Shown here: one piece after another, positions 1 through 64,000 of the stretch | Numbering within the stretch: the stretch's first letter is position 1 | How the letters are laid out: each line of letters opens with the position of its first letter | From: Chromatiales bacterium | GTDB lineage: Bacteria; Pseudomonadota; Gammaproteobacteria; SZUA-152 | Assembly: GCA_027010265.1 (NCBI GenBank) | Contig: JALVCE010000122.1 | Coordinates: forward strand, 681 to 64,680 | DNA: 64,000 nt | Direction: 5' to 3' | Made by a program: the position numbers and the translations under genes | The notes under the pieces: model-generated | Told to the model about the DNA's origin: nothing | Seen by the model: the letters and a program-made list of their open reading frames with translations, nothing else | Database searches by the model: none

Positions 1-42
1 TTTTAACAATTCGCACTGTTATCATTTCCTCGACTACCGTGG

Positions 43-1368
43 ATGCTGGCTCAACGCCGGCAGAACGAGACACATTCCCTGGGGAAGGCAGTGCTGAACA
101 TTCACAAACACCGGCTGACACGACGCATCGTTGCCTGGGCCTTGTACGACTGGGCCAATTCCGCCTTCGCCACCACGGTGCTGGCGGGATTCTTCCCCAT
201 CTTTTTCAAACAGTACTGGAGCGCGGGTATCTCCAGTACGCAAAGCACTTTCCAACTGGGACTGGGCAATGCCCTGGCCAGCCTGTGCATCGTGGTCGCC
301 GCGCCCTTGCTGGGGGCCATTGCCGACCGCGGTGGGCTGCGCCGGCGTTTTCTGTTTTTGTTCGCCGCCACCGGCATGCTGGCCACCGCGGCGCTATACG
401 GCGTGGGGCAGGGACAGTGGCAACTGGCCCTGGCCTTGTTCGTCGCCGCCACCATCGGCTTCATGGGCGCCAATGTGTTTTACGATGCGTTATTGATGGC
501 GGTGGCGGATGAGCAGCAATGGGATTTCGTCTCTGCCCTGGGTTATGCCCTGGGCTATCTGGGGGGAGGCCTGTTGTTTGCCATCAACGTGGCCATGAGC
601 CTGTCGCCGGAGAGTTTCGGCCTGGCGGATGCGGGGGAGGCGGTGCGCCTGTCGTTCGTCACGGTGGCCCTGTGGTGGGCCTTGTTTTCCCTGCCGTTGT
701 TTTTCTGGGTCAAGGAGGTGCCTCCAAAGCAGGCTATTTCCGGTTGGGCCCTGGCGCGGGCCGGCTATCGGCAGGTGCTGGAGACCCTGCGCCATGTGCG
801 CCAGTTGCGCGTGGTGGTGATCTTCCTGCTGGCCTACTGGTTTTACATCGACGGCGTGGACACCGTGGTGCGCATGGCGGTGGACTATGGCCTGTCCATC
901 GGCCTGCAACAGCAGCACCTGATCACCGCCCTGCTGATCACCCAGTTCGTGGGGCTGCCGGCGACCCTGGCCTTCGGCTGGCTGGCGGGCAGGCTGGGCA
1001 CGGAGGGGCTGGGTGCCCAGCGGGGTATCTTTTTGGCGTTAGGCGTGTACCTGCTGGCGGTGATCGGTGCCTTTTTCATGGATTCCAGCGCGGAGTTTTA
1101 CGCCCTGGCGGTGGTCATCGGCCTGGTGCAGGGCGGGGTGCAGGCGCTGAGTCGTTCGCTGTACGCGCGGCTCATCCCCGGCGACAAGTCCGCCGAGTTC
1201 TTTGGTTTCTACAACATGTTAGGCAAGTTTGCCGCGGTGCTGGGGCCCTTGCTGATCGGTGTGGTGAGCCTAGCCTCGGGCAGTCATCGCTGGGGCATGT
1301 TGTCGGTGATCGTGTTGTTCGTGATCGGTGGCCTGTTGCTGACCCGGGTGGATGTGCGGCGTTGTTAA
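43..1368 (+). CDS. MFS transporter (UMF1/Atg22-like family)
   Basis: 441-aa ORF with about 12 hydrophobic spans and the N-terminal AWALYDWANSAF motif typical of UMF1-type MFS permeases. Third codon positions are G/C-rich in this frame. Confidence 0.8.
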   Translation: MLAQRRQNETHSLGKAVLNIHKHRLTRRIVAWALYDWANSAFATTVLAGFFPIFFKQYWSAGISSTQSTFQLGLGNALASLCIVVAAPLLGAIADRGGLRRRFLFLFAATGMLATAALYGVGQGQWQLALALFVAATIGFMGANVFYDALLMAVADEQQWDFVSALGYALGYLGGGLLFAINVAMSLSPESFGLADAGEAVRLSFVTVALWWALFSLPLFFWVKEVPPKQAISGWALARAGYRQVLETLRHVRQLRVVVIFLLAYWFYIDGVDTVVRMAVDYGLSIGLQQQHLITALLITQFVGLPATLAFGWLAGRLGTEGLGAQRGIFLALGVYLLAVIGAFFMDSSAEFYALAVVIGLVQGGVQALSRSLYARLIPGDKSAEFFGFYNMLGKFAAVLGPLLIGVVSLASGSHRWGMLSVIVLFVIGGLLLTRVDVRRC

Positions 1369-1418
1369 CAGGGTAATCGAAATGGTCGGGTGTCACTGGC
1401 CCGTTGTTAGTTAGCACC

Positions 1419-1613
1419 GTCATTCCGGCGGATGCCGGAATCCAGACTGCTCGTATCTGAAAGTTACGCGGAAATCACTTTCTGGATCCCGGCCTGCGCC
1501 GGGATGACGGAAGAAAAGATTCGCTAGGCACAAGCGTGGGGTGAGGCAAAAAGACGAGTTTTATGGCCCCGCACGGGGGCTTGATTCAAACTACCGGCAT
1601 CCGCCGGAATGAC
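1419..1613. repeat. REP-like palindromic units (GTCATTCCGGCGnATGCCGGAATCCAG family)
   Basis: Units at 1419-1445, 1482-1508 (inverted) and 1594-1613 (inverted). The same unit pair recurs at 40188-40257. Confidence 0.7.
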
Positions 1614-1621
1614 GGAAGATT

Positions 1622-2320
1622 CTACTGGCAGGCTTGTGTACTGGGCGCATCATCCTGCGGCTTTTCGATCACCAGCAGCAAAAACGGCCACAGCGGGACG
1701 CCGAAGCGTTTTTCCAGTTGCACCCGGCCGCCGGCGGCCTCCAGCGCTGGGCGCACCTCCACGGCGCGGCAGCCCATGGACAGCCAGGGCAGGCGCCAGG
1801 CGATGGTCTCCACCTTGTGGGCCAGCCAGCGCACGAACGGGTTTTTGGGTTCGGTGGAATGGGCGATGCCGATCATGCCGCCGGGCCGGGTGACGCGATA
1901 GAGTTCCCGGGCCGAGGCTTCGGGGTCGGCCACGGGGCACAGGCTGTAGGTGGAGAGCACCACGTCGAAGTGATTGTCGGCGAAGGGCAGCTTCCCCATG
2001 TCGCCGCTTTGGGTGTGGATGCGTTCCTGCAGGCCGGCCGCTTCGATTTTTTCCCGGGCCACCGCCAGCATGTCCTCGCTGAGATCAAACAGGGTGACGT
2101 GGCCGTCGGGCCCGACCCGCTGTGCCGCCAGGATGCCGGTGCTGCCAGTGCCGGCGCCGCAGTCCAGCACCCGGTCACCGGGATCCACCAGCAATTCCAC
2201 CAGCCGGCGCCGGCCGCGCTGATCCGCCCGCGCGGTGAGCAGGCCGTGTTGCAGGTCATAGCGCCGGGCAAGCCGGGCGTAGAGCCGTTTGAGGGTGCCG
2301 GTGTCCAGTGCCGTGCGCAT
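1622..2320 (-). CDS. class I SAM-dependent methyltransferase (UbiE/COQ5-like)
   Basis: VLDCGAGTGS motif I plus downstream methyltransferase motifs. Start trimmed to the internal ATG (MRTALD...) at 2320; the ORF stays open to 2386. Confidence 0.75.
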   Translation of the reverse strand: MRTALDTGTLKRLYARLARRYDLQHGLLTARADQRGRRRLVELLVDPGDRVLDCGAGTGSTGILAAQRVGPDGHVTLFDLSEDMLAVAREKIEAAGLQERIHTQSGDMGKLPFADNHFDVVLSTYSLCPVADPEASARELYRVTRPGGMIGIAHSTEPKNPFVRWLAHKVETIAWRLPWLSMGCRAVEVRPALEAAGGRVQLEKRFGVPLWPFLLLVIEKPQDDAPSTQACQ

Positions 2321-2521
2321 GGTGGGCGTTCCTTGTTTGATAACTGGTGTGCAGCATAGTGTGTGTGTCCAGGGTTCTGCTATCAAGATAGTGTGTCATC
2401 GGGCCGATCTACTTTGTGCATTGCCGGCAATTTTTTTGATCCGGGTTCTGCTATGCTTCCCCAGCGCTAACACCTTGATAAAAAGAAACTATTTCGTGCC
2501 ACACTCCGGGAAAACACTGTT

Positions 2522-4894
2522 TTGATGCGCCTGCTCACCAACCACCGCCTGTGGCTGATGTTGCTGGGCCTGGCCCTGCTGGGCTGGAGCTTTTTGCCGG
2601 GGGCGCAACGCCTGGAATTCGCCCTTTATGACCGATTGGCGATGCTGCTGCCAGTCTCCGGGGCGCCCGCCAAAACGGCACTGCTGACCCTGGAGACGGG
2701 TGGGGCTTCTTACTGGCAATTGGCGCAGTTGCTCGAACAACTGGACGAAGCCGGAGTCTCGGCCATCGGTCTGGCTGTGCCCCTGGATCATACATTGACC
2801 AGCCTGGATGCCGATGCCCGGGCGCGACTGGTCCAGGCGCTCAAGGCCGATCCTGAATTGCAGGCACAGCTTGACCCGGACCAGGCCCTGCGCTCGGCGC
2901 TGTCCGCTACGCACAAGCTGGTGCTGGCGGCTAGCTCGTCCACTCCTGGCCTGCCTGTGTTGGCCACGGAACCGGCAGACCCCGTCCTGGACATGCTGTT
3001 ACCGGCGCTGTCTCTCAAACTGCCACTGACACCGGCGCTGGCCACCCCGCTGAATGTATTCAGCCAACAGGCTACTTCGGCGATTCTGTTGCAGTCCTAT
3101 GGGCCCGCTGTGCCTTTGGCGGTAGCGGTGGACGGGCAATACCGCCCCGGCTTCGAGCTGGCCCTGGCGGCGCGCGCCCTGGGCGTGTCCCTGGACGCGG
3201 TGACGGTGCACTCCGGCACGGGCCTGGCGCTGGGCACGGCGTGGTACGCCACGGATGCCAATCTGCGGGTCTTGCCGCGGCCGCAGCAGGGTGGGGTGCC
3301 ATTGCAGGTGCTGAAAGTGCAGCGGGTATTGAATGATTCGAGAGTGAAGAGGCAGTTGCGCGGCAAGGCAGTGCTGGTGGGTTTGAGCGCCTCAGCGGCG
3401 CCAGGTAGCGGCAAGTATCAGTCACAATTACTGAGGTCGGCCCGGGCGGTGAACGCCATCATTACCGAGTCGCTGGTCAATGTCCCCTACTGGTCGTTAG
3501 GCGTCCAGCGTGGCGCGATTCTCTTGCTGACACTCTACTTGCTGTTATTGCCCCTGCGGTTGCGCGGCAACCTGGGTCTGGCCCTGGGTGTGGGTCTGGC
3601 CCTGTTATTGCTCAATGGCGAACTGCTGTTGCTGATCACCCGCAACACCTGGCTGCCGCTGGGCCTGCCGGTGCTGTTGCTGCTCGGCGGCCAGGGCCTG
3701 TTGTGGTTGCATCAGCGTGCGGCCCAACACCATGCCGGGCTGCGCGAGGAGCGCGATCAGGCCTTGCTGGCGCTGGCCGCCAATCTGCGCAGTCAGGGGC
3801 AACTGGATCAGGCTATGGCCCGGCTCAGTGAATGCGCCCCCAGTGAGCGGGTGCACGAGGCCCTGTATCAACTGGGGCTGGATTTCGAGCGCCGCCGCCA
3901 GTTCAACAAGGCGCTCATCGCCTATGACCACATCGCCACCAACGACGCCAGGTTCCGCGACATCGCCGCGCGCCGCGCGCGGCATCAGGCGGGGGCGTCA
4001 CCGGCCTCGCTGGCGGCCACCACCGTGTCCCATGCCGCCACCAAGCTGGTGGTGGACGATCCCAAGGTGGCGCGACCGGTGCTGGGTCGTTACGAGATCG
4101 AGCGCGAACTGGGGCGCGGCGCCATGGGCACGGTGTACCTGGGACATGATCCGCGCATCAGCCGCACTGTGGCCATCAAGACCATGGCCCTCACCGAGGA
4201 ATTCGAAAGCACCCAGCTGGACGAGGTGCGCCGGCGCTTTTTCCAGGAGGCGGAAACCGCCGGGCGCCTCAATCATCCCAATATCGTCACCATTTACGAC
4301 GTGGGCGAGGAGCACGACCTGGCCTACATTGCCATGGATTACATTACCGGCGACAGCCTCGACCAGCACATCCGCAAGGAAGATCTGCTGCCCGTGGAGC
4401 AGGTCTTCGCCATCGGCATCCAGGTGGCCGAGGCGCTGGGCTATGCCCATGAACAAAAGGTGGTGCACCGCGACGTGAAGCCCGGCAACATCATCTATGA
4501 CCACGACAAGGGACAGCTCAAGGTCACCGACTTCGGTATCGCCTGTCTAACGGACAATAGCAAGACCCGCACCGGCACCGTGCTGGGCAGCCCGTTTTAC
4601 ATGTCGCCGGAACAGATCGCCGGCAAGAAGGTGGATGGCCGCTCGGATTTGTTTTCCCTGGGCGTCACCCTGTATCAGTTGTTCACCGGCCAGCTGCCCT
4701 TTGCCGGGGACTCGCTCACCAATCTCATGTACCAGATCACTCACGAAAAGCCCAAGGGCATCCGCAAGCTGCGCCCGGAACTGCCCACCTGCCTGACCCG
4801 TCTCATCAACAAGGCGCTGGAAAAGGATCCCGCCAGGCGCTTCGACACGGGCCAGGCCATGGCGGACGCCCTCAGACGCTGCGCGGAAAAATAG
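2522..4894 (+). CDS. CHASE2-type sensor fused to Hanks-type Ser/Thr protein kinase
   Basis: N-terminal TM, a ~300-aa periplasmic region, then three TM spans (CHASE2-like layout) and a TPR-like linker. C-terminal kinase motifs: GRGAMGTVY, AIK, HRDVKPGNI, DFG, SPE. Confidence 0.85.
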   Translation: MMRLLTNHRLWLMLLGLALLGWSFLPGAQRLEFALYDRLAMLLPVSGAPAKTALLTLETGGASYWQLAQLLEQLDEAGVSAIGLAVPLDHTLTSLDADARARLVQALKADPELQAQLDPDQALRSALSATHKLVLAASSSTPGLPVLATEPADPVLDMLLPALSLKLPLTPALATPLNVFSQQATSAILLQSYGPAVPLAVAVDGQYRPGFELALAARALGVSLDAVTVHSGTGLALGTAWYATDANLRVLPRPQQGGVPLQVLKVQRVLNDSRVKRQLRGKAVLVGLSASAAPGSGKYQSQLLRSARAVNAIITESLVNVPYWSLGVQRGAILLLTLYLLLLPLRLRGNLGLALGVGLALLLLNGELLLLITRNTWLPLGLPVLLLLGGQGLLWLHQRAAQHHAGLREERDQALLALAANLRSQGQLDQAMARLSECAPSERVHEALYQLGLDFERRRQFNKALIAYDHIATNDARFRDIAARRARHQAGASPASLAATTVSHAATKLVVDDPKVARPVLGRYEIERELGRGAMGTVYLGHDPRISRTVAIKTMALTEEFESTQLDEVRRRFFQEAETAGRLNHPNIVTIYDVGEEHDLAYIAMDYITGDSLDQHIRKEDLLPVEQVFAIGIQVAEALGYAHEQKVVHRDVKPGNIIYDHDKGQLKVTDFGIACLTDNSKTRTGTVLGSPFYMSPEQIAGKKVDGRSDLFSLGVTLYQLFTGQLPFAGDSLTNLMYQITHEKPKGIRKLRPELPTCLTRLINKALEKDPARRFDTGQAMADALRRCAEK

Positions 4895-4906
4895 GACACA
4901 GAGCCC

Positions 4907-5686
4907 ATGAACACAACGATCGCCTATACGGTGGCAATGGCAGGGATCACCGACACCGGCCGCGCCCGCGAGCACAACGAGGACGCCATCGCCTGGGACG
5001 AGAGCCGCGGCCTGGCCCTGCTGGCGGACGGCATGGGTGGACACAATGCCGGCGACGTGGCCAGCCGCCTGTGTATCGACACACTCAATGAGATACTGCT
5101 GCCCACACTGGACAAGCCGCTGCGCCTGCGCCCCAACAAGCACATGAGCAGGCATGCCACCCTGGCGCGCCGTGCGGTGAACAAGGCCAACACGGCCATT
5201 TATGAAAACGCCGAGGCCAATCCCGCGCGCAAGGGCATGGGCACCACCCTGGCCATGGTGCTGTTTTATGACGACAAGGCCGTGGTGGCCCATGTGGGGG
5301 ATTCGCGGGTGTATCGCCTGCGCGGGCGCGAGCTCGAACAGATCACCGCCGATCATTCCCTGGTGCGCGAACTGCTGGAAAAGGGCGTGATCAGCGCCGA
5401 GGAGGCGGAGGACAATCCCTACAGCCACGTCATCACCAAGGCGGTGGGCGTGCGCCCGCGGGTGGTGGCCGAGGTGCAGGAGTTCGCGACCCAACCCGGC
5501 GACGTGTTTCTGCTGTGTTCCGACGGCCTCACCGACCTGGTGGATGAGCGCGATATCGCCGAAGCTCTCGGCGCCTTCGCCGGCCACTGGCAGCGTGCCG
5601 CCCAGCATCTCGTCGATCTCGCCAACAACCACGGAGGGCGCGACAACATCTCCGTGGTGATCGCCGCGCTGGGCGGCCCGCGTTGA
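4907..5686 (+). CDS. PP2C-family Ser/Thr protein phosphatase
   Basis: Motifs ADGMGGH, GTT, LLCSDGL and GGRDNISVV. Starts 13 nt after the kinase stop. Confidence 0.9.
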   Translation: MNTTIAYTVAMAGITDTGRAREHNEDAIAWDESRGLALLADGMGGHNAGDVASRLCIDTLNEILLPTLDKPLRLRPNKHMSRHATLARRAVNKANTAIYENAEANPARKGMGTTLAMVLFYDDKAVVAHVGDSRVYRLRGRELEQITADHSLVRELLEKGVISAEEAEDNPYSHVITKAVGVRPRVVAEVQEFATQPGDVFLLCSDGLTDLVDERDIAEALGAFAGHWQRAAQHLVDLANNHGGRDNISVVIAALGGPR

Positions 5687-5733
5687 TTCAGGTTGAAAAT
5701 TCACGCCATAATGCCCCCGTTTTTTGCTAATCC

Positions 5734-6099
5734 ATGAGGCTTACATTCATGCCAAAACTCGTTCATTCCCGCGAAGGTAAATTTCTCGAAGACATCCCCC
5801 TGCAGGAGGGCAGCCTGCTCATCGGCCGCCGGCCCGACTGTGACGTGCGCCTGGATGACGAAACCGTGAGCGGCAGACATGCCATAGTCACCGTGGCGCC
5901 CAGCGCCTACATGGAAGGCCTGCTGGACGTGCACATCGAGGATCAGAACAGCACCAATGGCACCACCGTGGATGGCAAAGAGATCAAGCGTCACATGCTC
6001 AAGCACGGCGAGGTGGTGAAGATCGGCAGCCATGAATTCGCCATGGTGGACGAGGCCACGCGGGGTTTCGAGACCACCACGGTGATTTTGCCGGAGTAA
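5734..6099 (+). CDS. FHA domain protein
   Basis: 121 aa with an FHA signature: GRRPDCDVRLDD..VSGRHA ... NSTNGTTVDG. Confidence 0.85.
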   Translation: MRLTFMPKLVHSREGKFLEDIPLQEGSLLIGRRPDCDVRLDDETVSGRHAIVTVAPSAYMEGLLDVHIEDQNSTNGTTVDGKEIKRHMLKHGEVVKIGSHEFAMVDEATRGFETTTVILPE

Positions 6100-6248
6100 A
6101 GCAGTATCGAGGGGCGAGTTTCTAGTTACTAGGAAAAAATTCTTATCGCTTTTCCTCGATACTCGCCCCTAGTCACTCGATACTCTCCATCAATGTCAGT
6201 ATTTCAACAGGTACAACCGACCTGTACTAGTTTTTTAATGAACCACAC

Positions 6249-6716
6249 ATGCCCGTAGAAATAGAACGCAAATTCCTGTTAGCCAATGACGATTGGCGCG
6301 CCTCGGCCGATGCCGGTGTGGCCATCCGCCAGGGCTATCTGGCGGGTTCCGAGAAATCCTCGGTGCGGGTGCGCATCGCCGGCGAGCAGGCCAACCTCAA
6401 CATCAAGAGCGCCACCCTGGGCGTGACCCGCCAGGAATACGAATATCCCATCCCCCTGGCCGATGCCCATGCCATGCTCGATGGCCTGGCCGATGGCCCG
6501 CTCATCGAGAAAACCCGGTACCATGTGCAGCATGAAGGCCATACCTGGGAAATCGATGTCTTTGCCGGCGACAATCAGGACCTGGTGGTGGCCGAGATCG
6601 AACTGGCCAGGGAGGACGAGCCCTTTGCGCGGCCGCCGTGGCTGGGGGAAGAGGTCTCGGGGGATCCCCGTTATTACAATGTCTGCCTGGTCAAACACCC
6701 CTACAAGGACTGGTAG
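6249..6716 (+). CDS. CYTH domain protein (CyaB/ThTPase-like triphosphate tunnel enzyme)
   Basis: 155 aa with the N-terminal EIERKFLL (ExExK) signature and acidic strands typical of CYTH proteins. Confidence 0.85.
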   Translation: MPVEIERKFLLANDDWRASADAGVAIRQGYLAGSEKSSVRVRIAGEQANLNIKSATLGVTRQEYEYPIPLADAHAMLDGLADGPLIEKTRYHVQHEGHTWEIDVFAGDNQDLVVAEIELAREDEPFARPPWLGEEVSGDPRYYNVCLVKHPYKDW

Positions 6717-8229
6717 CCCCCTGGTTTTTTTTCGTCTGTCATTCTTTTTGTTGGCCATCCTGTTGCTCGGCGCCTGTGCGCCGGCGCCGGACGCCACCCT
6801 GCGCATGGGCCTGGCCAGCGCGCCGGTGACACTGGACCCGCGCTTCGCCACCGATGCCACCTCCAGTCGCATCAATCGCCTGCTCTACGCCCGACTGGTG
6901 GAATTCGACGAGCAGCAACGGCCGGCGCCGGGGCTGGCCCGCTGGGAGCGGCTTGGTCCGAGCCACTATCGCTTCGTGCTGCAGGCCAGTGATGCGGACA
7001 GAACCTTCAGCGACGGCAGCCGGCTCAGCGCCCGGGATGTGAAGGCCACCTACGACAGCGTGCTGGATCCCGCCACCGCCTCCCCCCATCGCGCCAGCCT
7101 GTCCATGATCCGGCGCATCGCGGTGATCGACGACGACACCGTGGACTTCTTTCTCAGCAAACCGGACCGGCTGTTTCCCGGCTACCTGGTGATCGGCATC
7201 CTGCCCGCGGCAAAGCTCGCCGCACAACACCCCTTCAATCGCCAGCCCGTGGGCAGCGGTCCGTTTCGCCTGCTGGCCTGGCCGGAGGAGGGGCGTCTGC
7301 AACTGCTGCGCCGGCGCGATGGGCAGGCCATCAGTTTTGTGCGCGTCAGCGATGCCACCGTACGGGTGCTCAAACTGCTGCGCGGCGAGCTGGACATGTT
7401 GCAGAACGACCTGCCGCCGGAACTCATCGTTTTCCTGCAGGACCGGCCGGGCATCCGGGTGAGCCGCGCCCGCGGCTCCAACTTCACCTACCTGGGCTTC
7501 AACCTGCAGGACGAGATCGTGGGCCAGCGGGACGTGCGCCGCGCCATCGCCCTGGCCATCGACCGCGAGAAGATCATTCGTTATGTCATGGGCAAGGCCG
7601 CGCGCCCGGCCAGCGCCCTGTTGCCGCCGGAGCACTGGGCGGGCAATCCCGGCCTGCCGCTGATCGATTACGACCCCGAGGCGGCGCGGGCCCTGCTGGC
7701 CAAACACGGTTACACGCCACAACACCCGCTGAAGATCAGCTACAAGACCTCCACCAATGCCTTTCGCCTGCGCCTGGCCACGGTGTTGCAGAGCCAGCTC
7801 AAGGAGGTGGGCATCGACATCGACCTGCGCAGCTACGACTGGGGCACCTTTTACGGTGACATCAAGGCCGGCAATTTCCAGATGTTCAGCCTCTCCTGGG
7901 TGGGCATCAAGACGCCGGATATTTTTCGTTATGTCTTTCACAGTGAATCCGTGCCGCCCAACGGCGCCAATCGCGGGCGTTTTCGGGATAGCCAAGTGGA
8001 TCGCCTGATCGAGGCAGCGGAGCGGGCGGAGAGCCTGGCGGCGCAGGCCGCCGCCTATCGGCAGTTACAGGCCCGCCTGCTGGAGACCCTGCCCTATGTA
8101 CCCCTGTGGTACGAGGATCACGTGTTTGTGGCCCACAAGGGGATCAGCGGTTATAAACTGGGGCTGGATGGAAACTACGACGGCCTGCGCACGGTGCATG
8201 TGCTGAGCAACAAGCCAAACAAACCATAG
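6679..8229 (+). CDS. ABC-type solute-binding protein, family 5 (peptide/nickel type), lipoprotein
   Basis: Lipobox-like LLLGACAP followed by a family-5 SBP-like body. No permease or ATPase gene is nearby. Start is uncertain: ATG 6679 was chosen, but the ORF is open from 6463 and overlaps the CYTH gene. Confidence 0.75.
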   Translation: MSAWSNTPTRTGSPLVFFRLSFFLLAILLLGACAPAPDATLRMGLASAPVTLDPRFATDATSSRINRLLYARLVEFDEQQRPAPGLARWERLGPSHYRFVLQASDADRTFSDGSRLSARDVKATYDSVLDPATASPHRASLSMIRRIAVIDDDTVDFFLSKPDRLFPGYLVIGILPAAKLAAQHPFNRQPVGSGPFRLLAWPEEGRLQLLRRRDGQAISFVRVSDATVRVLKLLRGELDMLQNDLPPELIVFLQDRPGIRVSRARGSNFTYLGFNLQDEIVGQRDVRRAIALAIDREKIIRYVMGKAARPASALLPPEHWAGNPGLPLIDYDPEAARALLAKHGYTPQHPLKISYKTSTNAFRLRLATVLQSQLKEVGIDIDLRSYDWGTFYGDIKAGNFQMFSLSWVGIKTPDIFRYVFHSESVPPNGANRGRFRDSQVDRLIEAAERAESLAAQAAAYRQLQARLLETLPYVPLWYEDHVFVAHKGISGYKLGLDGNYDGLRTVHVLSNKPNKP

Positions 8230-8240
8230 GGTGCGTGTAT

Positions 8241-8335
8241 TTATTCATCGCCTCAAAATATTTACTCCAGAATGAGAATTCTCATGTGGGAGCGCCTTTC
8301 CAGGCACAATTCGCGCCTGGAAAGGCGCTCCTAGG
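8241..8335 (+). mobile_element. MITE-like element, truncated copy A (left end plus hairpin only)
   Basis: Left end TTATTCATCGCCTCAAAATA and hairpin 8287-8331 match copies B-F. The right half is missing or replaced. Confidence 0.6.
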
Positions 8336-8458
8336 GTATCTGATGTCGCATTTAGTACCCTAGGGTGGCCACGTATTTTGCGCCCATGGATTGCGCCCAT
8401 GGATAATATTTGCGCATCGTCTGGGCGGAGGATCCGTGCCCCTTCACCCTGCGGCGGT

Positions 8459-9124
8459 TTATTGTTGTACCCTGAACACCACCACCCGAATGCGCCGGTT
8501 GGCAGCGCGGCCCTCTCTCGAGTCATTGTCGGCGGCGGGCCGGTACTGGGCGAAGCCCGCGGCGGACAGCCGCTGCGGGTCGATTTGCAGCCCGTAAATC
8601 ATGTATCGCACCACGGAGGTGGCGCGGGCGGTGGACAATTCCCAGTTAGAGGCGAACCTGGTCTTGAGGTTCTTGCCCACGGGGAGGTCATCCGTGTGTC
8701 CCTCCACGCGGATGTAGTAATCGGGATAATTGGCCAGGGCCTCGCTCATTTGACGAATGGTCTCGGCGCCATCCCGGGTCAGGTCGGCAAGCCCGGAACC
8801 GAACAGGGCCTCCTCGCCGATGCTGATCACGGTGAGATCCTCGATCTTTTCCACCAGCGCCTGGTTTTCGCTGATCTGTTCCTGGAGTTTTTCATTGAGC
8901 TCCGTGCGCAGCTGTTCCAGCTCCTCGCGCAGGCGGGCCTGTTCCTGTTCCGATTGTTGTTGCGTGGCCTGGAGCTTGTCGCTGTAGTCTTTCTTGACCT
9001 GCTCCAGTTCGCTCACCTTGCTTTTCAGGGCGGCATTTTCGGTTTTCAGTTTTTCCATGCCGGAGCAACCAACCAGAAAGATAAAGAATAAAGGCGGGAT
9101 GAGATATTTCAGTCTGCGCATCAT
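8459..9124 (-). CDS. OmpA/MotB-domain lipoprotein with coiled-coil linker
   Basis: Lipobox LVGCSG, a Q/E/L-rich coiled coil, and a C-terminal OmpA_C-like region (NWELSTARATSV, RRIRVVV). Confidence 0.8.
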   Translation of the reverse strand: MMRRLKYLIPPLFFIFLVGCSGMEKLKTENAALKSKVSELEQVKKDYSDKLQATQQQSEQEQARLREELEQLRTELNEKLQEQISENQALVEKIEDLTVISIGEEALFGSGLADLTRDGAETIRQMSEALANYPDYYIRVEGHTDDLPVGKNLKTRFASNWELSTARATSVVRYMIYGLQIDPQRLSAAGFAQYRPAADNDSREGRAANRRIRVVVFRVQQ

Positions 9125-9226
9125 GATTGTCCTTGGTTATTATGCTGACAGTTATGCTGACAATATAGTACAAAGGCCGGGTTAAACAAACCGGCCTGGA
9201 TTGCGTGGCCGGGGGAAAATGATACA

Positions 9227-10981
9227 TCATTTCGACGTTTCGGCAGCTGCCTCGCCGAGAGTGAAAAAGAAGGTGGATCCTTGTCCTGGCTCGCTCAAAG
9301 CCCAGATTTGTCCATTGTGTTTATGAATGATGCGTTCGACAATGGCAAGCCCAATACCAGTACCTTCAAATTGAGAATCCTTATGTAATCTCTGGAAAGC
9401 GGTGAAAAGCTTGTCTTTGTATTTCATGTTGAAACCAATGCCATTATCCCGAATGAAATAGACGGGTCGATTGCCCTCATGGCTAAGGCCAAAGGTGATT
9501 TCGGGGTGAGGGTTATTGCCACTGTACTTCCAGGCGTTGCTGATCAGATTGTCCATGGCCAGCTGCAGGAGCTTTTCGTCACCTTGAACAATGACATCGT
9601 CATGTATGTTAATCGAAATATCCGTGTTGGGCTGGTATTCGCGCATGGTCAGTGTCGCATTTCTGACGAGCCTGGACAGATTGGTCGTGCGTCGCTTGAG
9701 TGAAGCCCGGGTGATCCTCGATAGGTTTAGCAGGTCATCGATGATACTGCCCATCTTTTTTGCCGCAGCTGTCGTGCGGCTTAAATAGGATAATGCTTCA
9801 TCATCCAGTGACTGAGTATATTCGTCCTGTAATATCTGGCTGAAGCCATTTATGCTTCGCAAGGGGGCTCGAAGGTCGTGTGATACCGAATAGCAAAATG
9901 CCTCGAGTTCGTCGGTTAATTCAAGTTGACGTTGGTAGGCTTCGGATAATTTTTCTGTTTTCTCGAGTAATTCATCGGTTTTACGTTCAACCTCTTTTTC
10001 AATAATATCGTTCTGATTGGTGAGTAAGGTATTTATTCGTTTGTGTGAAAGGATAATTTTTAACACCAGTAGAGTGACTATCAGACCAATGAAAAAAACA
10101 AAAAAAGGAAGTAAGAGGCTGGTTTGAAAAATCGATTGGGCGCGCGTGACATGGACGCCGACAGCCTGATTTGACAATGCAATCGTGAAGCGTTCCGAGA
10201 AAGCCACGTCCATTAGGTTATCTGGTCCCCCATCCCCGTTTTTGGCAATAAGTGATCCATTCAGGGTGATGCTGATGTTGTCGTCGGAATTGTCTGGGAT
10301 GAGGAAGTCGGGATTGATCATGTATAAAAGAATGCCGAAAATATTCTTCGTGTCCGATTGACCCCTGATGATATTGTTGCCTATTTGTAAAAGACGTATG
10401 GCATACAGCGCATGTTTTCCCTGTAAAGTGGGGGTGAGGATGAGTTTCCCCGGTTGCTGTTGAGTGGAGAGAATGGCGCTTCTGATGCTGGGGTGAGTGA
10501 GGAGATCCCGGCCAAACCAAATGGAGTTCTTTACCGTGTATGGGGTTATATATCTGATGGGGAACAGGGGGTTTTCCTTCGCTCCCATGTTTATTTCAGA
10601 GTCCGGAAAAGGCTTTATCAGGAAACCGGTGTAGCCCTGATCTCTGAGATTCTTCTCATAGGCGGGTTTGTCTTGCTGGGCCACTCTTTCGGCATAAATA
10701 ATTTCCACAATAAAAGGGTTCTGGCGCAGATGGGACTGGGCAAAGAATTCAAACTCATCTTTGTCAATTTCGCCTTCCTGATAGAAGAGGGCGCCAAGTT
10801 CTTCGTTTACACGCTCCAGTGTAGTAAACGATGCCTCAATCTTATTGAAAATATTATTTGCACCGGTTTGAAATAAAAGGTTTTCTTTTTCCAGTTCATA
10901 CTTCAGAAAAGCGAAGGAGAACGAAAGACTCAGGATCAACCCCAATAGAAAGATGGTTTTCGTTCCTGGCGGATTTCTCAT
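9227..10981 (-). CDS. sensor histidine kinase with CHASE-like periplasmic domain
   Basis: TM, a ~260-aa periplasmic domain (PLFPIRYITPY), TM, coiled coil, the H-box FCYSVSHDLRAPLRSI, and HATPase N/G boxes (NAWKY, DNGIGF, GTGIGL). No receiver domain or response regulator is nearby. Codon usage is AT-richer than the flanks. Confidence 0.85.
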   Translation of the reverse strand: MRNPPGTKTIFLLGLILSLSFSFAFLKYELEKENLLFQTGANNIFNKIEASFTTLERVNEELGALFYQEGEIDKDEFEFFAQSHLRQNPFIVEIIYAERVAQQDKPAYEKNLRDQGYTGFLIKPFPDSEINMGAKENPLFPIRYITPYTVKNSIWFGRDLLTHPSIRSAILSTQQQPGKLILTPTLQGKHALYAIRLLQIGNNIIRGQSDTKNIFGILLYMINPDFLIPDNSDDNISITLNGSLIAKNGDGGPDNLMDVAFSERFTIALSNQAVGVHVTRAQSIFQTSLLLPFFVFFIGLIVTLLVLKIILSHKRINTLLTNQNDIIEKEVERKTDELLEKTEKLSEAYQRQLELTDELEAFCYSVSHDLRAPLRSINGFSQILQDEYTQSLDDEALSYLSRTTAAAKKMGSIIDDLLNLSRITRASLKRRTTNLSRLVRNATLTMREYQPNTDISINIHDDVIVQGDEKLLQLAMDNLISNAWKYSGNNPHPEITFGLSHEGNRPVYFIRDNGIGFNMKYKDKLFTAFQRLHKDSQFEGTGIGLAIVERIIHKHNGQIWALSEPGQGSTFFFTLGEAAAETSK

Positions 10982-10990
10982 GGTTGTTGG

Positions 10991-11950
10991 CTACCAGGCA
11001 CTTGATGCCCTTTTTAAGGTGTTTTTATCAAGCTTTATATTTGCATGCTGAAGTAATTCAAGGTTAACGAAAAGCTCCCACTCCCGGTTAATGGTAATAG
11101 GGATATTGCTAATGGGAGTCCCATTCAATACCTCTATGGCAACCTGTGCTGCCCAGCGACCATGCTCTTCGGGTTTTTTCGTCAGTCCGAGCATGGCATA
11201 GGGCATCATCCATCGGTAATTGGTGACGGTAAGTTTTTTGCTGTGCTGATAGACAATCTTTTTCGCTGTATCAGGATCCCAGTCGACAATACCGGCAAAG
11301 TTGTTCACGATGATAAAATCGGACTTTTGCGATTCCCTGTAGTAGGAGATCCAGTCCTTCATGGTCTTCACGAAATACCCCGTCAGTTTGACGCCATGCT
11401 CCCGGTAGATTTTTTTATAGCGTTTGAAATCCTTGTGTTCCGTAATTACATCCGACGACAAATAGACGCCATGTTTGACATTGTGTACATTGCTTTTGAT
11501 GATTTTCAGTAGCGGTACAATGGGCACGACCTCGATCATTCCCGTTACATTTTTATAGGGAAAGCCGTATTCTTCCGCTGTCCAGTTGATGCCACAAAAT
11601 ACAAAAGGGATATCAGAGCCTTTGTACTGTGTGACAAGGTATTTTGCCGCATTATCATCACAAGCAATGACGACATCGGGCCTGAAGGAGGAAATGAGCG
11701 CACTTGCTTCCGCGGCCTTTTTGCGAATAAAACTCACGGAGGTATTGCGTTTGCTGTCCATGAAAAACTTCTTGAGCAGGCAGCGTCCCTTAAGAGTTTC
11801 TTCGACTCCTTTCTCAATACCATCATTCCAGGCATACCCCTTGTGATAGGACATGACCAGCAGGCATCGATGCTCCGCCGGAATGTTTGTGCTGAAGATG
11901 GTTAGGCCAAGGAAGACAATCAAGAATAAACTGTGGCGGTAGATTGTCAT
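10991..11950 (-). CDS. periplasmic ABC_sub_bind-like protein
   Basis: Signal peptide followed by CLLVMSYHKGYAWNDG, which resembles the ABC transporter substrate-binding (PF04392-like) fold often paired with sensor kinases. Family assignment is tentative. Confidence 0.65.
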   Translation of the reverse strand: MTIYRHSLFLIVFLGLTIFSTNIPAEHRCLLVMSYHKGYAWNDGIEKGVEETLKGRCLLKKFFMDSKRNTSVSFIRKKAAEASALISSFRPDVVIACDDNAAKYLVTQYKGSDIPFVFCGINWTAEEYGFPYKNVTGMIEVVPIVPLLKIIKSNVHNVKHGVYLSSDVITEHKDFKRYKKIYREHGVKLTGYFVKTMKDWISYYRESQKSDFIIVNNFAGIVDWDPDTAKKIVYQHSKKLTVTNYRWMMPYAMLGLTKKPEEHGRWAAQVAIEVLNGTPISNIPITINREWELFVNLELLQHANIKLDKNTLKRASSAW

Positions 11951-12046
11951 AGATGTGATCGTCCTGATCGAGGGGGGTGAGGCTCACCTGTCCAGAAGCA
12001 TAGTTCATTTCCATGAAGGGTGCAGAAAAACACTGCATCAGACCGC

Positions 12047-12898
12047 TCAGTGTTCAATATCGAAGAATTCCAGGCACTCATCTGACAGGCACTCCCTGGC
12101 CTTGTCGAGAATGCGTTTTTCCTGGCTTGGCGATAATGTTGCCTTCCCTTCACCCACCTGGCCCTTACGGATAAAGGTGCCGGGCTTGAAAACAGGGTCG
12201 CCACTGGAGCGTTGGGCAGAGAAGCGCTTGTCGTTTTCCTTCATCCATCGGAAGGAGCAGAGTCTGAGGATGTTTTCACGCTGTGCGTCGGTGATATGCC
12301 AGTGCAGAAATGCAAGAATTCTGTCGATGCCGGCGGCAAGGTCTCTTTGCAGGTCTTCGTAGCGCAGCCAGAGTACATTTTCATCATTCCTGTGCGGCCA
12401 CCAACTGCTGACGTTACGATACCAACTGCCGAAGCCGAGCCAGTCATCCAGGTAGGCATCGAAGCTTTCGGGGTCGATCATGCCCATTTGCGCCTTTGAT
12501 TCATCGGTCATGTTCAGACGGTGGTGATAAAAACTCACACAGCAGTCGCGAGGATCCCGGGAGGTGAGAATGATGCGGGCAACACCCGTGCCCGGGGTTT
12601 GTTCATAGGTGCAATGGGTTTTGAAGATGCGCGGGTCGGGGATACGCTCGTAGTCGGCCAGTACCTCGGACCAGTGTCTACCATCGCGGGGGAGTTCCAG
12701 CCACGGTACCACATCATCAATGGATGTAAATGCTTCATCACCGCCGCTGCGCAACTGGTGCAGGATTTGCTGCATCCAGGTGGTACCGGCCTTGGCGGCC
12801 GTGGTGATGAGCACATCCGTGGGGCGCGGCCGGAAGTTTGCCAGCGCATAAGGGTCGTGGGTCGGGTCGGCCTTTCCCCATTTTTTGTCAATCTTCAT
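12047..12898 (-). CDS. PAPS-dependent sulfotransferase (Sulfotransfer_1-like)
   Basis: 5'-PSB loop TTAAKAGTTW and 3'-PB motif TSRDPRDCCVSFYHH. No signal peptide. Confidence 0.8.
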   Translation of the reverse strand: MKIDKKWGKADPTHDPYALANFRPRPTDVLITTAAKAGTTWMQQILHQLRSGGDEAFTSIDDVVPWLELPRDGRHWSEVLADYERIPDPRIFKTHCTYEQTPGTGVARIILTSRDPRDCCVSFYHHRLNMTDESKAQMGMIDPESFDAYLDDWLGFGSWYRNVSSWWPHRNDENVLWLRYEDLQRDLAAGIDRILAFLHWHITDAQRENILRLCSFRWMKENDKRFSAQRSSGDPVFKPGTFIRKGQVGEGKATLSPSQEKRILDKARECLSDECLEFFDIEH

Positions 12899-13016
12899 GT
12901 GCCCGGGAATGCTCCGTTGTAGCCTGCCTGGCGGTCTGGATGGCTTAACGTTTGTCCGTGATTGCCGTATATTGTCGCAATGAGTAGCTGTCTACAAGTC
13001 TTCTTTATGCTGACAC

Positions 13017-13580
13017 ATGGCCGTCTTTGAACGTTACGGGATATTGGAATCTATGAGCCGGGTTGTCCTAATCAGCATTGCCGAACAGCGTTTGCAACTA
13101 CGTGAAAACGATCGTCCGGTAATGGAAGTGGATGTGGCTACGGCCAGGAACGGCCCGGGTGAGATGATGGGCAGCGAGTGCACCCCCCGGGGCTGGCACG
13201 TGGTACGTGCAAAAGTCGGCGCACAGGCAGCAGCGAATACCGTGTTTGCGGGCCGCAGGCAGACGGGAGAAATCTATTCTCCGTTGTTGCGTGAGCGATT
13301 CCCACAGCGCGACTGGATACTTACGCGTATTCTCTGGTTGTCTGGCCTGGAACCTGGCAAAAACCGCCTAGGCAGTGTCGATACAATGCGCCGCTTAATT
13401 TATATTCATGGCTGTCCCGATGAGGATGCCATGGGTATTCCCAGCTCCCATGGCTGTGTAAAAATGCGTAATAGCGAGGTCATTCAGCTGTTTGATCTTG
13501 TGGAGCCTGGGACGCGCGTGTTGATCAGCGAGGCCGGTATGGGTGATGCCGTTAAAGCAGCAAAGGGTTTGTATTATTAA
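13017..13580 (+). CDS. L,D-transpeptidase (YkuD) domain protein
   Basis: Catalytic motif IYIHGCPDE...SSHGCVKMRNSE. Alternative start at MSRV (13053). Confidence 0.8.
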   Translation: MAVFERYGILESMSRVVLISIAEQRLQLRENDRPVMEVDVATARNGPGEMMGSECTPRGWHVVRAKVGAQAAANTVFAGRRQTGEIYSPLLRERFPQRDWILTRILWLSGLEPGKNRLGSVDTMRRLIYIHGCPDEDAMGIPSSHGCVKMRNSEVIQLFDLVEPGTRVLISEAGMGDAVKAAKGLYY

Positions 13581-13829
13581 TCGGCAATTAATATTGCCGG
13601 GTTAAGTAAGAACATCGAAATAGGTTTGAGGAAGCTCTGGTTAATTCCGGGACAGCAAGATTATGACATGAAATTATTCAGAACAAGGTGGGGATCACTG
13701 CCAATAGCGGGACTATGGCAAGATTCGCAACGCCGCGATGGAGGATTTCAGTCGCAAGATCGCGTTCCATGAATTAATCAGAGGTTTCATCAGAAGTAAA
13801 AGCTTTGTGATTTTTTATAGGGAGCAGGG

Positions 13830-16034
13830 ATGACCGATTCAACGGGTGGCCTGTACATCATGCTTGTCAGTGTGCATGGCCTGGTTCGGGGGCACGACTT
13901 GGAGTTGGGACGGGATGCCGACACCGGTGGACAGACAAAATATGTAGTGGAATTGGCTCGCGCTCTGGCGAAACATCCCGATGTGCAACAGGTTGATCTG
14001 CTGACTCGGCAGGTGTTCGACGCCAAGGTCAGCGACGATTACGCCCAGTCCATTGAAATATTAAGTGACAATGAAGGAGAGGGCTTGGCGCGCATCGTGC
14101 GCATCCCCTGCGGGCCACGGCGCTATCTGCGTAAGGAGGTGCTTTGGCCACATCTGGACGCCTTCGTGGATAATGTGCTGCAACACGTGCGTCGGGTGGG
14201 GCGCATTCCCGATTTCATTCATGGCCACTATGCCGATGCGGGCTATGTCGCCACCCGGCTGGCGCAATTATTGGGCGTACCCATGGCCTTCACCGGCCAT
14301 TCCCTGGGGCGGGTCAAACGTCAACGCTTGCTCGAGAAAGGTTTGAAGGAATCCAGTATCGAGGCGCAATATAATCTTTCCCAGCGTATCGAGGCTGAAG
14401 AGATTGCCCTGGGTAACGCCAACCTCATGGTCACCAGCACCCACCAGGAAGTGGAAGAGCAGTATCAGCGTTATGAGAATTATCATCCGCGGCGCATGAC
14501 GGTAATCCCACCGGGTGTGGATCTGGCGCGTTTTCACAGGCCACGGACCCTGGAAGCCACCTCACCCATGAAGGCCGAACTGGCCCGTTTTCTTAAACAT
14601 CCGAGAAAGCCTCTGGTGTTGGCCATCGCCCGCCCTGATGAACGCAAGAACCTCGCCACCCTGGTGCGCGCCTTTGGTGAGAATCCGGCACTGCGCGAGA
14701 TGGCCAATCTGGTGATCGTGGCGGGCAACCGTGATGACATTTCTGAGTTGGACAAGGGAGCGCGGGAAGTGCTCACCCAACTGTTGATATTATTCGACAA
14801 GTATGATCTGTATGGCAACGTGGCCTATCCCAAGCATCACGAACCGGAACACGTCGAAGACCTCTATCGCATGGCGGCAAAGAGCAAGGGGGTATTTGTC
14901 AACCCGGCACTCACCGAGCCTTTTGGTCTTACTCTCATCGAGGCAGCGGCCTGTGGCCTGCCGATTATTGCTACGGAAGATGGTGGCCCGAAGGACATCG
15001 TTGCCCTGTGCAAGAATGGTGTACTGATAGATCCCTTGGATGCCGATGCTCTGGGCAAGACCATACTTGGTGCACTCAGTGACCGGCGCCGCTGGAACCA
15101 ATGGTCAAGAAACGGGGTAAAGGGGGCGCATGCGCATTTTTCCTGGGAAAGCCATGTCAACACCTATGTGGCGATCATCAAGCGGATTATTGTTAAACCC
15201 CGCCAGGCCAATCACAAAATTGCGACGCGCAAAAAAACGCGCCTGCCAATCATCGATCGCATTCTGGTGTGTGATATCGATGATACCCTACTGGGAGATG
15301 CAAAGGCGCTCAAAGCCCTGCTGAATACCATCAAGGAAGGGCGAAAAATCAGGGATATGCACAAGGTGGGCCTGGCCTTCGCCACCGGCCGCCGCCTGGA
15401 GAGCGCCGAGCAGGTCATACGCGAGAAAGAACTGCCCATGCCGGATTTTCTGATTTCATCGGTGGGCAGTGAAATCCATTATGGCCATGGCATGCTGGAG
15501 GACTATGCCTGGAAGCAGCATATCAATTACCGCTGGAAGCCCGTAGAGCTGCGCCAGGCATTGGTGGATGTCCCCGGCCTGACCTTGCAGCCGGAAGAGG
15601 CACAGCGCGAACACAAGGTCAGTTATTATATCGACCCCCAAAAGGCCCCCAGCCTGCGTGAAATCCAGGCCCATCTACGGCATCTGGATTTGCACGCCAA
15701 ACTTATTTTCTCACACGGTGAGTTTCTCGACCTGTTGCCGGTGCGCGCCTCCAAGGGTTTGGCCATTCGTTACTTGTCCATCAAGTGGGGGCTGCCGCCG
15801 GAACGCATCCTGGTGGCGGGGGATTCCGGTAACGACGAGGATATGCTGCGCGGTAACACCTTGGGGCTGGTGGTGGGAAATTACAGCAAGGAACTGTCGC
15901 GTCTCAAAGGGCGCGAGCGCATCTACTTTGCCAAAGGCCATTTTGCCTGGGGTATCATGGAAGGTATGCAGCATTACGATTTTCTTGGGGACCTCGTTAT
16001 CCCCACTGAAGAAACCAGGGCAGGTGAAAAATGA
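13830..16034 (+). CDS. sps: sucrose-phosphate synthase with C-terminal sucrose-phosphatase-like HAD domain
   Basis: GT4-type N-terminal domain (DTGGQTKYVVELARAL, EPFGLTLIEAAACGLP). The C-terminal HAD domain has intact motifs: DIDDT, ATGR, GDSGNDEDM. Confidence 0.9.
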   Translation: MTDSTGGLYIMLVSVHGLVRGHDLELGRDADTGGQTKYVVELARALAKHPDVQQVDLLTRQVFDAKVSDDYAQSIEILSDNEGEGLARIVRIPCGPRRYLRKEVLWPHLDAFVDNVLQHVRRVGRIPDFIHGHYADAGYVATRLAQLLGVPMAFTGHSLGRVKRQRLLEKGLKESSIEAQYNLSQRIEAEEIALGNANLMVTSTHQEVEEQYQRYENYHPRRMTVIPPGVDLARFHRPRTLEATSPMKAELARFLKHPRKPLVLAIARPDERKNLATLVRAFGENPALREMANLVIVAGNRDDISELDKGAREVLTQLLILFDKYDLYGNVAYPKHHEPEHVEDLYRMAAKSKGVFVNPALTEPFGLTLIEAAACGLPIIATEDGGPKDIVALCKNGVLIDPLDADALGKTILGALSDRRRWNQWSRNGVKGAHAHFSWESHVNTYVAIIKRIIVKPRQANHKIATRKKTRLPIIDRILVCDIDDTLLGDAKALKALLNTIKEGRKIRDMHKVGLAFATGRRLESAEQVIREKELPMPDFLISSVGSEIHYGHGMLEDYAWKQHINYRWKPVELRQALVDVPGLTLQPEEAQREHKVSYYIDPQKAPSLREIQAHLRHLDLHAKLIFSHGEFLDLLPVRASKGLAIRYLSIKWGLPPERILVAGDSGNDEDMLRGNTLGLVVGNYSKELSRLKGRERIYFAKGHFAWGIMEGMQHYDFLGDLVIPTEETRAGEK

Positions 16035-16888
16035 ACCAGCAACGCCCCGTGATATTTGGAGAAGTCCTGTTCGATTGTTTTCCCAACGCCAAGACGGTGC
16101 TGGGTGGCGCGCCATTCAACGTAGCCTGGCATTTACAAAACAGGGACTGTGAACCACTGCTGATCAGCAGTGTGGGAAACGACAAAAACGGCGAAGCCGT
16201 GCGTCAGGCCATGAGTAAACAGGGCATGGACACTGTGGGTCTGCAAACCAGTGAACACTATCCCACCGGCCAGGTGGTCGTATCTATAGAGGCTGGTCAG
16301 CCCAGTTACGAGATCGTCACCGACCAGGCCTATGATCATATCGACCACCGGCATGCCTTACAGCTACTGGAGAAGCTCACACCCGCGCTGATTTATCATG
16401 GCAGCCTGGCCCTGCGTAACGCCGCTTCACGCGCGGCTCTGGACGCCATTGTCGAAAACGCCCGTGCGCCGGTATTTCTGGACGTTAATCTGCGTGATCC
16501 CTGGTGGGACATGGCGCTTCTGAAGGCCATTCTGCAACGCGCCACCTGGGTCAAACTTAACGACGAGGAGTTGTGCACCATCAGCGGCCAACCCGTGAGC
16601 AATGGCCCCGAATTACAGACTTATGCAAAAAACATATTCACTGACTCTCGGCTGGAAAGTCTCATTGTTACCCGGGGCGACAAGGGTGCATTTGTCGTCT
16701 GCGAAGAAGGTATCGTGGAGGGGGCCCCCGTGCCGGTGGAAAATGTCGTGGACACCGTTGGTGCTGGGGACGCCTTCAGCGCCATATGCATCGAAGGCAT
16801 CATAAAAAAACGCCCCATCGTAGACACCCTCGATCAGGCCCTGACCTTTGCGGCACGGATTTGCCAGCAACAGGGAGCAACGGGCTAG
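16031..16888 (+). CDS. PfkB-family sugar kinase (probable fructokinase)
   Basis: Overlaps the sps stop by 4 nt (ATGA). Has GGAPFNVA and the C-terminal DTVGAGDAF ribokinase-family motif. Confidence 0.8.
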   Translation: MNQQRPVIFGEVLFDCFPNAKTVLGGAPFNVAWHLQNRDCEPLLISSVGNDKNGEAVRQAMSKQGMDTVGLQTSEHYPTGQVVVSIEAGQPSYEIVTDQAYDHIDHRHALQLLEKLTPALIYHGSLALRNAASRAALDAIVENARAPVFLDVNLRDPWWDMALLKAILQRATWVKLNDEELCTISGQPVSNGPELQTYAKNIFTDSRLESLIVTRGDKGAFVVCEEGIVEGAPVPVENVVDTVGAGDAFSAICIEGIIKKRPIVDTLDQALTFAARICQQQGATG

Positions 16889-16939
16889 GGGTCAGAGAAC
16901 AATTGTTCCTAATATTAGGAACAATTGTTCTCTGACCCC
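16888..16939. terminator. perfect 52-bp palindrome between convergent genes (bidirectional terminator candidate)
   Basis: GGGGTCAGAGAACAATTGTTCCTAAT | ATTAGGAACAATTGTTCTCTGACCCC. Each arm contains the 12-bp palindrome GAACAATTGTTC. Confidence 0.7.
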
Positions 16940-17526
16940 CGTTTTGATGTATTGAAAAAGGATGCCTTTGAGTTTTCCTTGATCATTGCACTTATCCTGC
17001 TGTCGGAATAGTCCATGGACGTATTGCTTCCCAAAATGTCTTTGCGTATCTGCAACGACAAAGATCCCAGTGATTCACTGAGCAGAGACATATCACCGCT
17101 GAAACTGTTGTCATCGGATATGGAACTGATCACCCCCAGAAAGGATTGATACTCATCAATGACCTCTGGTGAAGCAATCACCGCCAGTTTGTGTGTAACA
17201 AATTGCAGACGAATCAGCTCTTTATTCGTAAAATGATCCAGAAGAGCCATCTCCTCCAGAAGGTCAAGAAGAAGCTGATAAGTTGATGTCTTTATTTCCA
17301 GATAGCGAACACGTTGTTCCTTTTCAATCTCGATTTCAGTCTGCTTGTTAAGTAGCAATGAAGTAATGAAAATTGTCGCAAGTGTGCCTAGGATTATTAG
17401 AACGATTTCCTGCGTAAATGGGAAATGGTCAGTCACTTCATAGGCATAGCGCAGATAGGCGTAACCAGAAATCAGTGTAACCGATGCCATCGATAGATAA
17501 ACAAGATTTAATAATCGTTTGCTCAA
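16915..17526 (-). CDS. hypothetical membrane protein (AT-rich orphan)
   Basis: 203-aa ORF with two N-terminal TM spans and no recognisable motifs. Its last 8 codons lie inside the 52-bp palindrome. Confidence 0.5.
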   Translation of the reverse strand: MSKRLLNLVYLSMASVTLISGYAYLRYAYEVTDHFPFTQEIVLIILGTLATIFITSLLLNKQTEIEIEKEQRVRYLEIKTSTYQLLLDLLEEMALLDHFTNKELIRLQFVTHKLAVIASPEVIDEYQSFLGVISSISDDNSFSGDMSLLSESLGSLSLQIRKDILGSNTSMDYSDSRISAMIKENSKASFFNTSKRGSENNCS

Positions 17527-17747
17527 GAGAGTTTCCTCGATACTTGCTTAAATGCCTTTATGCGCCATAGAAGAAATGCTTCAAATCCAAGGAATCTATG
17601 ATCAATTAAATGAACGTGTATCTTGTGCCTATCTATCGTATGCCCATGCGCCCGGCCAGCACTACGCTGGTATGTAAAGTCACTTGAATTGTTGGCAGTC
17701 GGCGTACAGTTCTTGTGACCGCCAGTCTTACCAGGCACTGGGTGCGC

Positions 17748-18575
17748 TTAGTGAATCGACGGATGTGTCTTGTGATGGGCCGGTTCCACGCCAGGGGTGG
17801 ATTCCGCACCGAGATGGGCGTCCTCTTCCTCGTGCTGCTTTCTTTTTTCGGCCGCCTTGGCATCCAAGGTGGCGAGCTCTTCGGCGCTGATGGCAGGGGT
17901 GTCGGTCTTTTTGTCCTTGGCAGGCCCGGCGCTGGTTTCTTCTGCATAAGTGTTTGCTGATGGGCCTCCGGCAAGGGCCTCAGCTGTGGGCTCGATAATG
18001 CCGGCCTCGGCGGCGTGCTGGCCTTCGCTCATGGCGTCTGTACTGTGACTGGCCTGTGTGGCCCTAATATTTTCAGCTTCCTGCGGTTTTTCTCCTTCGT
18101 GCAAACCTTCGGTGTTGACCATGCCTTCGGCGCCCAATGTGGTATTGGCTTCGGATTCTGTGGCGCTGTCGCTGGTGGTGGCGACTGCAGCGTTTGCCTT
18201 TTCGGTATTCGGCTCGGCATTCAGGCTGCCTTCTTCATCTGTCGTACCGGCGGCGAGGATCTTTTTCTCCGGCAGGTCAAGAGCGCTGATGCGGGTCTTC
18301 TCGTTACAGAGCGTCTGCGCGCCGCTGGCGAGGTGTTCGTAGACCTCGCGGTAGTCGTCGGTGAGCTTGTTGAACAGCAGGGAAGTCTTGAGGAAGTGGC
18401 GATGCACGTCTTCCTGGTAATCGTTGAGCTTGTTTTGCGTGGCTTCCAGTTGCTGTTCCAGCTCCAGGGTGCGTTTGTCCTTGATCTGCCGGGCGATGAA
18501 ATAGCCCGCGCCGCCGCCGATGGCGAACACTATGGCGCCGCCCAGCCATCCCAGTACCGATATCTCGCCGAACAT
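17748..18575 (-). CDS. YhcB/ZapG-like (DUF1043) membrane protein with long acidic low-complexity tail
   Basis: N-terminal TM plus a coiled coil resembling E. coli YhcB (..LNDYQEDVHRHFLKTSLLFNKLTDDYREVYEHL..), followed by a ~170-aa E/A/T-rich tail. Start taken at MFGEI. Confidence 0.7.
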   Translation of the reverse strand: MFGEISVLGWLGGAIVFAIGGGAGYFIARQIKDKRTLELEQQLEATQNKLNDYQEDVHRHFLKTSLLFNKLTDDYREVYEHLASGAQTLCNEKTRISALDLPEKKILAAGTTDEEGSLNAEPNTEKANAAVATTSDSATESEANTTLGAEGMVNTEGLHEGEKPQEAENIRATQASHSTDAMSEGQHAAEAGIIEPTAEALAGGPSANTYAEETSAGPAKDKKTDTPAISAEELATLDAKAAEKRKQHEEEDAHLGAESTPGVEPAHHKTHPSIH

Positions 18576-18821
18576 GGTGTACCTCCTCAAACGTCGTGGA
18601 TAGATCCATGCTAACGGATGTAGCGTGGGCCTGTCATGCGCTTTTTGGGGATTTCCCGGGGTGTCTGGCTTTGGGTCTTATGGGGGCAGCATAAATGCCG
18701 GGTTTGATTGTTGAGCAAAAAACTAGGGAAATTGGTGTCTTGGCACAGGGGGGAAGGCGGCTATTACCCCTTCAAATTTGAGGTAGATAGGGCAGCGTAT
18801 TGGCCCGCCAGAAAATTAGAC

Positions 18822-18849
18822 TTGCATAGTGAAAACTACTGTATATAAT
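18822..18849 (+). promoter_or_regulatory. candidate sigma70 promoter of lexA
   Basis: TTGCAT (18822-18827), 16-nt spacer, TATAAT (18844-18849). Overlaps SOS box 1. Confidence 0.55.
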
Positions 18850-18854
18850 CACAG
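18839..18854 (+). promoter_or_regulatory. LexA (SOS) box 1
   Basis: CTGTATATAATCACAG is a perfect CTGT-N8-ACAG, preceded by TA. Confidence 0.85.
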
Positions 18855-18869
18855 AAACTTTCATATTTA

Positions 18870-18885
18870 CTGTATGGATCGCCAG
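18870..18885 (+). promoter_or_regulatory. LexA (SOS) box 2
   Basis: CTGTATGGATCGCCAG is CTGT-N8-CCAG, one mismatch from consensus, 30 nt upstream of the lexA ATG. Confidence 0.65.
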
Positions 18886-18914
18886 TCAGTGGCGCGCACA
18901 TCGGGAGGCAGACA

Positions 18915-19520
18915 ATGCAAGGCTTGACCAAACGCCAGCAACAGGTGTTGGACATGATTCGTGACTTCATCGAGGAATACAACATGCCGCCCACCCGGGT
19001 GGAGATCGCCGAGGCCATGGGGTTTCGCTCCGCCAATGCGGCGGAAGATCACCTCAAGGCCCTGCTCAACAAGGGAGCCATCGAGATGTACGCCGGTTCC
19101 TCCCGCGGCATTCGCATTGTGGAGGACGAGGCACAGGGCCTGCCGGTGGTGGGCCGGGTGGCCGCAGGTAATCCTATTCTCGCCGAGGAGAATATTGAAG
19201 ATCACTACAAGGTGGATGCCGAGGTGTTTTACCCGGCGGCGGACTATCTGCTGCGGGTCAAGGGCATGAGCATGCGCGATGTGGGGATTCTCAACGGCGA
19301 CCTGCTGGCGGTGCACCGCACCCGGCAGGCCACCAGCGGACAGATCGTGGTGGCCCGGGTGGGCGACGAGGTCACCGTCAAGCGCTTCCGTCGCCGCGGC
19401 AACAAGGTGCGCCTGCTGCCCGAGAACGACGACTTCGAGCCCATCGAGGTGGACTTGCGCGACGAGGACTTCGCCATCGAGGGCCTGGCTGTGGGCGTGA
19501 TCCGCAACGAGGTGAAATAA
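18915..19520 (+). CDS. lexA: LexA repressor
   Basis: N-terminal wHTH ([16 protein letters not shown]..), AG cleavage site (VAAGNP), and the S24 catalytic region GMSMRD ... VTVKR. Confidence 0.95.
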
Positions 19521-19687
19521 TGAAACTGGTCATGGGATATTTCACACCGGTAAGCCGCAACGCCAACCTCGAGGAACTGCGTATCTATCTGCAGGCCATT
19601 GCCCAGGTGCTGGGGCGGGCATTGCGCAAACGCCTTGGGCTGAGGAACAAGGCAAAGACACAGGCGCGCTACATCATTCGCTCCTGA
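19520..19687 (+). CDS. candidate 55-codon basic ORF translationally coupled to lexA
   Basis: Its ATG overlaps the lexA stop (TAATG). Product: [55 protein letters not shown]. Too short for the ORF track, and I recognise no homolog. Confidence 0.3.
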   Translation: MKLVMGYFTPVSRNANLEELRIYLQAIAQVLGRALRKRLGLRNKAKTQARYIIRS

Positions 19688-19731
19688 ATCCCGGGCGTAG
19701 GGCCAGCCCCGCCGGGTTGCCCTAGGGCCTG

Positions 19732-19948
19732 TTATTCATCGTCTCAAAATAATTGCTACCCGGTTATTTCCCCGTGTTGGAGCGCCTTTCCAGGCGCGAA
19801 TCGCGCCTGGAAAGGCGCTCCCACCGTATTTGGCATTGTATAAGCGTGCTATACGATCAGCTTACGTTCATTTACTGCCCCTTTTGGCGTTCCCGGGGTG
19901 ATGAATGGCCACCGATGTCTGTTAAACCAATTTTGAGACGCTTAATAA
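19732..19948 (+). mobile_element. MITE-like element, copy B
   Basis: Ends are TTATTCATCGTCTCAAAAT ... ATTTTGAGACGCTTAATAA (inverted). Central 21-bp-stem hairpin at 19779-19822. Confidence 0.8.
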
Positions 19949-20089
19949 CACTCATCATGTCAAGCCCATACTGGGCGCCTATTGTGTGTACACGTGTTGA
20001 CTCAATTCACGGCAATGTCTGCCGATATGGATTAAAATCCCCAAAAATTGCCTACCCTGGTCAGCTGGCCGGGCGGGAAAGGAGTCGGT

Positions 20090-20662
20090 GTGGAAATCTC
20101 AACCTTCATCATCATCGGCCTGTTGGCGGCCGTGTTGTTGTACGCCATCATGATCTACAACAACCTGGTGTCTCTGAAGCACAATGTCAGCAAGTCCTGG
20201 GCCAATATCGACGTGCTGCTCAAACAACGTCACGACGAACTGCCCAAGCTCATCGAGGTCTGCAAGCAGTACATGGGCTACGAGCAGGAGACCATGGAAA
20301 AGATCATGCAGGCCCGCTCGGCGGTGGCCAGTGCCCAGCAGTCCGGCAATATCGGCGCCCTGGGGACGGCGGAAACCCAGTTGCGCATGGGCCTGGGCGG
20401 TTTGTTTGCCCTGGCCGAGGCCTATCCGGATTTGAAGGCCGACCAGTCCTTCCAGCATCTGCAGACGCGCATCACCGGCCTGGAGAATGCCATCGCCGAC
20501 CGGCGCGAGTTCTACAACGAGGCGGTGAACCTCAATAACGTGCGCATCGAACAGTTCCCGGACGTGATCATCGCCAGCAAGTTCAATTTCAAGCCCGCCG
20601 AGCTGCTGGAATTCGATGAGGAAGAAACCAAGGACGTCAATGTCAAGGAATTGTTTGGTTAG
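20090..20662 (+). CDS. LemA family protein
   Basis: N-terminal TM, then the YNNLV..K..V...WANIDV.LKQRHDELP..I LemA signature. GTG start at 20090, 5 nt after GGAG; the track ORF begins earlier, at TTG 20048. Confidence 0.85.
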   Translation: MEISTFIIIGLLAAVLLYAIMIYNNLVSLKHNVSKSWANIDVLLKQRHDELPKLIEVCKQYMGYEQETMEKIMQARSAVASAQQSGNIGALGTAETQLRMGLGGLFALAEAYPDLKADQSFQHLQTRITGLENAIADRREFYNEAVNLNNVRIEQFPDVIIASKFNFKPAELLEFDEEETKDVNVKELFG

Positions 20663-20681
20663 CATTATCGCCCTGCGGACA

Positions 20682-20914
20682 TATTAGTCATCTCAAAATA
20701 ATTGTTACAGGGTTATTTCCTCCGTGTGGGAGCGCCTTTCCTGGCGCGAATCGCGCCAGGAAAGGCGCTCCCACCGTGTTTGGCAATGAATGTTTGGCAA
20801 TGAATAAGTGCGCTGGGATTAGGGTCTGTGATCACTCACTGACCCTTCAGGCATCCCAAAGGTGGCGAATGCTCACCGATGTCTGAAAAAACCAATTTTG
20901 AGACCCTTAATATT
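20682..20914 (+). mobile_element. MITE-like element, copy C
   Basis: Same ends and internal sequence as copy B. Hairpin 20727-20773 carries a compensated CCTGG/CCAGG swap. Confidence 0.8.
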
Positions 20915-20928
20915 ATGGGAACGCTGCG

Positions 20929-21849
20929 ATGGATCAATTACAAACCTGGGTCCTCAACCTCCCGGAAGGGAAATTCTATCTCTATTTATTGTTAGCCGTC
21001 GGTGCATCCGCCGCCGGTTTCATCTATGCCTTTATTTTCTTTCGCCGGGCGCGCGTCATCGAGGATACCCCTACGTCAAAGATCCGTTCCGCCGCCCAGG
21101 GCTATGTGGAACTGGCGGGGCGGGGCGAATTGCTGGAGGGCGACACCATCATCGCACCGCTCACCACGACACCCTGCACCTGGTATCGCTTCAAGGTGGA
21201 GCGGATTCATGACCGGCACACCACCACCGTAGCCTCCGGCACCAGTGAGGAACTGTTCGCCCTGGTGGGTGAAACAGGCCGCTGTGTTATCGATCCCGAG
21301 GGTGCCGCGGTCACCTGCAAGACCAAAAAGGTGTGGTACGAATACAGTTATCCCTCTACCAGTGGGGGCAGAGGGGGTGGCGGAATGTTTGGCCGCATGC
21401 GTGGGCGCTATCGCTACACCGAGGAGCGCATGCACCCCGGTGAACCCCTGTACGCCATCGGCATGTTTATGTCCGTGGGCGGTGGCGCCGAGTCATTCAA
21501 TACCGATGCCGAGGTGCGTGATGTTCTGAATCTCTGGAAGAAGAACCGCGCCGGCCTGCTGAAACACTTCGATGCCAACGGCGATGGCGAACTGGATATG
21601 CAGGAATGGCAAGCGGTGCGCAAGGCGGCCTATCAGCGGGTTCGCCGGGAGCAGGTGAAACGCAGCGCCCAGCCGCCCACCCACATCATGAAAAAACCCC
21701 AGCACGACAACCGTCCCTACCTGTTGTCGGTCTATCCCCAGGATGAATTGGTCAAACGCTACAAACGCATGGCCGCCGGCAGTCTGGCCGGGTTCTTTCT
21801 GGCGGGCGTGGCGGCAGTGTGGATGGCGACACTGCGGCTGATTGGCTGA
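20929..21849 (+). CDS. GIDE-like membrane protein with EF-hand loop
   Basis: N-terminal TM followed by RRARVIEDTPTSKIRSAAQGYVEL (GIDE/E3-ligase-like domain commonly found next to LemA). Canonical EF-hand loop DANGDGELDMQE and a C-terminal TM. Confidence 0.7.
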   Translation: MDQLQTWVLNLPEGKFYLYLLLAVGASAAGFIYAFIFFRRARVIEDTPTSKIRSAAQGYVELAGRGELLEGDTIIAPLTTTPCTWYRFKVERIHDRHTTTVASGTSEELFALVGETGRCVIDPEGAAVTCKTKKVWYEYSYPSTSGGRGGGGMFGRMRGRYRYTEERMHPGEPLYAIGMFMSVGGGAESFNTDAEVRDVLNLWKKNRAGLLKHFDANGDGELDMQEWQAVRKAAYQRVRREQVKRSAQPPTHIMKKPQHDNRPYLLSVYPQDELVKRYKRMAAGSLAGFFLAGVAAVWMATLRLIG

Positions 21850-21878
21850 ATATCTACCCGGCAATTGATGTTGTCGGG

Positions 21879-22073
21879 TTAACAATCGTTTCAAATTAGT
21901 TGTAACAGGGCGATTCGCGCCTGGAAAGGCGCTCCCACCGTGTTTGGCATTGTAATTATACTTGTATAAGCATGACGTGGTCAGAACGTTATGGGATAAC
22001 TTGCATTCACTTACTGCCATTTCAGGCGTTCCCAAGCTGGCGAATACCCGGTAAACCTGCTTTGAGTCCCTTA
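21879..22073 (+). mobile_element. MITE-like element, copy D (left hairpin arm deleted)
   Basis: Left end AATCGTTTCAAAT, right hairpin arm only (CGCGCCTGGAAAGGCGCTCCCAC), right end TTTGAGTCCCTTA. Overlaps the stop codon of the 22071-22724 gene. Confidence 0.7.
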
Positions 22074-22724
22074 AGAATAGTGCAACTGCCGGCCCAGTGT
22101 GAGGGTATACAAGAGGATTACCGGCACCTGCATGAGCATCACCACTGAACGATAAATCAGTGGCTCCGAACCCCGGCGATCAATCAGCCGATCAATGCGT
22201 TTTTCCAGTTGCAGTGAAAGCCACTTGGCAAGCGCGTGGGTGATAAAGGCGATGAACAGCAGGCTCAGCAGTGTGCCGTGATCGGGCCAGTAGTGGATGT
22301 CTGTGATGGAGTGGCTGTCCGCCAACCAGTGAAACACCATGCCAGACGCGGCGATCGCCTGCAGCGGCAGAACCACCGCCGGCCAACGACTGAAAAGCGG
22401 AACCAGCGGCAACAGCAGGGAGAGCAAAAAAACCACGTTTACCAGGCTGGTCAGGCGTAATTGCCCGCCCGCCAGCAAGGTGCCGATGGCGGGCGCCGAT
22501 TCCACGCCGAACAACACCGGATAGGCCACCAGGATAAAACACACCAGGGCCAGGGCCCGTGCGCCGGGCAGAATGGTATGGGCCACGAGCCAGTGTGAGG
22601 GCGGCACGTCGGCCACGACCAGCAACACCTTGTAGGCCACTACTTCCACCAGCACCGACACGAGGCCGAACACAGCCAGGGCAAACAACAACTGCGGGTG
22701 GAAAAGGGATTCGAAGAGAGTCAT
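22071..22724 (-). CDS. hypothetical polytopic membrane protein
   Basis: 217 aa with about 6 hydrophobic spans and no recognisable motif. Codon bias is consistent with coding. Confidence 0.55.
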   Translation of the reverse strand: MTLFESLFHPQLLFALAVFGLVSVLVEVVAYKVLLVVADVPPSHWLVAHTILPGARALALVCFILVAYPVLFGVESAPAIGTLLAGGQLRLTSLVNVVFLLSLLLPLVPLFSRWPAVVLPLQAIAASGMVFHWLADSHSITDIHYWPDHGTLLSLLFIAFITHALAKWLSLQLEKRIDRLIDRRGSEPLIYRSVVMLMQVPVILLYTLTLGRQLHYS

Positions 22725-22820
22725 GGGTCTTGTATGTTGTCAGTGGCCTTGGTGGATATTATGCGCGTCCCGGTTACCGTTTCGGCTACAATACGCCCAA
22801 GCTTTAAAGTGCCTGAATAC

Positions 22821-23669
22821 ATGCCTGAACCGACCTCTCCTTTTGAACTCCACCTGGCCGTTGAACATGCCGGTGTCACCGCTGTGGATATGCTGGCACA
22901 GGCCACGGGGCTGTCCAGGCAGCACATCAAGCAGGTGATGCAAAAGGGCGCGGTGTGGTTGGAGGAAAAGGGTGCCGGCAAACCCCGTCGCTTTCGGCGG
23001 GCAAAAAAAGCCCTGGCCGTGGGTGACAAGCTGCATCTTTATTACGATGCGGAGGTGCTTGCGGAAACCCCGGCGCAGCCACAGCTCATCGTCGATGAGG
23101 GTGCGTACAGCATCTGGTACAAGCCCTGCGGCCTGCGCTCACAGGGTTCGAAGTGGGGTGATCACTGCACGCTGCAGCGCTGGGTGGAACAGAACCTTAC
23201 GCCACAACGCCCGGCCTTCGTGGTACATCGCCTGGATCGCGCCGCCACGGGATTGATAATTATCGCCCACCAAAAAAAGGTCGCCACCGCCCTTGCCGGC
23301 TTGTTCGCAAAACGCGAGGTGGAAAAACGCTATCGCGTCATTGTCCACGGGCGGTTTGCCGCGGGCGCCTGGCCGCAGAAGATCGACTCGACCATCGATG
23401 GCCGGCCGGCATGCAGCTTCGCGCGGCTGCTGGAATACGATGCAGTTCGTGACCGATCCCTGCTGGAGGTGCGCATCGACACCGGGCGCAAGCACCAGAT
23501 ACGCAAACACCTGGCGGGCATCGGTTTCCCCGTGGTGGGGGATCGCTTGTACGGCCGGCAAGGGGATACAGAGGATTTGCAGTTGACCGCCTGTTATCTA
23601 GCGTTCATGTGTCCAGTCACCCAACAGAAAAAAATCTGGCAGTTCCCCGAACCATTATCAAAAAAGTAG
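22821..23669 (+). CDS. RluA-family pseudouridine synthase with S4-like N-terminus
   Basis: HRLDRAATGLIIIA catalytic motif, KRYRVIVHG and GRKHQIRKHL. Start set to ATG 22821 (MPEPTS...); the ORF is open from 22698. Confidence 0.8.
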   Translation: MPEPTSPFELHLAVEHAGVTAVDMLAQATGLSRQHIKQVMQKGAVWLEEKGAGKPRRFRRAKKALAVGDKLHLYYDAEVLAETPAQPQLIVDEGAYSIWYKPCGLRSQGSKWGDHCTLQRWVEQNLTPQRPAFVVHRLDRAATGLIIIAHQKKVATALAGLFAKREVEKRYRVIVHGRFAAGAWPQKIDSTIDGRPACSFARLLEYDAVRDRSLLEVRIDTGRKHQIRKHLAGIGFPVVGDRLYGRQGDTEDLQLTACYLAFMCPVTQQKKIWQFPEPLSKK

Positions 23670-23750
23670 GGTGGGCACGTAATTTGTGCCCACGCGTCAA
23701 CGATATCTCTCTACAAGATTGCGTGGGCACAAAAGACGTGCCCACCCTAC
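23666..23750. repeat. REP-like composite palindrome (GTAGGGTGGGCAC ... GTGCCCACCCTAC)
   Basis: Two GTGGGCAC-N-GTGCCCAC hairpins at 23666-23693 and 23723-23750, in inverted orientation. A degenerate relative lies at 8355-8400. Confidence 0.65.
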
Positions 23751-23779
23751 GGGGTTTTCGGGGCGTCGCGAATGACGGA

Positions 23780-24136
23780 TTATTTGTTGACGGTAATGGA
23801 GGCCTTTTCCACCAACAACGGGTACATGTATCCCATGCCAAAGTCGGTGCCCAGCACCACGGTACCGGTAACGGTGACGTTGTTGCCTACGCTGGCGGTC
23901 TGGTTGCTGGTGACAGTGAGGTCGTTGGTGCCCTGGCCACCGGTACCATCCTGAATGTGCAGAAAGTTGCGCCGCATGATGCCGTTGTTCACCTTCACCA
24001 CCTTACCGGTCACGGTAACCTGTTTGCCCTTGAGTTGTTGCATTTGCTGATTGACCTGTTCCACGGTCATCTCGGCGGCGAACAGGGATGCGCTGAAAAG
24101 CAAGCCCAGGGTCAAAGTGATCAGTTGTTTTTTCAT
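23780..24136 (-). CDS. small exported protein, OB-fold-like (hypothetical)
   Basis: Signal peptide MKKQLITLTLGLLFSASLFA followed by a beta-rich GKQVTVTGKVVKV ... VTVTGTVV pattern. Function unknown. Confidence 0.6.
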   Translation of the reverse strand: MKKQLITLTLGLLFSASLFAAEMTVEQVNQQMQQLKGKQVTVTGKVVKVNNGIMRRNFLHIQDGTGGQGTNDLTVTSNQTASVGNNVTVTGTVVLGTDFGMGYMYPLLVEKASITVNK

Positions 24137-24187
24137 GCTTGCTTCCTCTTGTTGTGGTGACTCGTGTCAGTGTGAATGATCGTTGGA

Positions 24188-27019
24188 CTACATGTTGCGG
24201 ATGCGCGCCAGCTGGTCCTCAAAGTTCTTCAGCGCGGTTTGCAGTTCGGCAATCTTGGTCCGTTCCTTTTCCACCACCGCTTGTGGGGCGCGTTCGACAA
24301 AATTGGGGTTGGAGAGCTTGGCTTCGATGCGTTTCACATCCTGTTGTTTCTTGTCGATCTCTTTGCCCAGGCGGGCGATCTCCGCCTCCTTGTCGATGAG
24401 CCCGGCCATGGGGATGAGTACCTGCATCTCACCCACCAGGGCGGTGGCGGATTCCGGCACTGGCTCGCCTACCTCGAGCACCTTGATGGACTCGGTGCGT
24501 GCCAGGAAATCGATGTAATGCTGGTTACGTGACAGCCGGGCCTTGTCCTCGTCGCTGGCATTGACCAGCAGCACCGGCAGCGGCTTGCCGGGTTTGATAT
24601 CCATGCCGGAACGAATCTGGCGCACGCCGACGATGAATGCCTTGACCCATTCCATTTCGTCGATGGCCGCCTGGTTCACTTCCTCCATTGCCGGGCTGGG
24701 ATAGGGCTGGCGCATGATGCTGAACACGGTGTCGGTGCTCTTCTCCACGCCGGCCAGCGGCGCAACGCGCTGCCAGATCTCCTCGGTGATGAAGGGCATC
24801 AGCGGGTGGGTCAGGCGCAGCAGGCTCTCCAGCACGCGCACCAGGGTCTGCCGGGTGCCGCGCAACTGCTCCGCGCTGCTTTCGTTACTCGTGAGCACCG
24901 GCTTGGAGAGTTCCAGGTACCAGGCGCAGTATTCGTTCCAGGTGAAGTCGTAAATGGCCTGGGCGGCATGGTCGAGGCGGTAGCCTTCCAGGGCTTCGAT
25001 GACCTGTTGTTCGGTCTGTTGCAGGCGGGCGCTGATCCATTGGTCTGCGGCGGACAGTTCGACGTTACCACCGTCGACTCCGCAGTCCTCGCCTTCCGTG
25101 TTCATCAGCACGTAATTCGCCGCATTCCACAGCTTGTTGCAGAAGTTGCGATAGCCTTCCACGCGGCCCAGGTCGAAGTTGATGTCGCGGCCGGTGGAGG
25201 CCAGGCTGGCGAAGGTGAAACGCAGGGCGTCGGTGCCGAAGGAGGGGATGCCGTTGGGGAAGTCCTTGCGCGTCTGCTTCTCGATCTTTTTCGCCATCTG
25301 CGGCTGCATCATGCCCGAGGTGCGTTTCTCCACCAGGGCCTCCAGGTCGATACCGTCGATGAGATCGATGGGGTCCAGCACGTTGCCCTTGGACTTGGAC
25401 ATCTTTTGCCCGTGGGAGTCACGCACCAGGCCGTGTATGTACACGTCGCGGAAGGGCACGTCGCCCATGAACTTCAGCCCCATCATGATCATCCGCGCCA
25501 CCCAGAAGAAGATGATGTCGAAGCCGGTGACCAGCACGTTGGTGGGGTAGAAGGTCTTTACCGTTTCCAGGTCGTCGGGCCAGCCCAGGGTGGAGAAGGG
25601 CCACAGCGCGGAGCTGAACCAGGTGTCCAGCACGTCCTCGTCCTGGCGCAGGGTCACGTTGTCGCCCAGGCCGTGCTTCTCGCGCACCTCGGCCTCGGAG
25701 CGGCCCACGTAGACGTCGCCCTGCGCGTCGTACCAGGCGGGGATGCGATGGCCCCACCAGATCTGCCGCGAGATGCACCAGTCCTCGATGTTGCGCATCC
25801 ACTCGAAATAGGTGTTCTTCCAGTTGTCGGGCACGAAGCGGATGTCGCCGTCTTCCACCGCCCTGATGGCGGGCTCCGCCAGCGGGCCCACCTTCACGTA
25901 CCACTGGTCGGTGAGGAAGGGCTCGATCACCGCGCCGGAGCGGTCGCCGCGCGGCACCATCAGCTTGTGGTCCTCGGTTTTTTCCAGCAGGTCGTTTTCG
26001 CCCAGCAGTTCGATCACCAGCTTGCGGGCCGCGAAGCGGTCCAGGCCGTGGAAGTCTTCCGGGATCAGCTCGCCGAACTCGTCATCGTCAGCGATGATTG
26101 CGGCATCCACGGTGAAGATGTTGATCAGCCCGCCGTTGGGCAGGGCGGCGATGGCGGTCTCGTCGCGATGGCGCTGCCAGACCTGGTAGTCGTTGAAGTC
26201 GTGGGCCGGGGTGATCTTGACGCAGCCGGTGCCGAACTCCGGGTCCACGTAGTCGTCGGCGATGATGGGGATGAGCCGCTCGGTGAAGGGCAGCTTTACC
26301 TTCTGGCCCAGCAGGTGGCTGTAGCGCTCGTCGTCAGGGTGTACCGCCACTGCGGCGTCGCCGAGCATGGTCTCCGGGCGGGTGGTGGCGACGATGAGGT
26401 GGCCGCTGCCGTCGGCCAGCGGGTAGCGCATGTGCCACAGGTAGCCGTTCTCCTCCTCGGAGAGCACCTCGAGGTCGGACACCGCGGTGTGCAGCACGGG
26501 ATCCCAGTTCACCAGGCGTTTGCCGCGATAGATCAGGCCTTCCTCGTGCAGGCGCACGAACACTTCCTTGACCGCGTTGGACAGACCCTCGTCCATGGTG
26601 AAGCGCTCCCGCGACCAGTCCAGGGACGAGCCCATGCGCCGCAGCTGGCGGGTGATATTGCCGCCGGATTCTTCCTTCCATTGCCAGATACGCTGGATGA
26701 AGGCCTCGCGCCCCAGATCGTGGCGGCTCTTGCCCTCGGCCTCCAGCTGGCGTTCCACCACCATCTGCGTGGCGATGCCGGCGTGATCGGTGCCCGGCTG
26801 CCACAGGGTGTTGTCGCCCTTCATGCGGTGATAGCGGATCAGGCTGTCCATCACCGTGTTGTTGAAGCCATGGCCCATGTGCAGGCTGCCGGTGACATTG
26901 GGCGGCGGGATCATGATGCAATAGGGCTGGCCCTCGCCAGAGGGCGCGAACAGGCCCGCCTGTTCCCAGGTGGTGTACCATTTCTGTTCGATGGCGTGGG
27001 GGTTGTAGGTCTTTTCCAT
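24188..27019 (-). CDS. valS: valine--tRNA ligase
   Basis: Start MEKTYNPH matches the E. coli ValS N-terminus. HIGH-type [14 protein letters not shown] (QKMSKSKGN) and a C-terminal coiled coil. The track start at 27028 adds three codons that lie inside the MITE end. Confidence 0.97.
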
Positions 27020-27020
27020 G

Positions 27021-27250
27021 TTATTCATTGTCTCAAAATAATGGCTACAGGGTTATTTCCCCCGTGTGGGAGCGCCTTTCCAGGCGCGATTCGCGCCTGG
27101 AAAGGCGCTCCCACAGTATTTGGCATACTGTATTTGGCAATGAGTAAGTGCGCTATGGGATTGGCTTGCATTCACTCACTGCCCCTTCAGACATTGCCAG
27201 GGTGATGAATGCTCACCGATGTCTGTTAAACCCATTTCGAGACCCTTACT
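27021..27250 (+). mobile_element. MITE-like element, copy E
   Basis: Full-length copy with hairpin 27067-27113 (loop ATT instead of AAT). The left end abuts the valS start codon. Confidence 0.8.
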
Positions 27251-27393
27251 ATGGGAATCATCAAAAAGGCTGCGCAAAGGGGCGCATTATACCTTGGCGC
27301 ACGCGCTAAAAGCAGCCTATTCTGGGTGCGGGGAACTAATTGTGTGCTGTGGAAAACACTGTGTACTGCGGGAACAAAAGGCAAGGGGGAACA

Positions 27394-28314
27394 ATGACGG
27401 ATTTGCTGGCGAGCCTGAACGCTGACTTTGGCCTTGAGGGCCACGTGCACTTTCAGGCGGGGGAAAACGGCCTGCACATGGCCAGGATAGACAACGACCT
27501 GGCCACGGCGGAGGTCTATTTGCATGGCGGAAACATCACGGCGTTTCAGCCCCATGGCAGTGATCCGCTGCTATGGCTGAGCCCCCTGGCGCAATTCCAA
27601 ACGGACAAGGCCATTCGCGGTGGGGTGCCGGTGATCTGGCCCTGGTTCGGCCCGCACTCCGTGGATTCGCACAAGCCGCAGCATGGTTTTGCGCGCACGG
27701 CATCGTGGCAGGTCAGCCATGCCGGGGCGCTGGCTGATGGCAGTACCCAATTGCAGTTAGACCTGCGGGATACATCTGCGACACGCACACTATGGCCCCA
27801 TGCTTTTGCGTTGGAGCTAGTGTTTACCGTGGGCACGGAACTGCGCATCGAGCTCACCAGCCGCAACACGGGTGATCAGCCCTTCACCGCCGGTGCGGCC
27901 CTGCATAGTTATTTTGCGGTGGGCGATGTGGAACAGGTGGTTGTGGAGGGGCTGGCGGACTGTGAGTATATCGATAAACTGGATGCCGACCGGCGCAAGA
28001 GGCAGGAAGGCCTTGTGCGGATTCACGCAGAAGTGGACCGGATTTATCTCAAGACAGAGAATAGCTGTGTGATTCACGATCCCCTGATGGCGCGGCAGAT
28101 TCACATCGAGAAAGGCGGCAGCCGTTCCACGGTGGTGTGGAATCCCTGGGCGGACAAGGCTGAGGCCATGGCGGATTTTCCCGATCAGGGCTTTCGGCAA
28201 ATGCTGTGTATCGAAACGGCGAATGCCGCGGATGACGTTCGCATCCTGGCGCCCGGTGATGCCCACACGCTCAGCCAACGCATTTCCCTCCATCGCGAGG
28301 TGCCCCGGCAATGA
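27394..28314 (+). CDS. D-hexose-6-phosphate mutarotase (aldose 1-epimerase family, YeaD-like)
   Basis: IRGGVPVIWPWFG, HGFAR, and the C-terminal VVWNPW ... CIE motifs. Start trimmed to ATG 27394. Confidence 0.85.
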   Translation: MTDLLASLNADFGLEGHVHFQAGENGLHMARIDNDLATAEVYLHGGNITAFQPHGSDPLLWLSPLAQFQTDKAIRGGVPVIWPWFGPHSVDSHKPQHGFARTASWQVSHAGALADGSTQLQLDLRDTSATRTLWPHAFALELVFTVGTELRIELTSRNTGDQPFTAGAALHSYFAVGDVEQVVVEGLADCEYIDKLDADRRKRQEGLVRIHAEVDRIYLKTENSCVIHDPLMARQIHIEKGGSRSTVVWNPWADKAEAMADFPDQGFRQMLCIETANAADDVRILAPGDAHTLSQRISLHREVPRQ

Positions 28315-28925
28315 TCGGCGCAACCTTGTTTACCTGGCTTCAGGGGGCAGGGTTTTATCGCCAGGCGCACCAGCAGGCCGTGGAAGCCCTGCCCCGGGGT
28401 GAGGGTAAGACCTGGCTCGATGTGGGTACCGGGCCGGGGCTGGTGGCCCGTCAGGCGGCCGCGCGGGGATATGAGACAACCGGGATGGATGTCGATGCTC
28501 ACATGGTGCGGGCGGCAAAACGGTTGGCCCGTTGGCAGCACTCTGCGGCGCGGTTTTGTCAGGGCGGTTTGGATGAGCTGGCGCAGTGGCAGGCCGATGT
28601 GGTGTCTGCTGCTTCATTGTTGGCGGTGCTGGATGACAAGCCGGCCGGCATTGCGGCCCTGTGGGGCAGCGTTCGTCCCGCGGGATACTTGCTGGTGATC
28701 GAGCCCACGGGGGCGATGAATCCCGACAACGCCCAGCGTCTGATTGCCGCCGATTGTCTGCCCAAAAAGCGATTGCACGGTTTGAAAATGTGGGCCATGG
28801 CGCGCCAAGGGCGAGCCGTGGATATGGCATCCCTTGCCCCGGCGGAGGCTACCGAGTGCCGGCAGCTTGAGTTATTGGAGGGCTTGCTGGGGGGCTGGAT
28901 TTTCCGCAAAGCGCCGGCCTACTGA
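28311..28925 (+). CDS. class I SAM-dependent methyltransferase
   Basis: WLDVGTGPGLVA motif I. Its start overlaps the upstream stop (ATGA). Confidence 0.7.
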   Translation: MIGATLFTWLQGAGFYRQAHQQAVEALPRGEGKTWLDVGTGPGLVARQAAARGYETTGMDVDAHMVRAAKRLARWQHSAARFCQGGLDELAQWQADVVSAASLLAVLDDKPAGIAALWGSVRPAGYLLVIEPTGAMNPDNAQRLIAADCLPKKRLHGLKMWAMARQGRAVDMASLAPAEATECRQLELLEGLLGGWIFRKAPAY

Positions 28926-28935
28926 GGGCCAGGTG

Positions 28936-29799
28936 TCACCGGCTTTTCGCGGCATGGGCAATCCAGGTGGTGCCCACGAGGGTGAGGCTGTCTCCCTGTT
29001 TCAGGGCATCGGCCGAGGCGATGACTTCTGCGCTGAAGGCACGGTAGGTTTCCTTGTTCATTTGCTTGGCGAGTACGGCAATGGGGCCGGCCAGTTCCTC
29101 CATGACCTGCCAGTATTCCTCGCCACTCTGGGCCTCGATCATGTCGATGCGGAGGTCTTCGATCTCGATGTCGCGGAAGCCGCTGTCACGCAGGATGTTT
29201 TCCAGGCGCTCGCGCTCGGCGAAGGCGAACACGCCGGGGGCATCGGGGGGCGGTTGTGGCATCTCCATGTGTTTCATGAGGATGGACATGGCGTGGGTGA
29301 AAAAAGGATTGCGCTCGGGTTCGGCCCAGCAGGCCAGGGCGATGCGGCCCTCGTCTTTCAGCACGCGGCGCATCTGTTCCAGCATTGCCTGCGGCTCGGG
29401 CATGAACATCAGCCCCCAGCGACAGGAGATGGCATCGAAGCGATTGTCCTCGAAGGGGATGCCCTTGCCGTCCACGGCCCGAAACTCGATGTTGTCGAGG
29501 TTTTGCTCCCGGGCCTTGTCGCGGGCGATGGCGAGCATTTCGTCCACCAGGTCGATACCCACAACCTTGCCGGTTTCGCCCACCCGATGGGCGGCGGGGA
29601 TGGCCGGCTCGCCGGTGCCGGAGGCGATGTCGAGCACGTGGTGCCCGGGGGAAAGCCGCAGGCCGTCCAGCATGCGCTGGCTGACAGGGTCGGCACTCTT
29701 GCGCAGGCGCTCGTCGTTCTTGCGCCAGCCGGAGGAGACCGTGCGCCAGGTGTTGCGTTCGCGGTCGATGATGTCCTGTGGGCTTGGGGTGTCGCTCAT
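28936..29799 (-). CDS. SAM-dependent methyltransferase (Methyltransf_11-like)
   Basis: VLDIASGTGEPA motif I and a FDAISCRWGLMF post-I region. Start trimmed to MSDTPSP at 29799. Confidence 0.8.
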   Translation of the reverse strand: MSDTPSPQDIIDRERNTWRTVSSGWRKNDERLRKSADPVSQRMLDGLRLSPGHHVLDIASGTGEPAIPAAHRVGETGKVVGIDLVDEMLAIARDKAREQNLDNIEFRAVDGKGIPFEDNRFDAISCRWGLMFMPEPQAMLEQMRRVLKDEGRIALACWAEPERNPFFTHAMSILMKHMEMPQPPPDAPGVFAFAERERLENILRDSGFRDIEIEDLRIDMIEAQSGEEYWQVMEELAGPIAVLAKQMNKETYRAFSAEVIASADALKQGDSLTLVGTTWIAHAAKSR

Positions 29800-29866
29800 G
29801 AAAGGGTTCTGGTTTGTCCGGCGGATAACGATGACCAATGTAGTCCGGGGGGGCTACGCTGTCTAG

Positions 29867-30142
29867 TATTAATCGTTTCAAAATCATTGCTACAGGGTTC
29901 ATCCCCCCCCATGTGGGAGAGGCTTATTTGGAACGCTAAAAAACTCGCGTCTTGTGGCGGTTCATCCACTCATGTGGGAGCGCCTTTCCCGGCGCGAATC
30001 GCGCCTGGAAAGGCGCTCCCACCGTATTTGGCATGGTATTAAGTGCGCTATGGGATAACTTGTATTCATTTACTGCCGCTTCAGGCATTCCCAAGGTGGC
30101 GGAGGCTCACCGACGTCTGTTAAACCAATGTTGAGACCCTTA
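29867..30142 (+). mobile_element. MITE-like element, copy F (with ~47-bp internal duplication)
   Basis: Ends are TATTAATCGTTTCAAAAT ... TGTTGAGACCCTTAG. The ATGTGGGAG segment is duplicated. Hairpin 29974-30020 has one mismatch. Confidence 0.75.
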
Positions 30143-30260
30143 GAAAACGCGATGCTAATTCTGCTGGCCATGTCGACATCCATTAGCACGAGGCAATGGT
30201 CTTGTTATACCCTGAGGCTGATGGGTGTTGAATGGGCCTGGGCTTTTCGGTAGTCGTGAT

Positions 30261-31232
30261 TTATGCCGCTTTTCGGCGAACGATATCCTGCACCAGCTTT
30301 TCAAGTTTTAGCGTGTCGGCAGTAAAGCCGCGGATACCTTCAGCCAGTTTTTCCGTGGCCATGGCGTCTTCATTCATCATCCAACGGAAACGGGCCTCGG
30401 TTATATCCATGCGTTCGATGTTGGCCGCTCGGGCGGTCTCAGGTGACAGCTTGCGGGATAATTCAGCTTCGTTGTCTTGTAGTTCCTCCATCAGGGCGGG
30501 GGCTATGGTGAGCAGATCACAACCCGCCAGTTCTAAAATCTCATCGCTGTTGCGAAAGCTGGCACCCATCACCACGGTGTCGTAGTCGAATTTCTTGAAG
30601 TATTGGTAGATGGTGCGGACGGACTTTACGCCAGGGTCGTCTGCCGCGGTGTAGCCATCAACGCCATCGGCCTTTTTATACCAGTCCATAATGCGTCCCA
30701 CGAAAGGTGAGATCAGGGTTGCGCCTGCGTCTGCGGCAGCGATGGCCTGAGCGATGTTGAACATCAGTGTCAGGTTGCAATGCAGGCCTTTTTTTTCCAA
30801 TTGTTCGGCTGCGCGGATGCCTTCCCATGTGGAGGCAATCTTAATCAGGATTCGTGATGTATCGACGCCAGCTTCCTGGTAAAGGGTGATGAGTTGTTCT
30901 GCGCGCTCGACGGTGGCGGTAGTATCGAAGGATAGGCGAGCATCCACTTCGGTGGAGACCCGACCGGGTACGATATTGAGGATTTCTTTGCCAAAGTTGA
31001 CAGCGATTTTATCCAGGATCAACGGACTTTGCTGTGCCTCATCTCCGCCTTTTGCCTGAGCATATTCGATGGCCGATTGCACCAGTGGTTGGTATTGCGG
31101 CATCTGTGCCGCCTTGTACAGCAATGAGGGATTGGTGGTGGCGTCACTGGGCCGGTATTGCTGGATGGACTCGATATCCCCGGTGTCGGCGACCACCGTG
31201 GTCATGCTGCGCAATTGTTCGAGCTGGTTCAT
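30261..31232 (-). CDS. tal: transaldolase
   Basis: TalB-like sequence throughout: VADTGDI, TTNPSL, and the active-site K context ILIKIAST. Confidence 0.95.
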
Positions 31233-31392
31233 GGCATCTGTCCTTTACGTTGGGTGGTAGTCTGTGTTCTTGCTTTAGGCATCACGTTAGCCTTCCTGGA
31301 ATAATATTATCGGTACTGCCGCCTTGGGCTTTAGTCGTATGAAGGGCCCGGAAGTGACAGATCGATGCCCAAAAATGTGGGAGAATAGACCC

Positions 31393-33231
31393 ATGCAACG
31401 GGCCCACGATATTCTCAATCACACCTTCGGCTACGATGCCTTCCGCCATCATCAGGCGGAGATCGTGCAGACGCTGATCGACGGCGGTGACGCCCTGGTG
31501 CTGATGCCCACCGGCGGCGGCAAGTCCCTGTGCTATCAAATTCCGGCCCTGGTGCGCGAGGGGGTGGGTATCGTGGTATCACCGCTTATCGCCCTGATGC
31601 AGGACCAGGTGGACGCCCTGCAACAACTGGGCATCCGTGCCGCCTTTCTCAATTCCTCCCTGGACGGCCTGCAGCAGCAGGCGGTGGAACAGGCCCTGCT
31701 GGGTGGGGAACTGGATTTATTGTACGTGGCGCCGGAACGCCTGCTCACCGAGCACATGCTGGCACTGCTGGAACAGGCGTCCCTGGCCCTGTTCGCCATC
31801 GATGAGGCCCACTGTGTTTCCCAATGGGGGCATGATTTCCGTCCCGAGTACCAGCAGCTTTCCATTTTACACCAGCGTTTCCCCGGGGTTCCGCGCATCG
31901 CCCTGACCGCCACCGCCGATGTTCGCACCCGCCAGGAGATTATCGCCCAACTGGATTTAGGGGACGCCAAGGTCTTTCTCAATAGCTTCGATCGGCCCAA
32001 TATACGCTACACCATCAGCGAGGGACAGAACAGCCGCGAGCGTCTTTGGCAGTTTCTCGAGCAGGAACATCCCGATGATGCCGGCATCGTCTACTGCCTG
32101 TCACGCAAGAAGGTGGAGAGCACCGCCGCGTGGCTGGCCGCCCGGGGACGTGTCGCGCTGCCTTATCATGCCGGCTTGCCGGACGAGCTGCGCCGCGAAC
32201 ACCAGCAACGCTTCCTGCGCGAGGAGGGGGTGATCGTGGTGGCCACCATCGCCTTTGGCATGGGCATCGACAAGCCCGACGTGCGTTTCGTGGCGCACCT
32301 CAGCCTGCCCAAGAGTCTCGAGGCCTATTACCAGGAGACAGGCCGCGCCGGGCGTGACGGCCTGCCCGCCAATGCCTGGATGGCCTACGGCCTGCAGGAC
32401 GTGATCACCCTGCGGCAGATGTTGCAGGGTTCCGAAGGCAGTGAGCAATACAAACGTATCGCCAATGCCAAGCTGGACGCCATGCTGGGGCTGTGCGAAC
32501 AAGTAAGCTGCCGCCGTCAGGCCCTGTTGGCCTATTTCGATGAGCAACTCGATACGCCCTGCGGTAACTGCGATACCTGTCTCGACCCGCCGCAGACCTG
32601 GGACGGAACCGAGGCGGCGCAAAAGGTGCTGTCCTGCGTGTATCGCAGTGGTCAGCGTTTTGGGGTGAACTACATCATCGATATCCTGTTAGGCAAGGAG
32701 GATGAACGCATCCAGGCCAATGGTCATCATCGGCTCAGTACCTTCGGTATCGGTACGGACAAGACGGCGGTGGAGTGGCGCGGTGTTTTTCGTCAGTTGA
32801 TCGCCCAGGGATTTCTCATGGCAGATGTCGAGTCTTACGGCGTATTACGTCTGACGGAAAAAGCCAGGCCCCTGTTGCGAGGCGAAATACGCCTGGCGTT
32901 ACGACAGCAACGTAAGGTCCGCAAAGGCAAAACGGTTAGACAGGAGAGCAGTCTGACGGCGTCCGAGAATCGCTTGTTTGATGCCCTGCGCGAACATCGC
33001 CTGAGTCTGGCGATACAACGCAATGTGCCACCCTATGTGATTTTTCATGACAGTACATTACAGGAAATGGCCCAGCGACGACCGGCCTCAAGGGAAGAAC
33101 TGCGCACCATCAATGGTGTGGGCGAAAAGAAACTGATGGATTTTGCTGAAGGGTTTCTGGAAGTCATACATAATGCATTGGAGGATGACCTTGCAGGAAG
33201 CAGCATGGAGGATTATGCGGGTTTACCATAA
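31393..33231 (+). CDS. recQ: ATP-dependent DNA helicase RecQ
   Basis: [34 protein letters not shown], the zinc-finger cysteines (CRR..C.NCD.C) and a C-terminal HRDC. Start at ATG 31393. Confidence 0.95.
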
Positions 33232-35735
33232 TCGGTGTACCAGTACGGTAATCTATCTGCGGGCATGGGCCGGGCGATGAAATAACCCTGGGCATAATTA
33301 CATTGATAGGATTTGAGGGCGTTAAGGGCTTCGGAGCTTTCCACTCCCTCGGCTACGACTACCAGATTCAGGTTATGCGCCAGGTCGATGGTGGATTGAA
33401 CGATAGTGTCATCATTTTCATCTTCCTGCATGTCGATGACAAAGGACTTGTCGATTTTCAGGCCTTTGACCGGCAACATTTTCAGATAGGCCAGGGAAGA
33501 GAAGCCGGTGCCGTAGTCATCGATATCCAGTTGGATACCCATGCTGCTGAGTTTGCTGAGGGTTTCACGGGTACGTGTGGGATCATTCATCACCGCGCTT
33601 TCGGTGATTTCCAGGGTCAGTCTGTCGGCTGCCAACTCATGTTCTTTGAGCAGTTGATTGATGTGAGCCGGTAAATCAGCATCCTGCAGATTCCACATTG
33701 ACAGGTTGACCGCTATGCCCAGGATAAGGCCATCTTTCTCCCAGGCTTTGCAGTCACTCATGGCCTTTTCCAGTACCCAGTGAGTAAGTTCGCGAATCAA
33801 CCCGGATTGCTCACATAAATGAACCACGTCATCGGGCGGTAACATGCCGTGGGTGGGATGCTTCCAGCGTAACAAGGCCTCGACACTGCGGATGGTATTA
33901 TCGCGTATGTCGATTTGCGGCTGGTAGTGCAGGCTGAGGGCATCGCTGGATTGGGCGAGTGTTTCGCGTAACTCACCGAGCAGAGAGAGACTGAAAATGT
34001 CCATCTCTTTTTGGGTTGTGTCGAAGAAGCTGTAGCCTTTTTTGTTGCGTTTGGCGTCATACATGGCGATATCAGCATGGCGCATCAAGGTGTCAGCATC
34101 GTCTCCGTGATCTGGGAACAGGGCAATACCGATGCTCACACCCACGTGCAGGTTTTGTTGGTCGATGTTGATGGAACGCTGGACTTCGTGGATGACTTTT
34201 TCGACGAAGAAGCTGGCCTGGGCGGTATCGACATCCGGGCTGATAATGGCGAATTCATCACCGCCAAGGCGGGCCACGGTATCACTGCTGCGCAGGCATT
34301 TGTTGAGGCGCTGGGCGATTTCCTGCAATACCCGGTCGCCCATGGCATGGCCCAGGGTATCGTTGATGTATTTGAATCGATCCAGATCCAGGAGCATGAA
34401 GGCAATACTGGTGTGATGGCGTTTTGCCTGCTGGATGGTCTGGGTGAGTCGGTCCTGCAACAGCGCGCGATTGGGCAAGCCGGTGAGGGCATCGTGCAAG
34501 GCCTGGTATTCCAGTGCCATTTGTCGGTGATGAATTTGCCGGCGCATTGTGTTGTAGGCGGTCATCAGGGCATGGATTTCCCGGCTGCTCTTACTGGGCA
34601 GGGCGATGTGTTCAATGCTCTTGCCTTCTTCGGTGATGGCGTCAGCGATGATTCTCAGGGGGGTCAGAACGGTGCGTGAGATCAGCACGTAGATCATCAC
34701 AACAAACAGAACCGCGGCGAAGGTGATGCCCCATAATTCCAGATTGACCTTTTGCGCGGCGGCCTCCACCTTGGTGGTGGTCTTTGAAGACCAGTCAAGT
34801 ACGGCCTGTTCCAGGCGTTCGAGGTCGTCATGGATGTGTGCCTGCAGGGGGCGCATGTAGGTATCGATGAAATGGATATCGGCCCGCCATATTTTGGAAC
34901 TACGGATTTCCTGCAGCCGAGTGTAATCCTCGTACCATTTCCGGGCGCGATAAGCCATGACTTTCAGGGCGTCCTGTGTTTCAAAACCCAGGTCTTTTCT
35001 TTTCTGTAGTTTTTCTATTTTGTTGCGTATTTCTTTGTTCACCAGTTCGATGTTCTGTTCCTGGGGGATGCGTTCGATGCGGTTGAGGCCGGCGAAGCGT
35101 ACGATTGCCGCACGGAAGTTGAGTATCTGCAGGCGCCAGAGATCTCGCAGTTGCGCCATTTCCCGATACAGGCCGGATGCATAGGTGTCGCCATCGTCGT
35201 CACTGGCAATCTCCTGCAGGGCCAGAGTGGCGGCGGATTCAAATTCGGTATTGGATTCCAGGAGGATGTCGTTAATGTAGGGCAGCATGGGGTAGACCCA
35301 GTCAGAGTCCTGGATATTTTTCAGCAGTTGCAGGGTGTATTTCTGCAGTTCCAGGGCATCGTTGTACAGGTCTTCTATGGCTGTTGTTGCCGTTGGCACG
35401 TGGGCCAGTGAGTAGCCCCGGAGAACGCGTATTTGTTCAATGGTCTGTTGCAGCGCCCGAGAGATCCGTTGCGGATAACCATCCTGTGGGGAAACCACCA
35501 TGGCGCTGAGGGTGCTTTCCAGATGCTGGTTGGCCTTGCGGATCTTTTGCACCGAGGCGGTGACATCATCACGCAGCTGAAGTGCTCGGGCATTTTCCTG
35601 GGTGACGCGGGAGATATAAAAGCTGGTGATGGCGGAGCCGGCGGCCAGTATCACGGCTGCGATCAGGGAAAACAGGATGTAGTTTGCCTTCAGGCTACGG
35701 CGTGCGGTACTGGTTTCGCTGGAGGAAGAAGGCAA
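33213..35735 (-). CDS. membrane sensor GGDEF-EAL protein
   Basis: TM, a ~290-aa periplasmic region, TM, a HAMP-like linker, a GGDEF domain (RLGGDEFAI) and an EAL domain ([16 protein letters not shown]). Confidence 0.9.
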
Positions 35736-35750
35736 GCGGCGTTCTCCGGG

Positions 35751-36179
35751 TCAGGATGTGACGGGTAACTCGTGGGTCTCCAGAGGGTAGCCACGGTCAC
35801 GATAAAAACGGAAGCGTTCCCTTCCCTGGGTTTTTGCCGCGGGCTCGACGCCCACCAGTTCCGCTACACGCAGGAAGCGGCTGAAAAACAATGGCACCTC
35901 ACCAGCGAGATTGATCAGCACGTCACAGTCAGTGTCCGGATTTTCGTGGCAGCCGATCTGGATGGGTGTGCGTCGGGGGGCGGATGCCTGATATTGCTCG
36001 TGAGGTACGAAGCTGCCATCGCGGAAGGTCCACAACAGTTCATCCATGTGCTGTGCCTGTTGGGCCGATTCGGTGTGTATGTAGACTCGGTTGCCCAGGC
36101 CATAGGCTTTTTCGCTGAGCTTGCAGGCGATGTGCTCGGGACTGCCGCTGGCGAGGATGTAGAAATCCACCCGGGTCAT
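35751..36179 (-). CDS. holC: DNA polymerase III chi subunit
   Basis: 142 aa beginning MTRVDFYIL, with a chi-like LLWTF motif. Overlaps the pepA stop, with synteny as in E. coli. Confidence 0.85.
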
Positions 36180-37696
36180 GTCGTCTTCCTGCCGCCTTTC
36201 CTGGCCTTGCAGCGGTCGAGGAGAAATTGCGTGAGCAGCGGAACGGGACGGCCGGTGGCACCCTTTTCTTTTCCGCTGGTCCAGGCGGTGCCGGCGATAT
36301 CCAGATGTGCCCAGTGATACTTTTTGGCGAAACGCGAGAGAAAGCAGCCGGCGGTAATACTGCCGGCGTCACGGCCGCTGCCGATGTTGGGGATGTCGGC
36401 AAAATTGCTTTTCAGTTGTTCGTCGTATTCATCCCACAGCGGCAGTTCCCAGGCGCGATCGCCGCTGGTCTTGCCTGCGTTGAGCAATTCGTGCACCAGT
36501 GGATGATGGTTGCCCATTACTGCACTGGCGTGATGGCCCAGGGCGATGATGCAGGCGCCGGTAAGGGTGGCGACGTCCACCACGGCATCGGGCTCGTATC
36601 GTTCGCAGTAGGTGAGGGCATCGCAGAGGATGAGCCTGCCTTCGGCGTCGGTGTTGAGTACTTCGATGGTTTGTCCGGACATGCTGGTGACGATATCGCC
36701 GGGCTTGGTGGCCTTGCCGCTGGGCATGTTTTCGCAACTGGGAATGACGCCGATGACATTGGTCTCGAGCTGTAATTCGGCGCAGGCTGTGATGGCACCC
36801 AGCACGCTGGCGGCACCGCACATGTCGTATTTCATTTCATCCATGGTGGCGGAGGGTTTGATGGAAATGCCTCCGGTATCGAAAGTGATGCCCTTGCCCA
36901 CCAGCACCACGGGCTTGTCCTTGGATTTGCCGCCTTTGTATTCCAGGATGATGAACTTGGGTGGCTCTTCGGAGCCGGCAGTTACCGACAGCAGGGCGCC
37001 CATGCCGAGTTTTTCCATTTGTGGCTTTTCCAGTACGGTAACTTTCAGGGGCGGGTATTTCTTCGCCTGTGCCTTGGCCTGTTTGGCCAGGTATGTGGGG
37101 GTGCAGATGTTGCCGGGAAGGTCGCCCAGGGACTTGGCCAGCATTACCCCCTCGGCGATGGCTTCGCCCTCGCGCACTGCGGCGTCCCCTATGGCCAGGT
37201 CGCTGCGCCGGGGTACCATGAGGGTCAGCTTGCGCAGAGGACGGCGCAGGTCATCCTTTTTGGATTTTAGCTGGTCGGTGCGATGCAGGGCGCCACGGGT
37301 GACTTCCACCGTATTGCGCACCTTCCAGTGCAGGTCGCGACCTTTGACACTGATCTCGGTAAGGTAGCTGGTACTTTCCATGGAGCCGGTTTCGTTGAGC
37401 CGGGTTACGGCGGTGGTGACGATGCGCTGATATTCCTTGTCACCCACTTCGCGCTCCTTGCCACAGCCCACCAGCAGAACACGTTCTGCCAGGGCATCGG
37501 GGATGTGATGGAGCAGCAGGGTCTGGCCCAGTTGGCCCTCGATATCACCTCGGCGCAGCAGGGTGGAGAGGTGGCCACCGCTGGCCTTATCCAGGGCTTC
37601 GCCGGCGGGACTGAGGCGTCGGGGCTCGAAGACGCCAACCACCACGCAGGCGGAACGTTGTTTGCTGGGGTTGCCGCTTTTGATACTGAATTCCAT
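36176..37696 (-). CDS. pepA: leucyl aminopeptidase
   Basis: M17 signature [12 protein letters not shown] and [11 protein letters not shown]. Confidence 0.95.
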
Positions 37697-37885
37697 GGTG
37701 ACGTTTTACCTGATTGTTATGTTTGATGGGTATGTTGTGCCTTGATCATGGCCAAACCATTGGCATGGACTCTGGAAGTGTACTCGAAGCCGGAGGCCTT
37801 GGCACGGGTGGAAGGGCAGAGCCGGACCCCGGAACCGTGTAAGATAAGATCCTGTTAAAGGAGTTTTTTGGGCAGATAAGAAAAA

Positions 37886-39001
37886 GTGATTATTGACCGT
37901 TACCTAGCGCAAGAGGTGTTGCACACCTTTCTGGCGGTGCTGCTGGTGCTGCTGCTGATCTTCATGGGGCGATATTTCGCCCTCTACCTGGCGGAGGCCT
38001 CGGCGGGGGAGCTTTCGGGCGACATCGTACTGGATATGTTGTTGTTGCGCACCATTACCTCGCTGAATGTAATGATTCCCTTCGGCCTGTTCGTGGCGGT
38101 GTTATTGGCCTTTGGCCGCCTGTACAAGGACAGCGAGATGACGGCGATGGCGGCCTGTGGCATTGGTCCCGGGCGGGTGCTGCGTGCGGTGACGACCATC
38201 GCCCTGGTCAGCAGCATTGTGGTGGCGGGGCTGTCGCTGTGGGGTACGCCTTGGGCCTATGAAAAGTCCCTGCAGGTGCGGGAACAGGCGCGCACGGGTA
38301 CGGCCTTCGAGTCGGTGGCGGCGGGGCAGTTCAACAAGATTGGTAGCGGTGATTGGGTGTTTTACGTGGAGAGTTTGTCGAAGGATCACACTCGGCTGCG
38401 TAATGTGTTCATTCAGGGGCATACCCCCGCTGGCAGGCTGGATGTGTTCTCTGCCCGCAGTGGTTATCAGCAGGTGGACCCAGCTACAGGGGTGCGTTAT
38501 CTGGTGTTGGTGGACGGTTATCGTTACCAGGGTTTGCCGGGAGAGGTGGACTTTCGTATTCACCAGTACGAGAAAAATGCCGTGCGTCTGGATGTGCAGG
38601 AAGCGGTGCCGTTAAAACGCACCCACTGGGCGCTGCCCACCAGGGACTTGTGGGGTTCTGCGCGCTTGTCGGATCAGGCTGAGCTGCAGTGGCGTTATTC
38701 CATGCCGCTGGCTACGGTTTTGTTGGCGGTATTAGCTGTGTTGTTAAGCCGCACCTCGCCGCGGCAGGGGCGTTTTGCCAAACTCTTTATTGCCATTCTT
38801 GTTTTCGTCACCTATTACAACAGCCTCGGAGTAGCCATGTCCTGGGTGCAACGTGGGGTGATTCCCTCCAGTATTGGACTGTGGTGGGTGCATGCTTTAT
38901 TGATGGGACTGATTGTGGTGCTGGCCATTCGATACTGGGGTGGCCGCTGGTTATGGGGCCGATTGTTGGCCCGCAGGCCGGTGTCGGCAGGGGGGGCATG
39001 A
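37886..39001 (+). CDS. lptF: LPS export ABC permease LptF
   Basis: GTG start giving (M)IIDRYLAQEV, six TM spans, and a position divergent from pepA. Confidence 0.9.
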   Translation: MIIDRYLAQEVLHTFLAVLLVLLLIFMGRYFALYLAEASAGELSGDIVLDMLLLRTITSLNVMIPFGLFVAVLLAFGRLYKDSEMTAMAACGIGPGRVLRAVTTIALVSSIVVAGLSLWGTPWAYEKSLQVREQARTGTAFESVAAGQFNKIGSGDWVFYVESLSKDHTRLRNVFIQGHTPAGRLDVFSARSGYQQVDPATGVRYLVLVDGYRYQGLPGEVDFRIHQYEKNAVRLDVQEAVPLKRTHWALPTRDLWGSARLSDQAELQWRYSMPLATVLLAVLAVLLSRTSPRQGRFAKLFIAILVFVTYYNSLGVAMSWVQRGVIPSSIGLWWVHALLMGLIVVLAIRYWGGRWLWGRLLARRPVSAGGA

Positions 39002-40065
39002 TGCAGATACTGGATCGTTACATCGCCCGCAGCGTGGCCTTCAGTACCCTGGTGGTGCTGGGGGTGTTGCTGACGCTGTTCACCTTTTTTGCCTTCATGG
39101 ACGAGGCTGGAAAGATCGGCAAGGGTGATTATGGGACGCTGAAGGCGCTGGAATACGTGTTGTTGACCACGCCACGCCTGGCCTATCAGTTGTTTCCCAT
39201 GTGTGCCCTGCTGGGCGCCACCATCGGCCTGGGGGTGCTGGCCAGTAACAGTGAGCTGGTGGCCATGCGTGCGGCGGGGGTGTCTCTGTTGCAGATCGTT
39301 CGTTCAGTAATGAAGGTAGGCCTGTTGTTCGTGGTGCTGACATTGATCATCGGTGAAGGGGTGGCACCCGCGGCGGAGCGATATGCGCAGACCCTGCGTT
39401 CGGTGGCTATATCCAGCAAGCTGACACTGCGCGGCAAGGAGGGCCTGTGGGCGCGGGATGGCGACAGCTTTGTAAATGTGCGTAATCTGTTGCCCGGTGA
39501 ACGTCTGGGGCAGATATTCATTTTTCAGCGCGATGCCCAACACCGCCTGGTGAACATGGTGCGGGCCCAGTCGGCGGTGTATCGCAAGGGAGGCTGGGTT
39601 CTGCAAGGTATGGTGAGCAGTCACATCAGTGATCAGGGGGTGACTTCGGCGCAAGTGGCTGAAGCACCCTGGGACACCCAGCTGAGCCCGGACTTGCTCA
39701 ATGTGGTAACGGTGAAACCCAATACCCTGTCAATTTTTGGGCTATACGATTATGTGCATTATCTGCAGGAAAATGGTCTGGATGCGGCGACATACGAACA
39801 GGCCCTGTGGGGCAAGGTGGTGGCGCCCCTGGTGACAGCGGTGATGGTGTTTCTGGCTATTCCTTTCGTATTTGGGCCCTTGCGATCGGTGGGCGTGGGG
39901 CATCGTATCCTGGTGGGAACCCTGGTGGGAGTGGGATTTTATATCCTCAATCAGATGTTCACCTACATGGGGCTGGTGTTTGGTTTTAATCCTCTGTTGA
40001 GCGCCCTGGCGCCGGCGCTGCTGGCCTTCATGGCGGGCTATTACATGTTACGCCGGGTGTTTTAA
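38998..40065 (+). CDS. lptG: LPS export ABC permease LptG
   Basis: MMQILDRYIARSV start overlaps the lptF stop (ATGATG). The track ORF beginning at 38689 is an upstream extension. Confidence 0.9.
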   Translation: MMQILDRYIARSVAFSTLVVLGVLLTLFTFFAFMDEAGKIGKGDYGTLKALEYVLLTTPRLAYQLFPMCALLGATIGLGVLASNSELVAMRAAGVSLLQIVRSVMKVGLLFVVLTLIIGEGVAPAAERYAQTLRSVAISSKLTLRGKEGLWARDGDSFVNVRNLLPGERLGQIFIFQRDAQHRLVNMVRAQSAVYRKGGWVLQGMVSSHISDQGVTSAQVAEAPWDTQLSPDLLNVVTVKPNTLSIFGLYDYVHYLQENGLDAATYEQALWGKVVAPLVTAVMVFLAIPFVFGPLRSVGVGHRILVGTLVGVGFYILNQMFTYMGLVFGFNPLLSALAPALLAFMAGYYMLRRVF

Positions 40066-40101
40066 AGGCAAGCTGGCGGCTGGTTTTTCGAGGGAATCAA
40101 G

Positions 40102-40140
40102 CAACAACGGCTGGCATAATGCCAGCCGTTGTTGTTTGTG
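40102..40140 (+). terminator. rho-independent terminator after lptG
   Basis: CAACAACGGCTGGCAT / ATGCCAGCCGTTGTTG stem followed by TTTGTG. Confidence 0.75.
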
Positions 40141-40151
40141 CCGTATTATTA

Positions 40152-40374
40152 ACCCGACATCACTGCTGTCCTGTTAACTTCAGATTTGTCATCCCGGCGA
40201 ATGCCGGGATCCAGTAGCCTGCTGAAATCACTGGATTCCAGCCTTCGCCGGAATGACGGAAAAAGACCAGCGCTATTCATGTCTCCAGTGCCGCATGGCT
40301 CGCTGTTTTCCCCTTTTTTTCAACAGCTTCGCCAAATCAAAAGGCAAGTTAACGGGACAGCAGTGACCCGACAT
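40152..40374. mobile_element. 205-bp non-autonomous element with 18-bp TIRs and 9-bp direct repeats
   Basis: Direct repeat ACCCGACAT at 40152-40160 and 40366-40374. TIRs are CACTGCTGTCCTGTTAAC (40161-40178) and GTTAACGGGACAGCAGTG (40348-40365). The interior carries the REP pair at 40188-40257. Confidence 0.75.
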
Positions 40375-40414
40375 TAAAGATTGCCAGGTTAATAATCGGA
40401 GGCTCCAAAAGACT

Positions 40415-42139
40415 TTACAGGTCGGCAATCCCCGGATTGTTTGCAATACCCTTGATCTTGGGAAGATTAAGATCGTTGATCTTTACGTTTTCCTTTTCAC
40501 GTATGTATTCCGCCACCACATCCCAGACAGGGCGCCCTTCGCGTGGTTTTTCCACGCTGGCCCAACCGGCTACACGGTATTTCTTGTTGGCTTGCAGCGG
40601 CTTGCCGTCCAGCTCCATGTCGGTGATACGATTGCCGATGGTCTTGGTGGGGTCAATACTGAACTTCAGGCCGCCCACGCGCACCATGTCGCCGCCCTGT
40701 TGATAATAGGGGTCGGCATTGAACAGGTTGTCCGCCACGTCCTCCAGGATCAGCTTGATGGTTTCCCCGGTGGCGCGGTTGAGGGTCACGGTGGGATAGG
40801 TAATGGCGGTTTGGGTCATCACATGTTCGAAGGTGATGGGTTCGCCGGGCAAGACACTAACCCCCCAGCGGAAACCGGGAGAAAAGGCGATTTCGGCATC
40901 CTGTTCTTCCATCAGTGCATCGAGGATCAATTGATCAAAGGATCCGTTGAAATTGCCTCGACGATACAGCAGGTCGTCGGTGGTACCCAATTCTTCCTCC
41001 AGCTCTTCCTTGAAGGGTTCGCGCACCTTATCGATGTATTTGGCCATGGCGGCATCGGGCTCCAGCAAGTTGGCGAAGATGGGCAGCAGGCTGTAACGGT
41101 AGCCGCGTATCTTGCCCTTGCGCACATCAAAGTCCAGCACGCTGAGGAATTTGCCATTGGAGCCGGAGTTGATCACCAGGGTGATGCCACCGGGATTTTT
41201 TACTTCCACGGGTTTGGGTACCGCGTCGTGGGTGTGACCGCCCATGATGGCGTCGACGCCACGTATGCGGCCGGCCATCTTCAGATCCACATCCATACCG
41301 TTGTGTGAGAGCACGATGACGACTTGTGCGCCAGCCTCGCGGGCGGCGTCCACGGTTTGCTGCATCTTGTCTTCACGAATGCCGAAGCTCCACTCGGGCA
41401 CCATGTATCGTGGATTGGCGATTGGCGTGTATGGGAAGGCCTGACCAATAATGGCGGTGGGTACGCCATTGATTTCTTTCATGGTGTATGGTTTGAAGAC
41501 ATCCTCTTCCCATTGGCTGTCGATGATATTCTGGGCAACGAAATCCATGTGCCCGGTGAGATCCTTCTCAATAATCTCTTTGACGCGGTCTGCACCGAAG
41601 GTAAATTCCCAGTGGCCGGTCATGACATCCACACCCAGCAACTTGGTGGCGTCCACCATGTCCTGTCCATTGGTCCACAGCGAGGTGGCGGATCCTTGCC
41701 AGGTATCGCCGCCATCCAGCAACAGTGCTCCCGGGCGTTGTGCACGCAAATGTTTTACCAGGGTGGACATGTGCGCAAAGCCGCCCACTTTACCGTATTT
41801 CTTGGCGGCTTCCACAAAGTTCAGGTAGGTAAAGGCATAGGCCTCGGGTGTATTGGGATTGATGCCGTACTTGGCGAGAAAATACTTGCCCACCAGGTGT
41901 GGGGGATTACCTTTCATGCTGGCAATGCCGATGTTGATGTTGGGTTCGCGGAACCAGATGGGCATGAGCTGGGCATGACAATCGGTAAAGTGTAGGAAAG
42001 ATACATTACCGTATCGTGGGACATCATATAATTTTGACTTGGCATCCTGGCCTCTGGCCATGACCTGGCCGGGCAGTTGGACACCGGCAGCACTGGCCAC
42101 GGCCAGCATCTGCAGAAATTCTCGACGGGAGATGTTCAT
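40415..42139 (-). CDS. soxB: thiosulfohydrolase SoxB
   Basis: Tat signal SRREFLQ and a dinuclear metallophosphoesterase/5'-nucleotidase-like body (HFTDCHAQ, GGDTWQGS, GHTHD). Confidence 0.95.
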   Translation of the reverse strand: MNISRREFLQMLAVASAAGVQLPGQVMARGQDAKSKLYDVPRYGNVSFLHFTDCHAQLMPIWFREPNINIGIASMKGNPPHLVGKYFLAKYGINPNTPEAYAFTYLNFVEAAKKYGKVGGFAHMSTLVKHLRAQRPGALLLDGGDTWQGSATSLWTNGQDMVDATKLLGVDVMTGHWEFTFGADRVKEIIEKDLTGHMDFVAQNIIDSQWEEDVFKPYTMKEINGVPTAIIGQAFPYTPIANPRYMVPEWSFGIREDKMQQTVDAAREAGAQVVIVLSHNGMDVDLKMAGRIRGVDAIMGGHTHDAVPKPVEVKNPGGITLVINSGSNGKFLSVLDFDVRKGKIRGYRYSLLPIFANLLEPDAAMAKYIDKVREPFKEELEEELGTTDDLLYRRGNFNGSFDQLILDALMEEQDAEIAFSPGFRWGVSVLPGEPITFEHVMTQTAITYPTVTLNRATGETIKLILEDVADNLFNADPYYQQGGDMVRVGGLKFSIDPTKTIGNRITDMELDGKPLQANKKYRVAGWASVEKPREGRPVWDVVAEYIREKENVKINDLNLPKIKGIANNPGIADL

Positions 42140-42424
42140 TCAAAAGCTCCTGGGACTTGATGTTGTATTTTTTTACCGACGCGTTTGGTGCTGTGTGCGG
42201 CGGCGGATCAATAGGGGGTACCCGGTCTATCTGGCCTGTAAAGGGGCTTCCTGCGGCACGATTCAGGTGCGAAATCAAAGGCGTATTCTACATAAAAACC
42301 AGCGATGAATGCTTACCACTTAAGGGGTAGTTACTGGTTTGTATCTGCTTGCAATTTACTTGTATTAAGGCGTTTAATACATTTTTTTGAATAACCGGGA
42401 TTCGCTTATGAGCATAAAAGAAAA

Positions 42425-42453
42425 GGCCCGGTGAGAGACTTACTCACCGGGCC
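42425..42453 (-). terminator. hairpin terminator between soxA and soxB
   Basis: GGCCCGGTGAG-7 nt-CTCACCGGGCC, flanked by A4 and T6. Confidence 0.6.
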
Positions 42454-42494
42454 TTTTTTACACGTTATAAAACGTTTTTCGAGTCACGCGTCTG

Positions 42495-43328
42495 TTACTT
42501 GCGCGCGCCCGGGCCGTTCCAGGGAATACCGTTGCTCATGTAGGTGAGGAAGTATTCCAGGTCACGGTATTGCTTGCTCTGAGCCTTGAAGGGCAGTGCT
42601 CGTACCTGCTTGTTACATCCACCGAAGCGACGATGTACGGTGCCCAGTCCACCCCACTTGGAGCGGTATACCGGAAAATGTGACAAGTGACCCAAGGCCG
42701 GTGACAGGATATCCGCACGGATTTTGTTACCGGAGTTGTCCACATGGCAATGTGCACAGGACATGTTCAACTGACCACGGCGGGCATAGTAGAAATGCTT
42801 GCCGTGTTCATAGGCGTCCAGTGCACGCTGATCATGTGGAATCTTGATGTCAATAGTCTGACCGCGAGTGGTAAAGGCCATATAGGCAGAGATGGAAGCC
42901 AGTTTGCCCTTCTTCCATTTCAGCGGCTTCTCACCATTCTTGGTGCGGCACTCGTTGATGGCGGACTCCAGGGTTTCCACGCGACCTTTTTCCGTATCGT
43001 AGTAGGGGTAGTCTCCCTTTACACCGATACCGCCGTTACGAAAACAACTGGCGTAGGTTTTGCCATTCTTGAAAGGCGTGTTGAATAATTCTTCGCCTTC
43101 CTCGATGGCGATCTCATAGGGCGGGAATTCCTCAATGGCTTCCCATTGCTCACGAGAGGCGGGATCAATGGCATAAACACCATTGGCAAACTCCTCGAGG
43201 GGAACGTTGGGAAAACGTTCCATGAAATACCCCCTGAATGCCTTCAGATCATCTTCAGGACTCGCTTGACTGACCAGCGGTGCGCCGAGGGCGCTGACTG
43301 CTGCAGTGATCAAAAGCAGTTTTTTCAT
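42495..43328 (-). CDS. soxA: SoxA, single-CXXCH type
   Basis: Signal peptide MKKLLLITAAVSALGAPLVSQA, one CAHCH motif, and a C-terminal RRFGGCNKQ (candidate Cys haem ligand). The track ORF extends to 43559 and overlaps soxZ. Confidence 0.9.
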   Translation of the reverse strand: MKKLLLITAAVSALGAPLVSQASPEDDLKAFRGYFMERFPNVPLEEFANGVYAIDPASREQWEAIEEFPPYEIAIEEGEELFNTPFKNGKTYASCFRNGGIGVKGDYPYYDTEKGRVETLESAINECRTKNGEKPLKWKKGKLASISAYMAFTTRGQTIDIKIPHDQRALDAYEHGKHFYYARRGQLNMSCAHCHVDNSGNKIRADILSPALGHLSHFPVYRSKWGGLGTVHRRFGGCNKQVRALPFKAQSKQYRDLEYFLTYMSNGIPWNGPGARK

Positions 43329-43392
43329 TATTGCTCCTCCGTCCGTCTGTTGCTGTAGCTGTGGGGCAGCAGGCAACAGTTTTATTATTTGG

Positions 43393-43710
43393 TTAGCCAA
43401 TCTTTGCTTCAGCAGAGGCGGTACTGCCTTTGTTGTCGCTCCAGCTAATCTTGACCATGTCACCCTTTGCGGCACCCTTGAACTTGAAGGACAAGTAGGG
43501 ATTTTTGGAAACGGCGACACTCCAGTTGGCCACCAGAACCTTGTTTCCTTTGTGCTCACAAATAACTTCCTTGATGAAGTGGGCAGGGATTTTCTTCCCG
43601 GTCTTTTTGTTCTTGCGTAGGCCAGTTTCCATCGGGTGACTCATCAAGGCCTTGACCTCCGCGACGTCGCCCTTCAACTTGGCTCGGATACGAATTTTCT
43701 TCTTAGCCAT
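43393..43710 (-). CDS. soxZ: SoxZ sulfur-carrier partner
   Basis: 105 aa with a SoxZ-like sequence: IRIRAKL..V.ALM.HPMETG ... PYLSFKF. Confidence 0.9.
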   Translation of the reverse strand: MAKKKIRIRAKLKGDVAEVKALMSHPMETGLRKNKKTGKKIPAHFIKEVICEHKGNKVLVANWSVAVSKNPYLSFKFKGAAKGDMVKISWSDNKGSTASAEAKIG

Positions 43711-43753
43711 TCTCTTTTCCTCTAGTGATTAAGTGGTAACAAGTAGCTTGGGC

Positions 43754-44215
43754 TTAACCGCCGCAGCCACCGATGGTGACTTTGACTGTCTTTTTCGCGC
43801 TGTGCAGTTTGCCGCCGGATTTGACCACTGCGATCAAGTCCGAGGTTTTGCCCATTTTTACGCGGGTCGAGACAAATCCCAATGTGTTACTACCCAAGTC
43901 GAATGAACAGGCCAGGGGTGAAGGGTTTTTGGCGATGACGACGCTGATAGAGTCAGCTTTCATGTCAGTGGACACTGTGATGGGTACCACAGCGCCATTT
44001 TCGGCAATGTCCGGAGCCTTAATCTTGATGTCGCCGCTCTCGGAAAGATCGCTTGTGCCCAGCAGTGCATTAAGTGCGTCATCCACGGTCTTGGCCTTGA
44101 AGGCCTTTTCTGGCCAAGCGGCCAGAACCATACGGGGCGCCAGCAAGCCAGCACTTGCGGCAACGCCAAGCATTCCACCGGCGACAGTGCCTTTTAGGAA
44201 GGTTCTACGTTTCAT
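43754..44215 (-). CDS. soxY: SoxY sulfur-carrier protein
   Basis: Tat signal RRTFLK and the C-terminal GGCGG swinging-arm motif. Confidence 0.95.
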   Translation of the reverse strand: MKRRTFLKGTVAGGMLGVAASAGLLAPRMVLAAWPEKAFKAKTVDDALNALLGTSDLSESGDIKIKAPDIAENGAVVPITVSTDMKADSISVVIAKNPSPLACSFDLGSNTLGFVSTRVKMGKTSDLIAVVKSGGKLHSAKKTVKVTIGGCGG

Positions 44216-44276
44216 GATGATGATGTCTCCTTCTAGCTTTTTGAAATTTGTTTTGTGACCGTCACTTTTGTGCCCG

Positions 44277-44651
44277 TTACAAGGAGTAGATGAACTCTAC
44301 GACCTTGTCCAACTCACTCTTACTGAGGATCTTATGCTTGCCGAAAGGAGGCATAATGGTGTTGGGGCTGGTGACAGTGGCGTCGTAGATTTTGGCGCGC
44401 AATTTGGCTTTGTCGGGATACCGGGCCTTCATGTTCACCAGTGCTGGCCCGATGTTTCCAGGCAGAGAGCCGCCGGCAATCTTGTGGCAGGCCAGGCAGT
44501 TGCCCTTCTTGCGATGAAAGGCGATTTTCTTGCCTTCCTCGATATCTGACGCGCCTGCTGCACTGGCAATACTCGGAGCAAATGAGAAACTTCCCATTAC
44601 AATGGCCAGGGCGCCGGCTGCCGCTAGGGTGCTACTCGCGGTTTTCCGCAT
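44277..44651 (-). CDS. soxX: SoxX monohaem cytochrome c
   Basis: Signal peptide, a single CLACH, and MPPFG. ATG 44651 lies 8 nt after AAGGAGG; the track start at 44669 is a TTG within that SD region. Confidence 0.85.
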   Translation of the reverse strand: MRKTASSTLAAAGALAIVMGSFSFAPSIASAAGASDIEEGKKIAFHRKKGNCLACHKIAGGSLPGNIGPALVNMKARYPDKAKLRAKIYDATVTSPNTIMPPFGKHKILSKSELDKVVEFIYSL

Positions 44652-44847
44652 CGCTGCTTCCTCCTTCAACTGTTTAAGTTATTGTCTGTTATATTATTTT
44701 CTGCTGCTTTTCAGCAGAGCCACCGGGCCCCATGGAACCGTAGGTGACATCGCTTCTCAGTCGATTGGTTGGCTGAATCACAATAAACGCTCAACTTTTA
44801 TAACACATTGGCCGCGGGCACAACCAGCAGAACGAAAAAAATCCGAT

Positions 44848-46374
44848 TTACGGGGAATACGTCAAAAAAACGTTGTGCTTGTATTGTTCGCTGGATTGTT
44901 CTGCAATCGCCTGCTCATGCGCGAGTATCTCTTTTTTCAGCATCTCCTGCCGGGCTTGCAGGGAGAGCCGGTCGTAGGGTTCCAGTCCCGGGGTATCAAG
45001 GGCCTGCTGAAGATAGTCGACGGCCTGATAGAAATTGCCCTGTGAGGACTGCCACTCGGCCAGGGCCCGGTAGGCTTCGGCTTTTTTGCCGAGGGCATTG
45101 GCGGCTTTGGCATAGAGGGGGTACAGGCGGTAATGCTCCGGATACTTGCGCAGGGTGGTTTTGAGGAGTTCCTGAGTGGCTTCCGCCTGGTTGAGGCGCA
45201 ACAGGGTTTCTGCTAGTTGCTCGGTTAGGGCGAGATTGCCGGGGAACACCCGCAGGGATTGTTGCAGCAGGCGTTTTGCCTCCTGCGGCTGGTTATCGGC
45301 CAGCTCAACCTGTGCCGCGCTGAAGGGATACAACACGCGGTGGGGGCTGGTGCGGATGAGTGTGTTGAGGATTTTCCTGGCAGTGGGGTAGTCTTCTTTC
45401 CGTGCGGCCTCAAGCGCGCGCAGGTAATCCCGCGCCTCCGCGGACCAAGTGGTTGTTGTCAGCGCTGAGGGCGTTGTCGTGCTGTGGCTTTGTTCATTCA
45501 TCACCTGCATGCGCGCCTGCAGTAATTCAAAGGATGTGTTGTCATTCTGGCGACCTGGTGGATATTGGGCCGCACGATTACGTGCGTCGGCAATACGTCC
45601 CAGGGTCAGGGGGTGGGTGCGCATGAACTCCGGTGCCACGGACTCCATAAGACGTTGGTTGTTTTGTAATTTTTCGAAAAAGGCCACCATTGCACGGGGG
45701 TCATAGCCGGCCTTTACCATGAGTTCCAGCCCCAGATTATCCGCCTCTTGCTCATTGCTGCGGGAGAAGGTGAGTTGTTGTTGTGCGTTGTTGGCCACGC
45801 TGGACGCCAGCATGGCCTGGCCGACCTGCGGGTTGTTGGCGCCTAATATGATGGCGGCGATGATGGCACCCATGGTGGGCAGATTCATACGGCGGTTGGC
45901 CTCGAAGGCGCGCACCAAATGACGCTGGGTGACATGGGCAATTTCGTGAGCCAGTACGGAGACCAACTCGGCTTCGCTGCGGGCGTTGAGTATGAGTCCG
46001 GTATGGATCCCAATATAGCCGCCGGGACCGGCAAAGGCGTTGATGGCCGGGTCGTCTACCAGGAACACGGTTAGTGGAACGGTGTTTTCTGGTATGGCGC
46101 CGACCAGCCGGTCTGCAAGTCCTTGCAGGTAGGCGACGCTCGGTGGGTCGTTTACCAGTTTCAGACCTTGTTGCACGCTGCGCATGAATTCCTTGCCCAG
46201 TTGTTGTTCTTCACGGGGGGAGAGTACGGCAGCGCCTACTTTGCCGATGTCCGGTAACTGGGTCGACAGATCGCCGGCCAGGGCGTCGGGCGCAAGGCAC
46301 AGCTTGCTCAGTAGAAGACTGGCCAGCATCAGGCCCCTAAAGTGCGGGGAGAATGGATTGAACGAATATGTCAC
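44848..46374 (-). CDS. M48 metalloprotease with TPR domain (BepA/YfgC-like)
   Basis: Signal peptide, the HEIAHVTQRH zinc motif, and C-terminal TPR repeats. Confidence 0.85.
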   Translation of the reverse strand: MTYSFNPFSPHFRGLMLASLLLSKLCLAPDALAGDLSTQLPDIGKVGAAVLSPREEQQLGKEFMRSVQQGLKLVNDPPSVAYLQGLADRLVGAIPENTVPLTVFLVDDPAINAFAGPGGYIGIHTGLILNARSEAELVSVLAHEIAHVTQRHLVRAFEANRRMNLPTMGAIIAAIILGANNPQVGQAMLASSVANNAQQQLTFSRSNEQEADNLGLELMVKAGYDPRAMVAFFEKLQNNQRLMESVAPEFMRTHPLTLGRIADARNRAAQYPPGRQNDNTSFELLQARMQVMNEQSHSTTTPSALTTTTWSAEARDYLRALEAARKEDYPTARKILNTLIRTSPHRVLYPFSAAQVELADNQPQEAKRLLQQSLRVFPGNLALTEQLAETLLRLNQAEATQELLKTTLRKYPEHYRLYPLYAKAANALGKKAEAYRALAEWQSSQGNFYQAVDYLQQALDTPGLEPYDRLSLQARQEMLKKEILAHEQAIAEQSSEQYKHNVFLTYSP

Positions 46375-46711
46375 GCGACGGTATGGCAGAGTGAGAGTGG
46401 TTTGGCCCGGGTGTCAGTCAGCGCAGTGTAACGTTTCGGACGCTGAACAAACAATAATCAGTATAGGCATGGGACAGGTGGGCAAGGGGCTTAGTTCGCG
46501 GTTTTGCCCCCCTTTTGTATTCTGGCCGCTGGAGAGGTGGTTGCGTCCTGACCACAGCCAGCTACAGTAATCGCCAGGGGTTGTGTCAAAACCCGGTACT
46601 GGTGGGTTGCTTTTTCGCCAGTATTGGAATATAAGTGGACAATTGTATGCTAATACACTGTGCGAAGTCGTATTTTTACCTGTCTAATTTAACATTCTAA
46701 GGAGCTTACCA

Positions 46712-46942
46712 ATGGCAAATTTTGATCAAGAGCTGGACGCATCGGGCCTGAACTGTCCCCTCCCCATTCTGCGTGCGAAAAAGGCGCTGGGTGGCATGAG
46801 CGCCGGCCAGGTGCTGCACATTATTGCCACCGATCCCGGTGCTGTGAAAGACTTCGAGGCCTTTGCCAAACAGACCGGCAATGAGTTGGTGGAGTCACGC
46901 GAAGAGGGTGGCAAGTTCTTCTTTCTGATGAAAAAGAACTAA
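46712..46942 (+). CDS. tusA: TusA-like sulfurtransferase
   Basis: 76 aa with the LDASGLNCPLPILRAKKAL active-site Cys motif. AAGGAG lies upstream. Confidence 0.9.
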   Translation: MANFDQELDASGLNCPLPILRAKKALGGMSAGQVLHIIATDPGAVKDFEAFAKQTGNELVESREEGGKFFFLMKKN

Positions 46943-46971
46943 TCTGTTTGCCATAGCTACGCAGGAGGTGT

Positions 46972-47445
46972 GTGATGTCCGATGAAAAGAAACTGGCAAT
47001 TATTGCAACCAAGGGTTCGCTGGACTGGGCGTATCCCCCGTTCATCCTCGCCTCCACGGCGGCGGCTCTGGGCTACGAGGTTCAGATTTTCTGTACCTTT
47101 TACGGTTTACAGTTGCTCCGCAAGAAGATGGATTTGAAGGTGACGTCACTGGGCAACCCCGGCATGCCCATGCCCATGCCCATGCCGGTCATGTTGCAGG
47201 CCCTGCCAGGTATGCAGTCCATGATGACGGTGATGATGAAACAAAAGATGAAATCCAAGGGGGTGGCCAGTCTGGAAGAACTGCGCGAACTGTGTATTGA
47301 GGCGGATGTGAAGCTCATTGCCTGTCAGATGACCGTGGATTTGTTCGAGTTCAGCACCAACGATTTTATCGATGGCATCGAATATGGTGGTGCAGCTACT
47401 TTCTTCGAATTTGCCGGGGAATCGGACGTCTGTTTGTTCATCTGA
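46972..47445 (+). CDS. DsrE/DsrF-like family protein (COG2210 / DsrE3-type)
   Basis: 157 aa: KLAIIATKGSLDWAYPPFILA ... IACQMT (candidate active Cys). Contains a Met/Pro-rich insert, GMPMPMPMPVM. Confidence 0.8.
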   Translation: MMSDEKKLAIIATKGSLDWAYPPFILASTAAALGYEVQIFCTFYGLQLLRKKMDLKVTSLGNPGMPMPMPMPVMLQALPGMQSMMTVMMKQKMKSKGVASLEELRELCIEADVKLIACQMTVDLFEFSTNDFIDGIEYGGAATFFEFAGESDVCLFI

Positions 47446-47470
47446 TTTTTTATTCAAAACCAGTACATGC

Positions 47471-47504
47471 AAAAAAGGGCGACCGCTACGGGTCGCCCTT
47501 TTTT
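47471..47504. terminator. bidirectional rho-independent terminator
   Basis: A6-GGGCGACC-loop-GGTCGCCC-T6, between the convergent dsrE-like and fadL-like genes. Confidence 0.8.
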
Positions 47505-47553
47505 ATGGGCCCTTTTTTATGGGCCATTAGCCTGTGCAACGCGTGGCGACGAC

Positions 47554-48822
47554 TCAAAAGTGAGTGTTGACCCCAAATGCAACGAGATGGGCAGAGAGCT
47601 TGTAAGTGCCATTGAAGGCATCGGTGCCGTTGGGGTCGGTATCCCCAGATCCCAGCCGGGTGAGATAACTGTTGGCCGGGGCATTGATTTCCCGGTCCTC
47701 GGCCTGGACGTACATGTAAGCGAATTCCACGGTCCAGCCGGCCTGTTCATGGGCCAGCCCCAGGCTGAAGGTTTGTCGGTCGTTGCCCGGTACCCGTGCG
47801 GAGAAAAAGTCGTCATTCCCAGGGGTTCCATCGAAGGAGTAACCGAAGCGTAACTGGTCGGTGGACGATAATTCATAGCTTCCTCCCAGTCGGTAGGCCG
47901 TGGCGTCTTTCCAGTCATTTCTGCTGATGATGGGGCTGCTCAGCGGGGGGCTGCTGGAGTGGTTGACCTCGATGGTGTCAAAACTGCTCCAGCCGGTGCG
48001 CTCAACATCCAGCTCCATGGCCAGTCGATCATTGAACTGATAACGCGCGCCCACCTGCAGCAGACTGGGAAAATCGATTTCCGCATCAGCATTGCTGACC
48101 GAGGAGCCAATCAGAGTGCCGTCAACGGTGCCATTGACCTTGACCTTCACGTTGGAACGATAAGACAGCCCCACGCTCCAGTTGTTTTGTGCATGCAGCA
48201 GGCCGATGTTCCAGCCGTAGTCCTGCCCGCTGCCGGAGATGCGGATGGACTGGGTATTGAAGATCAGTTTGCGCACTTGGTAATTGTCGATGCCCAGGGC
48301 GATGCTGGTATTGCCGAAACGATAGGCCACATTGGGGTTGACGTTGAGCATCTCGATCTTGCTGTGTTCGGGCTCCAGAAAGGCAACGCCAAGTGTAGCG
48401 AAGGTATCAAAGGTGCCCGCTTGCCAACGGGTTTCCAGGCCGAAGGGCGCATTGATGCCGACGCCCCATGACCAGTTGTTGTCGATGAGGTTACTGGCGA
48501 ACACATTGGGCACCGCTACAGTTTCTTTGCCCTGGCTGGCTACTGAGGTGCCTCCGTCCGGCGTCACACTGATATCGGGCTGGATGAAAATGGCCCCCAC
48601 CACAAGCTCGCCCTGTGTTTGAAATCCCGTCGCAGCGGGATTGTATGGCAGGGCGCCGGGAGTATCGGGATTAGCGACCATGGCATTGGACATGGCCGTG
48701 CCAGCGGTAGACAGCTCCGGCAGCCGGAAACCGGATGCCAGGGTGGCAGAGGAAAAGCTGGATGAAAACAAGACGCAGGACAGCACAGCGCCTGTTTGCA
48801 GATATGCACGAGTTTTTTTCAT
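47554..48822 (-). CDS. FadL/OmpP1/TodX-family outer-membrane transport protein
   Basis: Signal peptide, the N-terminal hatch motif GFRLPELSTAGTAMSNA..NPA, alternating beta-strand pattern, and a terminal F. Confidence 0.8.
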   Translation of the reverse strand: MKKTRAYLQTGAVLSCVLFSSSFSSATLASGFRLPELSTAGTAMSNAMVANPDTPGALPYNPAATGFQTQGELVVGAIFIQPDISVTPDGGTSVASQGKETVAVPNVFASNLIDNNWSWGVGINAPFGLETRWQAGTFDTFATLGVAFLEPEHSKIEMLNVNPNVAYRFGNTSIALGIDNYQVRKLIFNTQSIRISGSGQDYGWNIGLLHAQNNWSVGLSYRSNVKVKVNGTVDGTLIGSSVSNADAEIDFPSLLQVGARYQFNDRLAMELDVERTGWSSFDTIEVNHSSSPPLSSPIISRNDWKDATAYRLGGSYELSSTDQLRFGYSFDGTPGNDDFFSARVPGNDRQTFSLGLAHEQAGWTVEFAYMYVQAEDREINAPANSYLTRLGSGDTDPNGTDAFNGTYKLSAHLVAFGVNTHF

Positions 48823-49166
48823 GATATTTGTGGTCCGATAAAAGTCATTGGGTTGGCGTTTGTTTCCGCCGTATTAAATCATAAAAAACAAGATGGCGAT
48901 GTGGGTATTTTCGGATGTTTTTGCAGCACATCTTCTTATTGCCAATTACTGAGTTACTAAAAATAAGCAGATAATAATATTCTAAACAATATAACTAATA
49001 AATCGTTTATACGCTTATATAATAATTCGAGTATATTTAACGTTGACAGTGAGTAATATACGCACAGTCTTAAAAGATATAGTTTTAATATTGCTGAGGG
49101 ATGCATACTTGCCGGGATTGGCTTTTTTGATCTAACAAACGTTAATTGAATGTTATGGAGGTGGAT

Positions 49167-50465
49167 ATGAAGCGAACAATGAAGAGTCTTCTGGCGGTAA
49201 CAGTATCAGCAGCGCTGTGCACGCCGATAGCGGCAATGGCCACCAATGGTTATTTTGCGCATGGTTATGGCACCAAGAATAAAGGCCTGGCTGGAGCTGG
49301 TGTGGCGTTACCCCAGGATTCGATGATCGCAGCCACAAACCCTGCGGGGATGGTCTTTGTGGGTAATCGCCTGGATGTGGGTGCAGCCATTTTCAGTCCG
49401 AATCCGCGTTCTTACACTGTGACAGGAAATCCTTCGGGTGCCCCCGGCACGTTTGGACTGGCTCCCGGAAAAGTAGAAAGCGAGGATGGTGTTTTCCTGA
49501 TCCCCCATTTCGGCCGTAACTGGATGCTTGATGCCAACAGTTCGGTGGGTGTTACGGTGTATGGTAATGGTGGTATGAATACCGAATACAAAGGTACTCC
49601 CGGTACCTTTGGCGCAGGTACCGCAGGTGTGAATCTTGAACAGTTGTTTGTGGGCGTCACCTATGCCCGCAAGATCAATGATAAGGCCTCCTGGGGTGTG
49701 ACCCCGATTCTTGCTTACCAGCGTTTTAAGGCGGATGGTCTGGCGAATTTTGCGCCCTTCTCATTGGATGCCAATAATTTGACAAACAATGGCGTGTCCA
49801 CCAGTAGCGGATATGGTTTGAAGCTGGGTGTGCAGGGTGAGGCAGTACCGGGTGTGACCCTGGCAGCGTCTTACCAGAGCAAAATGTCCATGAGTGAGTT
49901 TGATGAATATTCCGGGTTGTTTGCAGAAAAGGGCGACTTTGATATTCCAGCAACGGCGACACTGGGCGTTGCCTGGGCAACATCAACCGATACGGTACTG
50001 ACCTTGGATCTTCAGAAGATCTATTACAGCACCATCGCTTCCATTGCGAATCCCATTTCCAACCTGACCAGCCCTACGGGTTGCGGTGGAGGTGATACTA
50101 CTCAGTGTCTAGGTGGTTCCAACGGCGCGGGTTTTGGTTGGGAAGACATGACTATCCTCAAGCTCGGTTATCAGTGGGCTACCAACAACGGTTGGACATG
50201 GCGCGCAGGTGTGAGCAAGGGCGATATGCCGATTCCTTCTTCCGAGGTTATGTTTAACATCCTTGCCCCAGCAGTGATGGAAAAACATTTCACCTTTGGT
50301 TTCACCAAGGAAGTGGGTACCGACAATGAGTTCAATTTCTCGGCCATGTATGCACCCAATGCCAGTGTCAAGGGCCCTAACCCCATGGAGGCGCCTGGCC
50401 AGCAGAGTATTGAGCTGGAAATGACCCAGTGGGAGCTGGAAGGCAGCTGGGCAGTCAAGTTCTAA
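49167..50465 (+). CDS. FadL/OmpP1/TodX-family outer-membrane transport protein (second, divergent)
   Basis: Signal peptide, NGYFAHGYGTKNKGLAGAGVA ... NPAG, and a terminal WAVKF. Start taken at MKRTMKS. Confidence 0.8.
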   Translation: MKRTMKSLLAVTVSAALCTPIAAMATNGYFAHGYGTKNKGLAGAGVALPQDSMIAATNPAGMVFVGNRLDVGAAIFSPNPRSYTVTGNPSGAPGTFGLAPGKVESEDGVFLIPHFGRNWMLDANSSVGVTVYGNGGMNTEYKGTPGTFGAGTAGVNLEQLFVGVTYARKINDKASWGVTPILAYQRFKADGLANFAPFSLDANNLTNNGVSTSSGYGLKLGVQGEAVPGVTLAASYQSKMSMSEFDEYSGLFAEKGDFDIPATATLGVAWATSTDTVLTLDLQKIYYSTIASIANPISNLTSPTGCGGGDTTQCLGGSNGAGFGWEDMTILKLGYQWATNNGWTWRAGVSKGDMPIPSSEVMFNILAPAVMEKHFTFGFTKEVGTDNEFNFSAMYAPNASVKGPNPMEAPGQQSIELEMTQWELEGSWAVKF

Positions 50466-50496
50466 TGGGTAGTTGCTGACAAGCAGTGATGCTAAG

Positions 50497-50528
50497 AAAA
50501 GGGGCATGATCACATGCCCCTTTTTCTT
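50497..50528 (+). terminator. rho-independent terminator
   Basis: GGGGCATG-ATCA-CATGCCCC followed by TTTTT. Confidence 0.75.
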
Positions 50529-50569
50529 TGCCCGAAATATGATTGATTTTGTTAATGGAGGTTGCATAA

Positions 50570-51487
50570 ATGCTTATTAAAAGATTGCCGGCCCTGCTGC
50601 TTGCCGGCTTGCTGCTGGGTTTGGTGGGTGGCGCGCAGGCGGCTGAAAAATTGTTCCCCTTTGTACTGGCCTCAACCGGCTCGGGTGATGTGGCTGCGAC
50701 GCTGAGCGAGGTAAAGGCCAAGTTGAGTGGCGCGGGTTTCGAGCTGGTGGGGGAATATTCGCCCTACGATAAAGCAGTTATCCTCATCGTCACATCCGAG
50801 GCCCTGAAAAATGCGGCGGCGAAATCCACGTTTGGTGGCTATGCAGCAGGTCAGCGGGTTTCCGTTACCAAGGTGGGCGATGAGATTCAGGTTGCCTACA
50901 CCAATCCGGTGTACATGGCCAATGCCTACCGGATGAAAGTAACCTTGCAGGATACGGCAGACAGGTTAAAAGCCGCCTTGGGGGCTATAAAGCAATACGG
51001 TCCCGAAGAGGGGATGGAAGCGGAGGATATTCGCAATTACCATTACATGTTTGGCATGGAATACTTTGATGAACCCAGCGTGCTGGCGGAATATAAATCC
51101 TTCAAGGAAGCGGTTGATAGAGTGGAAGCGGGGCTGGCGGCCAAAAAGGGAGGAGTGTCCAAGGTATATCGTATCGATGTGCCTGGAAAGGATGAGAGTG
51201 TGTTTGGTGTCCATCTCACCGATGGCTGCAGCAGTGACAAGTTCATTATGGGGCATATTGATTTCAAGCCCATCCGTTCCACGCCTCACCTGCCTTATGA
51301 AATGCTGGTCTCCGGCAACAAGGTGTACGCGCTGTACGCACGCTTTCGTATCGCCATCAATTTTCCTGACCTGAAGATGATGGGCGCCAACAGTTTCTTT
51401 AAGATCATGTGTGCGCCGGATGCTATTGAAGAGGCCTTGATGCAGGCTGCCGGGGTGAACAAATCAACAGACGAGGACGAGTTCTGA
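50570..51487 (+). CDS. exported protein of unknown function
   Basis: Signal peptide LLLGLVGGAQA|AE. 305 aa with no motif I can name. Confidence 0.6.
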   Translation: MLIKRLPALLLAGLLLGLVGGAQAAEKLFPFVLASTGSGDVAATLSEVKAKLSGAGFELVGEYSPYDKAVILIVTSEALKNAAAKSTFGGYAAGQRVSVTKVGDEIQVAYTNPVYMANAYRMKVTLQDTADRLKAALGAIKQYGPEEGMEAEDIRNYHYMFGMEYFDEPSVLAEYKSFKEAVDRVEAGLAAKKGGVSKVYRIDVPGKDESVFGVHLTDGCSSDKFIMGHIDFKPIRSTPHLPYEMLVSGNKVYALYARFRIAINFPDLKMMGANSFFKIMCAPDAIEEALMQAAGVNKSTDEDEF

Positions 51488-51591
51488 AGACGGTAGGCGC
51501 CGTCAGGGTGTGGGCCGTGCCTGGGGCGGCATGCTGTGCCCAGCAGGCAGCGCCCTGTGATTACGTGTTGGTATACGCGGTGTGTTGGATG

Positions 51592-52743
51592 TTACTTTGT
51601 CAGCAAGCGATCCAGCAGGCTTGGGTCGGATTCGCTGTAGGTTTTTATGAGCGCGCCGATCTGCGGGTTGTTCTCATTGGCCGCAATGGCTGCGGCGGTA
51701 TCGCCGAGAAGATTGGCGTGTTTCAAATCCGCATCATTGCGCAGTAACAACTCGGTGGTTTTGCGAAAACCACCCAGCACGGCGAGTTGCAGTGGCGAGT
51801 TACCCGTTGCGTTGGCGGTATTTATATTGGCGCCGGCATCGATCAGTGCCTGCAGCACGGCATAGTTACCACGCATTGCTGCAAAATGTATGGCGCTGTT
51901 GCCGGTATGTGTCACCAGGTTGGTGTCGGCGCCGTGGTTGATGAGCCATAGGGCCAGCTCGGTGTGATCCGCCTTGATGGCCCGCATCAGCGGTGTCTGA
52001 CCATGCTTGTCGGCACTGTCGATGTTGGCGCCGTTTTTTACCAATTGCCGGGTAATCACCATTTGGCCGCCGTCGGCCGCAAGCCACAGCGCGGATTCGC
52101 CATGCTTGTCGGTGGCATTTATCGCAGCCCCGAACTGTAAAAGTAATTGCGAGATACGTGGATAGCCCAGCCGCGCGGCGATGCTTAAAGCGGTTCTGCC
52201 CTGGTGGGTTTTTATGTCTGGGTTGGCATGATTCTTCAGCAAATAACGCACCACAGGGCGATGGCGCATGCGTACGGCCCACATCAATGGTGTTCGGCCA
52301 TGATTATCCTGACTGTCGAGCTGCGCCCCCTTCTGATGCAGTAACATGACGGTTTTGCGGTGTCCCTGCCGTGAGGCCCAGGCCAAGGCGGACAGTCCGT
52401 CTTTATCCCGTTGATTGATGGCGGCGCCCTGTTTGAGCAGGACTTTCAGGGTGTCCTGATTGCCATTCCACGCGGCGTAAATCAGTGCGCTGCGTCCGTC
52501 TTCATCCATGGCATTGATATTGTGCGGCTTTTTCAGCAGGCGCGTCACAATTTCCGGTTGTCCACGCCAGGCGGCATACATTAATTCGGTCCAGCTGCTG
52601 AACAGCTTGGACTTGGGGTTGTCAATGGGGTGGCCGGCATGCGCAACGGAAGAACTATACAGCGCTACTAACCCTGCCAGCAGTAGTGCTGTGGACAATC
52701 TTCCCATGGACGGGGTGAGCATTGATCTGCGGATGGTCTGCAT
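51592..52743 (-). CDS. periplasmic ankyrin-repeat protein
   Basis: Signal peptide (LLLAGLVALYSSSVAHA) followed by about 9 ankyrin repeats (G.T.LM.A......V..LL..GA). Start trimmed to ATG 52743. Confidence 0.85.
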   Translation of the reverse strand: MQTIRRSMLTPSMGRLSTALLLAGLVALYSSSVAHAGHPIDNPKSKLFSSWTELMYAAWRGQPEIVTRLLKKPHNINAMDEDGRSALIYAAWNGNQDTLKVLLKQGAAINQRDKDGLSALAWASRQGHRKTVMLLHQKGAQLDSQDNHGRTPLMWAVRMRHRPVVRYLLKNHANPDIKTHQGRTALSIAARLGYPRISQLLLQFGAAINATDKHGESALWLAADGGQMVITRQLVKNGANIDSADKHGQTPLMRAIKADHTELALWLINHGADTNLVTHTGNSAIHFAAMRGNYAVLQALIDAGANINTANATGNSPLQLAVLGGFRKTTELLLRNDADLKHANLLGDTAAAIAANENNPQIGALIKTYSESDPSLLDRLLTK

Positions 52744-52941
52744 TGTTGCTGGGGGACTCCTTGTTGCTTTCTGTGCTGGCAGGGTGTCGAACTGTTGAGC
52801 CAGCCTGGTGGCCCACTTATACTGCAATTCTGCGCGGCGGAAAACCATGGGTCTGATTTTTCGAAAACAGCGGTAAGCAGGGGCCGAGTCCTGGGCGATA
52901 AGTTCCAAAGTTAGGTAGACAGTTCCTGAAGTAGAGCAAAG

Positions 52942-54384
52942 GTGATAATGGGCAATCCATGTAGTACCCAATCTGGCAGGGGTCCCCACCCAATCTGGCA
53001 GGTCATTGCATCGCTGATAGTGTTACAGGCGTTTGCCAGTCTGGTGTCTGCCGATGACGATCCAGCGTACGGTTCCCTTGATGAAACCCCTTCCGCCTTT
53101 GCCTTTTTCAGGGAACAGGCCGAGCAGGGCAGTGAGGAGGCGCAATACAATCTGGCGGTGATGTATGAGACAGGCTGGAGCGTGGCGGTCAATCATCGGC
53201 AGGCCGTTCGCTGGTTTCGAGAGGCGGCCAGACAGGGCAATGTGAACGCCCAGCTGCGTTTGGGTATGCTCTATTACCTGGGGCTGGGCGCCCGGCAGAG
53301 TAATATCAAGGGCGAAAAATGGATACGCAAGGCGGCAAAGCAGGGGCATCCCCTGGCGAAAGAACTGAATCGTCTGCTGTTTAAGGAAGAATTGCCCGAT
53401 GGCTTGTCCGCGGCGACAGTAATGTCCCGTGTGCGTGATGCCTATCTGGCGGATGAGCAATCGGCGGGAGCAGTGCTGGCGTCTATTACCCGACAGGCCC
53501 AGCGCAAGAATGAGCGGCTTGCCGAACAAAAAGAAGAGACCACCATCCGTGAGCGCAGGGCTCAGCGTGGCATTGAAGGCCCGGTGAGACCCGGTTTTTC
53601 CCCTGCGCAAAGTGTGGAACGCATTGGCAGTGCAGTGCCTGACTTTATCTCTGATGACTCAGTGGAAAAAAATCAAACCCTGTCCCGTGGCAACATAGCC
53701 ACACTCCGGCTTCAGGCGGAGCGGGGCCTGGCCAGTGCGCAATACAGTCTGGGGCGGATGTATGAAACCGGCCTGAAGTTGCCTGTGGACAAAAAGCGGG
53801 CCATGGAATGGTATGAGAAAGCCGCCCGCCAGGGATACGCGGATGCGGAATATCGTCTGGGTATTGCGCTGTACTATGGCACCGGCCCCACTCGTGATGA
53901 AGAAGAAGGTAAAAAATGGTTACGGCTGGCGGCCGGGCACGGTCATCCGGTGGCGAAAAATATGATGAATAAACTGGACGGGGAAGGTGTCGCCGCAACG
54001 CGTAATATGTCACTGGCGGTTCGGTGGTATCTTGAGCGCGCCACGCAAGGTGATCGTGAAGCCGCGTTTCACCTGGGAAAGATTTATGAACATGGCTGGG
54101 GTGTAAGCGGCGATCTTTCCGAAGCGTTTAAATGGTACCGGCTGGCCGCGCAGTCAGGGAATGAGCAGGCACAGTTACTGGTCTCGCAATTGCAGCCGCG
54201 CTTGGGTGAGAGAAAGGAAGAGGATCCGCCGTCATGGCTGGCAACACAACTGTCAGGCTATGGTTTGCCGCAATGGCTGGCGCATCCGCTGGTCATTGCA
54301 TCCATCGTTCTGGTGATTGTCTGGCCCTTACGACCGTGGCGCCGGAAAAAGGGACAGACCAATGGTGAGCTGCCCGAACCGTAG
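52942..54384 (+). CDS. Sel1-repeat (SLR/TPR-like) protein with C-terminal TM anchor
   Basis: Signal-like N-terminus, repeated AQYNLAVMYETGWGV / A..WY.KAA.QG units, and a terminal TM followed by RRKK. Confidence 0.85.
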   Translation: MIMGNPCSTQSGRGPHPIWQVIASLIVLQAFASLVSADDDPAYGSLDETPSAFAFFREQAEQGSEEAQYNLAVMYETGWSVAVNHRQAVRWFREAARQGNVNAQLRLGMLYYLGLGARQSNIKGEKWIRKAAKQGHPLAKELNRLLFKEELPDGLSAATVMSRVRDAYLADEQSAGAVLASITRQAQRKNERLAEQKEETTIRERRAQRGIEGPVRPGFSPAQSVERIGSAVPDFISDDSVEKNQTLSRGNIATLRLQAERGLASAQYSLGRMYETGLKLPVDKKRAMEWYEKAARQGYADAEYRLGIALYYGTGPTRDEEEGKKWLRLAAGHGHPVAKNMMNKLDGEGVAATRNMSLAVRWYLERATQGDREAAFHLGKIYEHGWGVSGDLSEAFKWYRLAAQSGNEQAQLLVSQLQPRLGERKEEDPPSWLATQLSGYGLPQWLAHPLVIASIVLVIVWPLRPWRRKKGQTNGELPEP

Positions 54385-54404
54385 ATGTAATGTTCCGCGG
54401 AGGT

Positions 54405-55772
54405 TTACAAAGTACCGCGTTTGGTTTCGATTTCAACGCCCAGTGACTTGAGCATGGGGGTGGGCAGGATGCCGCCGGCACAAACAATGACGGCATCATT
54501 TTCAATAGTGACCTCTCCATCTTCCGTATTGATAGTTACCTGCTTCTCTGTAATTTCCTTTACTGTGGACTTGAGTAAGACAGTCATTTTCTTGGCATTG
54601 GCCGAGGCGCTGACCTTGTCGACATTTTTCGGGTTTGCCTTGGCGAATGCACCACTGCGGTAAGAAAGGGTGACGGTAGCACCGGGTTCGTCGGCGATGG
54701 TGATAGCGGCTTCCAGGGCACTGTTTCCGCCGCCCACCACGAGAACGTGTTTGTTGCGGAATTCCGCGGGGTCCGCAAGACGGTAAATGACCTTGCTTTG
54801 TTCTTCACCGGGGACACCCAGCTTGCGGGGGGTGCCGCGTCTGCCAATGGCCAGCAATACACTTTTTGTGTGATACGTGGCTTTGGGGCTCGTTACCATA
54901 AAACCATCTCTGGTTTTCTCGATGGATTCCATGCGTTCCATGCAATTGATCCTGACACCGGTTTGCTTTTCCACGTTTTGCCAGAAATCCATGAGGATTT
55001 CCTTGGTGGTTTCATTGAATTTTGCCTGGCCGACAATGGGTAACAATACCGGCGCGGTCATGACAATTTTTCCTCGGGGGAAATGTGCCACTGTCCCCCC
55101 CAGGGTTTCCTGTTCCAGGGTGACATAATTCAGGTTATGTTCGTGGGCATCGAGGGTGGCGGAAAAGCCGGCCGGGCCTGCGCCGATGATCACGACGTCA
55201 TAGGGAACGCTGGACTGGGAGTTGCTGATGGCCTGGCGGATGGACTCCATGGCCTGGCGTCCCTGCTCAATGGCGTTGCGAATCAGACCCATGCCGCCAA
55301 GCTCGCCGGCAACAAACAGACCGGGTACGTTGGTTTCGAAATTGGGGTTCAACATGGGGATATCGACACCCCGTTTTTCATTTCCGATCACCAGGGAGAT
55401 GGCATCCGTGGGGCAAGCCGTCTTGCAGGCGCCGTGGCCGATGCAGTGGCTGGGGTTGACCAGGTGCGCCTTTTCACGAATCACGCCGAGAACATTGCCT
55501 TCCGGACAGGCGTCCACACAGGTGGCGCAGCCAAGGCAGATGTTGTGGTCGATGATGGGGTGCAGTGAAGTGGGGGGATCGGCCAGGCCCGCCTGTTTGG
55601 ATTCTTCCAGGATGCGCTGGCTCTGTTCGTCACGTCGTTTTTTTACGGCACGATAGATGAACCACGCCAACGCAATGGGCACCAAAAAGACCAATACATC
55701 ATAGGCACTGTTTATGCCCGCCACCGACAGCAAATACAGTATGTCGGTGAGAAACTCAGAGCGTTGTTCCAT
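54405..55772 (-). CDS. membrane-anchored 2x FeS ferredoxin-domain / FAD-NAD(P)H oxidoreductase (TrxR-like fold)
   Basis: N-terminal TM followed by KKRRDE (cytoplasmic body), CLGCATCVDACP and CIGHGACKTACP, then DVVIIGAGPAG (FAD) and VLVVGGGNSALEAA (NAD(P)H). Confidence 0.85.
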   Translation of the reverse strand: MEQRSEFLTDILYLLSVAGINSAYDVLVFLVPIALAWFIYRAVKKRRDEQSQRILEESKQAGLADPPTSLHPIIDHNICLGCATCVDACPEGNVLGVIREKAHLVNPSHCIGHGACKTACPTDAISLVIGNEKRGVDIPMLNPNFETNVPGLFVAGELGGMGLIRNAIEQGRQAMESIRQAISNSQSSVPYDVVIIGAGPAGFSATLDAHEHNLNYVTLEQETLGGTVAHFPRGKIVMTAPVLLPIVGQAKFNETTKEILMDFWQNVEKQTGVRINCMERMESIEKTRDGFMVTSPKATYHTKSVLLAIGRRGTPRKLGVPGEEQSKVIYRLADPAEFRNKHVLVVGGGNSALEAAITIADEPGATVTLSYRSGAFAKANPKNVDKVSASANAKKMTVLLKSTVKEITEKQVTINTEDGEVTIENDAVIVCAGGILPTPMLKSLGVEIETKRGTL

Positions 55773-56093
55773 AATCCGTTATCTGTAACCCATAAAGAAA
55801 TCATGGTGATTGAGCGACTCTTGTGTATTTCGGTGCATTTCGGGGCTTGTACACACTGGCCCCGGGGCGCCGCCGATATAGTGGGTCGTTTTATGAAAAT
55901 CAATCACTTGTGGGAAACATATCCTTGCTGATGCCTAATTGCAATGCCTCTCGAGCGCATTGACAAGGGCCGGACGCTAGGGGATACAATGGCGTCACGT
56001 GGCCAAATATGGCACGGAAGCGGTATTTCATGCCCAGGTATTGTTCAACCTCGGTTGCTCAACGGGGGCTTTACATGGAGCAAATGCAGTCAT

Positions 56094-56852
56094 ATGAGCA
56101 GCCAATCCTCTTTTCTCACATGGTTACGTCATCCCGCCAGCATGGTGCTGATCATCGCCCTGGTGCTGATGCTTGTGGTGATGTCCGAACAATCGCCCCG
56201 GCAAGGGGATGGCACCACGGCGCCACCCCTGGCGCCTGAGCCCGCCAGCGTCGAGGCGGCACCGGCAGGCGCGCCGGCGGCCCCGGCCAGGATGGGTGGG
56301 GAATTGCCACGCATCGTGCGTCAGTTATCCGCCCCTGGGCAGAGCGCACCGGCGGCGAAAAAACCAGGCAGCGCCGCAGCCCCCGGCCGGTTACAGGCCC
56401 CCGATCTGGGCAGCCTGCTGGGTCGGCTGGAGGACAAGGTGAAGGCTGAACCCAGCAATATGGGCAATCGCCTATTGCTCGCGCAGACCTATAACGAACT
56501 GGGCCTGGGGGACAAGGCGCTGCAGGAGGCGCGCGCTGCCCGGCAGCAGGATCCCCGGCATGCCCGGGCCAAGCTGGTGTTGGCCGCTATTCTCAGTACC
56601 CGTGATGACCCGGCCGGTCTGCAGGAGGCCGCAGAGCTGTTGCAGGAACTGACCAGTGATTCCCAAATCAAACAATACCTGGTGGCCATGTACCAGGGGG
56701 ATGTGGCCATTCGCCAGGGCGATCATGACAAGGCGCTGCGTTTTTGGCAGCGGGCGCTGGATGAGATGCCGGTATCCGATAATCGTCGTGCCAGTATTGA
56801 AAAGCGCGTTGCTGAGCTGTCCGCCAAGGCATCTTCATCGGTTGAGGGCTGA
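56094..56852 (+). CDS. membrane-anchored Pro/Ala-rich TPR protein (CcmI/NrfG-like?)
   Basis: A TM (MVLIIALVLMLVVM), a P/A-rich linker, then TPR-like helices (LLLAQTYNELGLGDKALQEA...). Start uncertain: the ORF is open from 55944. The functional analogy is inference only. Confidence 0.6.
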   Translation: MSSQSSFLTWLRHPASMVLIIALVLMLVVMSEQSPRQGDGTTAPPLAPEPASVEAAPAGAPAAPARMGGELPRIVRQLSAPGQSAPAAKKPGSAAAPGRLQAPDLGSLLGRLEDKVKAEPSNMGNRLLLAQTYNELGLGDKALQEARAARQQDPRHARAKLVLAAILSTRDDPAGLQEAAELLQELTSDSQIKQYLVAMYQGDVAIRQGDHDKALRFWQRALDEMPVSDNRRASIEKRVAELSAKASSSVEG

Positions 56853-57030
56853 ATAAAGCGGGAATGGGACGAGTGGTGGGGCTGGTCACGACAGGGTCAC
56901 GAGGTGTGGGCAACTCCACCCGTTTGTCTCGGCATTTTTCGGGGGCTTCGTACAAAACATTGCAGGGTTTGAATCTGTATTAGGCAGGGTATTCTGGAAA
57001 ATCGGTCGAATAAAGTGGTATGGAGCTGTA

Positions 57031-58074
57031 GTGACAATGATGCTGTTTTTCAGATTCGCCAAACAGGAAGCGGTGGGTACCGAAGAGGGTGCGTCATTTT
57101 CGGCGGGGTCGGCGAAGATGAACGGTAGCCAGCAGGCGGGGGCGCTTACCCCGGCAACGCCCCCTTTGGAATTTTCCGCGGTGAAACTGCTGTCCGACCG
57201 CTACCCTTCTTTTATCGCCCGCGCCAACGAGGCCCGCTCGAAAAGTGAGTCACGGATCGTACTCATCGTTCTGTTGTTCATTTCTGCCCTGATGCTGGCC
57301 GCCTGGGCTGTCTGGGATCCGCGTTATTTTCACTCCGACAGCGACCTGGTGTACAACATGGGACTCTTCGGCGGCATCATGATGCTGGTGACCCTGCTCT
57401 ACGCCATGCGCAAGCGGATTCGTCTGATGCGAAAACTCGGCGAGCTGAGTTACTGGTATTACTTGCATCTGACCATGGGTGTGCTGGGTCCGGTGCTGAT
57501 CATTTTTCACAGTTCATTCACCATGAAGTCGCTGAACAGCTCGGTGTCGATGATCGCCATGTTGTGTATTATCGCCAGTGGTATTTTTGGTCGATACGTC
57601 TATACCCGCATTGGTTATCGCGTGCACAGTCATCTTCTGGCGATTCGTGATACGGAAGAACGCCTGGCCAGGGCAATGGAAAATTTCCAAGGTAAGGAAA
57701 CAGACGCCATTCGCAAATCCCTTACAGTGTTGACCATGTTGGTGGTGAACATGCCGCAATCACTGTTCCATTTGCCTGCGCGTTTTTTCGCGCTGCGCGC
57801 CAGGGCCGCCAAGTGTTATGTCGACGGGATCGGGCATATTTCAGCCATGTTAAAACAGCGCGCGCAGGAGGAAGACTGGGACAAGCTGACGTACCATGCG
57901 GAGTTTGCGCGGGAAAAGCGCCTGTTTCGTGAGCATATCAATGCCCTGGTGAAAATCGGCCAATTGCATTTTTATGAACGATTGCTGGTGGGTTGGCGAA
58001 TTTTTCATGTTCCCCTGATCTTTATTCTGGTCATCTCGGGACTGGTGCATGTTTTTGCGGTGCACTGGTATTAA
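57031..58074 (+). CDS. 5-TM membrane protein with two H-x13-H motifs (putative di-haem b electron-transfer subunit)
   Basis: TM3 is YLH-LTMGVLGPVLIIF-H and TM5 is FH-VPLIFILVISGLV-H. Both are predicted to run in the same direction by the positive-inside rule. I do not recognise the family. Confidence 0.65.
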   Translation: MTMMLFFRFAKQEAVGTEEGASFSAGSAKMNGSQQAGALTPATPPLEFSAVKLLSDRYPSFIARANEARSKSESRIVLIVLLFISALMLAAWAVWDPRYFHSDSDLVYNMGLFGGIMMLVTLLYAMRKRIRLMRKLGELSYWYYLHLTMGVLGPVLIIFHSSFTMKSLNSSVSMIAMLCIIASGIFGRYVYTRIGYRVHSHLLAIRDTEERLARAMENFQGKETDAIRKSLTVLTMLVVNMPQSLFHLPARFFALRARAAKCYVDGIGHISAMLKQRAQEEDWDKLTYHAEFAREKRLFREHINALVKIGQLHFYERLLVGWRIFHVPLIFILVISGLVHVFAVHWY

Positions 58075-59680
58075 GCATTTTCTTTTTCTGGTCTTCCTTC
58101 TTGCCCGTCTCCCGGGCAGGGCGATAGTTTCTGTCCTGTTGCTGGGCTTATGTCTGACCCCGCTGGCCGAGGCGGGTGTTAGTCCCCTGGAGAGGATGGA
58201 GGGTTTGGTGATGCCGGGCAAGGTCATCAAGCGCCATGCAAAATTTGAAAAGAAATGTGACAAATGTCACTCCGGGTTTGACCGCATGAAGCAAAGCGGG
58301 CAATGCAGGGATTGCCACAAGGCCATCGCCACGGACATCAAAAAAAGCCGTGGCTTTCACGGCAAGATTCCCCGCATCAAGGAGCGTGAATGCCGCACCT
58401 GCCACTCGGAGCATCTGGGACGCGATGCGGACATCGTGCAGCTGGATAAAGAATTATTCGACCACAATAAAACCGAGTTCAAGCTGGCCGGCGCCCATGT
58501 TTCGCTTGATTGCAACGAGTGCCACAAGAAGGTAGGCGTTTACCGTCAGCCGGAGCGCCATTGTTCCGATTGTCACGAGTCGGACGAGCCCCACAAGCAG
58601 CGTATGGGCAAGAAGTGCGAAAACTGCCACATCGAAGGCGCCTGGCTGCCGGCCTTTTTTGATCATTCCAACACCAAGTTCAAGCTGCGAAATGCGCATC
58701 GCGAATCGGCCTGTTTCAACTGCCATGTCAATGAGCGTTATGACGACACACCTCGCAATTGCTACTTTTGTCACCATCTCGATGATGTGCATAACGGGGA
58801 TCGCGGGATTCGCTGTCACGATTGCCATACCGACGAGCGCTGGTCGCAGATTCTTTTCGATCATGAAAAAGATACGGATTTTCCCCTCAGGGGTGGCCAT
58901 GCGCGGCTCATTTGCAAGGATTGTCACCAAGGACACATCTTTGAGGATGAGGTAAAAACCACCTGCTACGGCTGTCACGAAAAGCATGACGTACATTTCA
59001 AGCGTTATGGCAAGCGCTGCGATGTGTGTCACACAGAGAAGAACTGGATCGAGATTGATTTTGATCATGAGGTGGATACCAGCTTCCCGCTCAAGGGCAA
59101 ACACAAGGATTTAAGTTGCGCCGTCTGTCACCGGGAGGTGTTGTTCGAGGAACAGACCCCCAATACCTGTTCCGACTGTCATCGCCTGGATGACGCCCAT
59201 GAGGGTCAGGAAGGGGAGCAGTGTGAGCAATGTCATAATGAAAAAGGCTGGACCGAGCAGGTGGTTTTTGATCATGACATTACCAAGTTCCCCCTCCTGG
59301 AATCCCATATTTTGCTGACTTGCGAGGATTGCCATGCCTCGAATAAATTCAAGGAAGCCAAGGTGGCGTGTACTTCCTGCCATGAAGGCGATGATGTACA
59401 CGAGCAAAAACTGGGGGAACAGTGCGAACTTTGTCACCAGCCGTCTCACTGGATGGCCTGGGACTTTGATCACAACGAATTGACGGATTTCCCACTGGAT
59501 GGCAAGCACGAAGGCCTGGATTGCCATGCCTGCCACACCGAGCCGGTGGATGAAGAAATCGAATTGCCGAAGAACTGCTACGGGTGCCACGAAAAGGACG
59601 ATGTGCACAATACCCAGTTGGGCAAGCGCTGCGAAACCTGCCACATCACGGAGTCATTCAAAGAGATCAAGATCAAGTAG
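58049..59680 (+). CDS. 21-haem c-type cytochrome built from c7-like trihaem modules
   Basis: Signal peptide, 21 CXXCH motifs, and six FDH-x(4-6)-F-x-L-x-G/S-x-H-x4-CXXCH repeats. Overlaps the upstream gene by 26 nt. Confidence 0.9.
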   Translation: MFLRCTGIKHFLFLVFLLARLPGRAIVSVLLLGLCLTPLAEAGVSPLERMEGLVMPGKVIKRHAKFEKKCDKCHSGFDRMKQSGQCRDCHKAIATDIKKSRGFHGKIPRIKERECRTCHSEHLGRDADIVQLDKELFDHNKTEFKLAGAHVSLDCNECHKKVGVYRQPERHCSDCHESDEPHKQRMGKKCENCHIEGAWLPAFFDHSNTKFKLRNAHRESACFNCHVNERYDDTPRNCYFCHHLDDVHNGDRGIRCHDCHTDERWSQILFDHEKDTDFPLRGGHARLICKDCHQGHIFEDEVKTTCYGCHEKHDVHFKRYGKRCDVCHTEKNWIEIDFDHEVDTSFPLKGKHKDLSCAVCHREVLFEEQTPNTCSDCHRLDDAHEGQEGEQCEQCHNEKGWTEQVVFDHDITKFPLLESHILLTCEDCHASNKFKEAKVACTSCHEGDDVHEQKLGEQCELCHQPSHWMAWDFDHNELTDFPLDGKHEGLDCHACHTEPVDEEIELPKNCYGCHEKDDVHNTQLGKRCETCHITESFKEIKIK

Positions 59681-59929
59681 GCGGATCCTGGGGTTGGTTA
59701 TGGGTAGTAACCACGTGCTTTCTACGGTTAATTCGCCCCCGGTGGGACTCGTCTGCCGGGTGTAATTAGCCTATAGTATAAACCTACAATAATACTCGGA
59801 AATGAGGCGGTGTCCGGCGTTTCAGCAAGAGCCGGACGCCTGTGGGTCGAGGCCTGCTGTGTGGCCTTGTGTGCAACAGGATGTAACACAACGTAGGGGG
59901 TAGGCAGTATCAGGGTAGATGCTGTCAAA

Positions 59930-62900
59930 ATGTTGGGTAATCAGGGAGTGGGGCGGTCTGTTTCTGGCCGGCTGGGGATGCTGTTGTGCCTGCTGTTTAT
60001 GGTTATCTTTTCAGCTCCCCTCAGTGCTGCTGTGGTGCCTGATGTTTCGACCTTTGATCACCTGGTTACGGGTTTTCCTCTCGAAGGCCAACATGACATC
60101 ATCGATTGCGAGGCCTGCCACATCGGTGGTGTATTCGAGGTTCTGCCCACCCAGTGCGAGGCCTGTCATGATGGCATACTGGCCATTGGTCAGCCCCCTA
60201 CGCATATTCCCACCCTGGTTTCCTGTGACACCTGCCACAATGCGGTGGGCTTTGCCTTTTCCGCCACCATGGATCACAGCATCATCGGTGATACGACGTG
60301 TGAAACCTGCCATGATGGTGTCAGTGCCACCGGCCTGTCGCCCACGCATATTCCCACCAGCTTGAGCTGCGGCACCTGCCATGTCACCAGTACCTGGTTG
60401 ATAGCGGCGTTCGATCACTCCCTGGTGCAGGAACAGTCGTGCAGTGATTGCCACAACGGCACCTTTGCCACGGGCAAGCATGCGGCGCACATCAACACTA
60501 CGGATGTCTGCGAAAGCTGCCACACCAGTGTGGCCTGGGTGCCGGTGATTGTGGTGGACCATGCCCAGGTGCTGGGTAGCTGCGAAAGTTGCCATGATGG
60601 GTTGATCGCCAGGGGCAAGGGAGTGAATCATGTGCCAACCACTCTGGCCTGTGATACCTGCCATACGGTGAACAACTGGACGGTAGGTGTGTTCGATCAC
60701 TCCACCACCAGCGAGGCCTGTTACACCTGTCACAACGGCACCATCGCCACAGGGGTGAGCGCCAGCCACATCGCCACCACCAAGCAGTGCGATGCCTGTC
60801 ACCTGACCAACCTGTGGGTGCCGGTGTCCACTGTGGATCACGCACAGGTGCTGGGCAGTTGTGTGTCCTGTCACGACGGTGTGGTGGCCACGGGCAAGAA
60901 CCCCACGCACATCGACAGCTCGGATCTCTGCGAGACCTGCCACAGCGCCGAGCTGTGGATTCCCGCCACCACGGTGGATCACGGGCAGGTGAATGGCAGC
61001 TGCGCGAGTTGTCACGACGGTGTGATTGCCAGGGGCAAGGGCGCGACACACATTCCCACCACCGCGGCCTGCGAGCTTTGTCACACGGTCAACGACTGGC
61101 TGGTGGGCGCCTTCGATCACACCGGCATCACCGAGCCCTGCGCAACCTGCCACGATGGCGTCTCGGCGTCGGGCAAGGGCGCAACCCACATCAACACCAC
61201 GGATGTTTGCGAGGCCTGCCATGGGGTCACGGCCTGGGTGCCGGTGAATCCGTTGACGGATCACGCGCAGGTCATCGGCACCTGTGAGAGTTGCCACGAT
61301 GGCGTCATCGCCACCGGCAAGGGCATCAACCACATACCCACCACGGCGGCCTGCGAAGTGTGCCATAGCACCACGGACTGGCTTGTGGCGGTGTTCGATC
61401 ACACCACCACCACGGATGCGTGCGAAACCTGCCATGACGGCACCCTCGCTACCGGCAAAAATGCCACGCATATTCTCACCAGCGATGTGTGTGCCGCCTG
61501 TCATAACGACAGCGGCTGGGTGCCGGCCACCACCGTGGATCACAACGAAACCAAGGGCACCTGCCAGAGCTGTCACGATGGGGTGATCGCCACCGGCAAG
61601 ACCGACAAGACCGGCAGCCACATCAACACCACGGAAGTGTGCAACGCCTGTCACTCGCCGGTGGGCTGGTTGCCGGTGACGCTGGTAGACCATGCCGAAG
61701 TTATCGGCACCTGCGAATCCTGTCACGACGGGGTGAGCGCCAGGGGAGTGGGGCCGACGCACATTCCCACTACCGAGGCCTGCGATGTTTGCCACACGAC
61801 CGTGGACTGGACCGTGGCCGCGTTCGATCACAGCGGCGTGACTGCCGCCTGTATCAGTTGTCATGACGGTGTAACGGCAAGTGGTAAGCTCTCTTTGAGT
61901 GGCGTCCATATCGATACCAGCGACCTGTGTGAAGCCTGCCACGGCACGGCGGCCTGGTCGCCGGCCACGGCGGTGGACCACAACGAAGTGGTGGGTACCT
62001 GCCAGAGTTGTCACGACGGGGTGATCGCCTCGGGCAAGGGCGCCACGCATATTCTCACCAGTGACCTGTGCAACGCCTGCCATGTGTCCACCGCCTGGGT
62101 GCCCGCCACCACGGTGGATCACAACGAAACCCAGGGCACCTGCCAGAGCTGTCACGACGGCGTCATCGCCACCGGCAAGACCGATACCCACATCAACAGC
62201 TCGGATCAGTGCAACGCCTGCCACGCGCCCACCGGTGGCTGGGTGCCCACCATTGCGGTGGATCACAACGAGGTGATCGGCGTCTGCGCCTCCTGCCACG
62301 ACGGGGTGATCGCCACCGGTGTTGGCCCGACCCACGTGCCCACCACCGAGCCCTGCGATGTCTGCCACACCACGGTGGACTGGACGGTGCCGGCCTTTGA
62401 TCATTCCACCACCACTGCGGCCTGTATCAGTTGTCACGACGGCACTGTTGCTACAGGCATGAGCGCCACCCATATCAGCACCTCGAATCTCTGCGAGGCC
62501 TGTCATGTGGATACGGCGTGGATTCCCGCCAGCGCCGTGGATCACAACGAGATCACCACCGTGGGAGTGTGCGAGGCCTGCCATGACGGGGTGATCGCCA
62601 GCGACAAGTCCGCCACGCATATTCTCACCAGCGACGTGTGCGCCGCCTGTCACACGGTCACCGCCTGGGTGCCGGTGACCACGGTGGATCACAACGAGAC
62701 CCAGGGCATTTGCCAGAGTTGCCACGACGGCGTCATCGCCACCGGCAAGACGGACAAGACCGGCAGCCACCTCAACACCACGGAACAATGCAACGCCTGC
62801 CACTCGCCGGTGGGCTGGCTGCCGGTTACCCGGGTGGATCACAACGAGGTCATCGGCAGCTGCGAGTCTTGTCATGACGGCGTGCTGGCCACGGGCAAGG

Positions 62901-64000
62901 GACCCACCCACGTGCCCACGGTGGAGGCCTGCGAAGTGTGTCACCTGGTGACCACCTGGCTGGTGCCCAGCTTCGATCACAGCACCACCACGGACACCTG
63001 CATCACCTGTCACGATGGCATAACGGCAACTGGGAAATCAGCCAGCCACATCAACAGCAGCGATGTGTGCGAGGCCTGTCATTCGAGCCTGGTCTGGGCG
63101 CCGGTGGATCCGCTGGTGGATCATGCCCAGGTGCTGGGCAGTTGCGAGAGTTGCCACGACGGGGTGATCGCCACCGGCAAGGGCGCCACCCATGTGCCCA
63201 CGGTGGAGCCCTGCGAGGTGTGCCACTCCACCACCAACTGGTTCGTCACCGCCTTTGATCACAGCACCACCACGGACACCTGCATCACCTGCCACGACGG
63301 GGTCAGCGCCTCGGGCAAGGGGCCAACCCACATTCGCAGCAGCGATCTCTGCGAGGCCTGTCATAACAACACGGCCTGGGCGCCGGCCACGGCGGTGGAT
63401 CACAACGAGACCATGGGCACCTGCCAGAGTTGTCACGACGGGGTGATCGCCACGGGCAAGAACGCCACCCACATCGACACCAGCAACGTGTGCAATGCCT
63501 GTCACTCGCCCATCGGCTGGGTGCCGGTGACTACTGTGGATCACGCCCAGGTGAACGGCCTGTGCACCGCCTGCCACGACGGGGTCATTGCCACCGGCAT
63601 GGGCCCCACCCACGTGGCCACCAGCGCACCCTGCGATACCTGCCACACCACGGACAACTGGCTGGTGCCGTTGTTTGATCACAGCACCACCACCGACACT
63701 TGTATCACTTGCCATGATGGCATAACGGCCACCGGCAAGTCGGCCACCCATATCGACACCTCCGATGTGTGCGAGGCCTGTCACGTGGATACCGCGTGGA
63801 TCCCCGCCAGCGCGGTGGATCACACTGAAATCACCAATGTGGCGGTGTGCGAGGCCTGCCACGATGGCGTGATTGCCGTGGGTAAAGGCACAACACATAT
63901 CAACACCAGCGACATCTGCAACAGCTGCCATACCCCGGCGGCCTGGGCGCCGGCCAGTGCGGTGGATCACAACGAGGTGCAGGGCACCTGCCAGTCATGC
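59930..64000 (+). CDS. giant multihaem c-type cytochrome, 5' part only (open at window end)
   Basis: The + frame (codon starts congruent to 2 mod 3) has no stop from 59897 to 64000; I checked it codon by codon. Signal-like MLGNQGVGRSVSGRLGMLLCLLFMVIFSAPLSAA. 55 complete CXXCH motifs plus one cut by the window edge, in ~47-aa units. Absent from the ORF track because it has no in-window stop. Confidence 0.85.
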   Translation, partial: MLGNQGVGRSVSGRLGMLLCLLFMVIFSAPLSAAVVPDVSTFDHLVTGFPLEGQHDIIDCEACHIGGVFEVLPTQCEACHDGILAIGQPPTHIPTLVSCDTCHNAVGFAFSATMDHSIIGDTTCETCHDGVSATGLSPTHIPTSLSCGTCHVTSTWLIAAFDHSLVQEQSCSDCHNGTFATGKHAAHINTTDVCESCHTSVAWVPVIVVDHAQVLGSCESCHDGLIARGKGVNHVPTTLACDTCHTVNNWTVGVFDHSTTSEACYTCHNGTIATGVSASHIATTKQCDACHLTNLWVPVSTVDHAQVLGSCVSCHDGVVATGKNPTHIDSSDLCETCHSAELWIPATTVDHGQVNGSCASCHDGVIARGKGATHIPTTAACELCHTVNDWLVGAFDHTGITEPCATCHDGVSASGKGATHINTTDVCEACHGVTAWVPVNPLTDHAQVIGTCESCHDGVIATGKGINHIPTTAACEVCHSTTDWLVAVFDHTTTTDACETCHDGTLATGKNATHILTSDVCAACHNDSGWVPATTVDHNETKGTCQSCHDGVIATGKTDKTGSHINTTEVCNACHSPVGWLPVTLVDHAEVIGTCESCHDGVSARGVGPTHIPTTEACDVCHTTVDWTVAAFDHSGVTAACISCHDGVTASGKLSLSGVHIDTSDLCEACHGTAAWSPATAVDHNEVVGTCQSCHDGVIASGKGATHILTSDLCNACHVSTAWVPATTVDHNETQGTCQSCHDGVIATGKTDTHINSSDQCNACHAPTGGWVPTIAVDHNEVIGVCASCHDGVIATGVGPTHVPTTEPCDVCHTTVDWTVPAFDHSTTTAACISCHDGTVATGMSATHISTSNLCEACHVDTAWIPASAVDHNEITTVGVCEACHDGVIASDKSATHILTSDVCAACHTVTAWVPVTTVDHNETQGICQSCHDGVIATGKTDKTGSHLNTTEQCNACHSPVGWLPVTRVDHNEVIGSCESCHDGVLATGKGPTHVPTVEACEVCHLVTTWLVPSFDHSTTTDTCITCHDGITATGKSASHINSSDVCEACHSSLVWAPVDPLVDHAQVLGSCESCHDGVIATGKGATHVPTVEPCEVCHSTTNWFVTAFDHSTTTDTCITCHDGVSASGKGPTHIRSSDLCEACHNNTAWAPATAVDHNETMGTCQSCHDGVIATGKNATHIDTSNVCNACHSPIGWVPVTTVDHAQVNGLCTACHDGVIATGMGPTHVATSAPCDTCHTTDNWLVPLFDHSTTTDTCITCHDGITATGKSATHIDTSDVCEACHVDTAWIPASAVDHTEITNVAVCEACHDGVIAVGKGTTHINTSDICNSCHTPAAWAPASAVDHNEVQGTCQSC

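What the first reader, a model, noticed from the sequence alone, without database searches (positions are those of the whole stretch)
54405..64000. Candidate trans-envelope electron conduit: FeS-flavoprotein + TPR + di-haem-b-like membrane protein + 21-haem + 55-plus-haem cytochromes
Five adjacent genes read as one electron path.
- A cytoplasm-facing, TM-anchored protein (minus strand, divergent from the other four) carries two ferredoxin-type cluster motifs plus FAD and NAD(P)H GxGxxG/A folds.
- A membrane-anchored TPR protein resembles the apocytochrome-handling TPR modules of CcmI/NrfG. This analogy is inference.
- A 5-TM protein has two H-x13-H pairs on parallel helices.
- A secreted 21-haem cytochrome follows.
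- The secreted giant cytochrome comes last. Its start is about 250 nt downstream of the 21-haem gene, so it may have its own promoter.

Taken together:
- This looks like a split, NOX-like arrangement: pyridine-nucleotide/FeS module, then trans-membrane b haems, then a periplasmic or extracellular c-haem wire.
- In a sulfur-oxidising autotroph it could run outward (extracellular electron transfer) or inward (electron uptake feeding NAD(P)+ or ferredoxin reduction).
- I do not recognise this gene combination as a described system.
- No MtrB/PCC-type beta-barrel gene and no ccm genes are in the window. They may lie downstream.
Basis: inference. Interest (0 to 1): 0.85.

Follow-up and report, generated by a model that had tools for sequence, protein, structure and literature searches.

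The report
PCC3-type cytochrome conduit with flavoprotein partner
This is a real gene cluster for a predicted electron "wire" across the cell envelope, of a type already named PCC3 but never tested, and comparing genomes shows it is consistently linked to a membrane-anchored NAD(P)H-type iron-sulfur flavoprotein that published PCC3 models leave out.

Summary
**Observation.** All five genes are present as described:
- a TM-anchored 2xFeS + FAD/NAD(P)H flavoprotein
- a CcmI/CycH-like TPR protein
- a 5-TM protein with two WX3HX13H motifs
- a 21-haem cytochrome
- a truncated cytochrome with at least 55 haems

**What it is.** The membrane protein and both cytochromes match the published criteria for "PCC3" (He et al. 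2017). PCC3 is a bioinformatically predicted, still untested porin-cytochrome conduit. That paper had already noted the NOX/ferric-reductase resemblance. Syntenic relatives carry the missing outer-membrane protein downstream, after a 143-aa gene.

**What is new.**
- The FeS-flavoprotein sits next to the long-form membrane protein in 29 of 34 loci, across seven phyla or classes and in several gene orders.
- In Chloroflexi, a shorter form of the membrane protein always follows a different, ferredoxin-reductase-type flavoprotein.
- I found no mention of a PCC3 flavoprotein in the papers read.

**Likely mechanism (inferred).** NAD(P)H passes electrons to FAD, then the FeS clusters, then two b haems, then the 21-haem periplasmic wire, then the porin and giant extracellular cytochrome. 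Flow is probably outward.

**Not supported.**
- Membership of the NOX/FRD family failed every test.
- I could not check whether the type PCC3 clusters of Sideroxydans carry the flavoprotein.

The parts
54405..55772 (-). Gene A: membrane-anchored FeS-flavoprotein (455 aa). It has an N-terminal TM anchor, a 2-cluster ferredoxin domain and a TrxR/YpdA-type FAD + NAD(P)H domain. The flavin domain has no CxxC.
   Evidence: Pfam and NCBIfam. PDB sequence search gives best hits to YpdA/Bdr and TrxR-type ferredoxin-NADP reductases, E 4e-27 to 1e-13. A 100% identical protein, P0135, is annotated '4Fe-4S dicluster domain-containing protein [Gammaproteobacteria bacterium]'.
55641..55709 (-). TM anchor of A (aa about 22-44), followed by a K/R-rich stretch. 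The catalytic domains are therefore predicted to be cytoplasmic.
   Evidence: All 33 homologues aligned keep an N-terminal hydrophobic helix followed by basic residues. There is no Tat or Sec signal. The topology is inferred from the positive-inside rule.
55503..55538 (-). First FeS motif, CLGCATCVDACP (CxxCxxCxxxCP).
   Evidence: Conserved in homologues.
55410..55445 (-). Second FeS motif, CIGHGACKTACP (C-x2-H-x2-C-x3-CP), with His where a standard ferredoxin has Cys.
   Evidence: The C-x-G-H-G-x-C-x3-CP motif is kept in every full-length homologue aligned, across the phyla sampled.
55167..55184 (-). FAD-binding GxGxxG (GAGPAG, aa 197-202).
   Evidence: Lies within the Pyr_redox_3/Pyr_redox_2 match.
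54717..54734 (-). NAD(P)H-binding GxGxxA (GGGNSA, aa 347-352).
   Evidence: Pyr_redox PF00070 matches aa 342-416.
55773..56093 (.). Divergent intergenic region between A and B. It holds a conserved block (AAAATCAAtCACTTG ... ACATATCgTTGCtt ... AATTGCAA ... gcaTTGACAA).
   Evidence: Alignment of 7 relatives. An FNR-like site with one mismatch lies at 55890-55903 (4 such matches in the window against 1.55 expected, so it is weak).
56094..56852 (+). Gene B: TM-anchored periplasmic TPR protein of the CcmI/CycH type (252 aa from ATG 56094; the mechanical ORF starts at 55944).
   Evidence: TPR_CcmH_CycH E 1e-10. Other assemblies of the same organism call it as 252 aa. The syntenic genes in L023 and L029 carry Ig_CycH plus TPR_CcmH_CycH.
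57031..58074 (+). Gene C: PCC3-type inner membrane protein (IMP), 345-347 aa. It has 5 TM helices and a cytoplasmic helical bundle of about 120 aa between TM4 and TM5. It is predicted to bind two b haems.
   Evidence: AF2 model with pLDDT 83. Invariant W142, H146, H160, G184, G187, W322, H326, H340 in 72 sequences. The motifs are present in every IMP ORF listed from the related loci that covers both helices.
57454..57510 (+). WX3HX13H motif on TM3 (W142, H146, H160).
57577..57591 (+). SGxxG motif on TM4 (S183-G187), followed by invariant R188.
57994..58050 (+). WX3HX13H motif on TM5 (W322, H326, H340).
58049..59680 (+). Gene D: secreted 21-haem cytochrome c (543 aa) built from seven c7-type trihaem units of about 67 aa. 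This is the predicted periplasm-spanning wire. As called, it overlaps C by 26 nt.
   Evidence: 21 CxxCH, 25.9 aa per haem, 50 His. Cytochrome_C7 E 2.6e-25. Conserved at 36-77% identity with 21 haems in most related loci examined.
59903..59926 (+). 9-bp hairpin (GGCAGUAUC/GAUGCUGUC) ending 3 nt before the ATG of E. Whether it belongs to the system is uncertain.
   Evidence: Pairing is kept through base changes in L004 and L007. It is present in the MFE fold, but the region's z-score is only -1.4.
59930..64000 (+). Gene E (5' part only): secreted giant cytochrome c with at least 55 CxxCH. It is a low-complexity T/V/A/G/S/D-rich repeat with one haem per 23-26 aa. This is the predicted extracellular wire.
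   Evidence: Pfam Cytochrome_C7 2e-70 and Paired_CXXCH_1 6e-40, NCBIfam DmsE-family decahaem 2e-54. Homologues carry 12 to 65+ haems in relatives.
52942..54384 (+). Sel1-repeat protein with a signal peptide and a C-terminal TM anchor. It is a conserved accessory gene.
   Evidence: Sel1 E 2e-51. It is syntenic in L001-L019 and appears as Sel1+ankyrin fusions next to A in L022, L026, L029 and L084.
51592..52743 (-). Ankyrin-repeat protein (383 aa as called in another assembly) with a signal-like N-terminus. It is a conserved accessory gene.
   Evidence: Ank_2 E 4e-97. Synteny.

Best explanation
The locus is the inner-membrane and cytochrome half of a PCC3-type porin-cytochrome conduit. It sits in an uncultured sulfur-oxidising gammaproteobacterium (the same organism as GCA_011051685.1).

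**Proposed electron path**
1. A TM-anchored cytoplasmic flavoprotein (A) takes electrons from NAD(P)H at FAD. It passes them through a [4Fe-4S] cluster and a His-containing FeS cluster.
2. A docks on the cytoplasmic helical bundle of the 5-TM protein C. C carries two bis-His b haems stacked across the membrane (H146/H326 on the inside, H160/H340 on the outside).
3. Electrons pass to the 21-haem periplasmic cytochrome D.
4. In relatives, and presumably beyond the window end here, they continue through an outer-membrane protein of 760-830 aa to one or two giant extracellular cytochromes (E).

**Accessory roles**
- The TPR protein B is a CcmI/CycH-like helper for maturing these very large apocytochromes.
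- The periplasmic Sel1 and ankyrin proteins are conserved accessories of unknown role.

**What is shown and what is inferred**
- Shown: the anatomy, the motifs and the gene linkage.
- Inferred: haem b binding, the physical A-C contact, bypass of the quinone pool, and direction.

**Rough probabilities**
- PCC3-type conduit: about 0.9.
- A functionally coupled to C: about 0.8.
- Coupling is direct rather than through quinone: about 0.55.
- Net flow is outward: about 0.6-0.65. Outward flow is downhill in potential and is helped by the membrane potential.
For: **PCC3 criteria**
- Published criteria: an IMP of about 300 aa with 5 TM, SGxxG on TM4 and two WX3HX13H on TM3/TM5. A periplasmic cytochrome with a median of 21 haems. 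An extracellular cytochrome with a median of 34 and up to 63 haems, low-complexity and T/S/A/G-rich. A large porin.
- Window: all IMP motifs are present and invariant. D has 21 haems in seven units of about 67 aa at 25.9 aa per haem, matching the Riftia-symbiont example in He's Supplementary Figure 1. E has at least 55 haems at 24.7 aa per haem.
- Six relatives have downstream a 143-aa protein and a 760-830-aa outer-membrane protein ending in Y-[ST]-F.

**Linkage of the flavoprotein**
- A homologues (38-87% identity) lie within a few kb of the long-form IMP in 29 of 34 loci. Two of the five exceptions are truncated contigs.
- The linkage spans Gammaproteobacteria, Binatia, Thermodesulfobacteriota, Nitrospinota, Bacteroidota, Gemmatimonadota and Acidobacteriota. 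Gene order varies: divergent, downstream of the cytochromes, or IMP-A overlapping by 13 nt.
- Starting from A instead, both distant homologues looked up (a Nitrospinaceae and an Acidiferrobacterales MAG) lie beside an IMP with both motifs plus multihaem cytochromes.

**Independent parallel in Chloroflexi**
- In the roughly 39 Chloroflexi loci, a short IMP (about 185 aa, lacking the cytoplasmic insertion) lies directly downstream of a BphA4/putidaredoxin-reductase-type NADH flavoprotein. A 15-18-haem cytochrome follows in the loci mapped.
- The cytoplasmic insertion is present in every locus that has the A-type partner and absent from all 42 short-form IMPs. The 5 long-form loci without a detected A are the exceptions noted above.

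**Haem b**
- Some long IMPs weakly hit dihaem-cytochrome-b Pfam models: Ni_hydr_CYTB in 3 of 21 (best 3.6e-6) and DUF4405 in 6 of 21.

**Established analogy (from knowledge)**
- FdnH/FdnI and the [NiFe]-hydrogenase small subunit with HyaC are TM-anchored FeS subunits that feed a dihaem cytochrome b. The hydrogenase exit cluster is His-ligated.

**Consistent with outward flow**
- PCC3 genes in Sideroxydans ES-1 are down-regulated on Fe(II) relative to thiosulfate.
Against: - There is no biochemical evidence for any step. PCC3 is still called "functionally unverified" or "predicted" in 2025-2026 papers.
- The porin is not in the window.
- I could not obtain the Sideroxydans or Leptothrix type sequences. 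Homology to them is therefore untested, and so is whether they carry the flavoprotein. PCC3 papers describe four-gene clusters.
- The Pfam families the IMP weakly resembles (Ni_hydr_CYTB) are typically quinone-reactive. This favours the published quinone model.
- NAD(P)H-driven outward flow looks wasteful for a chemolithoautotroph.
- Three long-form IMP loci (L021, L032, L035) show no A within the DNA held.
- The Fisher test is not corrected for shared ancestry.
Confidence: 0.6

Rival explanations
1. This is the published PCC3 model. The conduit runs inward. Extracellular Fe(II), a mineral or another solid donor is oxidised by the extracellular cytochrome. Electrons travel through the porin and the 21-haem wire to the IMP, which acts as a quinone reductase feeding the quinone pool. 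The flavoprotein is then either a neighbour with a separate job or a dedicated NAD(P)H:quinone reductase working through the same local quinone pool.
For: - He et al. proposed this model.
- PCC3 occurs in several Fe(II) oxidisers.
- Weak Pfam similarity of some IMPs to Ni_hydr_CYTB, a family of quinone-reactive cytochromes b (P0081).
- The IMP component of one PCC3 copy rose in iron-oxidising Sideroxydans CL21 cells.
Against: - This model does not explain the tight, rearrangement-resistant linkage of a cytoplasmic NAD(P)H/FeS flavoprotein to the IMP across seven phyla or classes.
- It does not explain the second, unrelated ferredoxin-reductase-type flavoprotein in Chloroflexi operons.
- It does not explain why the IMP's cytoplasmic insertion is confined to the lineages that carry the A-type partner.
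- Both PCC3 clusters were down-regulated on Fe(II) in ES-1.
- Most carriers are not known metal oxidisers.
Confidence: 0.22
2. This is a maturation module rather than a conduit entry. A, C and B would serve biogenesis of the giant cytochromes. NAD(P)H-derived electrons would be sent across the membrane by C to keep haem iron or the many CxxCH thiols reduced. B would chaperone the apocytochromes.
For: - B belongs to the CcmI/CycH TPR family, and syntenic homologues carry Ig_CycH.
- A is thioredoxin-reductase-like.
- The cluster must attach at least 76 haems.
Against: - A has no redox-active CxxC in its flavin domain, so it is not a disulfide reductase.
- The Chloroflexi three-gene operons mapped and the IMP-A-cytochrome operons (L033, L088) show no TPR gene.
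- The IMP is adjacent to, or overlaps, the periplasmic cytochrome gene, as expected for a stoichiometric partner.
Confidence: 0.08
3. This is inward electron uptake that directly reduces NAD(P)+ or ferredoxin. Extracellular low-potential donors would feed electrons through E, D and C to A, which would run in reverse as an NAD(P)+ reductase for autotrophy.
For: - TrxR-type ferredoxin-NADP reductases are reversible (established knowledge).
- The host looks like a sulfur-oxidising lithotroph. SoxB- and SoxA-like genes, DsrE2 and TusA lie in the window or its syntenic flank.
Against: - Moving electrons inward works against the membrane potential.
- For most plausible donors the step to NAD(P)+ is uphill in redox potential, and no energy-coupling subunit is evident in the cluster (inference).
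- The same module occurs in Anaerolineae. From my own knowledge, not tested here, these are mostly fermentative heterotrophs.
Confidence: 0.07

Closest known systems
PCC3 porin-cytochrome c cluster (He, Barco, Emerson & Roden 2017; Sideroxydans ES-1 Slit_0867-0870 and Slit_1446-1449, Leptothrix, tubeworm endosymbionts)
   Same: - An IMP of about 300 aa with 5 TM, SGxxG and two WX3HX13H motifs.
- An adjacent 21-haem periplasmic cytochrome built of ~66-aa (here ~67-aa) repeats, at about 26 aa per haem.
- An extracellular cytochrome with tens of haems and low-complexity repeats.
- In relatives, a large outer-membrane protein.
- The gene order IMP, periplasmic cytochrome, extracellular cytochrome, porin matches Slit_1446-1449.
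   Different: - The linkage to a TM-anchored FeS-flavoprotein, a CcmI-like TPR protein and Sel1/ankyrin proteins is not in the published description.
- A 143-aa gene precedes the porin.
- The extracellular cytochrome (at least 55 haems) is near the top of the reported range.
- The host is a sulfur-oxidising gammaproteobacterial MAG, not an iron oxidiser.
- Sequence homology to the type members was not tested.
Two-component NOX-like system Fre-MsrQ(-MsrP) and the NOX/FRE/STEAP ferric-reductase-domain family
   Same: The logic is the same. A cytoplasmic NAD(P)H flavoprotein feeds two bis-His b haems stacked across the membrane on two helices (H-x13-H), which reduce a periplasmic partner.
   Different: - No detectable homology: no PF01794 hit, hhalign probability 0.1% against E. 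coli MsrQ, and no Foldseek hit in the PDB.
- 5 TM plus a cytoplasmic helical bundle, rather than 6 TM.
- FeS clusters sit between the flavin and the haem.
- The acceptor is a multihaem cytochrome.
FdnGHI formate dehydrogenase-N and [NiFe]-hydrogenase-1 HyaABC (TM-anchored FeS subunit plus dihaem cytochrome b)
   Same: - A single-helix-anchored FeS subunit hands electrons to a dihaem cytochrome b.
- The hydrogenase exit cluster is His-ligated, like the conserved CxxHxxC cluster of A.
- Some IMPs weakly hit Ni_hydr_CYTB.
   Different: - The orientation is inverted: here the FeS subunit is cytoplasmic.
- The far-side partner is a cytochrome c wire rather than quinone.
- hhalign against HyaC gives a probability of only 0.7%.
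MtrCAB/CymA (Shewanella), MtoAB (Sideroxydans), and Listeria Ndh2-EetAB-PplA
   Same: - The overall plan of inner-membrane entry, periplasmic multihaem wire, porin and extracellular cytochrome.
- Listeria shows the precedent of a dedicated NADH dehydrogenase reserved for extracellular electron transfer.
   Different: - The entry module here is a dihaem b protein, not a NapC/NirT quinol dehydrogenase.
- The periplasmic wire has 21 haems rather than 10.
- E hits the DmsE/MtrC-family models only below their cut-offs.
- No quinone step is implied by the gene set.
CcmI/CycH and NrfG apocytochrome-handling TPR proteins (for gene B)
   Same: A TM-anchored periplasmic TPR domain that matches PF23914. 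Syntenic homologues also carry the CycH Ig-like domain and weakly hit NrfG.
   Different: - The window protein scores right at the Pfam threshold and lacks the Ig_CycH domain.
- It is encoded with its presumed client cytochromes, not with ccm genes.

Membership tests
PCC3 (He et al. 2017) | Conserved inner membrane protein of about 300 aa with five TM helices | tested here: met
   345-347 aa. The AF2 model (pLDDT 83) shows TM helices at about 64-94, 105-127, 139-160, 168-192 and 318-346, plus a cytoplasmic bundle.
PCC3 (He et al. 2017) | Two WX3HX13H motifs (TM3, TM5) and SGxxG on TM4 | tested here: met
   W142/H146/H160, S183GIFG187, W322/H326/H340. They are invariant in 72 homologues and present in every IMP ORF listed from the related loci that covers both helices.
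PCC3 (He et al. 2017) | Adjacent periplasmic multihaem cytochrome (median 21 haems, low aa:haem ratio, internal repeats) | tested here: met
   D has 21 CxxCH, 25.9 aa per haem, seven units of about 67 aa and a signal peptide. Compare the Riftia-symbiont example.
PCC3 (He et al. 2017) | Extracellular multihaem cytochrome with very many haems and low-complexity T/S/A/G-rich repeats | tested here: met
   E has at least 55 CxxCH and 24.7 aa per haem. T, V, A, C, H, G, S and D together make up 73% of residues. Extracellular location is inferred, not tested.
PCC3 (He et al. 2017) | Large beta-barrel outer-membrane porin in the same cluster | tested here: inconclusive
   The window ends inside E. Syntenic relatives L002, L011, L013, L016, L017 and L020 have a 760-830-aa secreted protein ending in Y-[ST]-F after the cytochromes. 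It has no significant Pfam match, only a sub-threshold TPR_16 hit at E 0.005, and the barrel itself was not modelled.
PCC3 (He et al. 2017) | Sequence homology to the type clusters (Sideroxydans ES-1, Leptothrix cholodnii) | not tested
   Those sequences could not be retrieved with the scans left. The profile search returned no named Gallionellaceae protein among the 120 listed.
Ferric reductase domain / NOX family (PF01794) | Two His pairs on two parallel TM helices, spaced to hold two stacked b haems | tested here: met
   H-x13-H on both TM3 and TM5, in the same orientation by the positive-inside rule. Haem binding itself cannot be tested here.
Ferric reductase domain / NOX family (PF01794) | Detectable sequence or profile similarity to the family | tested here: not met
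   No PF01794 hit for the window protein or for 21 homologues at E up to 1. hhalign against E. coli MsrQ gives a probability of 0.1%.
Ferric reductase domain / NOX family (PF01794) | Six-TM FRD fold | tested here: not met
   The model has five TM helices. Foldseek against 350,542 PDB chains finds nothing at E up to 1e-3 and no NOX, STEAP or MsrQ among the top 50.
Prokaryotic dihaem cytochrome b (Ni_hydr_CYTB PF01292 / DUF4405) | Match to the family models | tested here: inconclusive
   The window protein gives no hit. Among 21 long-form homologues, 3 hit PF01292 (best 3.6e-6) and 6 hit DUF4405 (best 1.6e-4). hhalign against HyaC gives 0.7%.
YpdA/Bdr and TrxR-type ferredoxin-NADP reductases (gene A) | Two-Rossmann FAD + NAD(P)H fold of the TrxR type, without a redox-active CxxC | tested here: met
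   PDB hits 7a76 and 7a7b at E 4e-27 and 2e-25, and FNRs at 1e-13. GxGxxG occurs twice, and the only CxxC is in the FeS motif.
YpdA/Bdr and TrxR-type ferredoxin-NADP reductases (gene A) | Reaches the curated family score (TIGR04018 YpdA cut-off 339.9; TRX_reduct 343) | tested here: not met
   176.1 and 94.8 bits. In addition, the C-terminal FAD segment of YpdA aligns before the first Rossmann fold (aa 138-183), which points to a circular permutation, and the TM and Fer4 domains are extra.
CcmI/CycH apocytochrome chaperone (gene B) | TPR_CcmH_CycH domain on a membrane anchor | tested here: met
   42.1 bits against a cut-off of 42, E 1e-10, with a single N-terminal TM. This is a marginal pass.
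CcmI/CycH apocytochrome chaperone (gene B) | Ig_CycH C-terminal domain | tested here: not met
   Absent from the window protein. It is present in the syntenic genes of L023 and L029.

The most novel reading that the evidence does not exclude
PCC3-type conduits, and the wider uncharacterised family of WX3HX13H membrane proteins, may not be quinone-linked iron oxidases at all. That family has about 4,000 clusters at 50% identity and no Pfam model matched by the window protein. They may instead be the transmembrane core of a widespread two-component, NOX-like NAD(P)H:multihaem-cytochrome oxidoreductase.

In this reading, a dedicated cytoplasmic flavoprotein docks on the dihaem protein and drives electrons outward, bypassing the quinone pool. 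The flavoprotein is FeS-containing and membrane-anchored in Proteobacteria, Nitrospinota, Binatia, Bacteroidota and Gemmatimonadota. It is ferredoxin-reductase-type in Chloroflexi.

In sediment sulfur oxidisers this would be a route for dumping reducing equivalents onto distant extracellular acceptors, through a cytochrome of more than 55 haems.
Probability: 0.35. Interest if true: 0.85.

Novelty: new variant of a known kind. Interest (0 to 1): 0.62.

Why it matters
PCC3 is one of the most widespread predicted extracellular-electron-transfer systems. It is routinely scored as a putative iron oxidase in genome surveys, yet nobody knows what it does or which way it runs.

- **A different energy-coupling model.** A conserved, dedicated NAD(P)H/FeS flavoprotein at its cytoplasmic end implies pyridine nucleotide rather than quinone as the electron source or sink. 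It favours outward flow.
- **A possible explanation for an odd result.** Outward flow would fit the observation that PCC3 is not induced by Fe(II) in Sideroxydans.
- **A concrete experiment.** The pair flavoprotein plus dihaem membrane protein can be reconstituted and tested directly.
- **A large unnamed family.** The membrane protein belongs to a family of about 4,000 clusters at 50% identity. The window protein matches no Pfam model, and Foldseek found no solved structure like it. This family appears to be a general adaptor between cytoplasmic flavoproteins and multihaem cytochromes.
- **Ecology.** In sulfur-oxidising sediment bacteria, a cytochrome of more than 55 haems coupled in this way would bear on how such cells reach remote electron acceptors.

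Tried and rejected
**Exact-sequence look-ups.** Look-ups of D and C found nothing because of differing start calls. The window's own contigs were later found through the flavoprotein. Even so, every assembly breaks inside the giant cytochrome, so the sequence beyond 64000 could not be read.

**Scan pattern.** The first alignment for the genome scan was too divergent to give a search pattern. A narrower alignment worked. Its patterns were specific, though, and did not pull in Betaproteobacteria.

**NOX/FRD membership.** I tested this with Pfam, hhalign against E. coli MsrQ, and Foldseek against the PDB. All were negative, so I kept NOX only as a functional analogy. hhalign against HyaC was also negative. 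Both hhalign tests used single-sequence templates and are therefore weak.

**Structure of the flavoprotein.** I submitted it without an alignment by mistake. The model came back at pLDDT 38, is unusable, and was not searched.

**Cytochrome D against the PDB.** The sequence search found nothing at E up to 1e-3.

**Separate promoter or terminator for E.** The scans gave background-level hits only, and there was no Rfam family.

**Neighbours of the Sideroxydans PCC3 clusters.** Literature and supplement searches for Slit_1444, Slit_1445 and Slit_0871 found nothing. He et al.'s Supplementary Table 4 is held only as an image.

**NDH-2 idea for Chloroflexi.** I considered whether the Chloroflexi partner flavoprotein is an NDH-2-type quinone reductase, which would favour the quinone model. 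I rejected this because its best matches are ferredoxin or rubredoxin reductases of the BphA4, putidaredoxin-reductase and NorW type.

**A different use of the name.** One 2026 paper uses "PCC3 architecture" for the Geobacter OmbB-OmaB-OmcB and ExtEFG conduits. This is a different usage and is not relevant here.

Full report

Yes. The ORF list, a three-frame translation of the last 4.3 kb and two family scans confirm five genes.

- **A (54405-55772, minus strand, 455 aa).**
  - It has an N-terminal hydrophobic helix followed by KKRRDE.
  - It has a standard CxxCxxCxxxCP motif (aa 79-90). Its second motif reads C-x2-H-x2-C-x3-CP (aa 110-121), with His in place of Cys.
  - It has GAGPAG (aa 197-202) and GGGNSA (aa 347-352). 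The flavin part has no CxxC.
- **B.** As called in other assemblies of the same organism, B starts at 56094 and is 252 aa. It has one TM anchor, an Ala/Pro-rich linker and a TPR_CcmH_CycH match (E 1e-10, right at the Pfam cut-off).
- **C (57031/57037-58074).** It has W142-x3-H146-x13-H160, S183GIFG187 and W322-x3-H326-x13-H340.
- **D (58049-59680).** It has exactly 21 CxxCH in seven units of about 67 aa.
- **E.** It starts at ATG 59930, 249 nt after D, and is still open at 64000. It has 55 CxxCH in 1356 aa, one per 23-26 aa, and 112 His. Chance would give fewer than one such motif.

Two other assemblies of the same organism break inside E, so its repeat number is uncertain.

**2. Whose genome is it?**

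The flavoprotein is 100% identical to a protein annotated from a "MAG TPA Gammaproteobacteria bacterium". The same locus is on GCA_011051685.1 contig DRKQ01000070.1. The closest species-level relatives in the genome collection are uncultured Ectothiorhodospiraceae and Thiohalomonadales-like MAGs.

Upstream, the window carries SoxB-like and SoxA/TsdA-like genes, DsrE2 and two FadL-type outer-membrane proteins. TusA sits next to DsrE2 in the other assemblies. "Sulfur oxidiser" is therefore reasonable. Autotrophy was not checked.

**3. What is it? A PCC3-type cluster.**

He et al. 2017 (PMC5566968) defined PCC3 by four components:
- a porin;
- an extracellular multihaem cytochrome (median 34 haems, up to 63; low-complexity, rich in T/S/A/G);
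- a periplasmic multihaem cytochrome (median 21 haems);

They compared the IMP with the ferric-reductase/NOX domain and proposed that it binds two b haems and reacts with quinone.

The window's C, D and E meet every one of these criteria. D has the same 21 haems and about 26 aa per haem, with seven repeats of about 67 aa (66 aa in their example), as their Riftia-symbiont example. The IMP motifs are invariant in 72 homologues and present in every IMP ORF listed from the related loci that covers both helices.

The porin cannot be seen here because the window ends inside E. Six syntenic relatives (IMP 41-42% identical) continue with one or two giant cytochromes (12-41 haems), a 143-aa protein and a 760-830-aa secreted protein ending in Y-[ST]-F. 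A closer relative, L010, has a 39-haem cytochrome and a truncated one with at least 63 haems.

PCC3 remains functionally unverified in papers from 2023 to 2026. In Sideroxydans ES-1, both PCC3 clusters were down-regulated on Fe(II) relative to thiosulfate.

**4. What goes beyond the published description?**

The text of He et al. contains no mention of FAD, pyridine nucleotide or TPR in connection with PCC3. Later papers describe four-gene clusters.

*Linkage seen from the IMP side.* I fetched 74 loci from species-representative genomes using the IMP, plus others by exact-protein look-up. I then tabulated homologues of every window gene.
- The flavoprotein A is better conserved than the IMP: 51-87% identity against 27-73%.
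- It lies within a few kb of the long-form IMP in 29 of 34 loci. Two of the five exceptions are contigs that end about 1 kb upstream of the IMP.
- The linkage holds in Gammaproteobacteria of several orders, Binatia, Thermodesulfobacteriota, Saprospiraceae, Gemmatimonadota and Acidobacteriota.
- It survives rearrangement. A is divergent from the operon here, downstream of the cytochromes in L034, and directly after the IMP in L033. In L088 the two genes overlap by 13 nt.

*Linkage seen from the flavoprotein side.* Starting from A, both distant homologues I looked up, a Nitrospinaceae and an Acidiferrobacterales MAG, again lie with a motif-bearing IMP, a CcmH-type TPR gene and multihaem cytochromes.

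*Features conserved in A.* Every full-length A homologue aligned keeps the N-terminal anchor with its following basic stretch, and the C-x-G-H-G-x-C-x3-CP motif.

**5. An independent parallel in Chloroflexi.**

About 40 Anaerolineae and other Chloroflexi loci carry a short IMP of about 185 aa. It has the same motifs but lacks the roughly 100-120-aa cytoplasmic insertion between TM4 and TM5.
- None of these loci has an A-type flavoprotein (0 of 42 short-form IMPs).
- In the roughly 39 such loci, the gene immediately upstream on the same strand is a 423-470-aa NADH flavoprotein. Its best matches are ferredoxin or rubredoxin reductases such as BphA4, putidaredoxin reductase and NorW, not NDH-2.
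- In the loci mapped, the gene immediately downstream is a 15-18-haem cytochrome.

He et al.'s Supplementary Table 6 already lists such triads of cytochrome, 192-aa IMP and a 412-425-aa "other redox protein". It does not say what the redox protein is.

Two different NAD(P)H flavoprotein families are thus tied to the same membrane protein family. The IMP's cytoplasmic insertion is present wherever the A-type partner is found and absent from every short-form IMP. Together, these are the strongest arguments that the flavoprotein is the cytoplasmic electron entry or exit of the IMP. This is gene-context inference, and the Fisher test is not corrected for phylogeny.

**6. The membrane protein.**

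- An AlphaFold2 model built from 72 sequences is confident (pLDDT 83, pTM 0.75). TM4 and TM5 continue as long helices into a four-helix bundle formed with residues 222-281.
- The charge distribution places the RKRIRLMRK loop and this bundle in the cytoplasm. H146 and H326 would then hold the inner haem, and H160 and H340 the outer haem.
- Foldseek against the PDB finds no match at E up to 1e-3.
- The window protein matches no Pfam or NCBIfam model at or above the curated thresholds.
- hhalign against E. coli MsrQ and HyaC is negative, though these are weak single-sequence tests.
- Among 21 long-form homologues, 3 weakly hit Ni_hydr_CYTB and 6 hit DUF4405, while none hits Ferric_reduct. From memory, these families share Pfam's dihaem-cytochrome clan.
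- A profile search of 1.84 billion representative proteins finds 3,956 clusters at E up to 1e-3 and 765 at E up to 1e-30. This is a large family. The window protein matches no Pfam or NCBIfam model at threshold, and the named database hits are all "hypothetical protein".

**7. The flavoprotein.**

- Its flavin part is of the TrxR/YpdA type, and its closest solved relatives include TrxR-type ferredoxin-NADP reductases.
- It falls far below the curated YpdA and TrxR scores.
- The segment that is C-terminal in YpdA aligns before the first Rossmann fold (aa 138-183), which suggests a circular permutation.
- It is best described as a ferredoxin-NAD(P) reductase fused to its own two-cluster ferredoxin and to a membrane anchor.
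- From general knowledge, His-ligated or three-Cys clusters of this kind are typical surface-exposed exit clusters, as in the distal cluster of [NiFe]-hydrogenase small subunits. From my recollection, a CxxHxxC...CP motif binds [3Fe-4S] in some actinobacterial ferredoxins. Which applies here is unknown.

**8. The TPR and repeat proteins.**

B hits the CcmI/CycH TPR model. In L023 and L029, the gene at the same position, between A and the IMP, carries Ig_CycH (E 1e-32 and 2e-29) plus TPR_CcmH_CycH, and weakly hits NrfG.

Periplasmic Sel1 and ankyrin proteins are also conserved with the cluster. In Sedimenticola, Thermodesulfobacteriota and Nitrospinaceae they appear as Sel1+ankyrin fusions next to A. 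Their role is unknown.

**9. Mechanism and direction.**

The most likely path is:

NAD(P)H -> FAD -> FeS clusters of A -> inner and outer b haems of C -> 21-haem D, which published work judges long enough to span the periplasm -> porin -> E.

The closest mechanistic precedents are:
- the Fre-MsrQ two-component NOX-like system;
- FdnH/FdnI and the hydrogenase small subunit with HyaC, in inverted orientation.

Outward flow is downhill in potential and is aided by the membrane potential. Inward flow to NAD(P)+ is uphill on both counts, and no coupling subunit is evident.

The main rival is the published quinone-coupled, inward iron-oxidation model. It is favoured by the weak resemblance to quinone-reactive cytochromes b, but it does not explain the flavoprotein linkage. 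A maturation-only role for A, B and C is unlikely. A lacks a disulfide centre, and IMP-flavoprotein-cytochrome operons exist without a TPR gene.

**10. Verdict.**

- The cluster is a new member of the PCC3 kind.
- Its conserved flavoprotein, TPR, Sel1 and ankyrin accessory set is, as far as the papers searched show, undescribed for PCC3. If it functions as proposed, it would change the working model of how PCC3 is coupled to metabolism.
- The key gap is that I could not inspect the type PCC3 clusters of Sideroxydans and Leptothrix for the flavoprotein.

Noticed in passing
L036-L074 (Chloroflexi loci), e.g. L037:8717-12062: There is a compact module on one strand: a ferredoxin-reductase-type NADH flavoprotein (423-470 aa), then a short WX3HX13H membrane protein (about 185 aa), then a 15-18-haem cytochrome. 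The flavoprotein-IMP pair is seen in the roughly 39 Anaerolineae and other Chloroflexi loci. No porin was identified in the two loci mapped. It looks like a minimal version of the same electron path.
   Followed up: partly
window 59903-59926: A 9-bp hairpin ends 3 nt before the start codon of the giant cytochrome. Its pairing is kept through base changes in L004 and L007, while the rest of the 249-nt spacer is not conserved. The folding z-score of the region is only -1.4, so its significance is unclear.
   Followed up: partly
window 55880-55990: The divergent A/B intergenic region contains a conserved block. It includes AAAATCAAtCACTTG, an imperfect TTGC...GCAA repeat and a conserved TTGACA. 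An FNR-like site with one mismatch lies at 55890-55903. This may be a shared regulatory region.
   Followed up: partly
window 54405-55772 (aa 138-183 against aa 191-452): The flavoprotein appears circularly permuted relative to YpdA/TrxR. The segment that is C-terminal in YpdA (GD-type FAD motif, ...ETNVPGLFVAGELGG...) lies before the first Rossmann fold.
   Followed up: no
window 51592-52743 (-) and 52942-54384 (+); L084:11436-14222; L022:5218-7248: Secreted ankyrin-repeat and Sel1-repeat proteins travel with the cluster. In several distant lineages they are fused into one Sel1+ankyrin protein of 676-928 aa next to the flavoprotein gene. A second Sel1/ankyrin gene follows the porin in L002, L011, L016, L017 and L020.
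   Followed up: partly
L002:14280-14711 and L002:14793-17081 (also L011, L013, L016, L017, L020): A conserved 143-aa protein with no family match precedes the outer-membrane protein. The N-terminal part of the outer-membrane protein resembles it in sequence by eye, and a TPR-like stretch follows. Published PCC3 descriptions do not mention either feature.
   Followed up: no
window 40415-51487: The upstream neighbourhood holds these genes:
- SoxB-like (40415-42139, -)
- SoxA/TsdA-like cytochrome (42495-43559, -)
- M48 peptidase with TPR (44848-46374, -)
- DsrE2 (46972-47445)
- two FadL/TodX-type outer-membrane proteins (47554-48822 -, 49146-50465 +)
- a 305-aa secreted protein with a faint DUF302 hit (50570-51487)

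The stretch from FadL to hyp305 is syntenic with the conduit in close relatives.
   Followed up: partly
window 60011-63970 (- strand): Very long antisense ORFs (1000 aa and 310 aa) and several +-strand off-frame ORFs overlap the giant cytochrome gene. GC rises to 0.61-0.64 here. These are by-products of the repetitive Cys/His/Gly/Ala/Thr-rich coding sequence, not genes.
   Followed up: yes
L025:12298-15276 (Candidatus Binatia): In the Binatia variant, the gene after the 18-haem cytochrome is a 992-aa NHL-repeat/beta-propeller protein, and a 14-haem cytochrome follows it. I found no porin homologue by BLAST. NHL-repeat proteins also occur in the Uet conduit described for Tenderia.
   Followed up: no
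L021:9824-10903: A long-form IMP stands alone, with no flavoprotein or cytochrome within 10 kb. It lies next to a HAMP histidine kinase. This is an exception to the linkage rule, in the same MAG that also has a complete cluster (L016).
   Followed up: no

Follow-up and report, generated by a model that had tools for sequence, protein, structure and literature searches.

The window is a 64,000-nucleotide stretch of contig JALVCE010000122.1 from a Chromatiales bacterium. Near its 3' end lies a gene for a membrane protein with five transmembrane (TM) helices, followed on the same strand by two genes for multihaem cytochromes c (MHCs). The features used below, with coordinates counted from the first base of the window, are as follows.

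47554-48822, minus strand: FadL/TodX-type outer-membrane barrel gene, upstream, conserved in the closest relatives
49146-50465, plus strand: second upstream FadL/TodX-type outer-membrane barrel gene, likewise conserved in the closest relatives
51592-52989, minus strand: ankyrin-repeat protein with a signal-peptide-like segment, adjoining FerFAD in most related loci; its real start is probably near 52740
52942-54384, plus strand: Sel1-repeat protein, bearing a signal peptide and one TM helix at the C-terminus, retained in some of the related clusters
54405-55772, minus strand: FeS-flavoprotein, here called FerFAD, transcribed divergently from IMP (domain and motif evidence)
55944-56852, plus strand: membrane-anchored TPR protein, CcmH/CycH TPR-like (PF23914), directly upstream of IMP; translation probably begins inside this frame, near 56094
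57031-58074, plus strand: PCC3-type inner membrane protein (IMP), candidate di-haem cytochrome b, N-in/C-out (sequence, AlphaFold2, family alignment, He et al. 2017)
57454-57510, plus strand: TM3 motif of IMP, W142-x3-H146-x13-H160
57577-57591, plus strand: TM4 motif of IMP, S183-G184-I-F-G187 (SGxxG), followed by R188 and Y191 (family conservation)
57607-57990, plus strand: cytoplasmic helical domain of IMP, residues ~193-320, made of long TM4 and TM5 extensions and two more helices
57994-58065, plus strand: TM5 motif of IMP, W322-x3-H326-x13-H340, with H345
58049-59680, plus strand: periplasmic multihaem cytochrome c, 21 CxxCH motifs (motif count), c7-type repeats
59897-64000, plus strand: giant multihaem cytochrome c; at least 55 CxxCH motifs up to the window end, where its frame is still open

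The IMP gene starts with GTG and encodes 347 residues, with alternative ATG starts at codons 3 and 4. A core of 277 residues is preceded by an N-terminal extension of 70 residues. Five hydrophobic segments were located at about residues 74-96, 105-125, 142-163, 170-192 and 320-346, and the helices of an AlphaFold2 model (mean pLDDT 82.5) coincided with them. The model placed helices at residues 168-217, 222-239, 248-281 and 285-346, where most pLDDT values exceeded 85. The cytoplasmic domain was conserved in sequence as far as the Gallionellaceae IMP, and its sequence (residues ~193-320) contained no cofactor motif. Charged residues were counted by hand from the sequence. The TM2-TM3 loop (MRKRIRLMRK) contains 6 K/R, the outer loops TM1-TM2 and TM3-TM4 contain 1 each, and the C-terminal tail, which ends 7 residues past H340, contains none. 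Based on these counts, IMP is oriented N-in/C-out and both TM3 and TM5 run from inside to outside, in agreement with the direction proposed in the initial annotation. The sequence and the modeled helices likewise confirmed its description of a five-TM protein with H-x13-H on TM3 and TM5.

On TM3, H146-x13-H160 lies within 'YLHLTMGVLGPVLIIFH', and on TM5, H326-x13-H340 lies within 'FHVPLIFILVISGLVH'. Conservation was scored in a family alignment of 237 sequences. H146 and H160 were each present in 237/237 sequences, and H326 and H340 were each present in 235/235. The remaining histidines, H101, H199, H201 and H313, varied freely among the same sequences. W142 and W322 were kept in 229/237 and 235/235 sequences, and H345, at the periplasmic end of TM5, was near-invariant (230/234). 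On TM4, S183 (234/237), G184 (237/237), G187 (232/237) and R188 (229/237) were conserved, and the small residues of SGxxG lie level with the inner histidine pair. The four histidines, the two tryptophans and SGxxG persisted in alignments of 41, 44 and 237 sequences, down to ~24% identity. Judged from this conservation, the four-histidine pattern is not due to chance. H146 is the candidate cytoplasm-proximal haem ligand on TM3 and H160 the candidate periplasm-proximal one, and the invariance of all four residues bears out the earlier proposal of one histidine pair near each face of the membrane. The tryptophan one turn before each first histidine, the TM4 SGxxG and the fifth histidine, H345, had been missed in the initial annotation.

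The protein had been called unrecognized, which proved incorrect. He et al. [quoted passage not shown] They likened it to FRD/NOX and to bc1, proposed that it holds two haems b and suggested the quinone pool as its electron-exchange partner. In Sideroxydans lithotrophicus ES-1, the IMP is Slit_1446 (PMC5566968). By its sequence, the window protein is a member of this PCC3 IMP family, which is known and uncharacterized. BLASTP against a Gallionellaceae PCC3 IMP (P0236), whose cluster runs IMP, 24-haem MHC, 25-haem MHC and 797-aa barrel, gave 32% identity over 279 aa at E 2e-42. The published IMP features, a ~300-aa five-TM core, WX3HX13H on both TM3 and TM5, and the TM4 motif SGXXG, are all present, as is the published PCC3 context, in which a periplasmic MHC with a median of 21 haems adjoins IMP and the second MHC is larger. 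The window protein and Slit_1446 thus share core, motifs and an adjoining pair of a ~21-haem periplasmic cytochrome and a larger outer one. Unlike canonical PCC3 members, IMP in the window branch is extended at its N-terminus by ~70 poorly ordered residues, and the outer cytochrome is far larger, with at least 55 haem motifs. FerFAD, the ankyrin, Sel1 and TPR proteins and the two FadL-type barrels are conserved in the window branch but missing from the Gallionellaceae cluster.

At a clustering level of 50% identity, the family comprised 3,908 clusters with a threshold of E≤1e-3; tightening it to E≤1e-10 left 2,286. Whole-protein searches matched no Pfam or NCBIfam model above threshold; sub-threshold matches to DUF6057 and DUF3611 were judged spurious. 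Long N-terminal extensions in some members carried TPR or SPOR domains only, and none of them turned out to be an FeS or flavin fusion. Two orphan IMP paralogues (L022, L063) occur in unrelated contexts and were uninformative. Slit_1446 was detected in proteomes (PMC11429942), and the literature searched contained no biochemical data on any IMP family member.

The initial annotation had matched the histidine geometry to ferric-reductase and NOX domains. In yeast FRE and in NOX TM3, the spacing is H-x13-H. The IMP spacings of 13 and 13 fall within the FRD pattern of 13 and 12-13. As in FRD proteins (NOX/FRE/STEAP/MsrQ), two bis-His sites lie on TM3 and TM5, both helices run from inside to outside, and electrons presumably cross the membrane. 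Spacing, helix index and orientation of the proposed match therefore stood, but homology did not follow. IMP has five helices rather than six, carries a helical insert of ~130 aa between TM4 and TM5, and has a multihaem cytochrome c as periplasmic partner. PF01794 had no match to whole IMP at E≤1. To the TM cores (n=22, cytoplasmic insert removed, reversed sequences as controls), it matched 1/22 at E 0.079, a noise-level result given 1/22 reversed controls at E 0.14. With hhalign, the probability for IMP against E. coli MsrQ was at most 0.4%, in a weak test with a shallow MsrQ alignment, as the homologue search for MsrQ returned close enterobacterial relatives only. The sole aligned stretch was MsrQ TM5, with W-x3-H-x12-H after an 'RKLG' loop. 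E. coli YodB gave no similarity by hhalign, and no MsrQ homologues were found among the IMP-related loci. Foldseek of the IMP model, which is dominated by its long cytoplasmic helices, returned nothing from the PDB at E<1e-3 and no NOX or STEAP structure in the top 50. Its best matches, helical bundles of ABC exporters, BAR proteins and sensors, were all non-significant, and cytochrome b561 (4o6y) at rank 43 with E 2.2 was meaningless. PDB sequence searches gave coiled-coil noise with the whole-IMP profile and, with the TM-core profile, nothing beyond a melatonin receptor (E 0.02), a chance TM match. The profile comparisons with FRD/NOX and MsrQ that the initial annotation had put forward came out negative.

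The TM cores responded differently to two other haem-related profiles. DUF4405 (PF14358) matched 16/22 cores (best E 8e-4) and PF01292 matched 6/22 (best E 9e-4), each against 0/22 reversed controls and each below the Pfam gathering score. The PF01292 comparison suggested at the outset hence yielded a signal above controls, all of it below the gathering score. Both TM hairpins, TM2-3 and TM4-5, contributed weak matches to these families, while PF00033 and PF13631, the profiles for cytochrome b of bc1/b6f, were absent from the matches to whole IMP and to its TM cores, even when E values up to 10 were admitted. DUF4405 and PF01292 appear, weakly, to be the nearest curated families to IMP by sequence. 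IMP shares four central histidines with DUF4405 and with cytochrome b561 (Ni_hydr_CYTB, PF01292). A DUF4405 protein was shown to bind haem b (PMC11334425). DUF4405 proteins differ from IMP in their six modeled TM helices and in being tied to flavinylation systems rather than to multihaem cytochromes.

Could IMP still be a true, very divergent FRD-superfamily member that lost TM6 and gained the cytoplasmic insert? Its histidine helices share the TM3/TM5 index and the in-to-out orientation, the H-x13-H spacing agrees with yeast FRE and NOX TM3 (PMC5566968), and the W-x3-H-x12-H following 'RKLG' recurs on E. coli MsrQ TM5. A TM core is also reportedly common to MsrQ-like, PepSY-like and DUF4405 cytochromes (PMC11334425), and the IMP core is weakly DUF4405-like. 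We nevertheless consider this origin unlikely, as PF01794 performed no better on true than on reversed cores, hhalign probabilities stayed below 1%, albeit with the shallow MsrQ alignment, Foldseek retrieved no NOX or STEAP, and the helices number five, not six. The FRD/NOX likeness of IMP is geometric, not a demonstrable homology.

A second architecture offers a comparison. Cytochrome b of bc1 and b6f complexes has two H-x13-H helices with a small-residue helix between them, and its two haems are stacked across the membrane. IMP resembles it in having two H-x13-H helices around one small-residue helix, an arrangement suited to two stacked haems (PMC5566968). From the known topologies, however, the histidine helices of bc1/b6f cytochrome b would run opposite to those of IMP relative to the N-terminus, and IMP is without a Rieske or cytochrome c1 partner.

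Four invariant histidines on two parallel helices are the layout expected for two stacked bis-His haems b, and the conservation data support it. PCC3 IMP is most likely a two-haem membrane cytochrome b that carries electrons across the inner membrane to the 21-haem periplasmic cytochrome, and we regard this as the probable function. From the motifs, topology and gene context, we infer haem binding, its stoichiometry, the partners and the direction of electron flow. IMP would hold both haems through bis-His ligation. Close to the cytoplasmic face, H146 and H326 would ligate the inner haem, and close to the periplasmic face, H160 and H340 would ligate the outer one, with an iron-iron distance of ~21 Å (14 residues at a rise of 1.5 Å per residue). 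The small residues of the TM4 SGxxG would pack on the inner haem. Because the periplasmic loops of IMP are very short, the outer haem would sit just below the surface, where it could trade electrons directly with the co-transcribed 21-haem cytochrome. This cytochrome would in turn connect with the cluster's porin and giant cytochrome. On the cytoplasmic side, the partner of the inner haem in electron exchange would be the quinone pool or, in this branch, the divergent upstream FeS-flavoprotein. The quinone interaction is hypothetical, and no quinone-site motif was identified in IMP.

The same histidines might instead bind a metal ion or serve in sensing or transport without haem, the cytoplasmic four-helix bundle acting as a signaling module. 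In favor of this reading, the best Foldseek matches, although all non-significant, include helical-bundle sensors and ABC-exporter TM domains. IMP lacks an output domain, however, and four invariant histidines on parallel TM helices with Gly/Ser on the neighboring helix form a classic bis-haem signature. Together with the almost constant pairing with multihaem cytochromes and a similarity to haem-b families above control level, these points make such a role very improbable.

The gene neighborhood also speaks for the proposed conduit function of IMP. Related loci were collected in a genome scan with alignment A1 as query, as the broad alignment A2 had no sufficiently conserved stretch. In most of the 83 related loci, the 21-CxxCH ORF lies directly 3' of IMP and is followed by a second cytochrome with 9-87 haem motifs. 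The first ATG of the 21-CxxCH ORF in the window lies 26 nt ahead of the IMP stop codon, and 58049-59680 contains exactly 21 CxxCH, so the overlap with a 21-haem cytochrome gene reported in the initial annotation was reproduced. The translational coupling read from it is plausible but would be nothing unusual for an operon. Of 69 relatives, 45 have the cytochrome start no more than 30 nt from the IMP stop, and in 4 the two genes overlap. The giant cytochrome is presumed to be the outer or extracellular PCC3 cytochrome. The window ends within its gene; in a relative (L001), the downstream region encodes a 762-aa homologue of the Gallionellaceae PCC3 barrel (E 3e-25).

Other neighbors raise the alternative that IMP serves to assemble or mature the giant cytochromes, for example by reducing or handling haem together with the CcmH/CycH-like TPR protein. 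This upstream, same-strand gene matches PF23914 at E 1e-10 with 42.1 bits against a cut-off of 42, and a TPR-IMP fusion occurs (P0120). The ankyrin, Sel1 and TPR proteins, several periplasmic repeat proteins in one cluster, also suggest assembly functions. CcmF, moreover, uses a TM bis-His haem b. The TPR gene is conserved in closer relatives only, whereas the IMP-MHC pairing holds throughout. The PCC3 copy-2 IMP gene was up-regulated in iron-oxidizing Sideroxydans CL21 and was the sole PCC3 gene with a significant change, which also argues against a maturation role. IMP itself has no WWD motif and no periplasmic loop beyond ~12 residues. We find a maturation function improbable. A specific haem-handling reading (CcmC/CcmF/CcsA, WWD) was rejected on the basis of periplasmic loops of at most 12 residues and the lack of a Trp-rich motif.

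Returning to IMP as a di-haem conduit, FerFAD is a possible electron source in this branch. A TM anchor at its N-terminus is combined with two [4Fe-4S] cluster motifs, the all-Cys CxxCxxCxxxCP and CxxHxxCxxxCP, and its FAD/NAD(P)H domain is TrxR-like. FerFAD was linked to IMP in most of the 83 IMP loci (48-86% identity), and, reciprocally, IMP was present in 36 of 42 FerFAD loci. The parts of the PCC3 literature accessible to our search do not mention this linkage, and the two-way FerFAD-IMP association in the gammaproteobacterial branch appears to be new. No flavin/NAD(P)H domain is fused to IMP, and the syntenic FeS/FAD/NAD(P)H protein is separate. MsrQ, which pairs with the separate cytosolic flavin reductase Fre, is a precedent for such a split system. 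Tentatively, and with more doubt than confidence, IMP and FerFAD may form a two-component, NOX-like enzyme in the gammaproteobacterial PCC3 branch. FerFAD would dock on the conserved cytoplasmic helical bundle of IMP, and electrons would pass from NAD(P)H through FAD, FeS, inner haem b, outer haem b and the 21-haem cytochrome to the wire of at least 55 haems. In this scheme, reducing power from the cytoplasm would exit the cell, bypassing the quinone pool and aided by the membrane potential.

CymA/ImoA, CbcL and ImcH are quinol dehydrogenases of EET that join the inner membrane to periplasmic multihaem cytochromes. The presumed role of IMP is the same, from inner membrane to periplasmic multihaem cytochromes, but these dehydrogenases, some c-type (NapC/NirT) and others b/c fusions resembling FdnI, are unrelated to IMP in sequence. 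Herein, our analysis indicates that IMP is not a new kind of protein, as its family of ~3,900 clusters has been described, yet it has no curated model. The target residues of IMP are now sharpened to the four invariant histidines, the two tryptophans, SGxxG and H345. PCC3 clusters are widespread in iron oxidizers, sulfur-oxidizing symbionts and sediment Gammaproteobacteria, some of their multihaem cytochromes are among the largest known, and IMP is the only candidate link between these cytochrome wires and inner-membrane metabolism. If FerFAD is indeed its partner, NAD(P)H would replace quinol as the expected electron source for one large branch of the family.

The 347-aa ORF ahead of the cytochrome genes adds a member to a family that is known but uncharacterised, the conserved inner membrane protein (IMP) of PCC3 porin-cytochrome clusters.

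57031-58074, + strand: IMP, 347-aa ORF

A script check of the sequence confirmed the double H-x13-H pattern (H146-x13-H160 and H326-x13-H340) and the five hydrophobic segments reported in the initial annotation, which had called the family unrecognised. One family member came from Sideroxyarcus emersonii, and the iron-oxidiser literature was therefore examined. The PCC3 cluster was defined by He, Barco, Emerson and Roden (2017, PMC5566968), who described its IMP as a five-helix membrane protein with an SGXXG motif in TM4 and WX3HX13H in both TM3 and TM5. They likened the protein to the ferric-reductase domain (FRD, PF01794), NOX and cytochrome b of bc1, and proposed two b-type haems and quinone activity. 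The window IMP carries all the listed features (five TM helices, SGXXG on TM4, WX3HX13H on both TM3 and TM5) and aligned with P0236, a Gallionellaceae PCC3 IMP, at 32% identity (E 2e-42). Both the original observation and its bis-haem reading thus repeat the 2017 publication. In later papers, the ES-1 IMP, Slit_1446, was detected in proteomes (PMC11429942), and one PCC3 IMP gene was up-regulated in iron-oxidising Sideroxydans CL21. No purification or cofactor analysis of a family member was reported in the literature searched.

An AlphaFold2 model built from 41 homologues (mean pLDDT 82.5, pTM 0.74) placed helices at residues 64-94, 105-127, 139-160, 168-217, and 285-346, with the long TM4 and TM5 helices reaching into a helical domain to which helices 222-239 and 248-281 also belong. 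Six K/R residues fall in the TM2-TM3 loop (MRKRIRLMRK), one in each outer loop, and none in the C-terminal tail. This distribution indicates an N-in/C-out topology, so that TM3 and TM5 run parallel from inside to outside, the direction already proposed for them.

Searching 5.8 billion proteins gave 80 IMP homologues, all unnamed or "hypothetical" and mainly from gammaproteobacterial MAGs. An exhaustive profile search with clustering at 50% identity put the family at 3,908 clusters for E≤1e-3, 2,286 for E≤1e-10, and 770 for E≤1e-30. In a 41-sequence alignment, W142, G153, F163, G184, G187, R188, Y191, and W322 are invariant alongside the four His; in a 44-sequence alignment reaching down to 24% identity, S183, G184, G187, W322, and H345 are invariant alongside them. 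When 237 sequences were aligned to the family HMM, a conservation check that the initial annotation had suggested, the four His were present in every sequence covering the column, while H101, H199, H201, and H313 varied. The pattern is thus under selection and does not reflect chance. A fifth His, H345 (58063-58065), was kept in 230 of 234 sequences within HVxAVHxY. This residue, five positions past H340 where TM5 ends on the periplasmic side, is absent from the published motif; it may touch either the propionates of the outer haem or the partner cytochrome. In P0120, a 687-aa family member, TPR repeats are fused N-terminally to the IMP core, paralleling the TPR gene directly upstream of the window IMP. 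In some genomes (loci L022 and L063) there is an additional IMP paralogue that is an orphan, lacking any neighbouring cytochrome gene; one of these adjoins an IS21-type insertion.

IMP resembles FRD/NOX proteins in helix index, orientation, and 13-residue His spacing. The proposed match to that group holds as geometry, but homology was not demonstrable. No Pfam or NCBIfam family matched IMP, the family profile gave no relevant match to PDB sequences, and Foldseek of the model against the PDB gave nothing below E 1e-3. With E. coli MsrQ (a PF01794 member), hhalign probabilities were <1% using a shallow MsrQ alignment, and the sole aligned stretch was a common RKLG..W...H piece, which was not significant. 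TM cores of 22 IMPs (residues 100-196 and 314-347, cytoplasmic insert removed in silico) were scanned against Pfam at a permissive threshold, with the same sequences reversed as control. PF01794 matched 1/22 cores (E 0.079) and 1/22 reversed sequences (E 0.14); this equal rate marks the FRD signal as noise. DUF4405 matched 16/22 cores (best E 8e-4) and PF01292 (prokaryotic cytochrome b561) matched 6/22 (best E 9e-4), each with 0/22 in the control; either TM hairpin can match DUF4405. Sequence similarity to DUF4405 and b561 is thus weak but above control. PMC11334425 reports that a purified DUF4405 protein binds haem b and has a four-His TM core common to MsrQ-like and PepSY-like cytochromes. 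IMP may be remotely related to this DUF4405/MsrQ-like/PepSY-like group, and the most fitting description is a candidate di-haem cytochrome b that forms a family of its own. The bis-haem reading is reasonable, and the relation to FRD/NOX is one of analogy: the candidate would be FRD-like in working, with FRD membership not demonstrable.

In the ORF downstream of IMP, the CxxCH motif occurs exactly 21 times. The first ATG of this ORF precedes the IMP stop codon by 26 nt, in agreement with the gene overlap originally described. The order in the window is IMP, this 21-haem multihaem cytochrome (MHC), and an open frame continuing past the window end.

59897-64000, + strand: giant multihaem cytochrome, frame open at the window end, at least 55 CxxCH in 1,368 codons

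The giant cytochrome is composed of c7-type and paired-CXXCH repeats. Its gene is repetitive and GC-rich, and the 1000-aa ORF antisense to it (60011-63013) is probably its shadow. The P0236 cluster is ordered IMP, 606-aa/24-haem MHC, 741-aa/25-haem MHC, and 797-aa barrel. In most of 83 related loci, a 21-CxxCH ORF follows IMP, and the next gene encodes a cytochrome with 9-87 haem motifs. A 762-aa downstream protein in one relative was homologous to the Gallionellaceae PCC3 barrel.

A flavoprotein gene lies on the other side of IMP.

54405-55772, - strand: FerFAD, 455-aa FeS-flavoprotein, upstream of IMP and divergent from it

At its N-terminus FerFAD has a TM anchor with basic residues after it; the protein also carries two ferredoxin-type cluster motifs and a TrxR-like FAD/NAD(P)H domain. 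Among solved structures, YpdA/Bdr and TrxR-type ferredoxin-NADP reductases are the nearest to it. In 134/134 homologues, most of which have the TM anchor, the second cluster motif reads CxxHxxCxxxCP. The gene occurs in most of the 83 IMP loci, usually divergent and adjacent, and FerFAD is more conserved across them (48-86% identity) than IMP (27-73%). In a Thermodesulfobacteriota locus, FerFAD lies upstream of IMP on the same strand, with Sel1 and ankyrin homologues between and cytochrome genes after. Conversely, of the 42 metagenomic loci of FerFAD homologues whose upstream sequence extended to at least 4 kb, 36 contained IMP. The Gallionellaceae IMP cluster examined lacks FerFAD. This linkage, based on synteny, is the one element here that may be new; no mention of FerFAD was found in the PCC3 papers examined. 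The distant IMP relative P0079 adjoins a small 4Fe-4S protein and c7-type cytochromes, and PMC5566968 places an Fe-S gene beside PCC4 IMPs. Together, these neighbours suggest that FeS partners may be a recurring theme.

Further genes surround the pair or lie elsewhere in the window.

47554-48822, - strand, and 49146-50465, + strand: two FadL/TodX-type outer-membrane barrels
50570-51487, + strand: 305-aa protein, no Pfam match
51592-52989, - strand: ankyrin-repeat protein
52942-54384, + strand: Sel1 protein
55944-56852, + strand: CcmH/CycH-like TPR protein
within 8000-13000: CHASE histidine kinase, ABC substrate-binding protein, sulfotransferase

The ankyrin, Sel1, and TPR proteins, exported or membrane-anchored and encoded beside or between FerFAD and IMP, are also conserved in closer relatives and may help to assemble the giant cytochromes; the ORF starts listed for ankyrin and TPR are probably too far upstream. 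The closest relatives also keep the two barrels and the 305-aa protein upstream of the cluster. Window positions 8000-13000 have a G+C of 0.45-0.53 against about 0.55-0.64 elsewhere and may be acquired DNA.

For IMP, membership of its family, the logic of its topology, the invariant residues, and the linkage between genes are established. TM3 and TM5 would hold two bis-His haems b between them, at a distance of about 21 A from each other. Since the periplasmic loops are very short, the outer haem would sit near the surface on that side, where it could exchange electrons with the 21-haem cytochrome. For the inner haem, the exchange might be with quinone, as published, or, in the window branch, with FerFAD, for which the cytoplasmic helical bundle of IMP would be the docking site. 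The membrane potential would help electrons to move outward from NAD(P)H, as it does in NOX; the inward route, from typical extracellular donors to NAD(P)+, would be strongly uphill. If IMP does have FerFAD as its partner, the system would export electrons.

Follow-up and report, generated by a model that had tools for sequence, protein, structure and literature searches.

A giant multihaem cytochrome gene beside PCC3-type putative electron-transfer genes in a gammaproteobacterial sulfur oxidiser

The porin-cytochrome clusters termed PCC3 occur widely among Alpha-, Beta- and Gammaproteobacteria, and their cytochromes are among the most haem-dense proteins known, with functions, locations and structures that are all predicted. 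The gene order of PCC3 is inner-membrane protein (IMP), periplasmic multihaem cytochrome (MHC), extracellular MHC and porin (He et al., 2017, Front Microbiol 8:1584, PMC5566968; PMC11429942). The IMP is recognised by a length of about 300 aa, five transmembrane (TM) helices, SGxxG on TM4 and W-x3-H-x13-H on TM3 and TM5. The periplasmic MHC has a median of 21 haems (range 21-27), and the extracellular MHC is a low-complexity protein rich in T/S/A/G, with internal repeats, 22-39 aa per haem and a median of 34 haems (PMC5566968). PCC3 has been described from the endosymbionts of Riftia, Tevnia and Ridgeia, all of them sulfur oxidisers, and from Sulfuricella, as well as from Sideroxydans lithotrophicus ES-1 (Slit_1446-1449) and Leptothrix cholodnii SP-6, and the extracellular MHC carries 39 haems in the Riftia endosymbiont, 63 in Amphritea atlantica and 85 in Agromonas oligotrophica S58 (PMC5566968). 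The cluster is predicted to move electrons through the entire cell envelope, and the extracellular location given for the large MHC is a software prediction. The proteomes of S. lithotrophicus ES-1 gave a value of 0 for the extracellular PCC3 cytochrome under all conditions (PMC11429942), and the literature up to 2025 terms PCC3 'functionally unverified'.

In this study, we analysed a window of 64,000 nucleotides from a Chromatiales bacterium, whose lineage is gammaproteobacterial and carries sox/dsrE. The window ends within a giant multihaem cytochrome c gene, the 5' part of which (59930..64000, + strand) was placed in the 'extracellular MHC' slot of PCC3. Translation of the + frame from ATG 59930 to base 64000 gave 1,357 codons with no stop, ending in a truncated 'CQSC' and open at the window edge; TAG 59894 is the nearest in-frame stop upstream, and an alternative in-frame ATG at 59978 corresponds to Met17. 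The frame was absent from the ORF list because the lister discards ORFs leaving the window, and two antisense ORFs of 1000 aa (60011-63013) and 310 aa (63038-63970) were listed in its place. These were rejected as shadows, as the GC3 of the + frame (0.79) resurfaces as antisense-ORF GC1 (0.78), and a search of Pfam with the antisense ORF returned no match. The + frame has homologues at E = 0 numbering in the hundreds and was matched by Pfam Cytochrome_C7 (PF14522; 1.8e-70, 233 bits) over 28 stretches, as well as by Cytochrom_c3_2, Paired_CXXCH_1 and MtrC haem domains. Translation, homologues and HMM matches, including all the c7, c3 and Paired_CXXCH_1 models proposed for checking it, therefore agreed with the first-pass annotation that a real giant c-type cytochrome gene had been overlooked by the ORF track.

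A recount of the translation reproduced the 55 CXXCH motifs, and a 56th cut by the edge, that had been reported. The first gap between motifs is 16 aa and the later spacing is 23-26 aa, with 24.7 aa per haem overall. The 112 His comprise 55 within CXXCH and 57 extra residues; from motif 2 onward, every motif is followed by one of these (two in a single unit), and two more precede motif 1. All CXXCH and 11 distal His were invariant in comparison with 26 homologues of identity down to 39%, and this conservation, together with the tally of extra His, is consistent with the earlier proposal that every haem might be bis-His ligated. Met occurs seven times in 1,357 aa and at no repeat position, and the overall composition is T 14%, V 10%, A 10%, C 8%, H 8%, G 8% and S 7%. 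Two units of ~23 aa alternate strictly along the array, type A (C..CH[DN]G...[TS]GK..[TS]H[IV].T) and type B (C..CH....W.P...[VF]DH), with a periodicity of 47/94 aa. The ~47-aa two-haem unit described previously was thus real as a periodicity, and the strict pattern given for it proved to be a consensus rather than a literal repeat, fitting six units only, while a relaxed two-haem pattern was matched by 25.

AF2 is unable to place cofactors and haem binding is predicted from sequence, which leaves room for a non-haem repeat protein whose Cys and His bind Zn or Fe-S and mimic CXXCH; we regard this as extremely improbable, as several curated c-type cytochrome HMMs match strongly, every Cys save C20 in the signal peptide is confined to a haem motif with His always next, and the partner gene encodes a 21-haem cytochrome. 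Cytochrome maturation genes point the same way. A TPR protein of CcmH/CycH (CcmI-like) type, likely an apocytochrome chaperone accessory, is encoded in the cluster (55944..56852, + strand) at a position conserved in gammaproteobacterial relatives, and in alpha- and betaproteobacterial relatives the cluster is bordered by full ccm operons.

It had also been considered that the repeat array might be an assembly artefact, which was not borne out. The DNA repeats within the gene are diverged, with matches of 74-76%, a search for exact repeats of at least 40 nt within it found none, and the part in the window has no look of a collapsed assembly. The broader reading, in which the array was mis-assembled or has decayed into a pseudogene that is not expressed, could draw on the open frame at the edge and on the syntenic relatives, as the contig ends or holds N gaps inside this gene in nine of ten. 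It is very improbable in the face of 1,357 stop-free codons with coding-like GC3, 55 intact haem motifs and 55 intact distal His, and a register and N-terminal module shared with full-length homologues. Genome and metagenome collections were scanned for exact DNA matches that would supply the 3' end of the gene and the porin, and none was found. As short-read assemblies routinely break inside the giant gene, metagenome surveys probably understate both how large and how frequent it is.

The N-terminus of the protein has two Arg, a hydrophobic core (Kyte-Doolittle ~2.9) and SAA|VV, the signal peptide being assigned to aa 1-34, and a lipobox sought there was absent. The sequence agrees with the Sec-type signal without lipobox noted in the first-pass annotation, and we infer that the protein would be exported by Sec with a signal of SPase I type. 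A conserved N-terminal module, FDHxxTGFxLxGxHxxxxCExCH, occupies aa 42-64 and is followed by the alternating A and B mono-haem units.

On one strand, the window carries, in this order, the CcmI-like TPR gene, an IMP gene, a gene for a 21-haem cytochrome and the gene for the cytochrome with at least 55 haems. The IMP (57031-58074, + strand, 347 aa) has five predicted TM helices and all the PCC3 motifs, namely W142-x3-H146-x13-H160, S183-G-x2-G187 and W322-x3-H326-x13-H340, which were invariant across 41 homologues. It is 34%, 42%, 29% and 29% identical to the IMPs of complete clusters, the Ferribacterium limneticum IMP matching at 34% (2e-35, BLASTP), and its closest counterpart in the searched genome collection, where the source species is not represented, was 73% identical. 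The AF2 model is all-helical (pLDDT 80.7, pTM 0.72), with a helical insert of ~130 aa between TM4 and TM5. Searches of Pfam, NCBIfam and PDB with the sequence gave no match, and the best hits of the model in PDB (Foldseek, E 0.54) were unrelated helical proteins. No similarity in sequence or structure to a solved FRD, NOX or cytochrome b protein was found, and only the H-x13-H motif pair is shared. From its motifs rather than its fold, the IMP is a putative dihaem-b transmembrane electron relay.

The next gene (58049-59680, + strand; a 543-aa ORF whose true start is probably a little downstream of 58049) encodes a periplasmic cytochrome c with Pfam Cytochrome_C7/c3 matches and exactly 21 CXXCH, the published median of the PCC3 periplasmic MHC. 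Its identity is 62% to the counterpart in the syntenic gammaproteobacterial locus L013, 40% to that of Ferribacterium (2.5e-125), 38% to that of an alphaproteobacterial MAG and 39% to that of Aquabacterium. The giant cytochrome agrees with the large MHC of PCC3 in its haem number and density, its T/V/A/C/H/G/S-rich composition and its repeats, and BLASTP aligned it with the 60-haem protein of the Ferribacterium limneticum cluster at 35% identity over 1,433 aa. All three proteins are thus homologous to their counterparts in complete clusters of Alpha-, Beta- and Gammaproteobacteria, and we consider it likely that this gammaproteobacterial sulfur oxidiser has a PCC3-type porin-cytochrome cluster with the giant as its large 'extracellular' MHC.

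In these complete clusters, from three proteobacterial classes, the large MHC gene is always followed by a gene for an outer-membrane barrel of 750-810 aa. L013 itself is complete and encodes IMP, 21-haem cytochrome, a 17-haem cytochrome of 421 aa whose N-terminal module matches that of the giant, a 143-aa protein and a 762-aa outer-membrane protein ending in ...GYNYTF, which is homologous (4e-38) to a 785-aa protein downstream in Ferribacterium. The same layout occurs in alphaproteobacterial and Burkholderiales clusters, with barrels of 752 aa (L015) and 809 aa (L016), and all four barrels are mutually homologous with an aromatic residue at the end. By analogy, the porin of the window cluster would sit past the window edge.

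A haem-repeat protein of this length had been called unusual in a sulfur oxidiser of sox type, which implied an orphan gene. The pair of genes immediately upstream place it in a PCC3 cluster instead, and 55 or more haems are not unusual there, as PCC3 was already known in sulfur oxidisers and larger members exist (PMC5566968). In the protein libraries searched, the family comprised 1,632 clusters at E <= 1e-30, with thousands of members and up to 131 haem motifs; therefore, a protein of this size is not exceptional. At the large-MHC slot, relatives carry 17 or 36 haems and the window at least 55, so the repeat array expands, which suggests that wire length evolves fast through gain and loss of repeats. 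The closest relatives of the giant (P0001, P0002 and P0014, 46-48% identity) are encoded in tandem arrays of giant cytochrome genes rather than in PCC3 clusters, and from this context giant-like proteins may work without a dedicated porin.

An AF2 model of the first 264 aa of the giant (pLDDT 74.6) showed short helices at CXXCH and almost no other regular secondary structure, and neither this model nor that of the IMP had a structural relative in PDB. AF2 models of PCC3 cytochromes elsewhere are long and mostly linear (PMC10734462). Considering these results, we propose a plausible model for the giant as a wire, which draws on motifs and not on fold. After Sec export, the protein would be loaded with haem by the Ccm system and might fold as a thin, mostly loop-built rod, with bis-His haems stacked edge to edge in a single-polypeptide wire. 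Solved multihaem wires measure roughly 0.8-1 nm per haem; therefore, a rod of at least 55 haems would exceed 40 nm. Electrons could travel in either direction along a path that links the two b haems of the IMP in the inner membrane, the 21-haem cytochrome spanning the periplasm, the porin and the outward-reaching giant wire, with Fe(II)/Fe(III) minerals, other solids or other cells as candidate partners. The N-terminal module, and the C-terminal module of relatives, probably serve in docking, and the middle array may be a spacer or conductor of variable length.

The giant might alternatively act within the periplasm, like the Geobacter c7-domain polymers GSU1996 and GSU2210, as an electron store ('capacitor') or intraperiplasmic wire that takes up electrons released by sulfur oxidation and evens out a fluctuating supply of acceptors. 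For large MHCs, the literature has suggested capacitor roles (PMC7399161; PMC10734462), and the SPase I-type signal, the lack of both lipobox and any recognised secretion signal, and the occurrence of the closest homologues without an adjoining porin are in keeping with such a role. So is the score of the c7 triheme model TIGR04257 'nanowire_3heme' (55.6 bits, cutoff 40). This match and that of PF14522 are domain-level resemblance only, as the repeat here is dihaem and all its sites are bis-His capable. We consider a periplasmic store unlikely, as the large barrel always comes next in complete clusters, a rod of this length would exceed the width of the periplasm, and the 21-haem protein already occupies the periplasmic role.

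Several neighbours are shared by the gammaproteobacterial relatives. A membrane-anchored Fe-S flavoprotein (54405..55772, - strand), divergently transcribed and kept beside PCC3, has an N-terminal TM helix, two [4Fe-4S] motifs (CxxCxxCxxxCP twice) and a thioredoxin-reductase-like FAD/NAD(P) domain without the redox CxxC. It is 52-65% identical across alpha-, beta- and gammaproteobacterial clusters (Ferribacterium 55%, L013 65%, alphaproteobacterial 56%) and outranks every core subunit in conservation. An ankyrin-repeat protein (51592-52989, - strand) and a Sel1-repeat protein (52942-54384, + strand) are conserved cluster neighbours in gammaproteobacterial relatives, and an Ank+Sel1 protein adjoins the alphaproteobacterial cluster. 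Two divergent FadL/TodX-type outer-membrane barrels (47554-48822, - strand; 49146-50465, + strand) and a 305-aa protein without family match (50570-51487, + strand) were listed as context, not as parts of the conduit; they are syntenic in most gammaproteobacterial relatives, except that L014 is without the FadL pair and L011-L013 are without the 305-aa gene. The text of He et al. (2017) does not name the flavoprotein, ankyrin, Sel1 or FadL neighbours.

The conserved flavoprotein offers a concrete alternative for electron entry or exit at the inner membrane. It is conceivable, if rather doubtful, that PCC3 is a split NOX-like chain fed by NAD(P)H through the flavoprotein, not coupled to quinones as first proposed. 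The flavoprotein would then dock on the cytoplasmic helical insert of the IMP, and electrons from NAD(P)H would cross two stacked b haems, reach the 21-haem cytochrome and leave along a single-polypeptide wire, the length of which might be set by expansion of the repeats (17, 36, 55 or more haems at one locus). If true, sulfur oxidisers could pass surplus reducing power to partner cells or to solid acceptors at a distance.

Compared with known haem systems, the Geobacter filaments of OmcS, OmcE and OmcZ and the giant S-layer or extracellular MHCs of ANME and Methanoperedens archaea are similar in their proposed long-range extracellular conduction along a continuous haem chain, and no sequence or fold relationship to the giant was detected. 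The Omc filaments assemble non-covalently from subunits with 4 to 8 haems each, whereas the chain here would lie in one covalent polypeptide. The Geobacter proteins GSU1996 (dodecahaem) and GSU2210 (27-haem) and the TIGR04257 domains share tandem small haem domains with little protein per haem and a proposed wire or capacitor role. However, they carry three haems per ~75 aa, as opposed to two per ~47 aa here, in a PCC3 context and with all sites bis-His capable, and the c7-type domains of GSU1996 include a His-Met haem.

The logic of MtrCAB/MtoAB in Shewanella and Sideroxydans, which combines a multihaem cytochrome of the periplasm with a barrel and a cytochrome at the surface, is the same, and both MtrC haem domain II (E 2e-9) and the DmsE/MtrA family HMM have weak similarity to the giant. 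We rejected membership of the giant in the MtrA/DmsE decahaem family, as TIGR03508 reached 185.8 bits over 10 partial stretches, under its curated cutoff of 192.2. In contrast to MtrCAB/MtoAB, there are no MtrB-type porin homologues here, the cytochromes exceed theirs in size by a factor of 2 to 5, the large cytochrome is not a lipoprotein, and the IMP is a putative b-type dihaem protein and not CymA. PCC3 shares with the window its gene order, IMP motifs, 21-haem partner, T/S/A/G-rich repeats at ~25 aa per haem and a chemolithotrophic proteobacterial host also with sox genes; the differences are a haem number above the published median and inside the published range, and the extra neighbours of the gammaproteobacterial clade. 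The window represents a clean example of PCC3 from a lineage whose species is absent from the reference genomes searched, and the giant is a striking addition to the system already described by He et al. (2017), leaving the basic literature picture unchanged.

The multihaem cytochrome (MHC) gene at 59930-64000 on the plus strand, hereafter the giant, is real and was correctly described by the first-pass annotation. As claimed there, its frame is open from 59930 to the window edge: translation gave 1,357 codons with zero stops, the closest in-frame stop upstream being the TAG at 59894, and position 59978 offers a further in-frame ATG. The ORF list is restricted to closed ORFs, so it shows antisense ORFs of 1000 aa (60011-63013, minus strand) and 310 aa (63038-63970, minus strand) in its place, which is why the gene was rightly said to be missed. 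Both are shadows of the giant, since the GC3 of 0.79 in the plus frame is mirrored as a GC1 of 0.78 in the antisense ORF, whose product had no Pfam match. Counting in the translation reproduced the 55 complete CXXCH motifs and a 56th cut to CQSC at the window edge. Haem motifs hold every one of the 113 cysteines except C20, which belongs to the signal peptide, and the 112 histidines comprise 55 proximal and 57 extra residues, with one extra histidine after each CXXCH from motif 2 on (two per repeat unit). The protein is an alternation of C..CH[DN]G...[TS]GK..[TS]H[IV].T and C..CH....W.P...[VF]DH units; the two-haem consensus proposed earlier stands in a relaxed form, which 25 units fit, but only 6 fit it literally. 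Protein accounts for 137 kDa of the mature in-window part, to which haem would add about 34 kDa. At the DNA level, the array has periods of 141 and 282 nt and its copies are 74-76% alike; exact repeats of 40 nt or longer are absent from the gene, so the in-window sequence shows no sign of having been collapsed during assembly. Readings of the giant as a pseudogene, an assembly artefact or a non-haem protein are unlikely. An exact 68-nt search of genome_contigs and metagenome_contigs for the rest of the gene returned 0 matches.

The c7, c3 and Paired_CXXCH_1 models that had been suggested for checking all matched the giant in Pfam (Cytochrome_C7 at 1.8e-70 in 28 stretches, Cytochrom_c3_2 and Paired_CXXCH_1), as did the MtrC/MtrF haem domain, and a PDB sequence search gave weak matches to MtrC domains. 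Among NCBIfam models, the c7 'nanowire' triheme domain scored above its cutoff and the DmsE family, at 185.8 bits, just below its cutoff of 192.2. More than 2,000 relatives were found among 5.8 billion proteins searched; the best 120 measure 819-2,374 aa with 29-89 CXXCH, are named in their sources at most 'cytochrome c3 family protein', and in 79 cases carry the N-terminal module F[DN]HxxTGFxLxGxHxxxxCExCH directly after the signal peptide. When the first 264 mature residues of 26 family members (39-53% identical) were aligned, each Cys and His of CXXCH motifs 1-10 and 11 further histidines were invariant, and motif 11 was present in at least 90%. This invariance gives strong comparative support to the bis-His ligation of each haem that had been predicted from the histidine count. 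The profile from this alignment, scored against 1.84 billion representatives, matched 9,705 at E <= 1e-3, 4,607 at <= 1e-10 and 1,632 at <= 1e-30, the largest family members reaching 3,592 aa and 131 CXXCH. Haem counts over the 254 countable matches had a median of 47, with 55 or more in 109; 55 or more haems is thus large yet ordinary within the family. The nearest relatives (46-48% identity; P0002, P0014 and P0001 in loci L001, L002 and L007, respectively) lie outside porin-cytochrome clusters of the PCC3 type, in tandem arrays of giant cytochromes with sizes up to over 3,194 aa. These arrays adjoin PKD-domain cytochromes of 840-880 aa and small proteins without a family match, and several of the proteins end in a run of prolines and then a GGMGGM-type tail.

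[quoted passage not shown] In that study, the extracellular MHC is repetitive and T/S/A/G-rich, has 22-39 aa per haem and a median haem count of 34, and reaches 63 and 85 haems in the largest cases; the periplasmic MHC has a median of 21 haems; and the inner-membrane protein, of ~300 aa, has five TM helices, the fourth of which (TM4) bears SGxxG, together with two W-x3-H-x13-H motifs (PMC5566968). The order in Sideroxydans ES-1 is inner-membrane protein (Slit_1446), periplasmic cytochrome (1447), extracellular cytochrome (1448) and porin (1449) (PMC11429942). In the window, all on the plus strand, a TPR protein of the CcmH/CycH type (55944-56852) precedes a 347-aa membrane protein without a family match (57031-58074; the IMP), a 543-aa c7/c3-type cytochrome with exactly 21 CXXCH (58049-59680), for which an exact-protein look-up found no record, and then the giant. 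The IMP motifs W142-x3-H146-x13-H160, S183-G-x-x-G187 and W322-x3-H326-x13-H340 were invariant in 41/41 homologues. Scanning 55700-60100 for promoters and terminators was uninformative: on the plus strand, nothing resembling a terminator was seen from the 21-haem gene to the giant, which agrees, if weakly, with their co-transcription. As far as its end, the window fits the PCC3 definition feature by feature, and the giant corresponds to the large-cytochrome subunit already known from such clusters. The first-pass annotation had considered it unusual for a sox-type sulfur oxidiser; PCC3 has already been reported in such a lineage and lifestyle.

Relatives of the cluster extend this picture beyond the window edge. 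In Ferribacterium limneticum (L006), the order is a 303-aa IMP, a 24-haem MHC, a 60-haem MHC of 1,627 aa (P0065), a 785-aa outer-membrane protein (OMP) and a CcmH-type TPR protein, with an Fe-S flavoprotein upstream and divergently transcribed. Identities to the window proteins were 55% for the flavoprotein (E 4e-160), 34% for the IMP (E 2e-35), 40% for the 21-haem MHC (E 2.5e-125) and 35% over 1,433 aa for the giant. The same PCC3 core, with ccm genes alongside, occurs in an alphaproteobacterial MAG (L015, barrel of 752 aa) and Aquabacterium humicola (L016, barrel of 809 aa). IMP-based searches also yielded a gamma clade, with MAG labels of Ectothiorhodospiraceae, Thiohalomonadales and Gammaproteobacteria, whose IMPs are 42-75% identical to that of the window, with no species representative above 73%. 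Wholly or in large part, this clade shares the gene order of the window: M48 peptidase, TusA, DsrE, two FadL barrels, a 305-aa protein, ankyrin, Sel1, flavoprotein, TPR, IMP, 21-haem MHC and large MHC. Two other systems, the undecahaem Uet of Tenderiales and the Mto-type PCC of Methylobacter, were set aside, as they consist of different proteins and have no giant MHC. A cyanobacterial origin was likewise set aside for P0008 and P0182, a giant cytochrome and a PCC3 IMP labelled by NCBI 'Kaarinaea lacus', a Nostocales cyanobacterium name; their contigs are short (4.7 and 8.8 kb) and probably represent contamination by an associated proteobacterium, and both were left out of the taxonomy.

A complete locus is provided by the gamma member L013 (contig of 394 kb), in which the 21-haem gene is followed by a 17-haem, 421-aa cytochrome with the same N-terminal module as the giant (12958-14223), a 143-aa protein (14280-14711) and a 762-aa OMP ending in GYNYTF (14793-17081), which is homologous to the Ferribacterium barrel (4e-38). 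The 143-aa protein is similar to the first ~130 aa of the barrel, with G-x-I-I-Q-I and Y-E-x-x-V-P-G-G-P common to both, and may be a duplicated periplasmic domain. In L005, a complete 36-haem, 955-aa cytochrome with the same N-terminal module as the giant (13104-15971) follows the 21-haem gene, and is itself followed by a second cytochrome with at least 63 haems. A C-terminal module of the form G-K-P-x2-H-C-x5-C-x2-C-H...W...C occurs in L013, L005 and P0002. One syntenic slot thus holds 17 haems in L013, 36 in L005 and at least 55 in the window; to judge from these loci, the array gains and loses repeats between closely related lineages. Assembly ends or N runs fall inside the giant gene in L003, L004, L008-L012 and L014 (N in L008, at 15.7-17.0 kb). 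Because nearly all contigs of the gamma relatives end there, this clade provides no 3' end or porin save in L013, and giant cytochrome genes are systematically truncated in public assemblies.

The membrane-anchored Fe-S flavoprotein (54405-55772, minus strand) is transcribed divergently from the cluster, and has counterparts in L006 (2731-4029), L013 (7214-8578) and L015 (456-1751). It adjoins the PCC3 clusters of Gamma, Beta (Ferribacterium) and Alpha members, with 52-65% identity among them, above any core subunit, and is absent beside the Aquabacterium cluster. Its N-terminal TM helix leads into KKRRDE, and it has two CxxCxxCxxxCP ferredoxin motifs (2x[4Fe-4S]) and a thioredoxin-reductase-like FAD/NAD(P) domain without the redox CxxC. 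This suggests that electrons may enter or leave on the cytoplasmic side in an NAD(P)H-linked manner. The words FAD, ferredoxin, flavoprotein and 4Fe-4S are all absent from the text of the PCC3-defining paper (PMC5566968).

The conserved neighbourhood is closely preceded by sulfur-oxidation genes (40415-47445): SoxB (40415-42139), a SoxA/TsdA-type cytochrome (42495-43559) and SoxY (43754-44215) on the minus strand, and a DsrE-like protein on the plus strand (46972-47445), with an M48 peptidase between them (44848-46374, minus strand). TusA and DsrE precede the PCC3 cluster in relatives too. A divergent pair of FadL/TodX-type outer-membrane barrels (47554-48822, minus strand; 49146-50465, plus strand) and a 305-aa protein without a family match (50570-51487, plus strand) follow; synteny with the PCC3 core in gamma relatives was seen for the FadL pair in 8/10 and for the 305-aa gene in about half, and a link of these proteins to the conduit is possible. 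Farther away, a bacterial sucrose-phosphate synthase/phosphatase fusion (13830-16034, plus strand; TIGR02472, 709 bits) would point to a compatible-solute pathway, and GC falls to 45-53% around 8-18 kb, compared with 62-64% at both window ends.

The set of components, their homologies, their gene order and the conserved pattern of haem ligands are established here, and from them we derive a probable model for electron transfer through the cluster. Applied to the sequence, the positive-inside rule would put H146 and H326 of the IMP towards the cytoplasm and H160 and H340 towards the periplasm, so that two b haems would be stacked across the membrane. The 21-haem protein would bridge the periplasm, and the giant, threaded through or docked on the barrel, would extend outward as a haem rod. 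The haem rise in solved multihaem wires is roughly 0.8-1 nm per haem, and at least 55 haems would thus give a rod of >40 nm. Its conserved termini and variable middle (17, 36 and 55+ haems) suggest docking ends joined by a length-adjustable conductor. Less probably, the giant may act as a periplasmic capacitor, as it has no lipobox, and its nearest homologues stand in tandem arrays outside PCC3, PKD domains or Pro-rich GGMGGM tails being present in some. In Sideroxydans ES-1, proteomics failed to detect the extracellular subunit (PMC11429942), and PCC3 is still termed functionally unverified in publications as late as 2025. AF2 models in the literature depict PCC3 cytochromes as long and mostly linear molecules (PMC10734462). 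Our AF2 model of giant residues 38-301 (pLDDT 74.6, pTM 0.47) had almost no regular secondary structure save one-turn helices at CXXCH, as expected of a protein that is mostly haem scaffold, and found no Foldseek match in the PDB at E <= 10.

The large-cytochrome subunit of PCC3 was already known, and the window falls within a lineage and lifestyle with earlier PCC3 reports; the present analysis is of value chiefly for showing variation in repeat number at a single locus, for the warning on assembly breaks and for the conserved flavoprotein as a lead. As for the IMP, Foldseek with its AF2 model (pLDDT 80.7) gave only chance-level matches in the PDB, and PDB sequence searches with the IMP and the 21-haem MHC gave no match. 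With no detectable structural relative in the PDB, the likeness of the IMP to ferric-reductase and cytochrome b proteins therefore lies solely in the H-x13-H pairs that it has in common with them.
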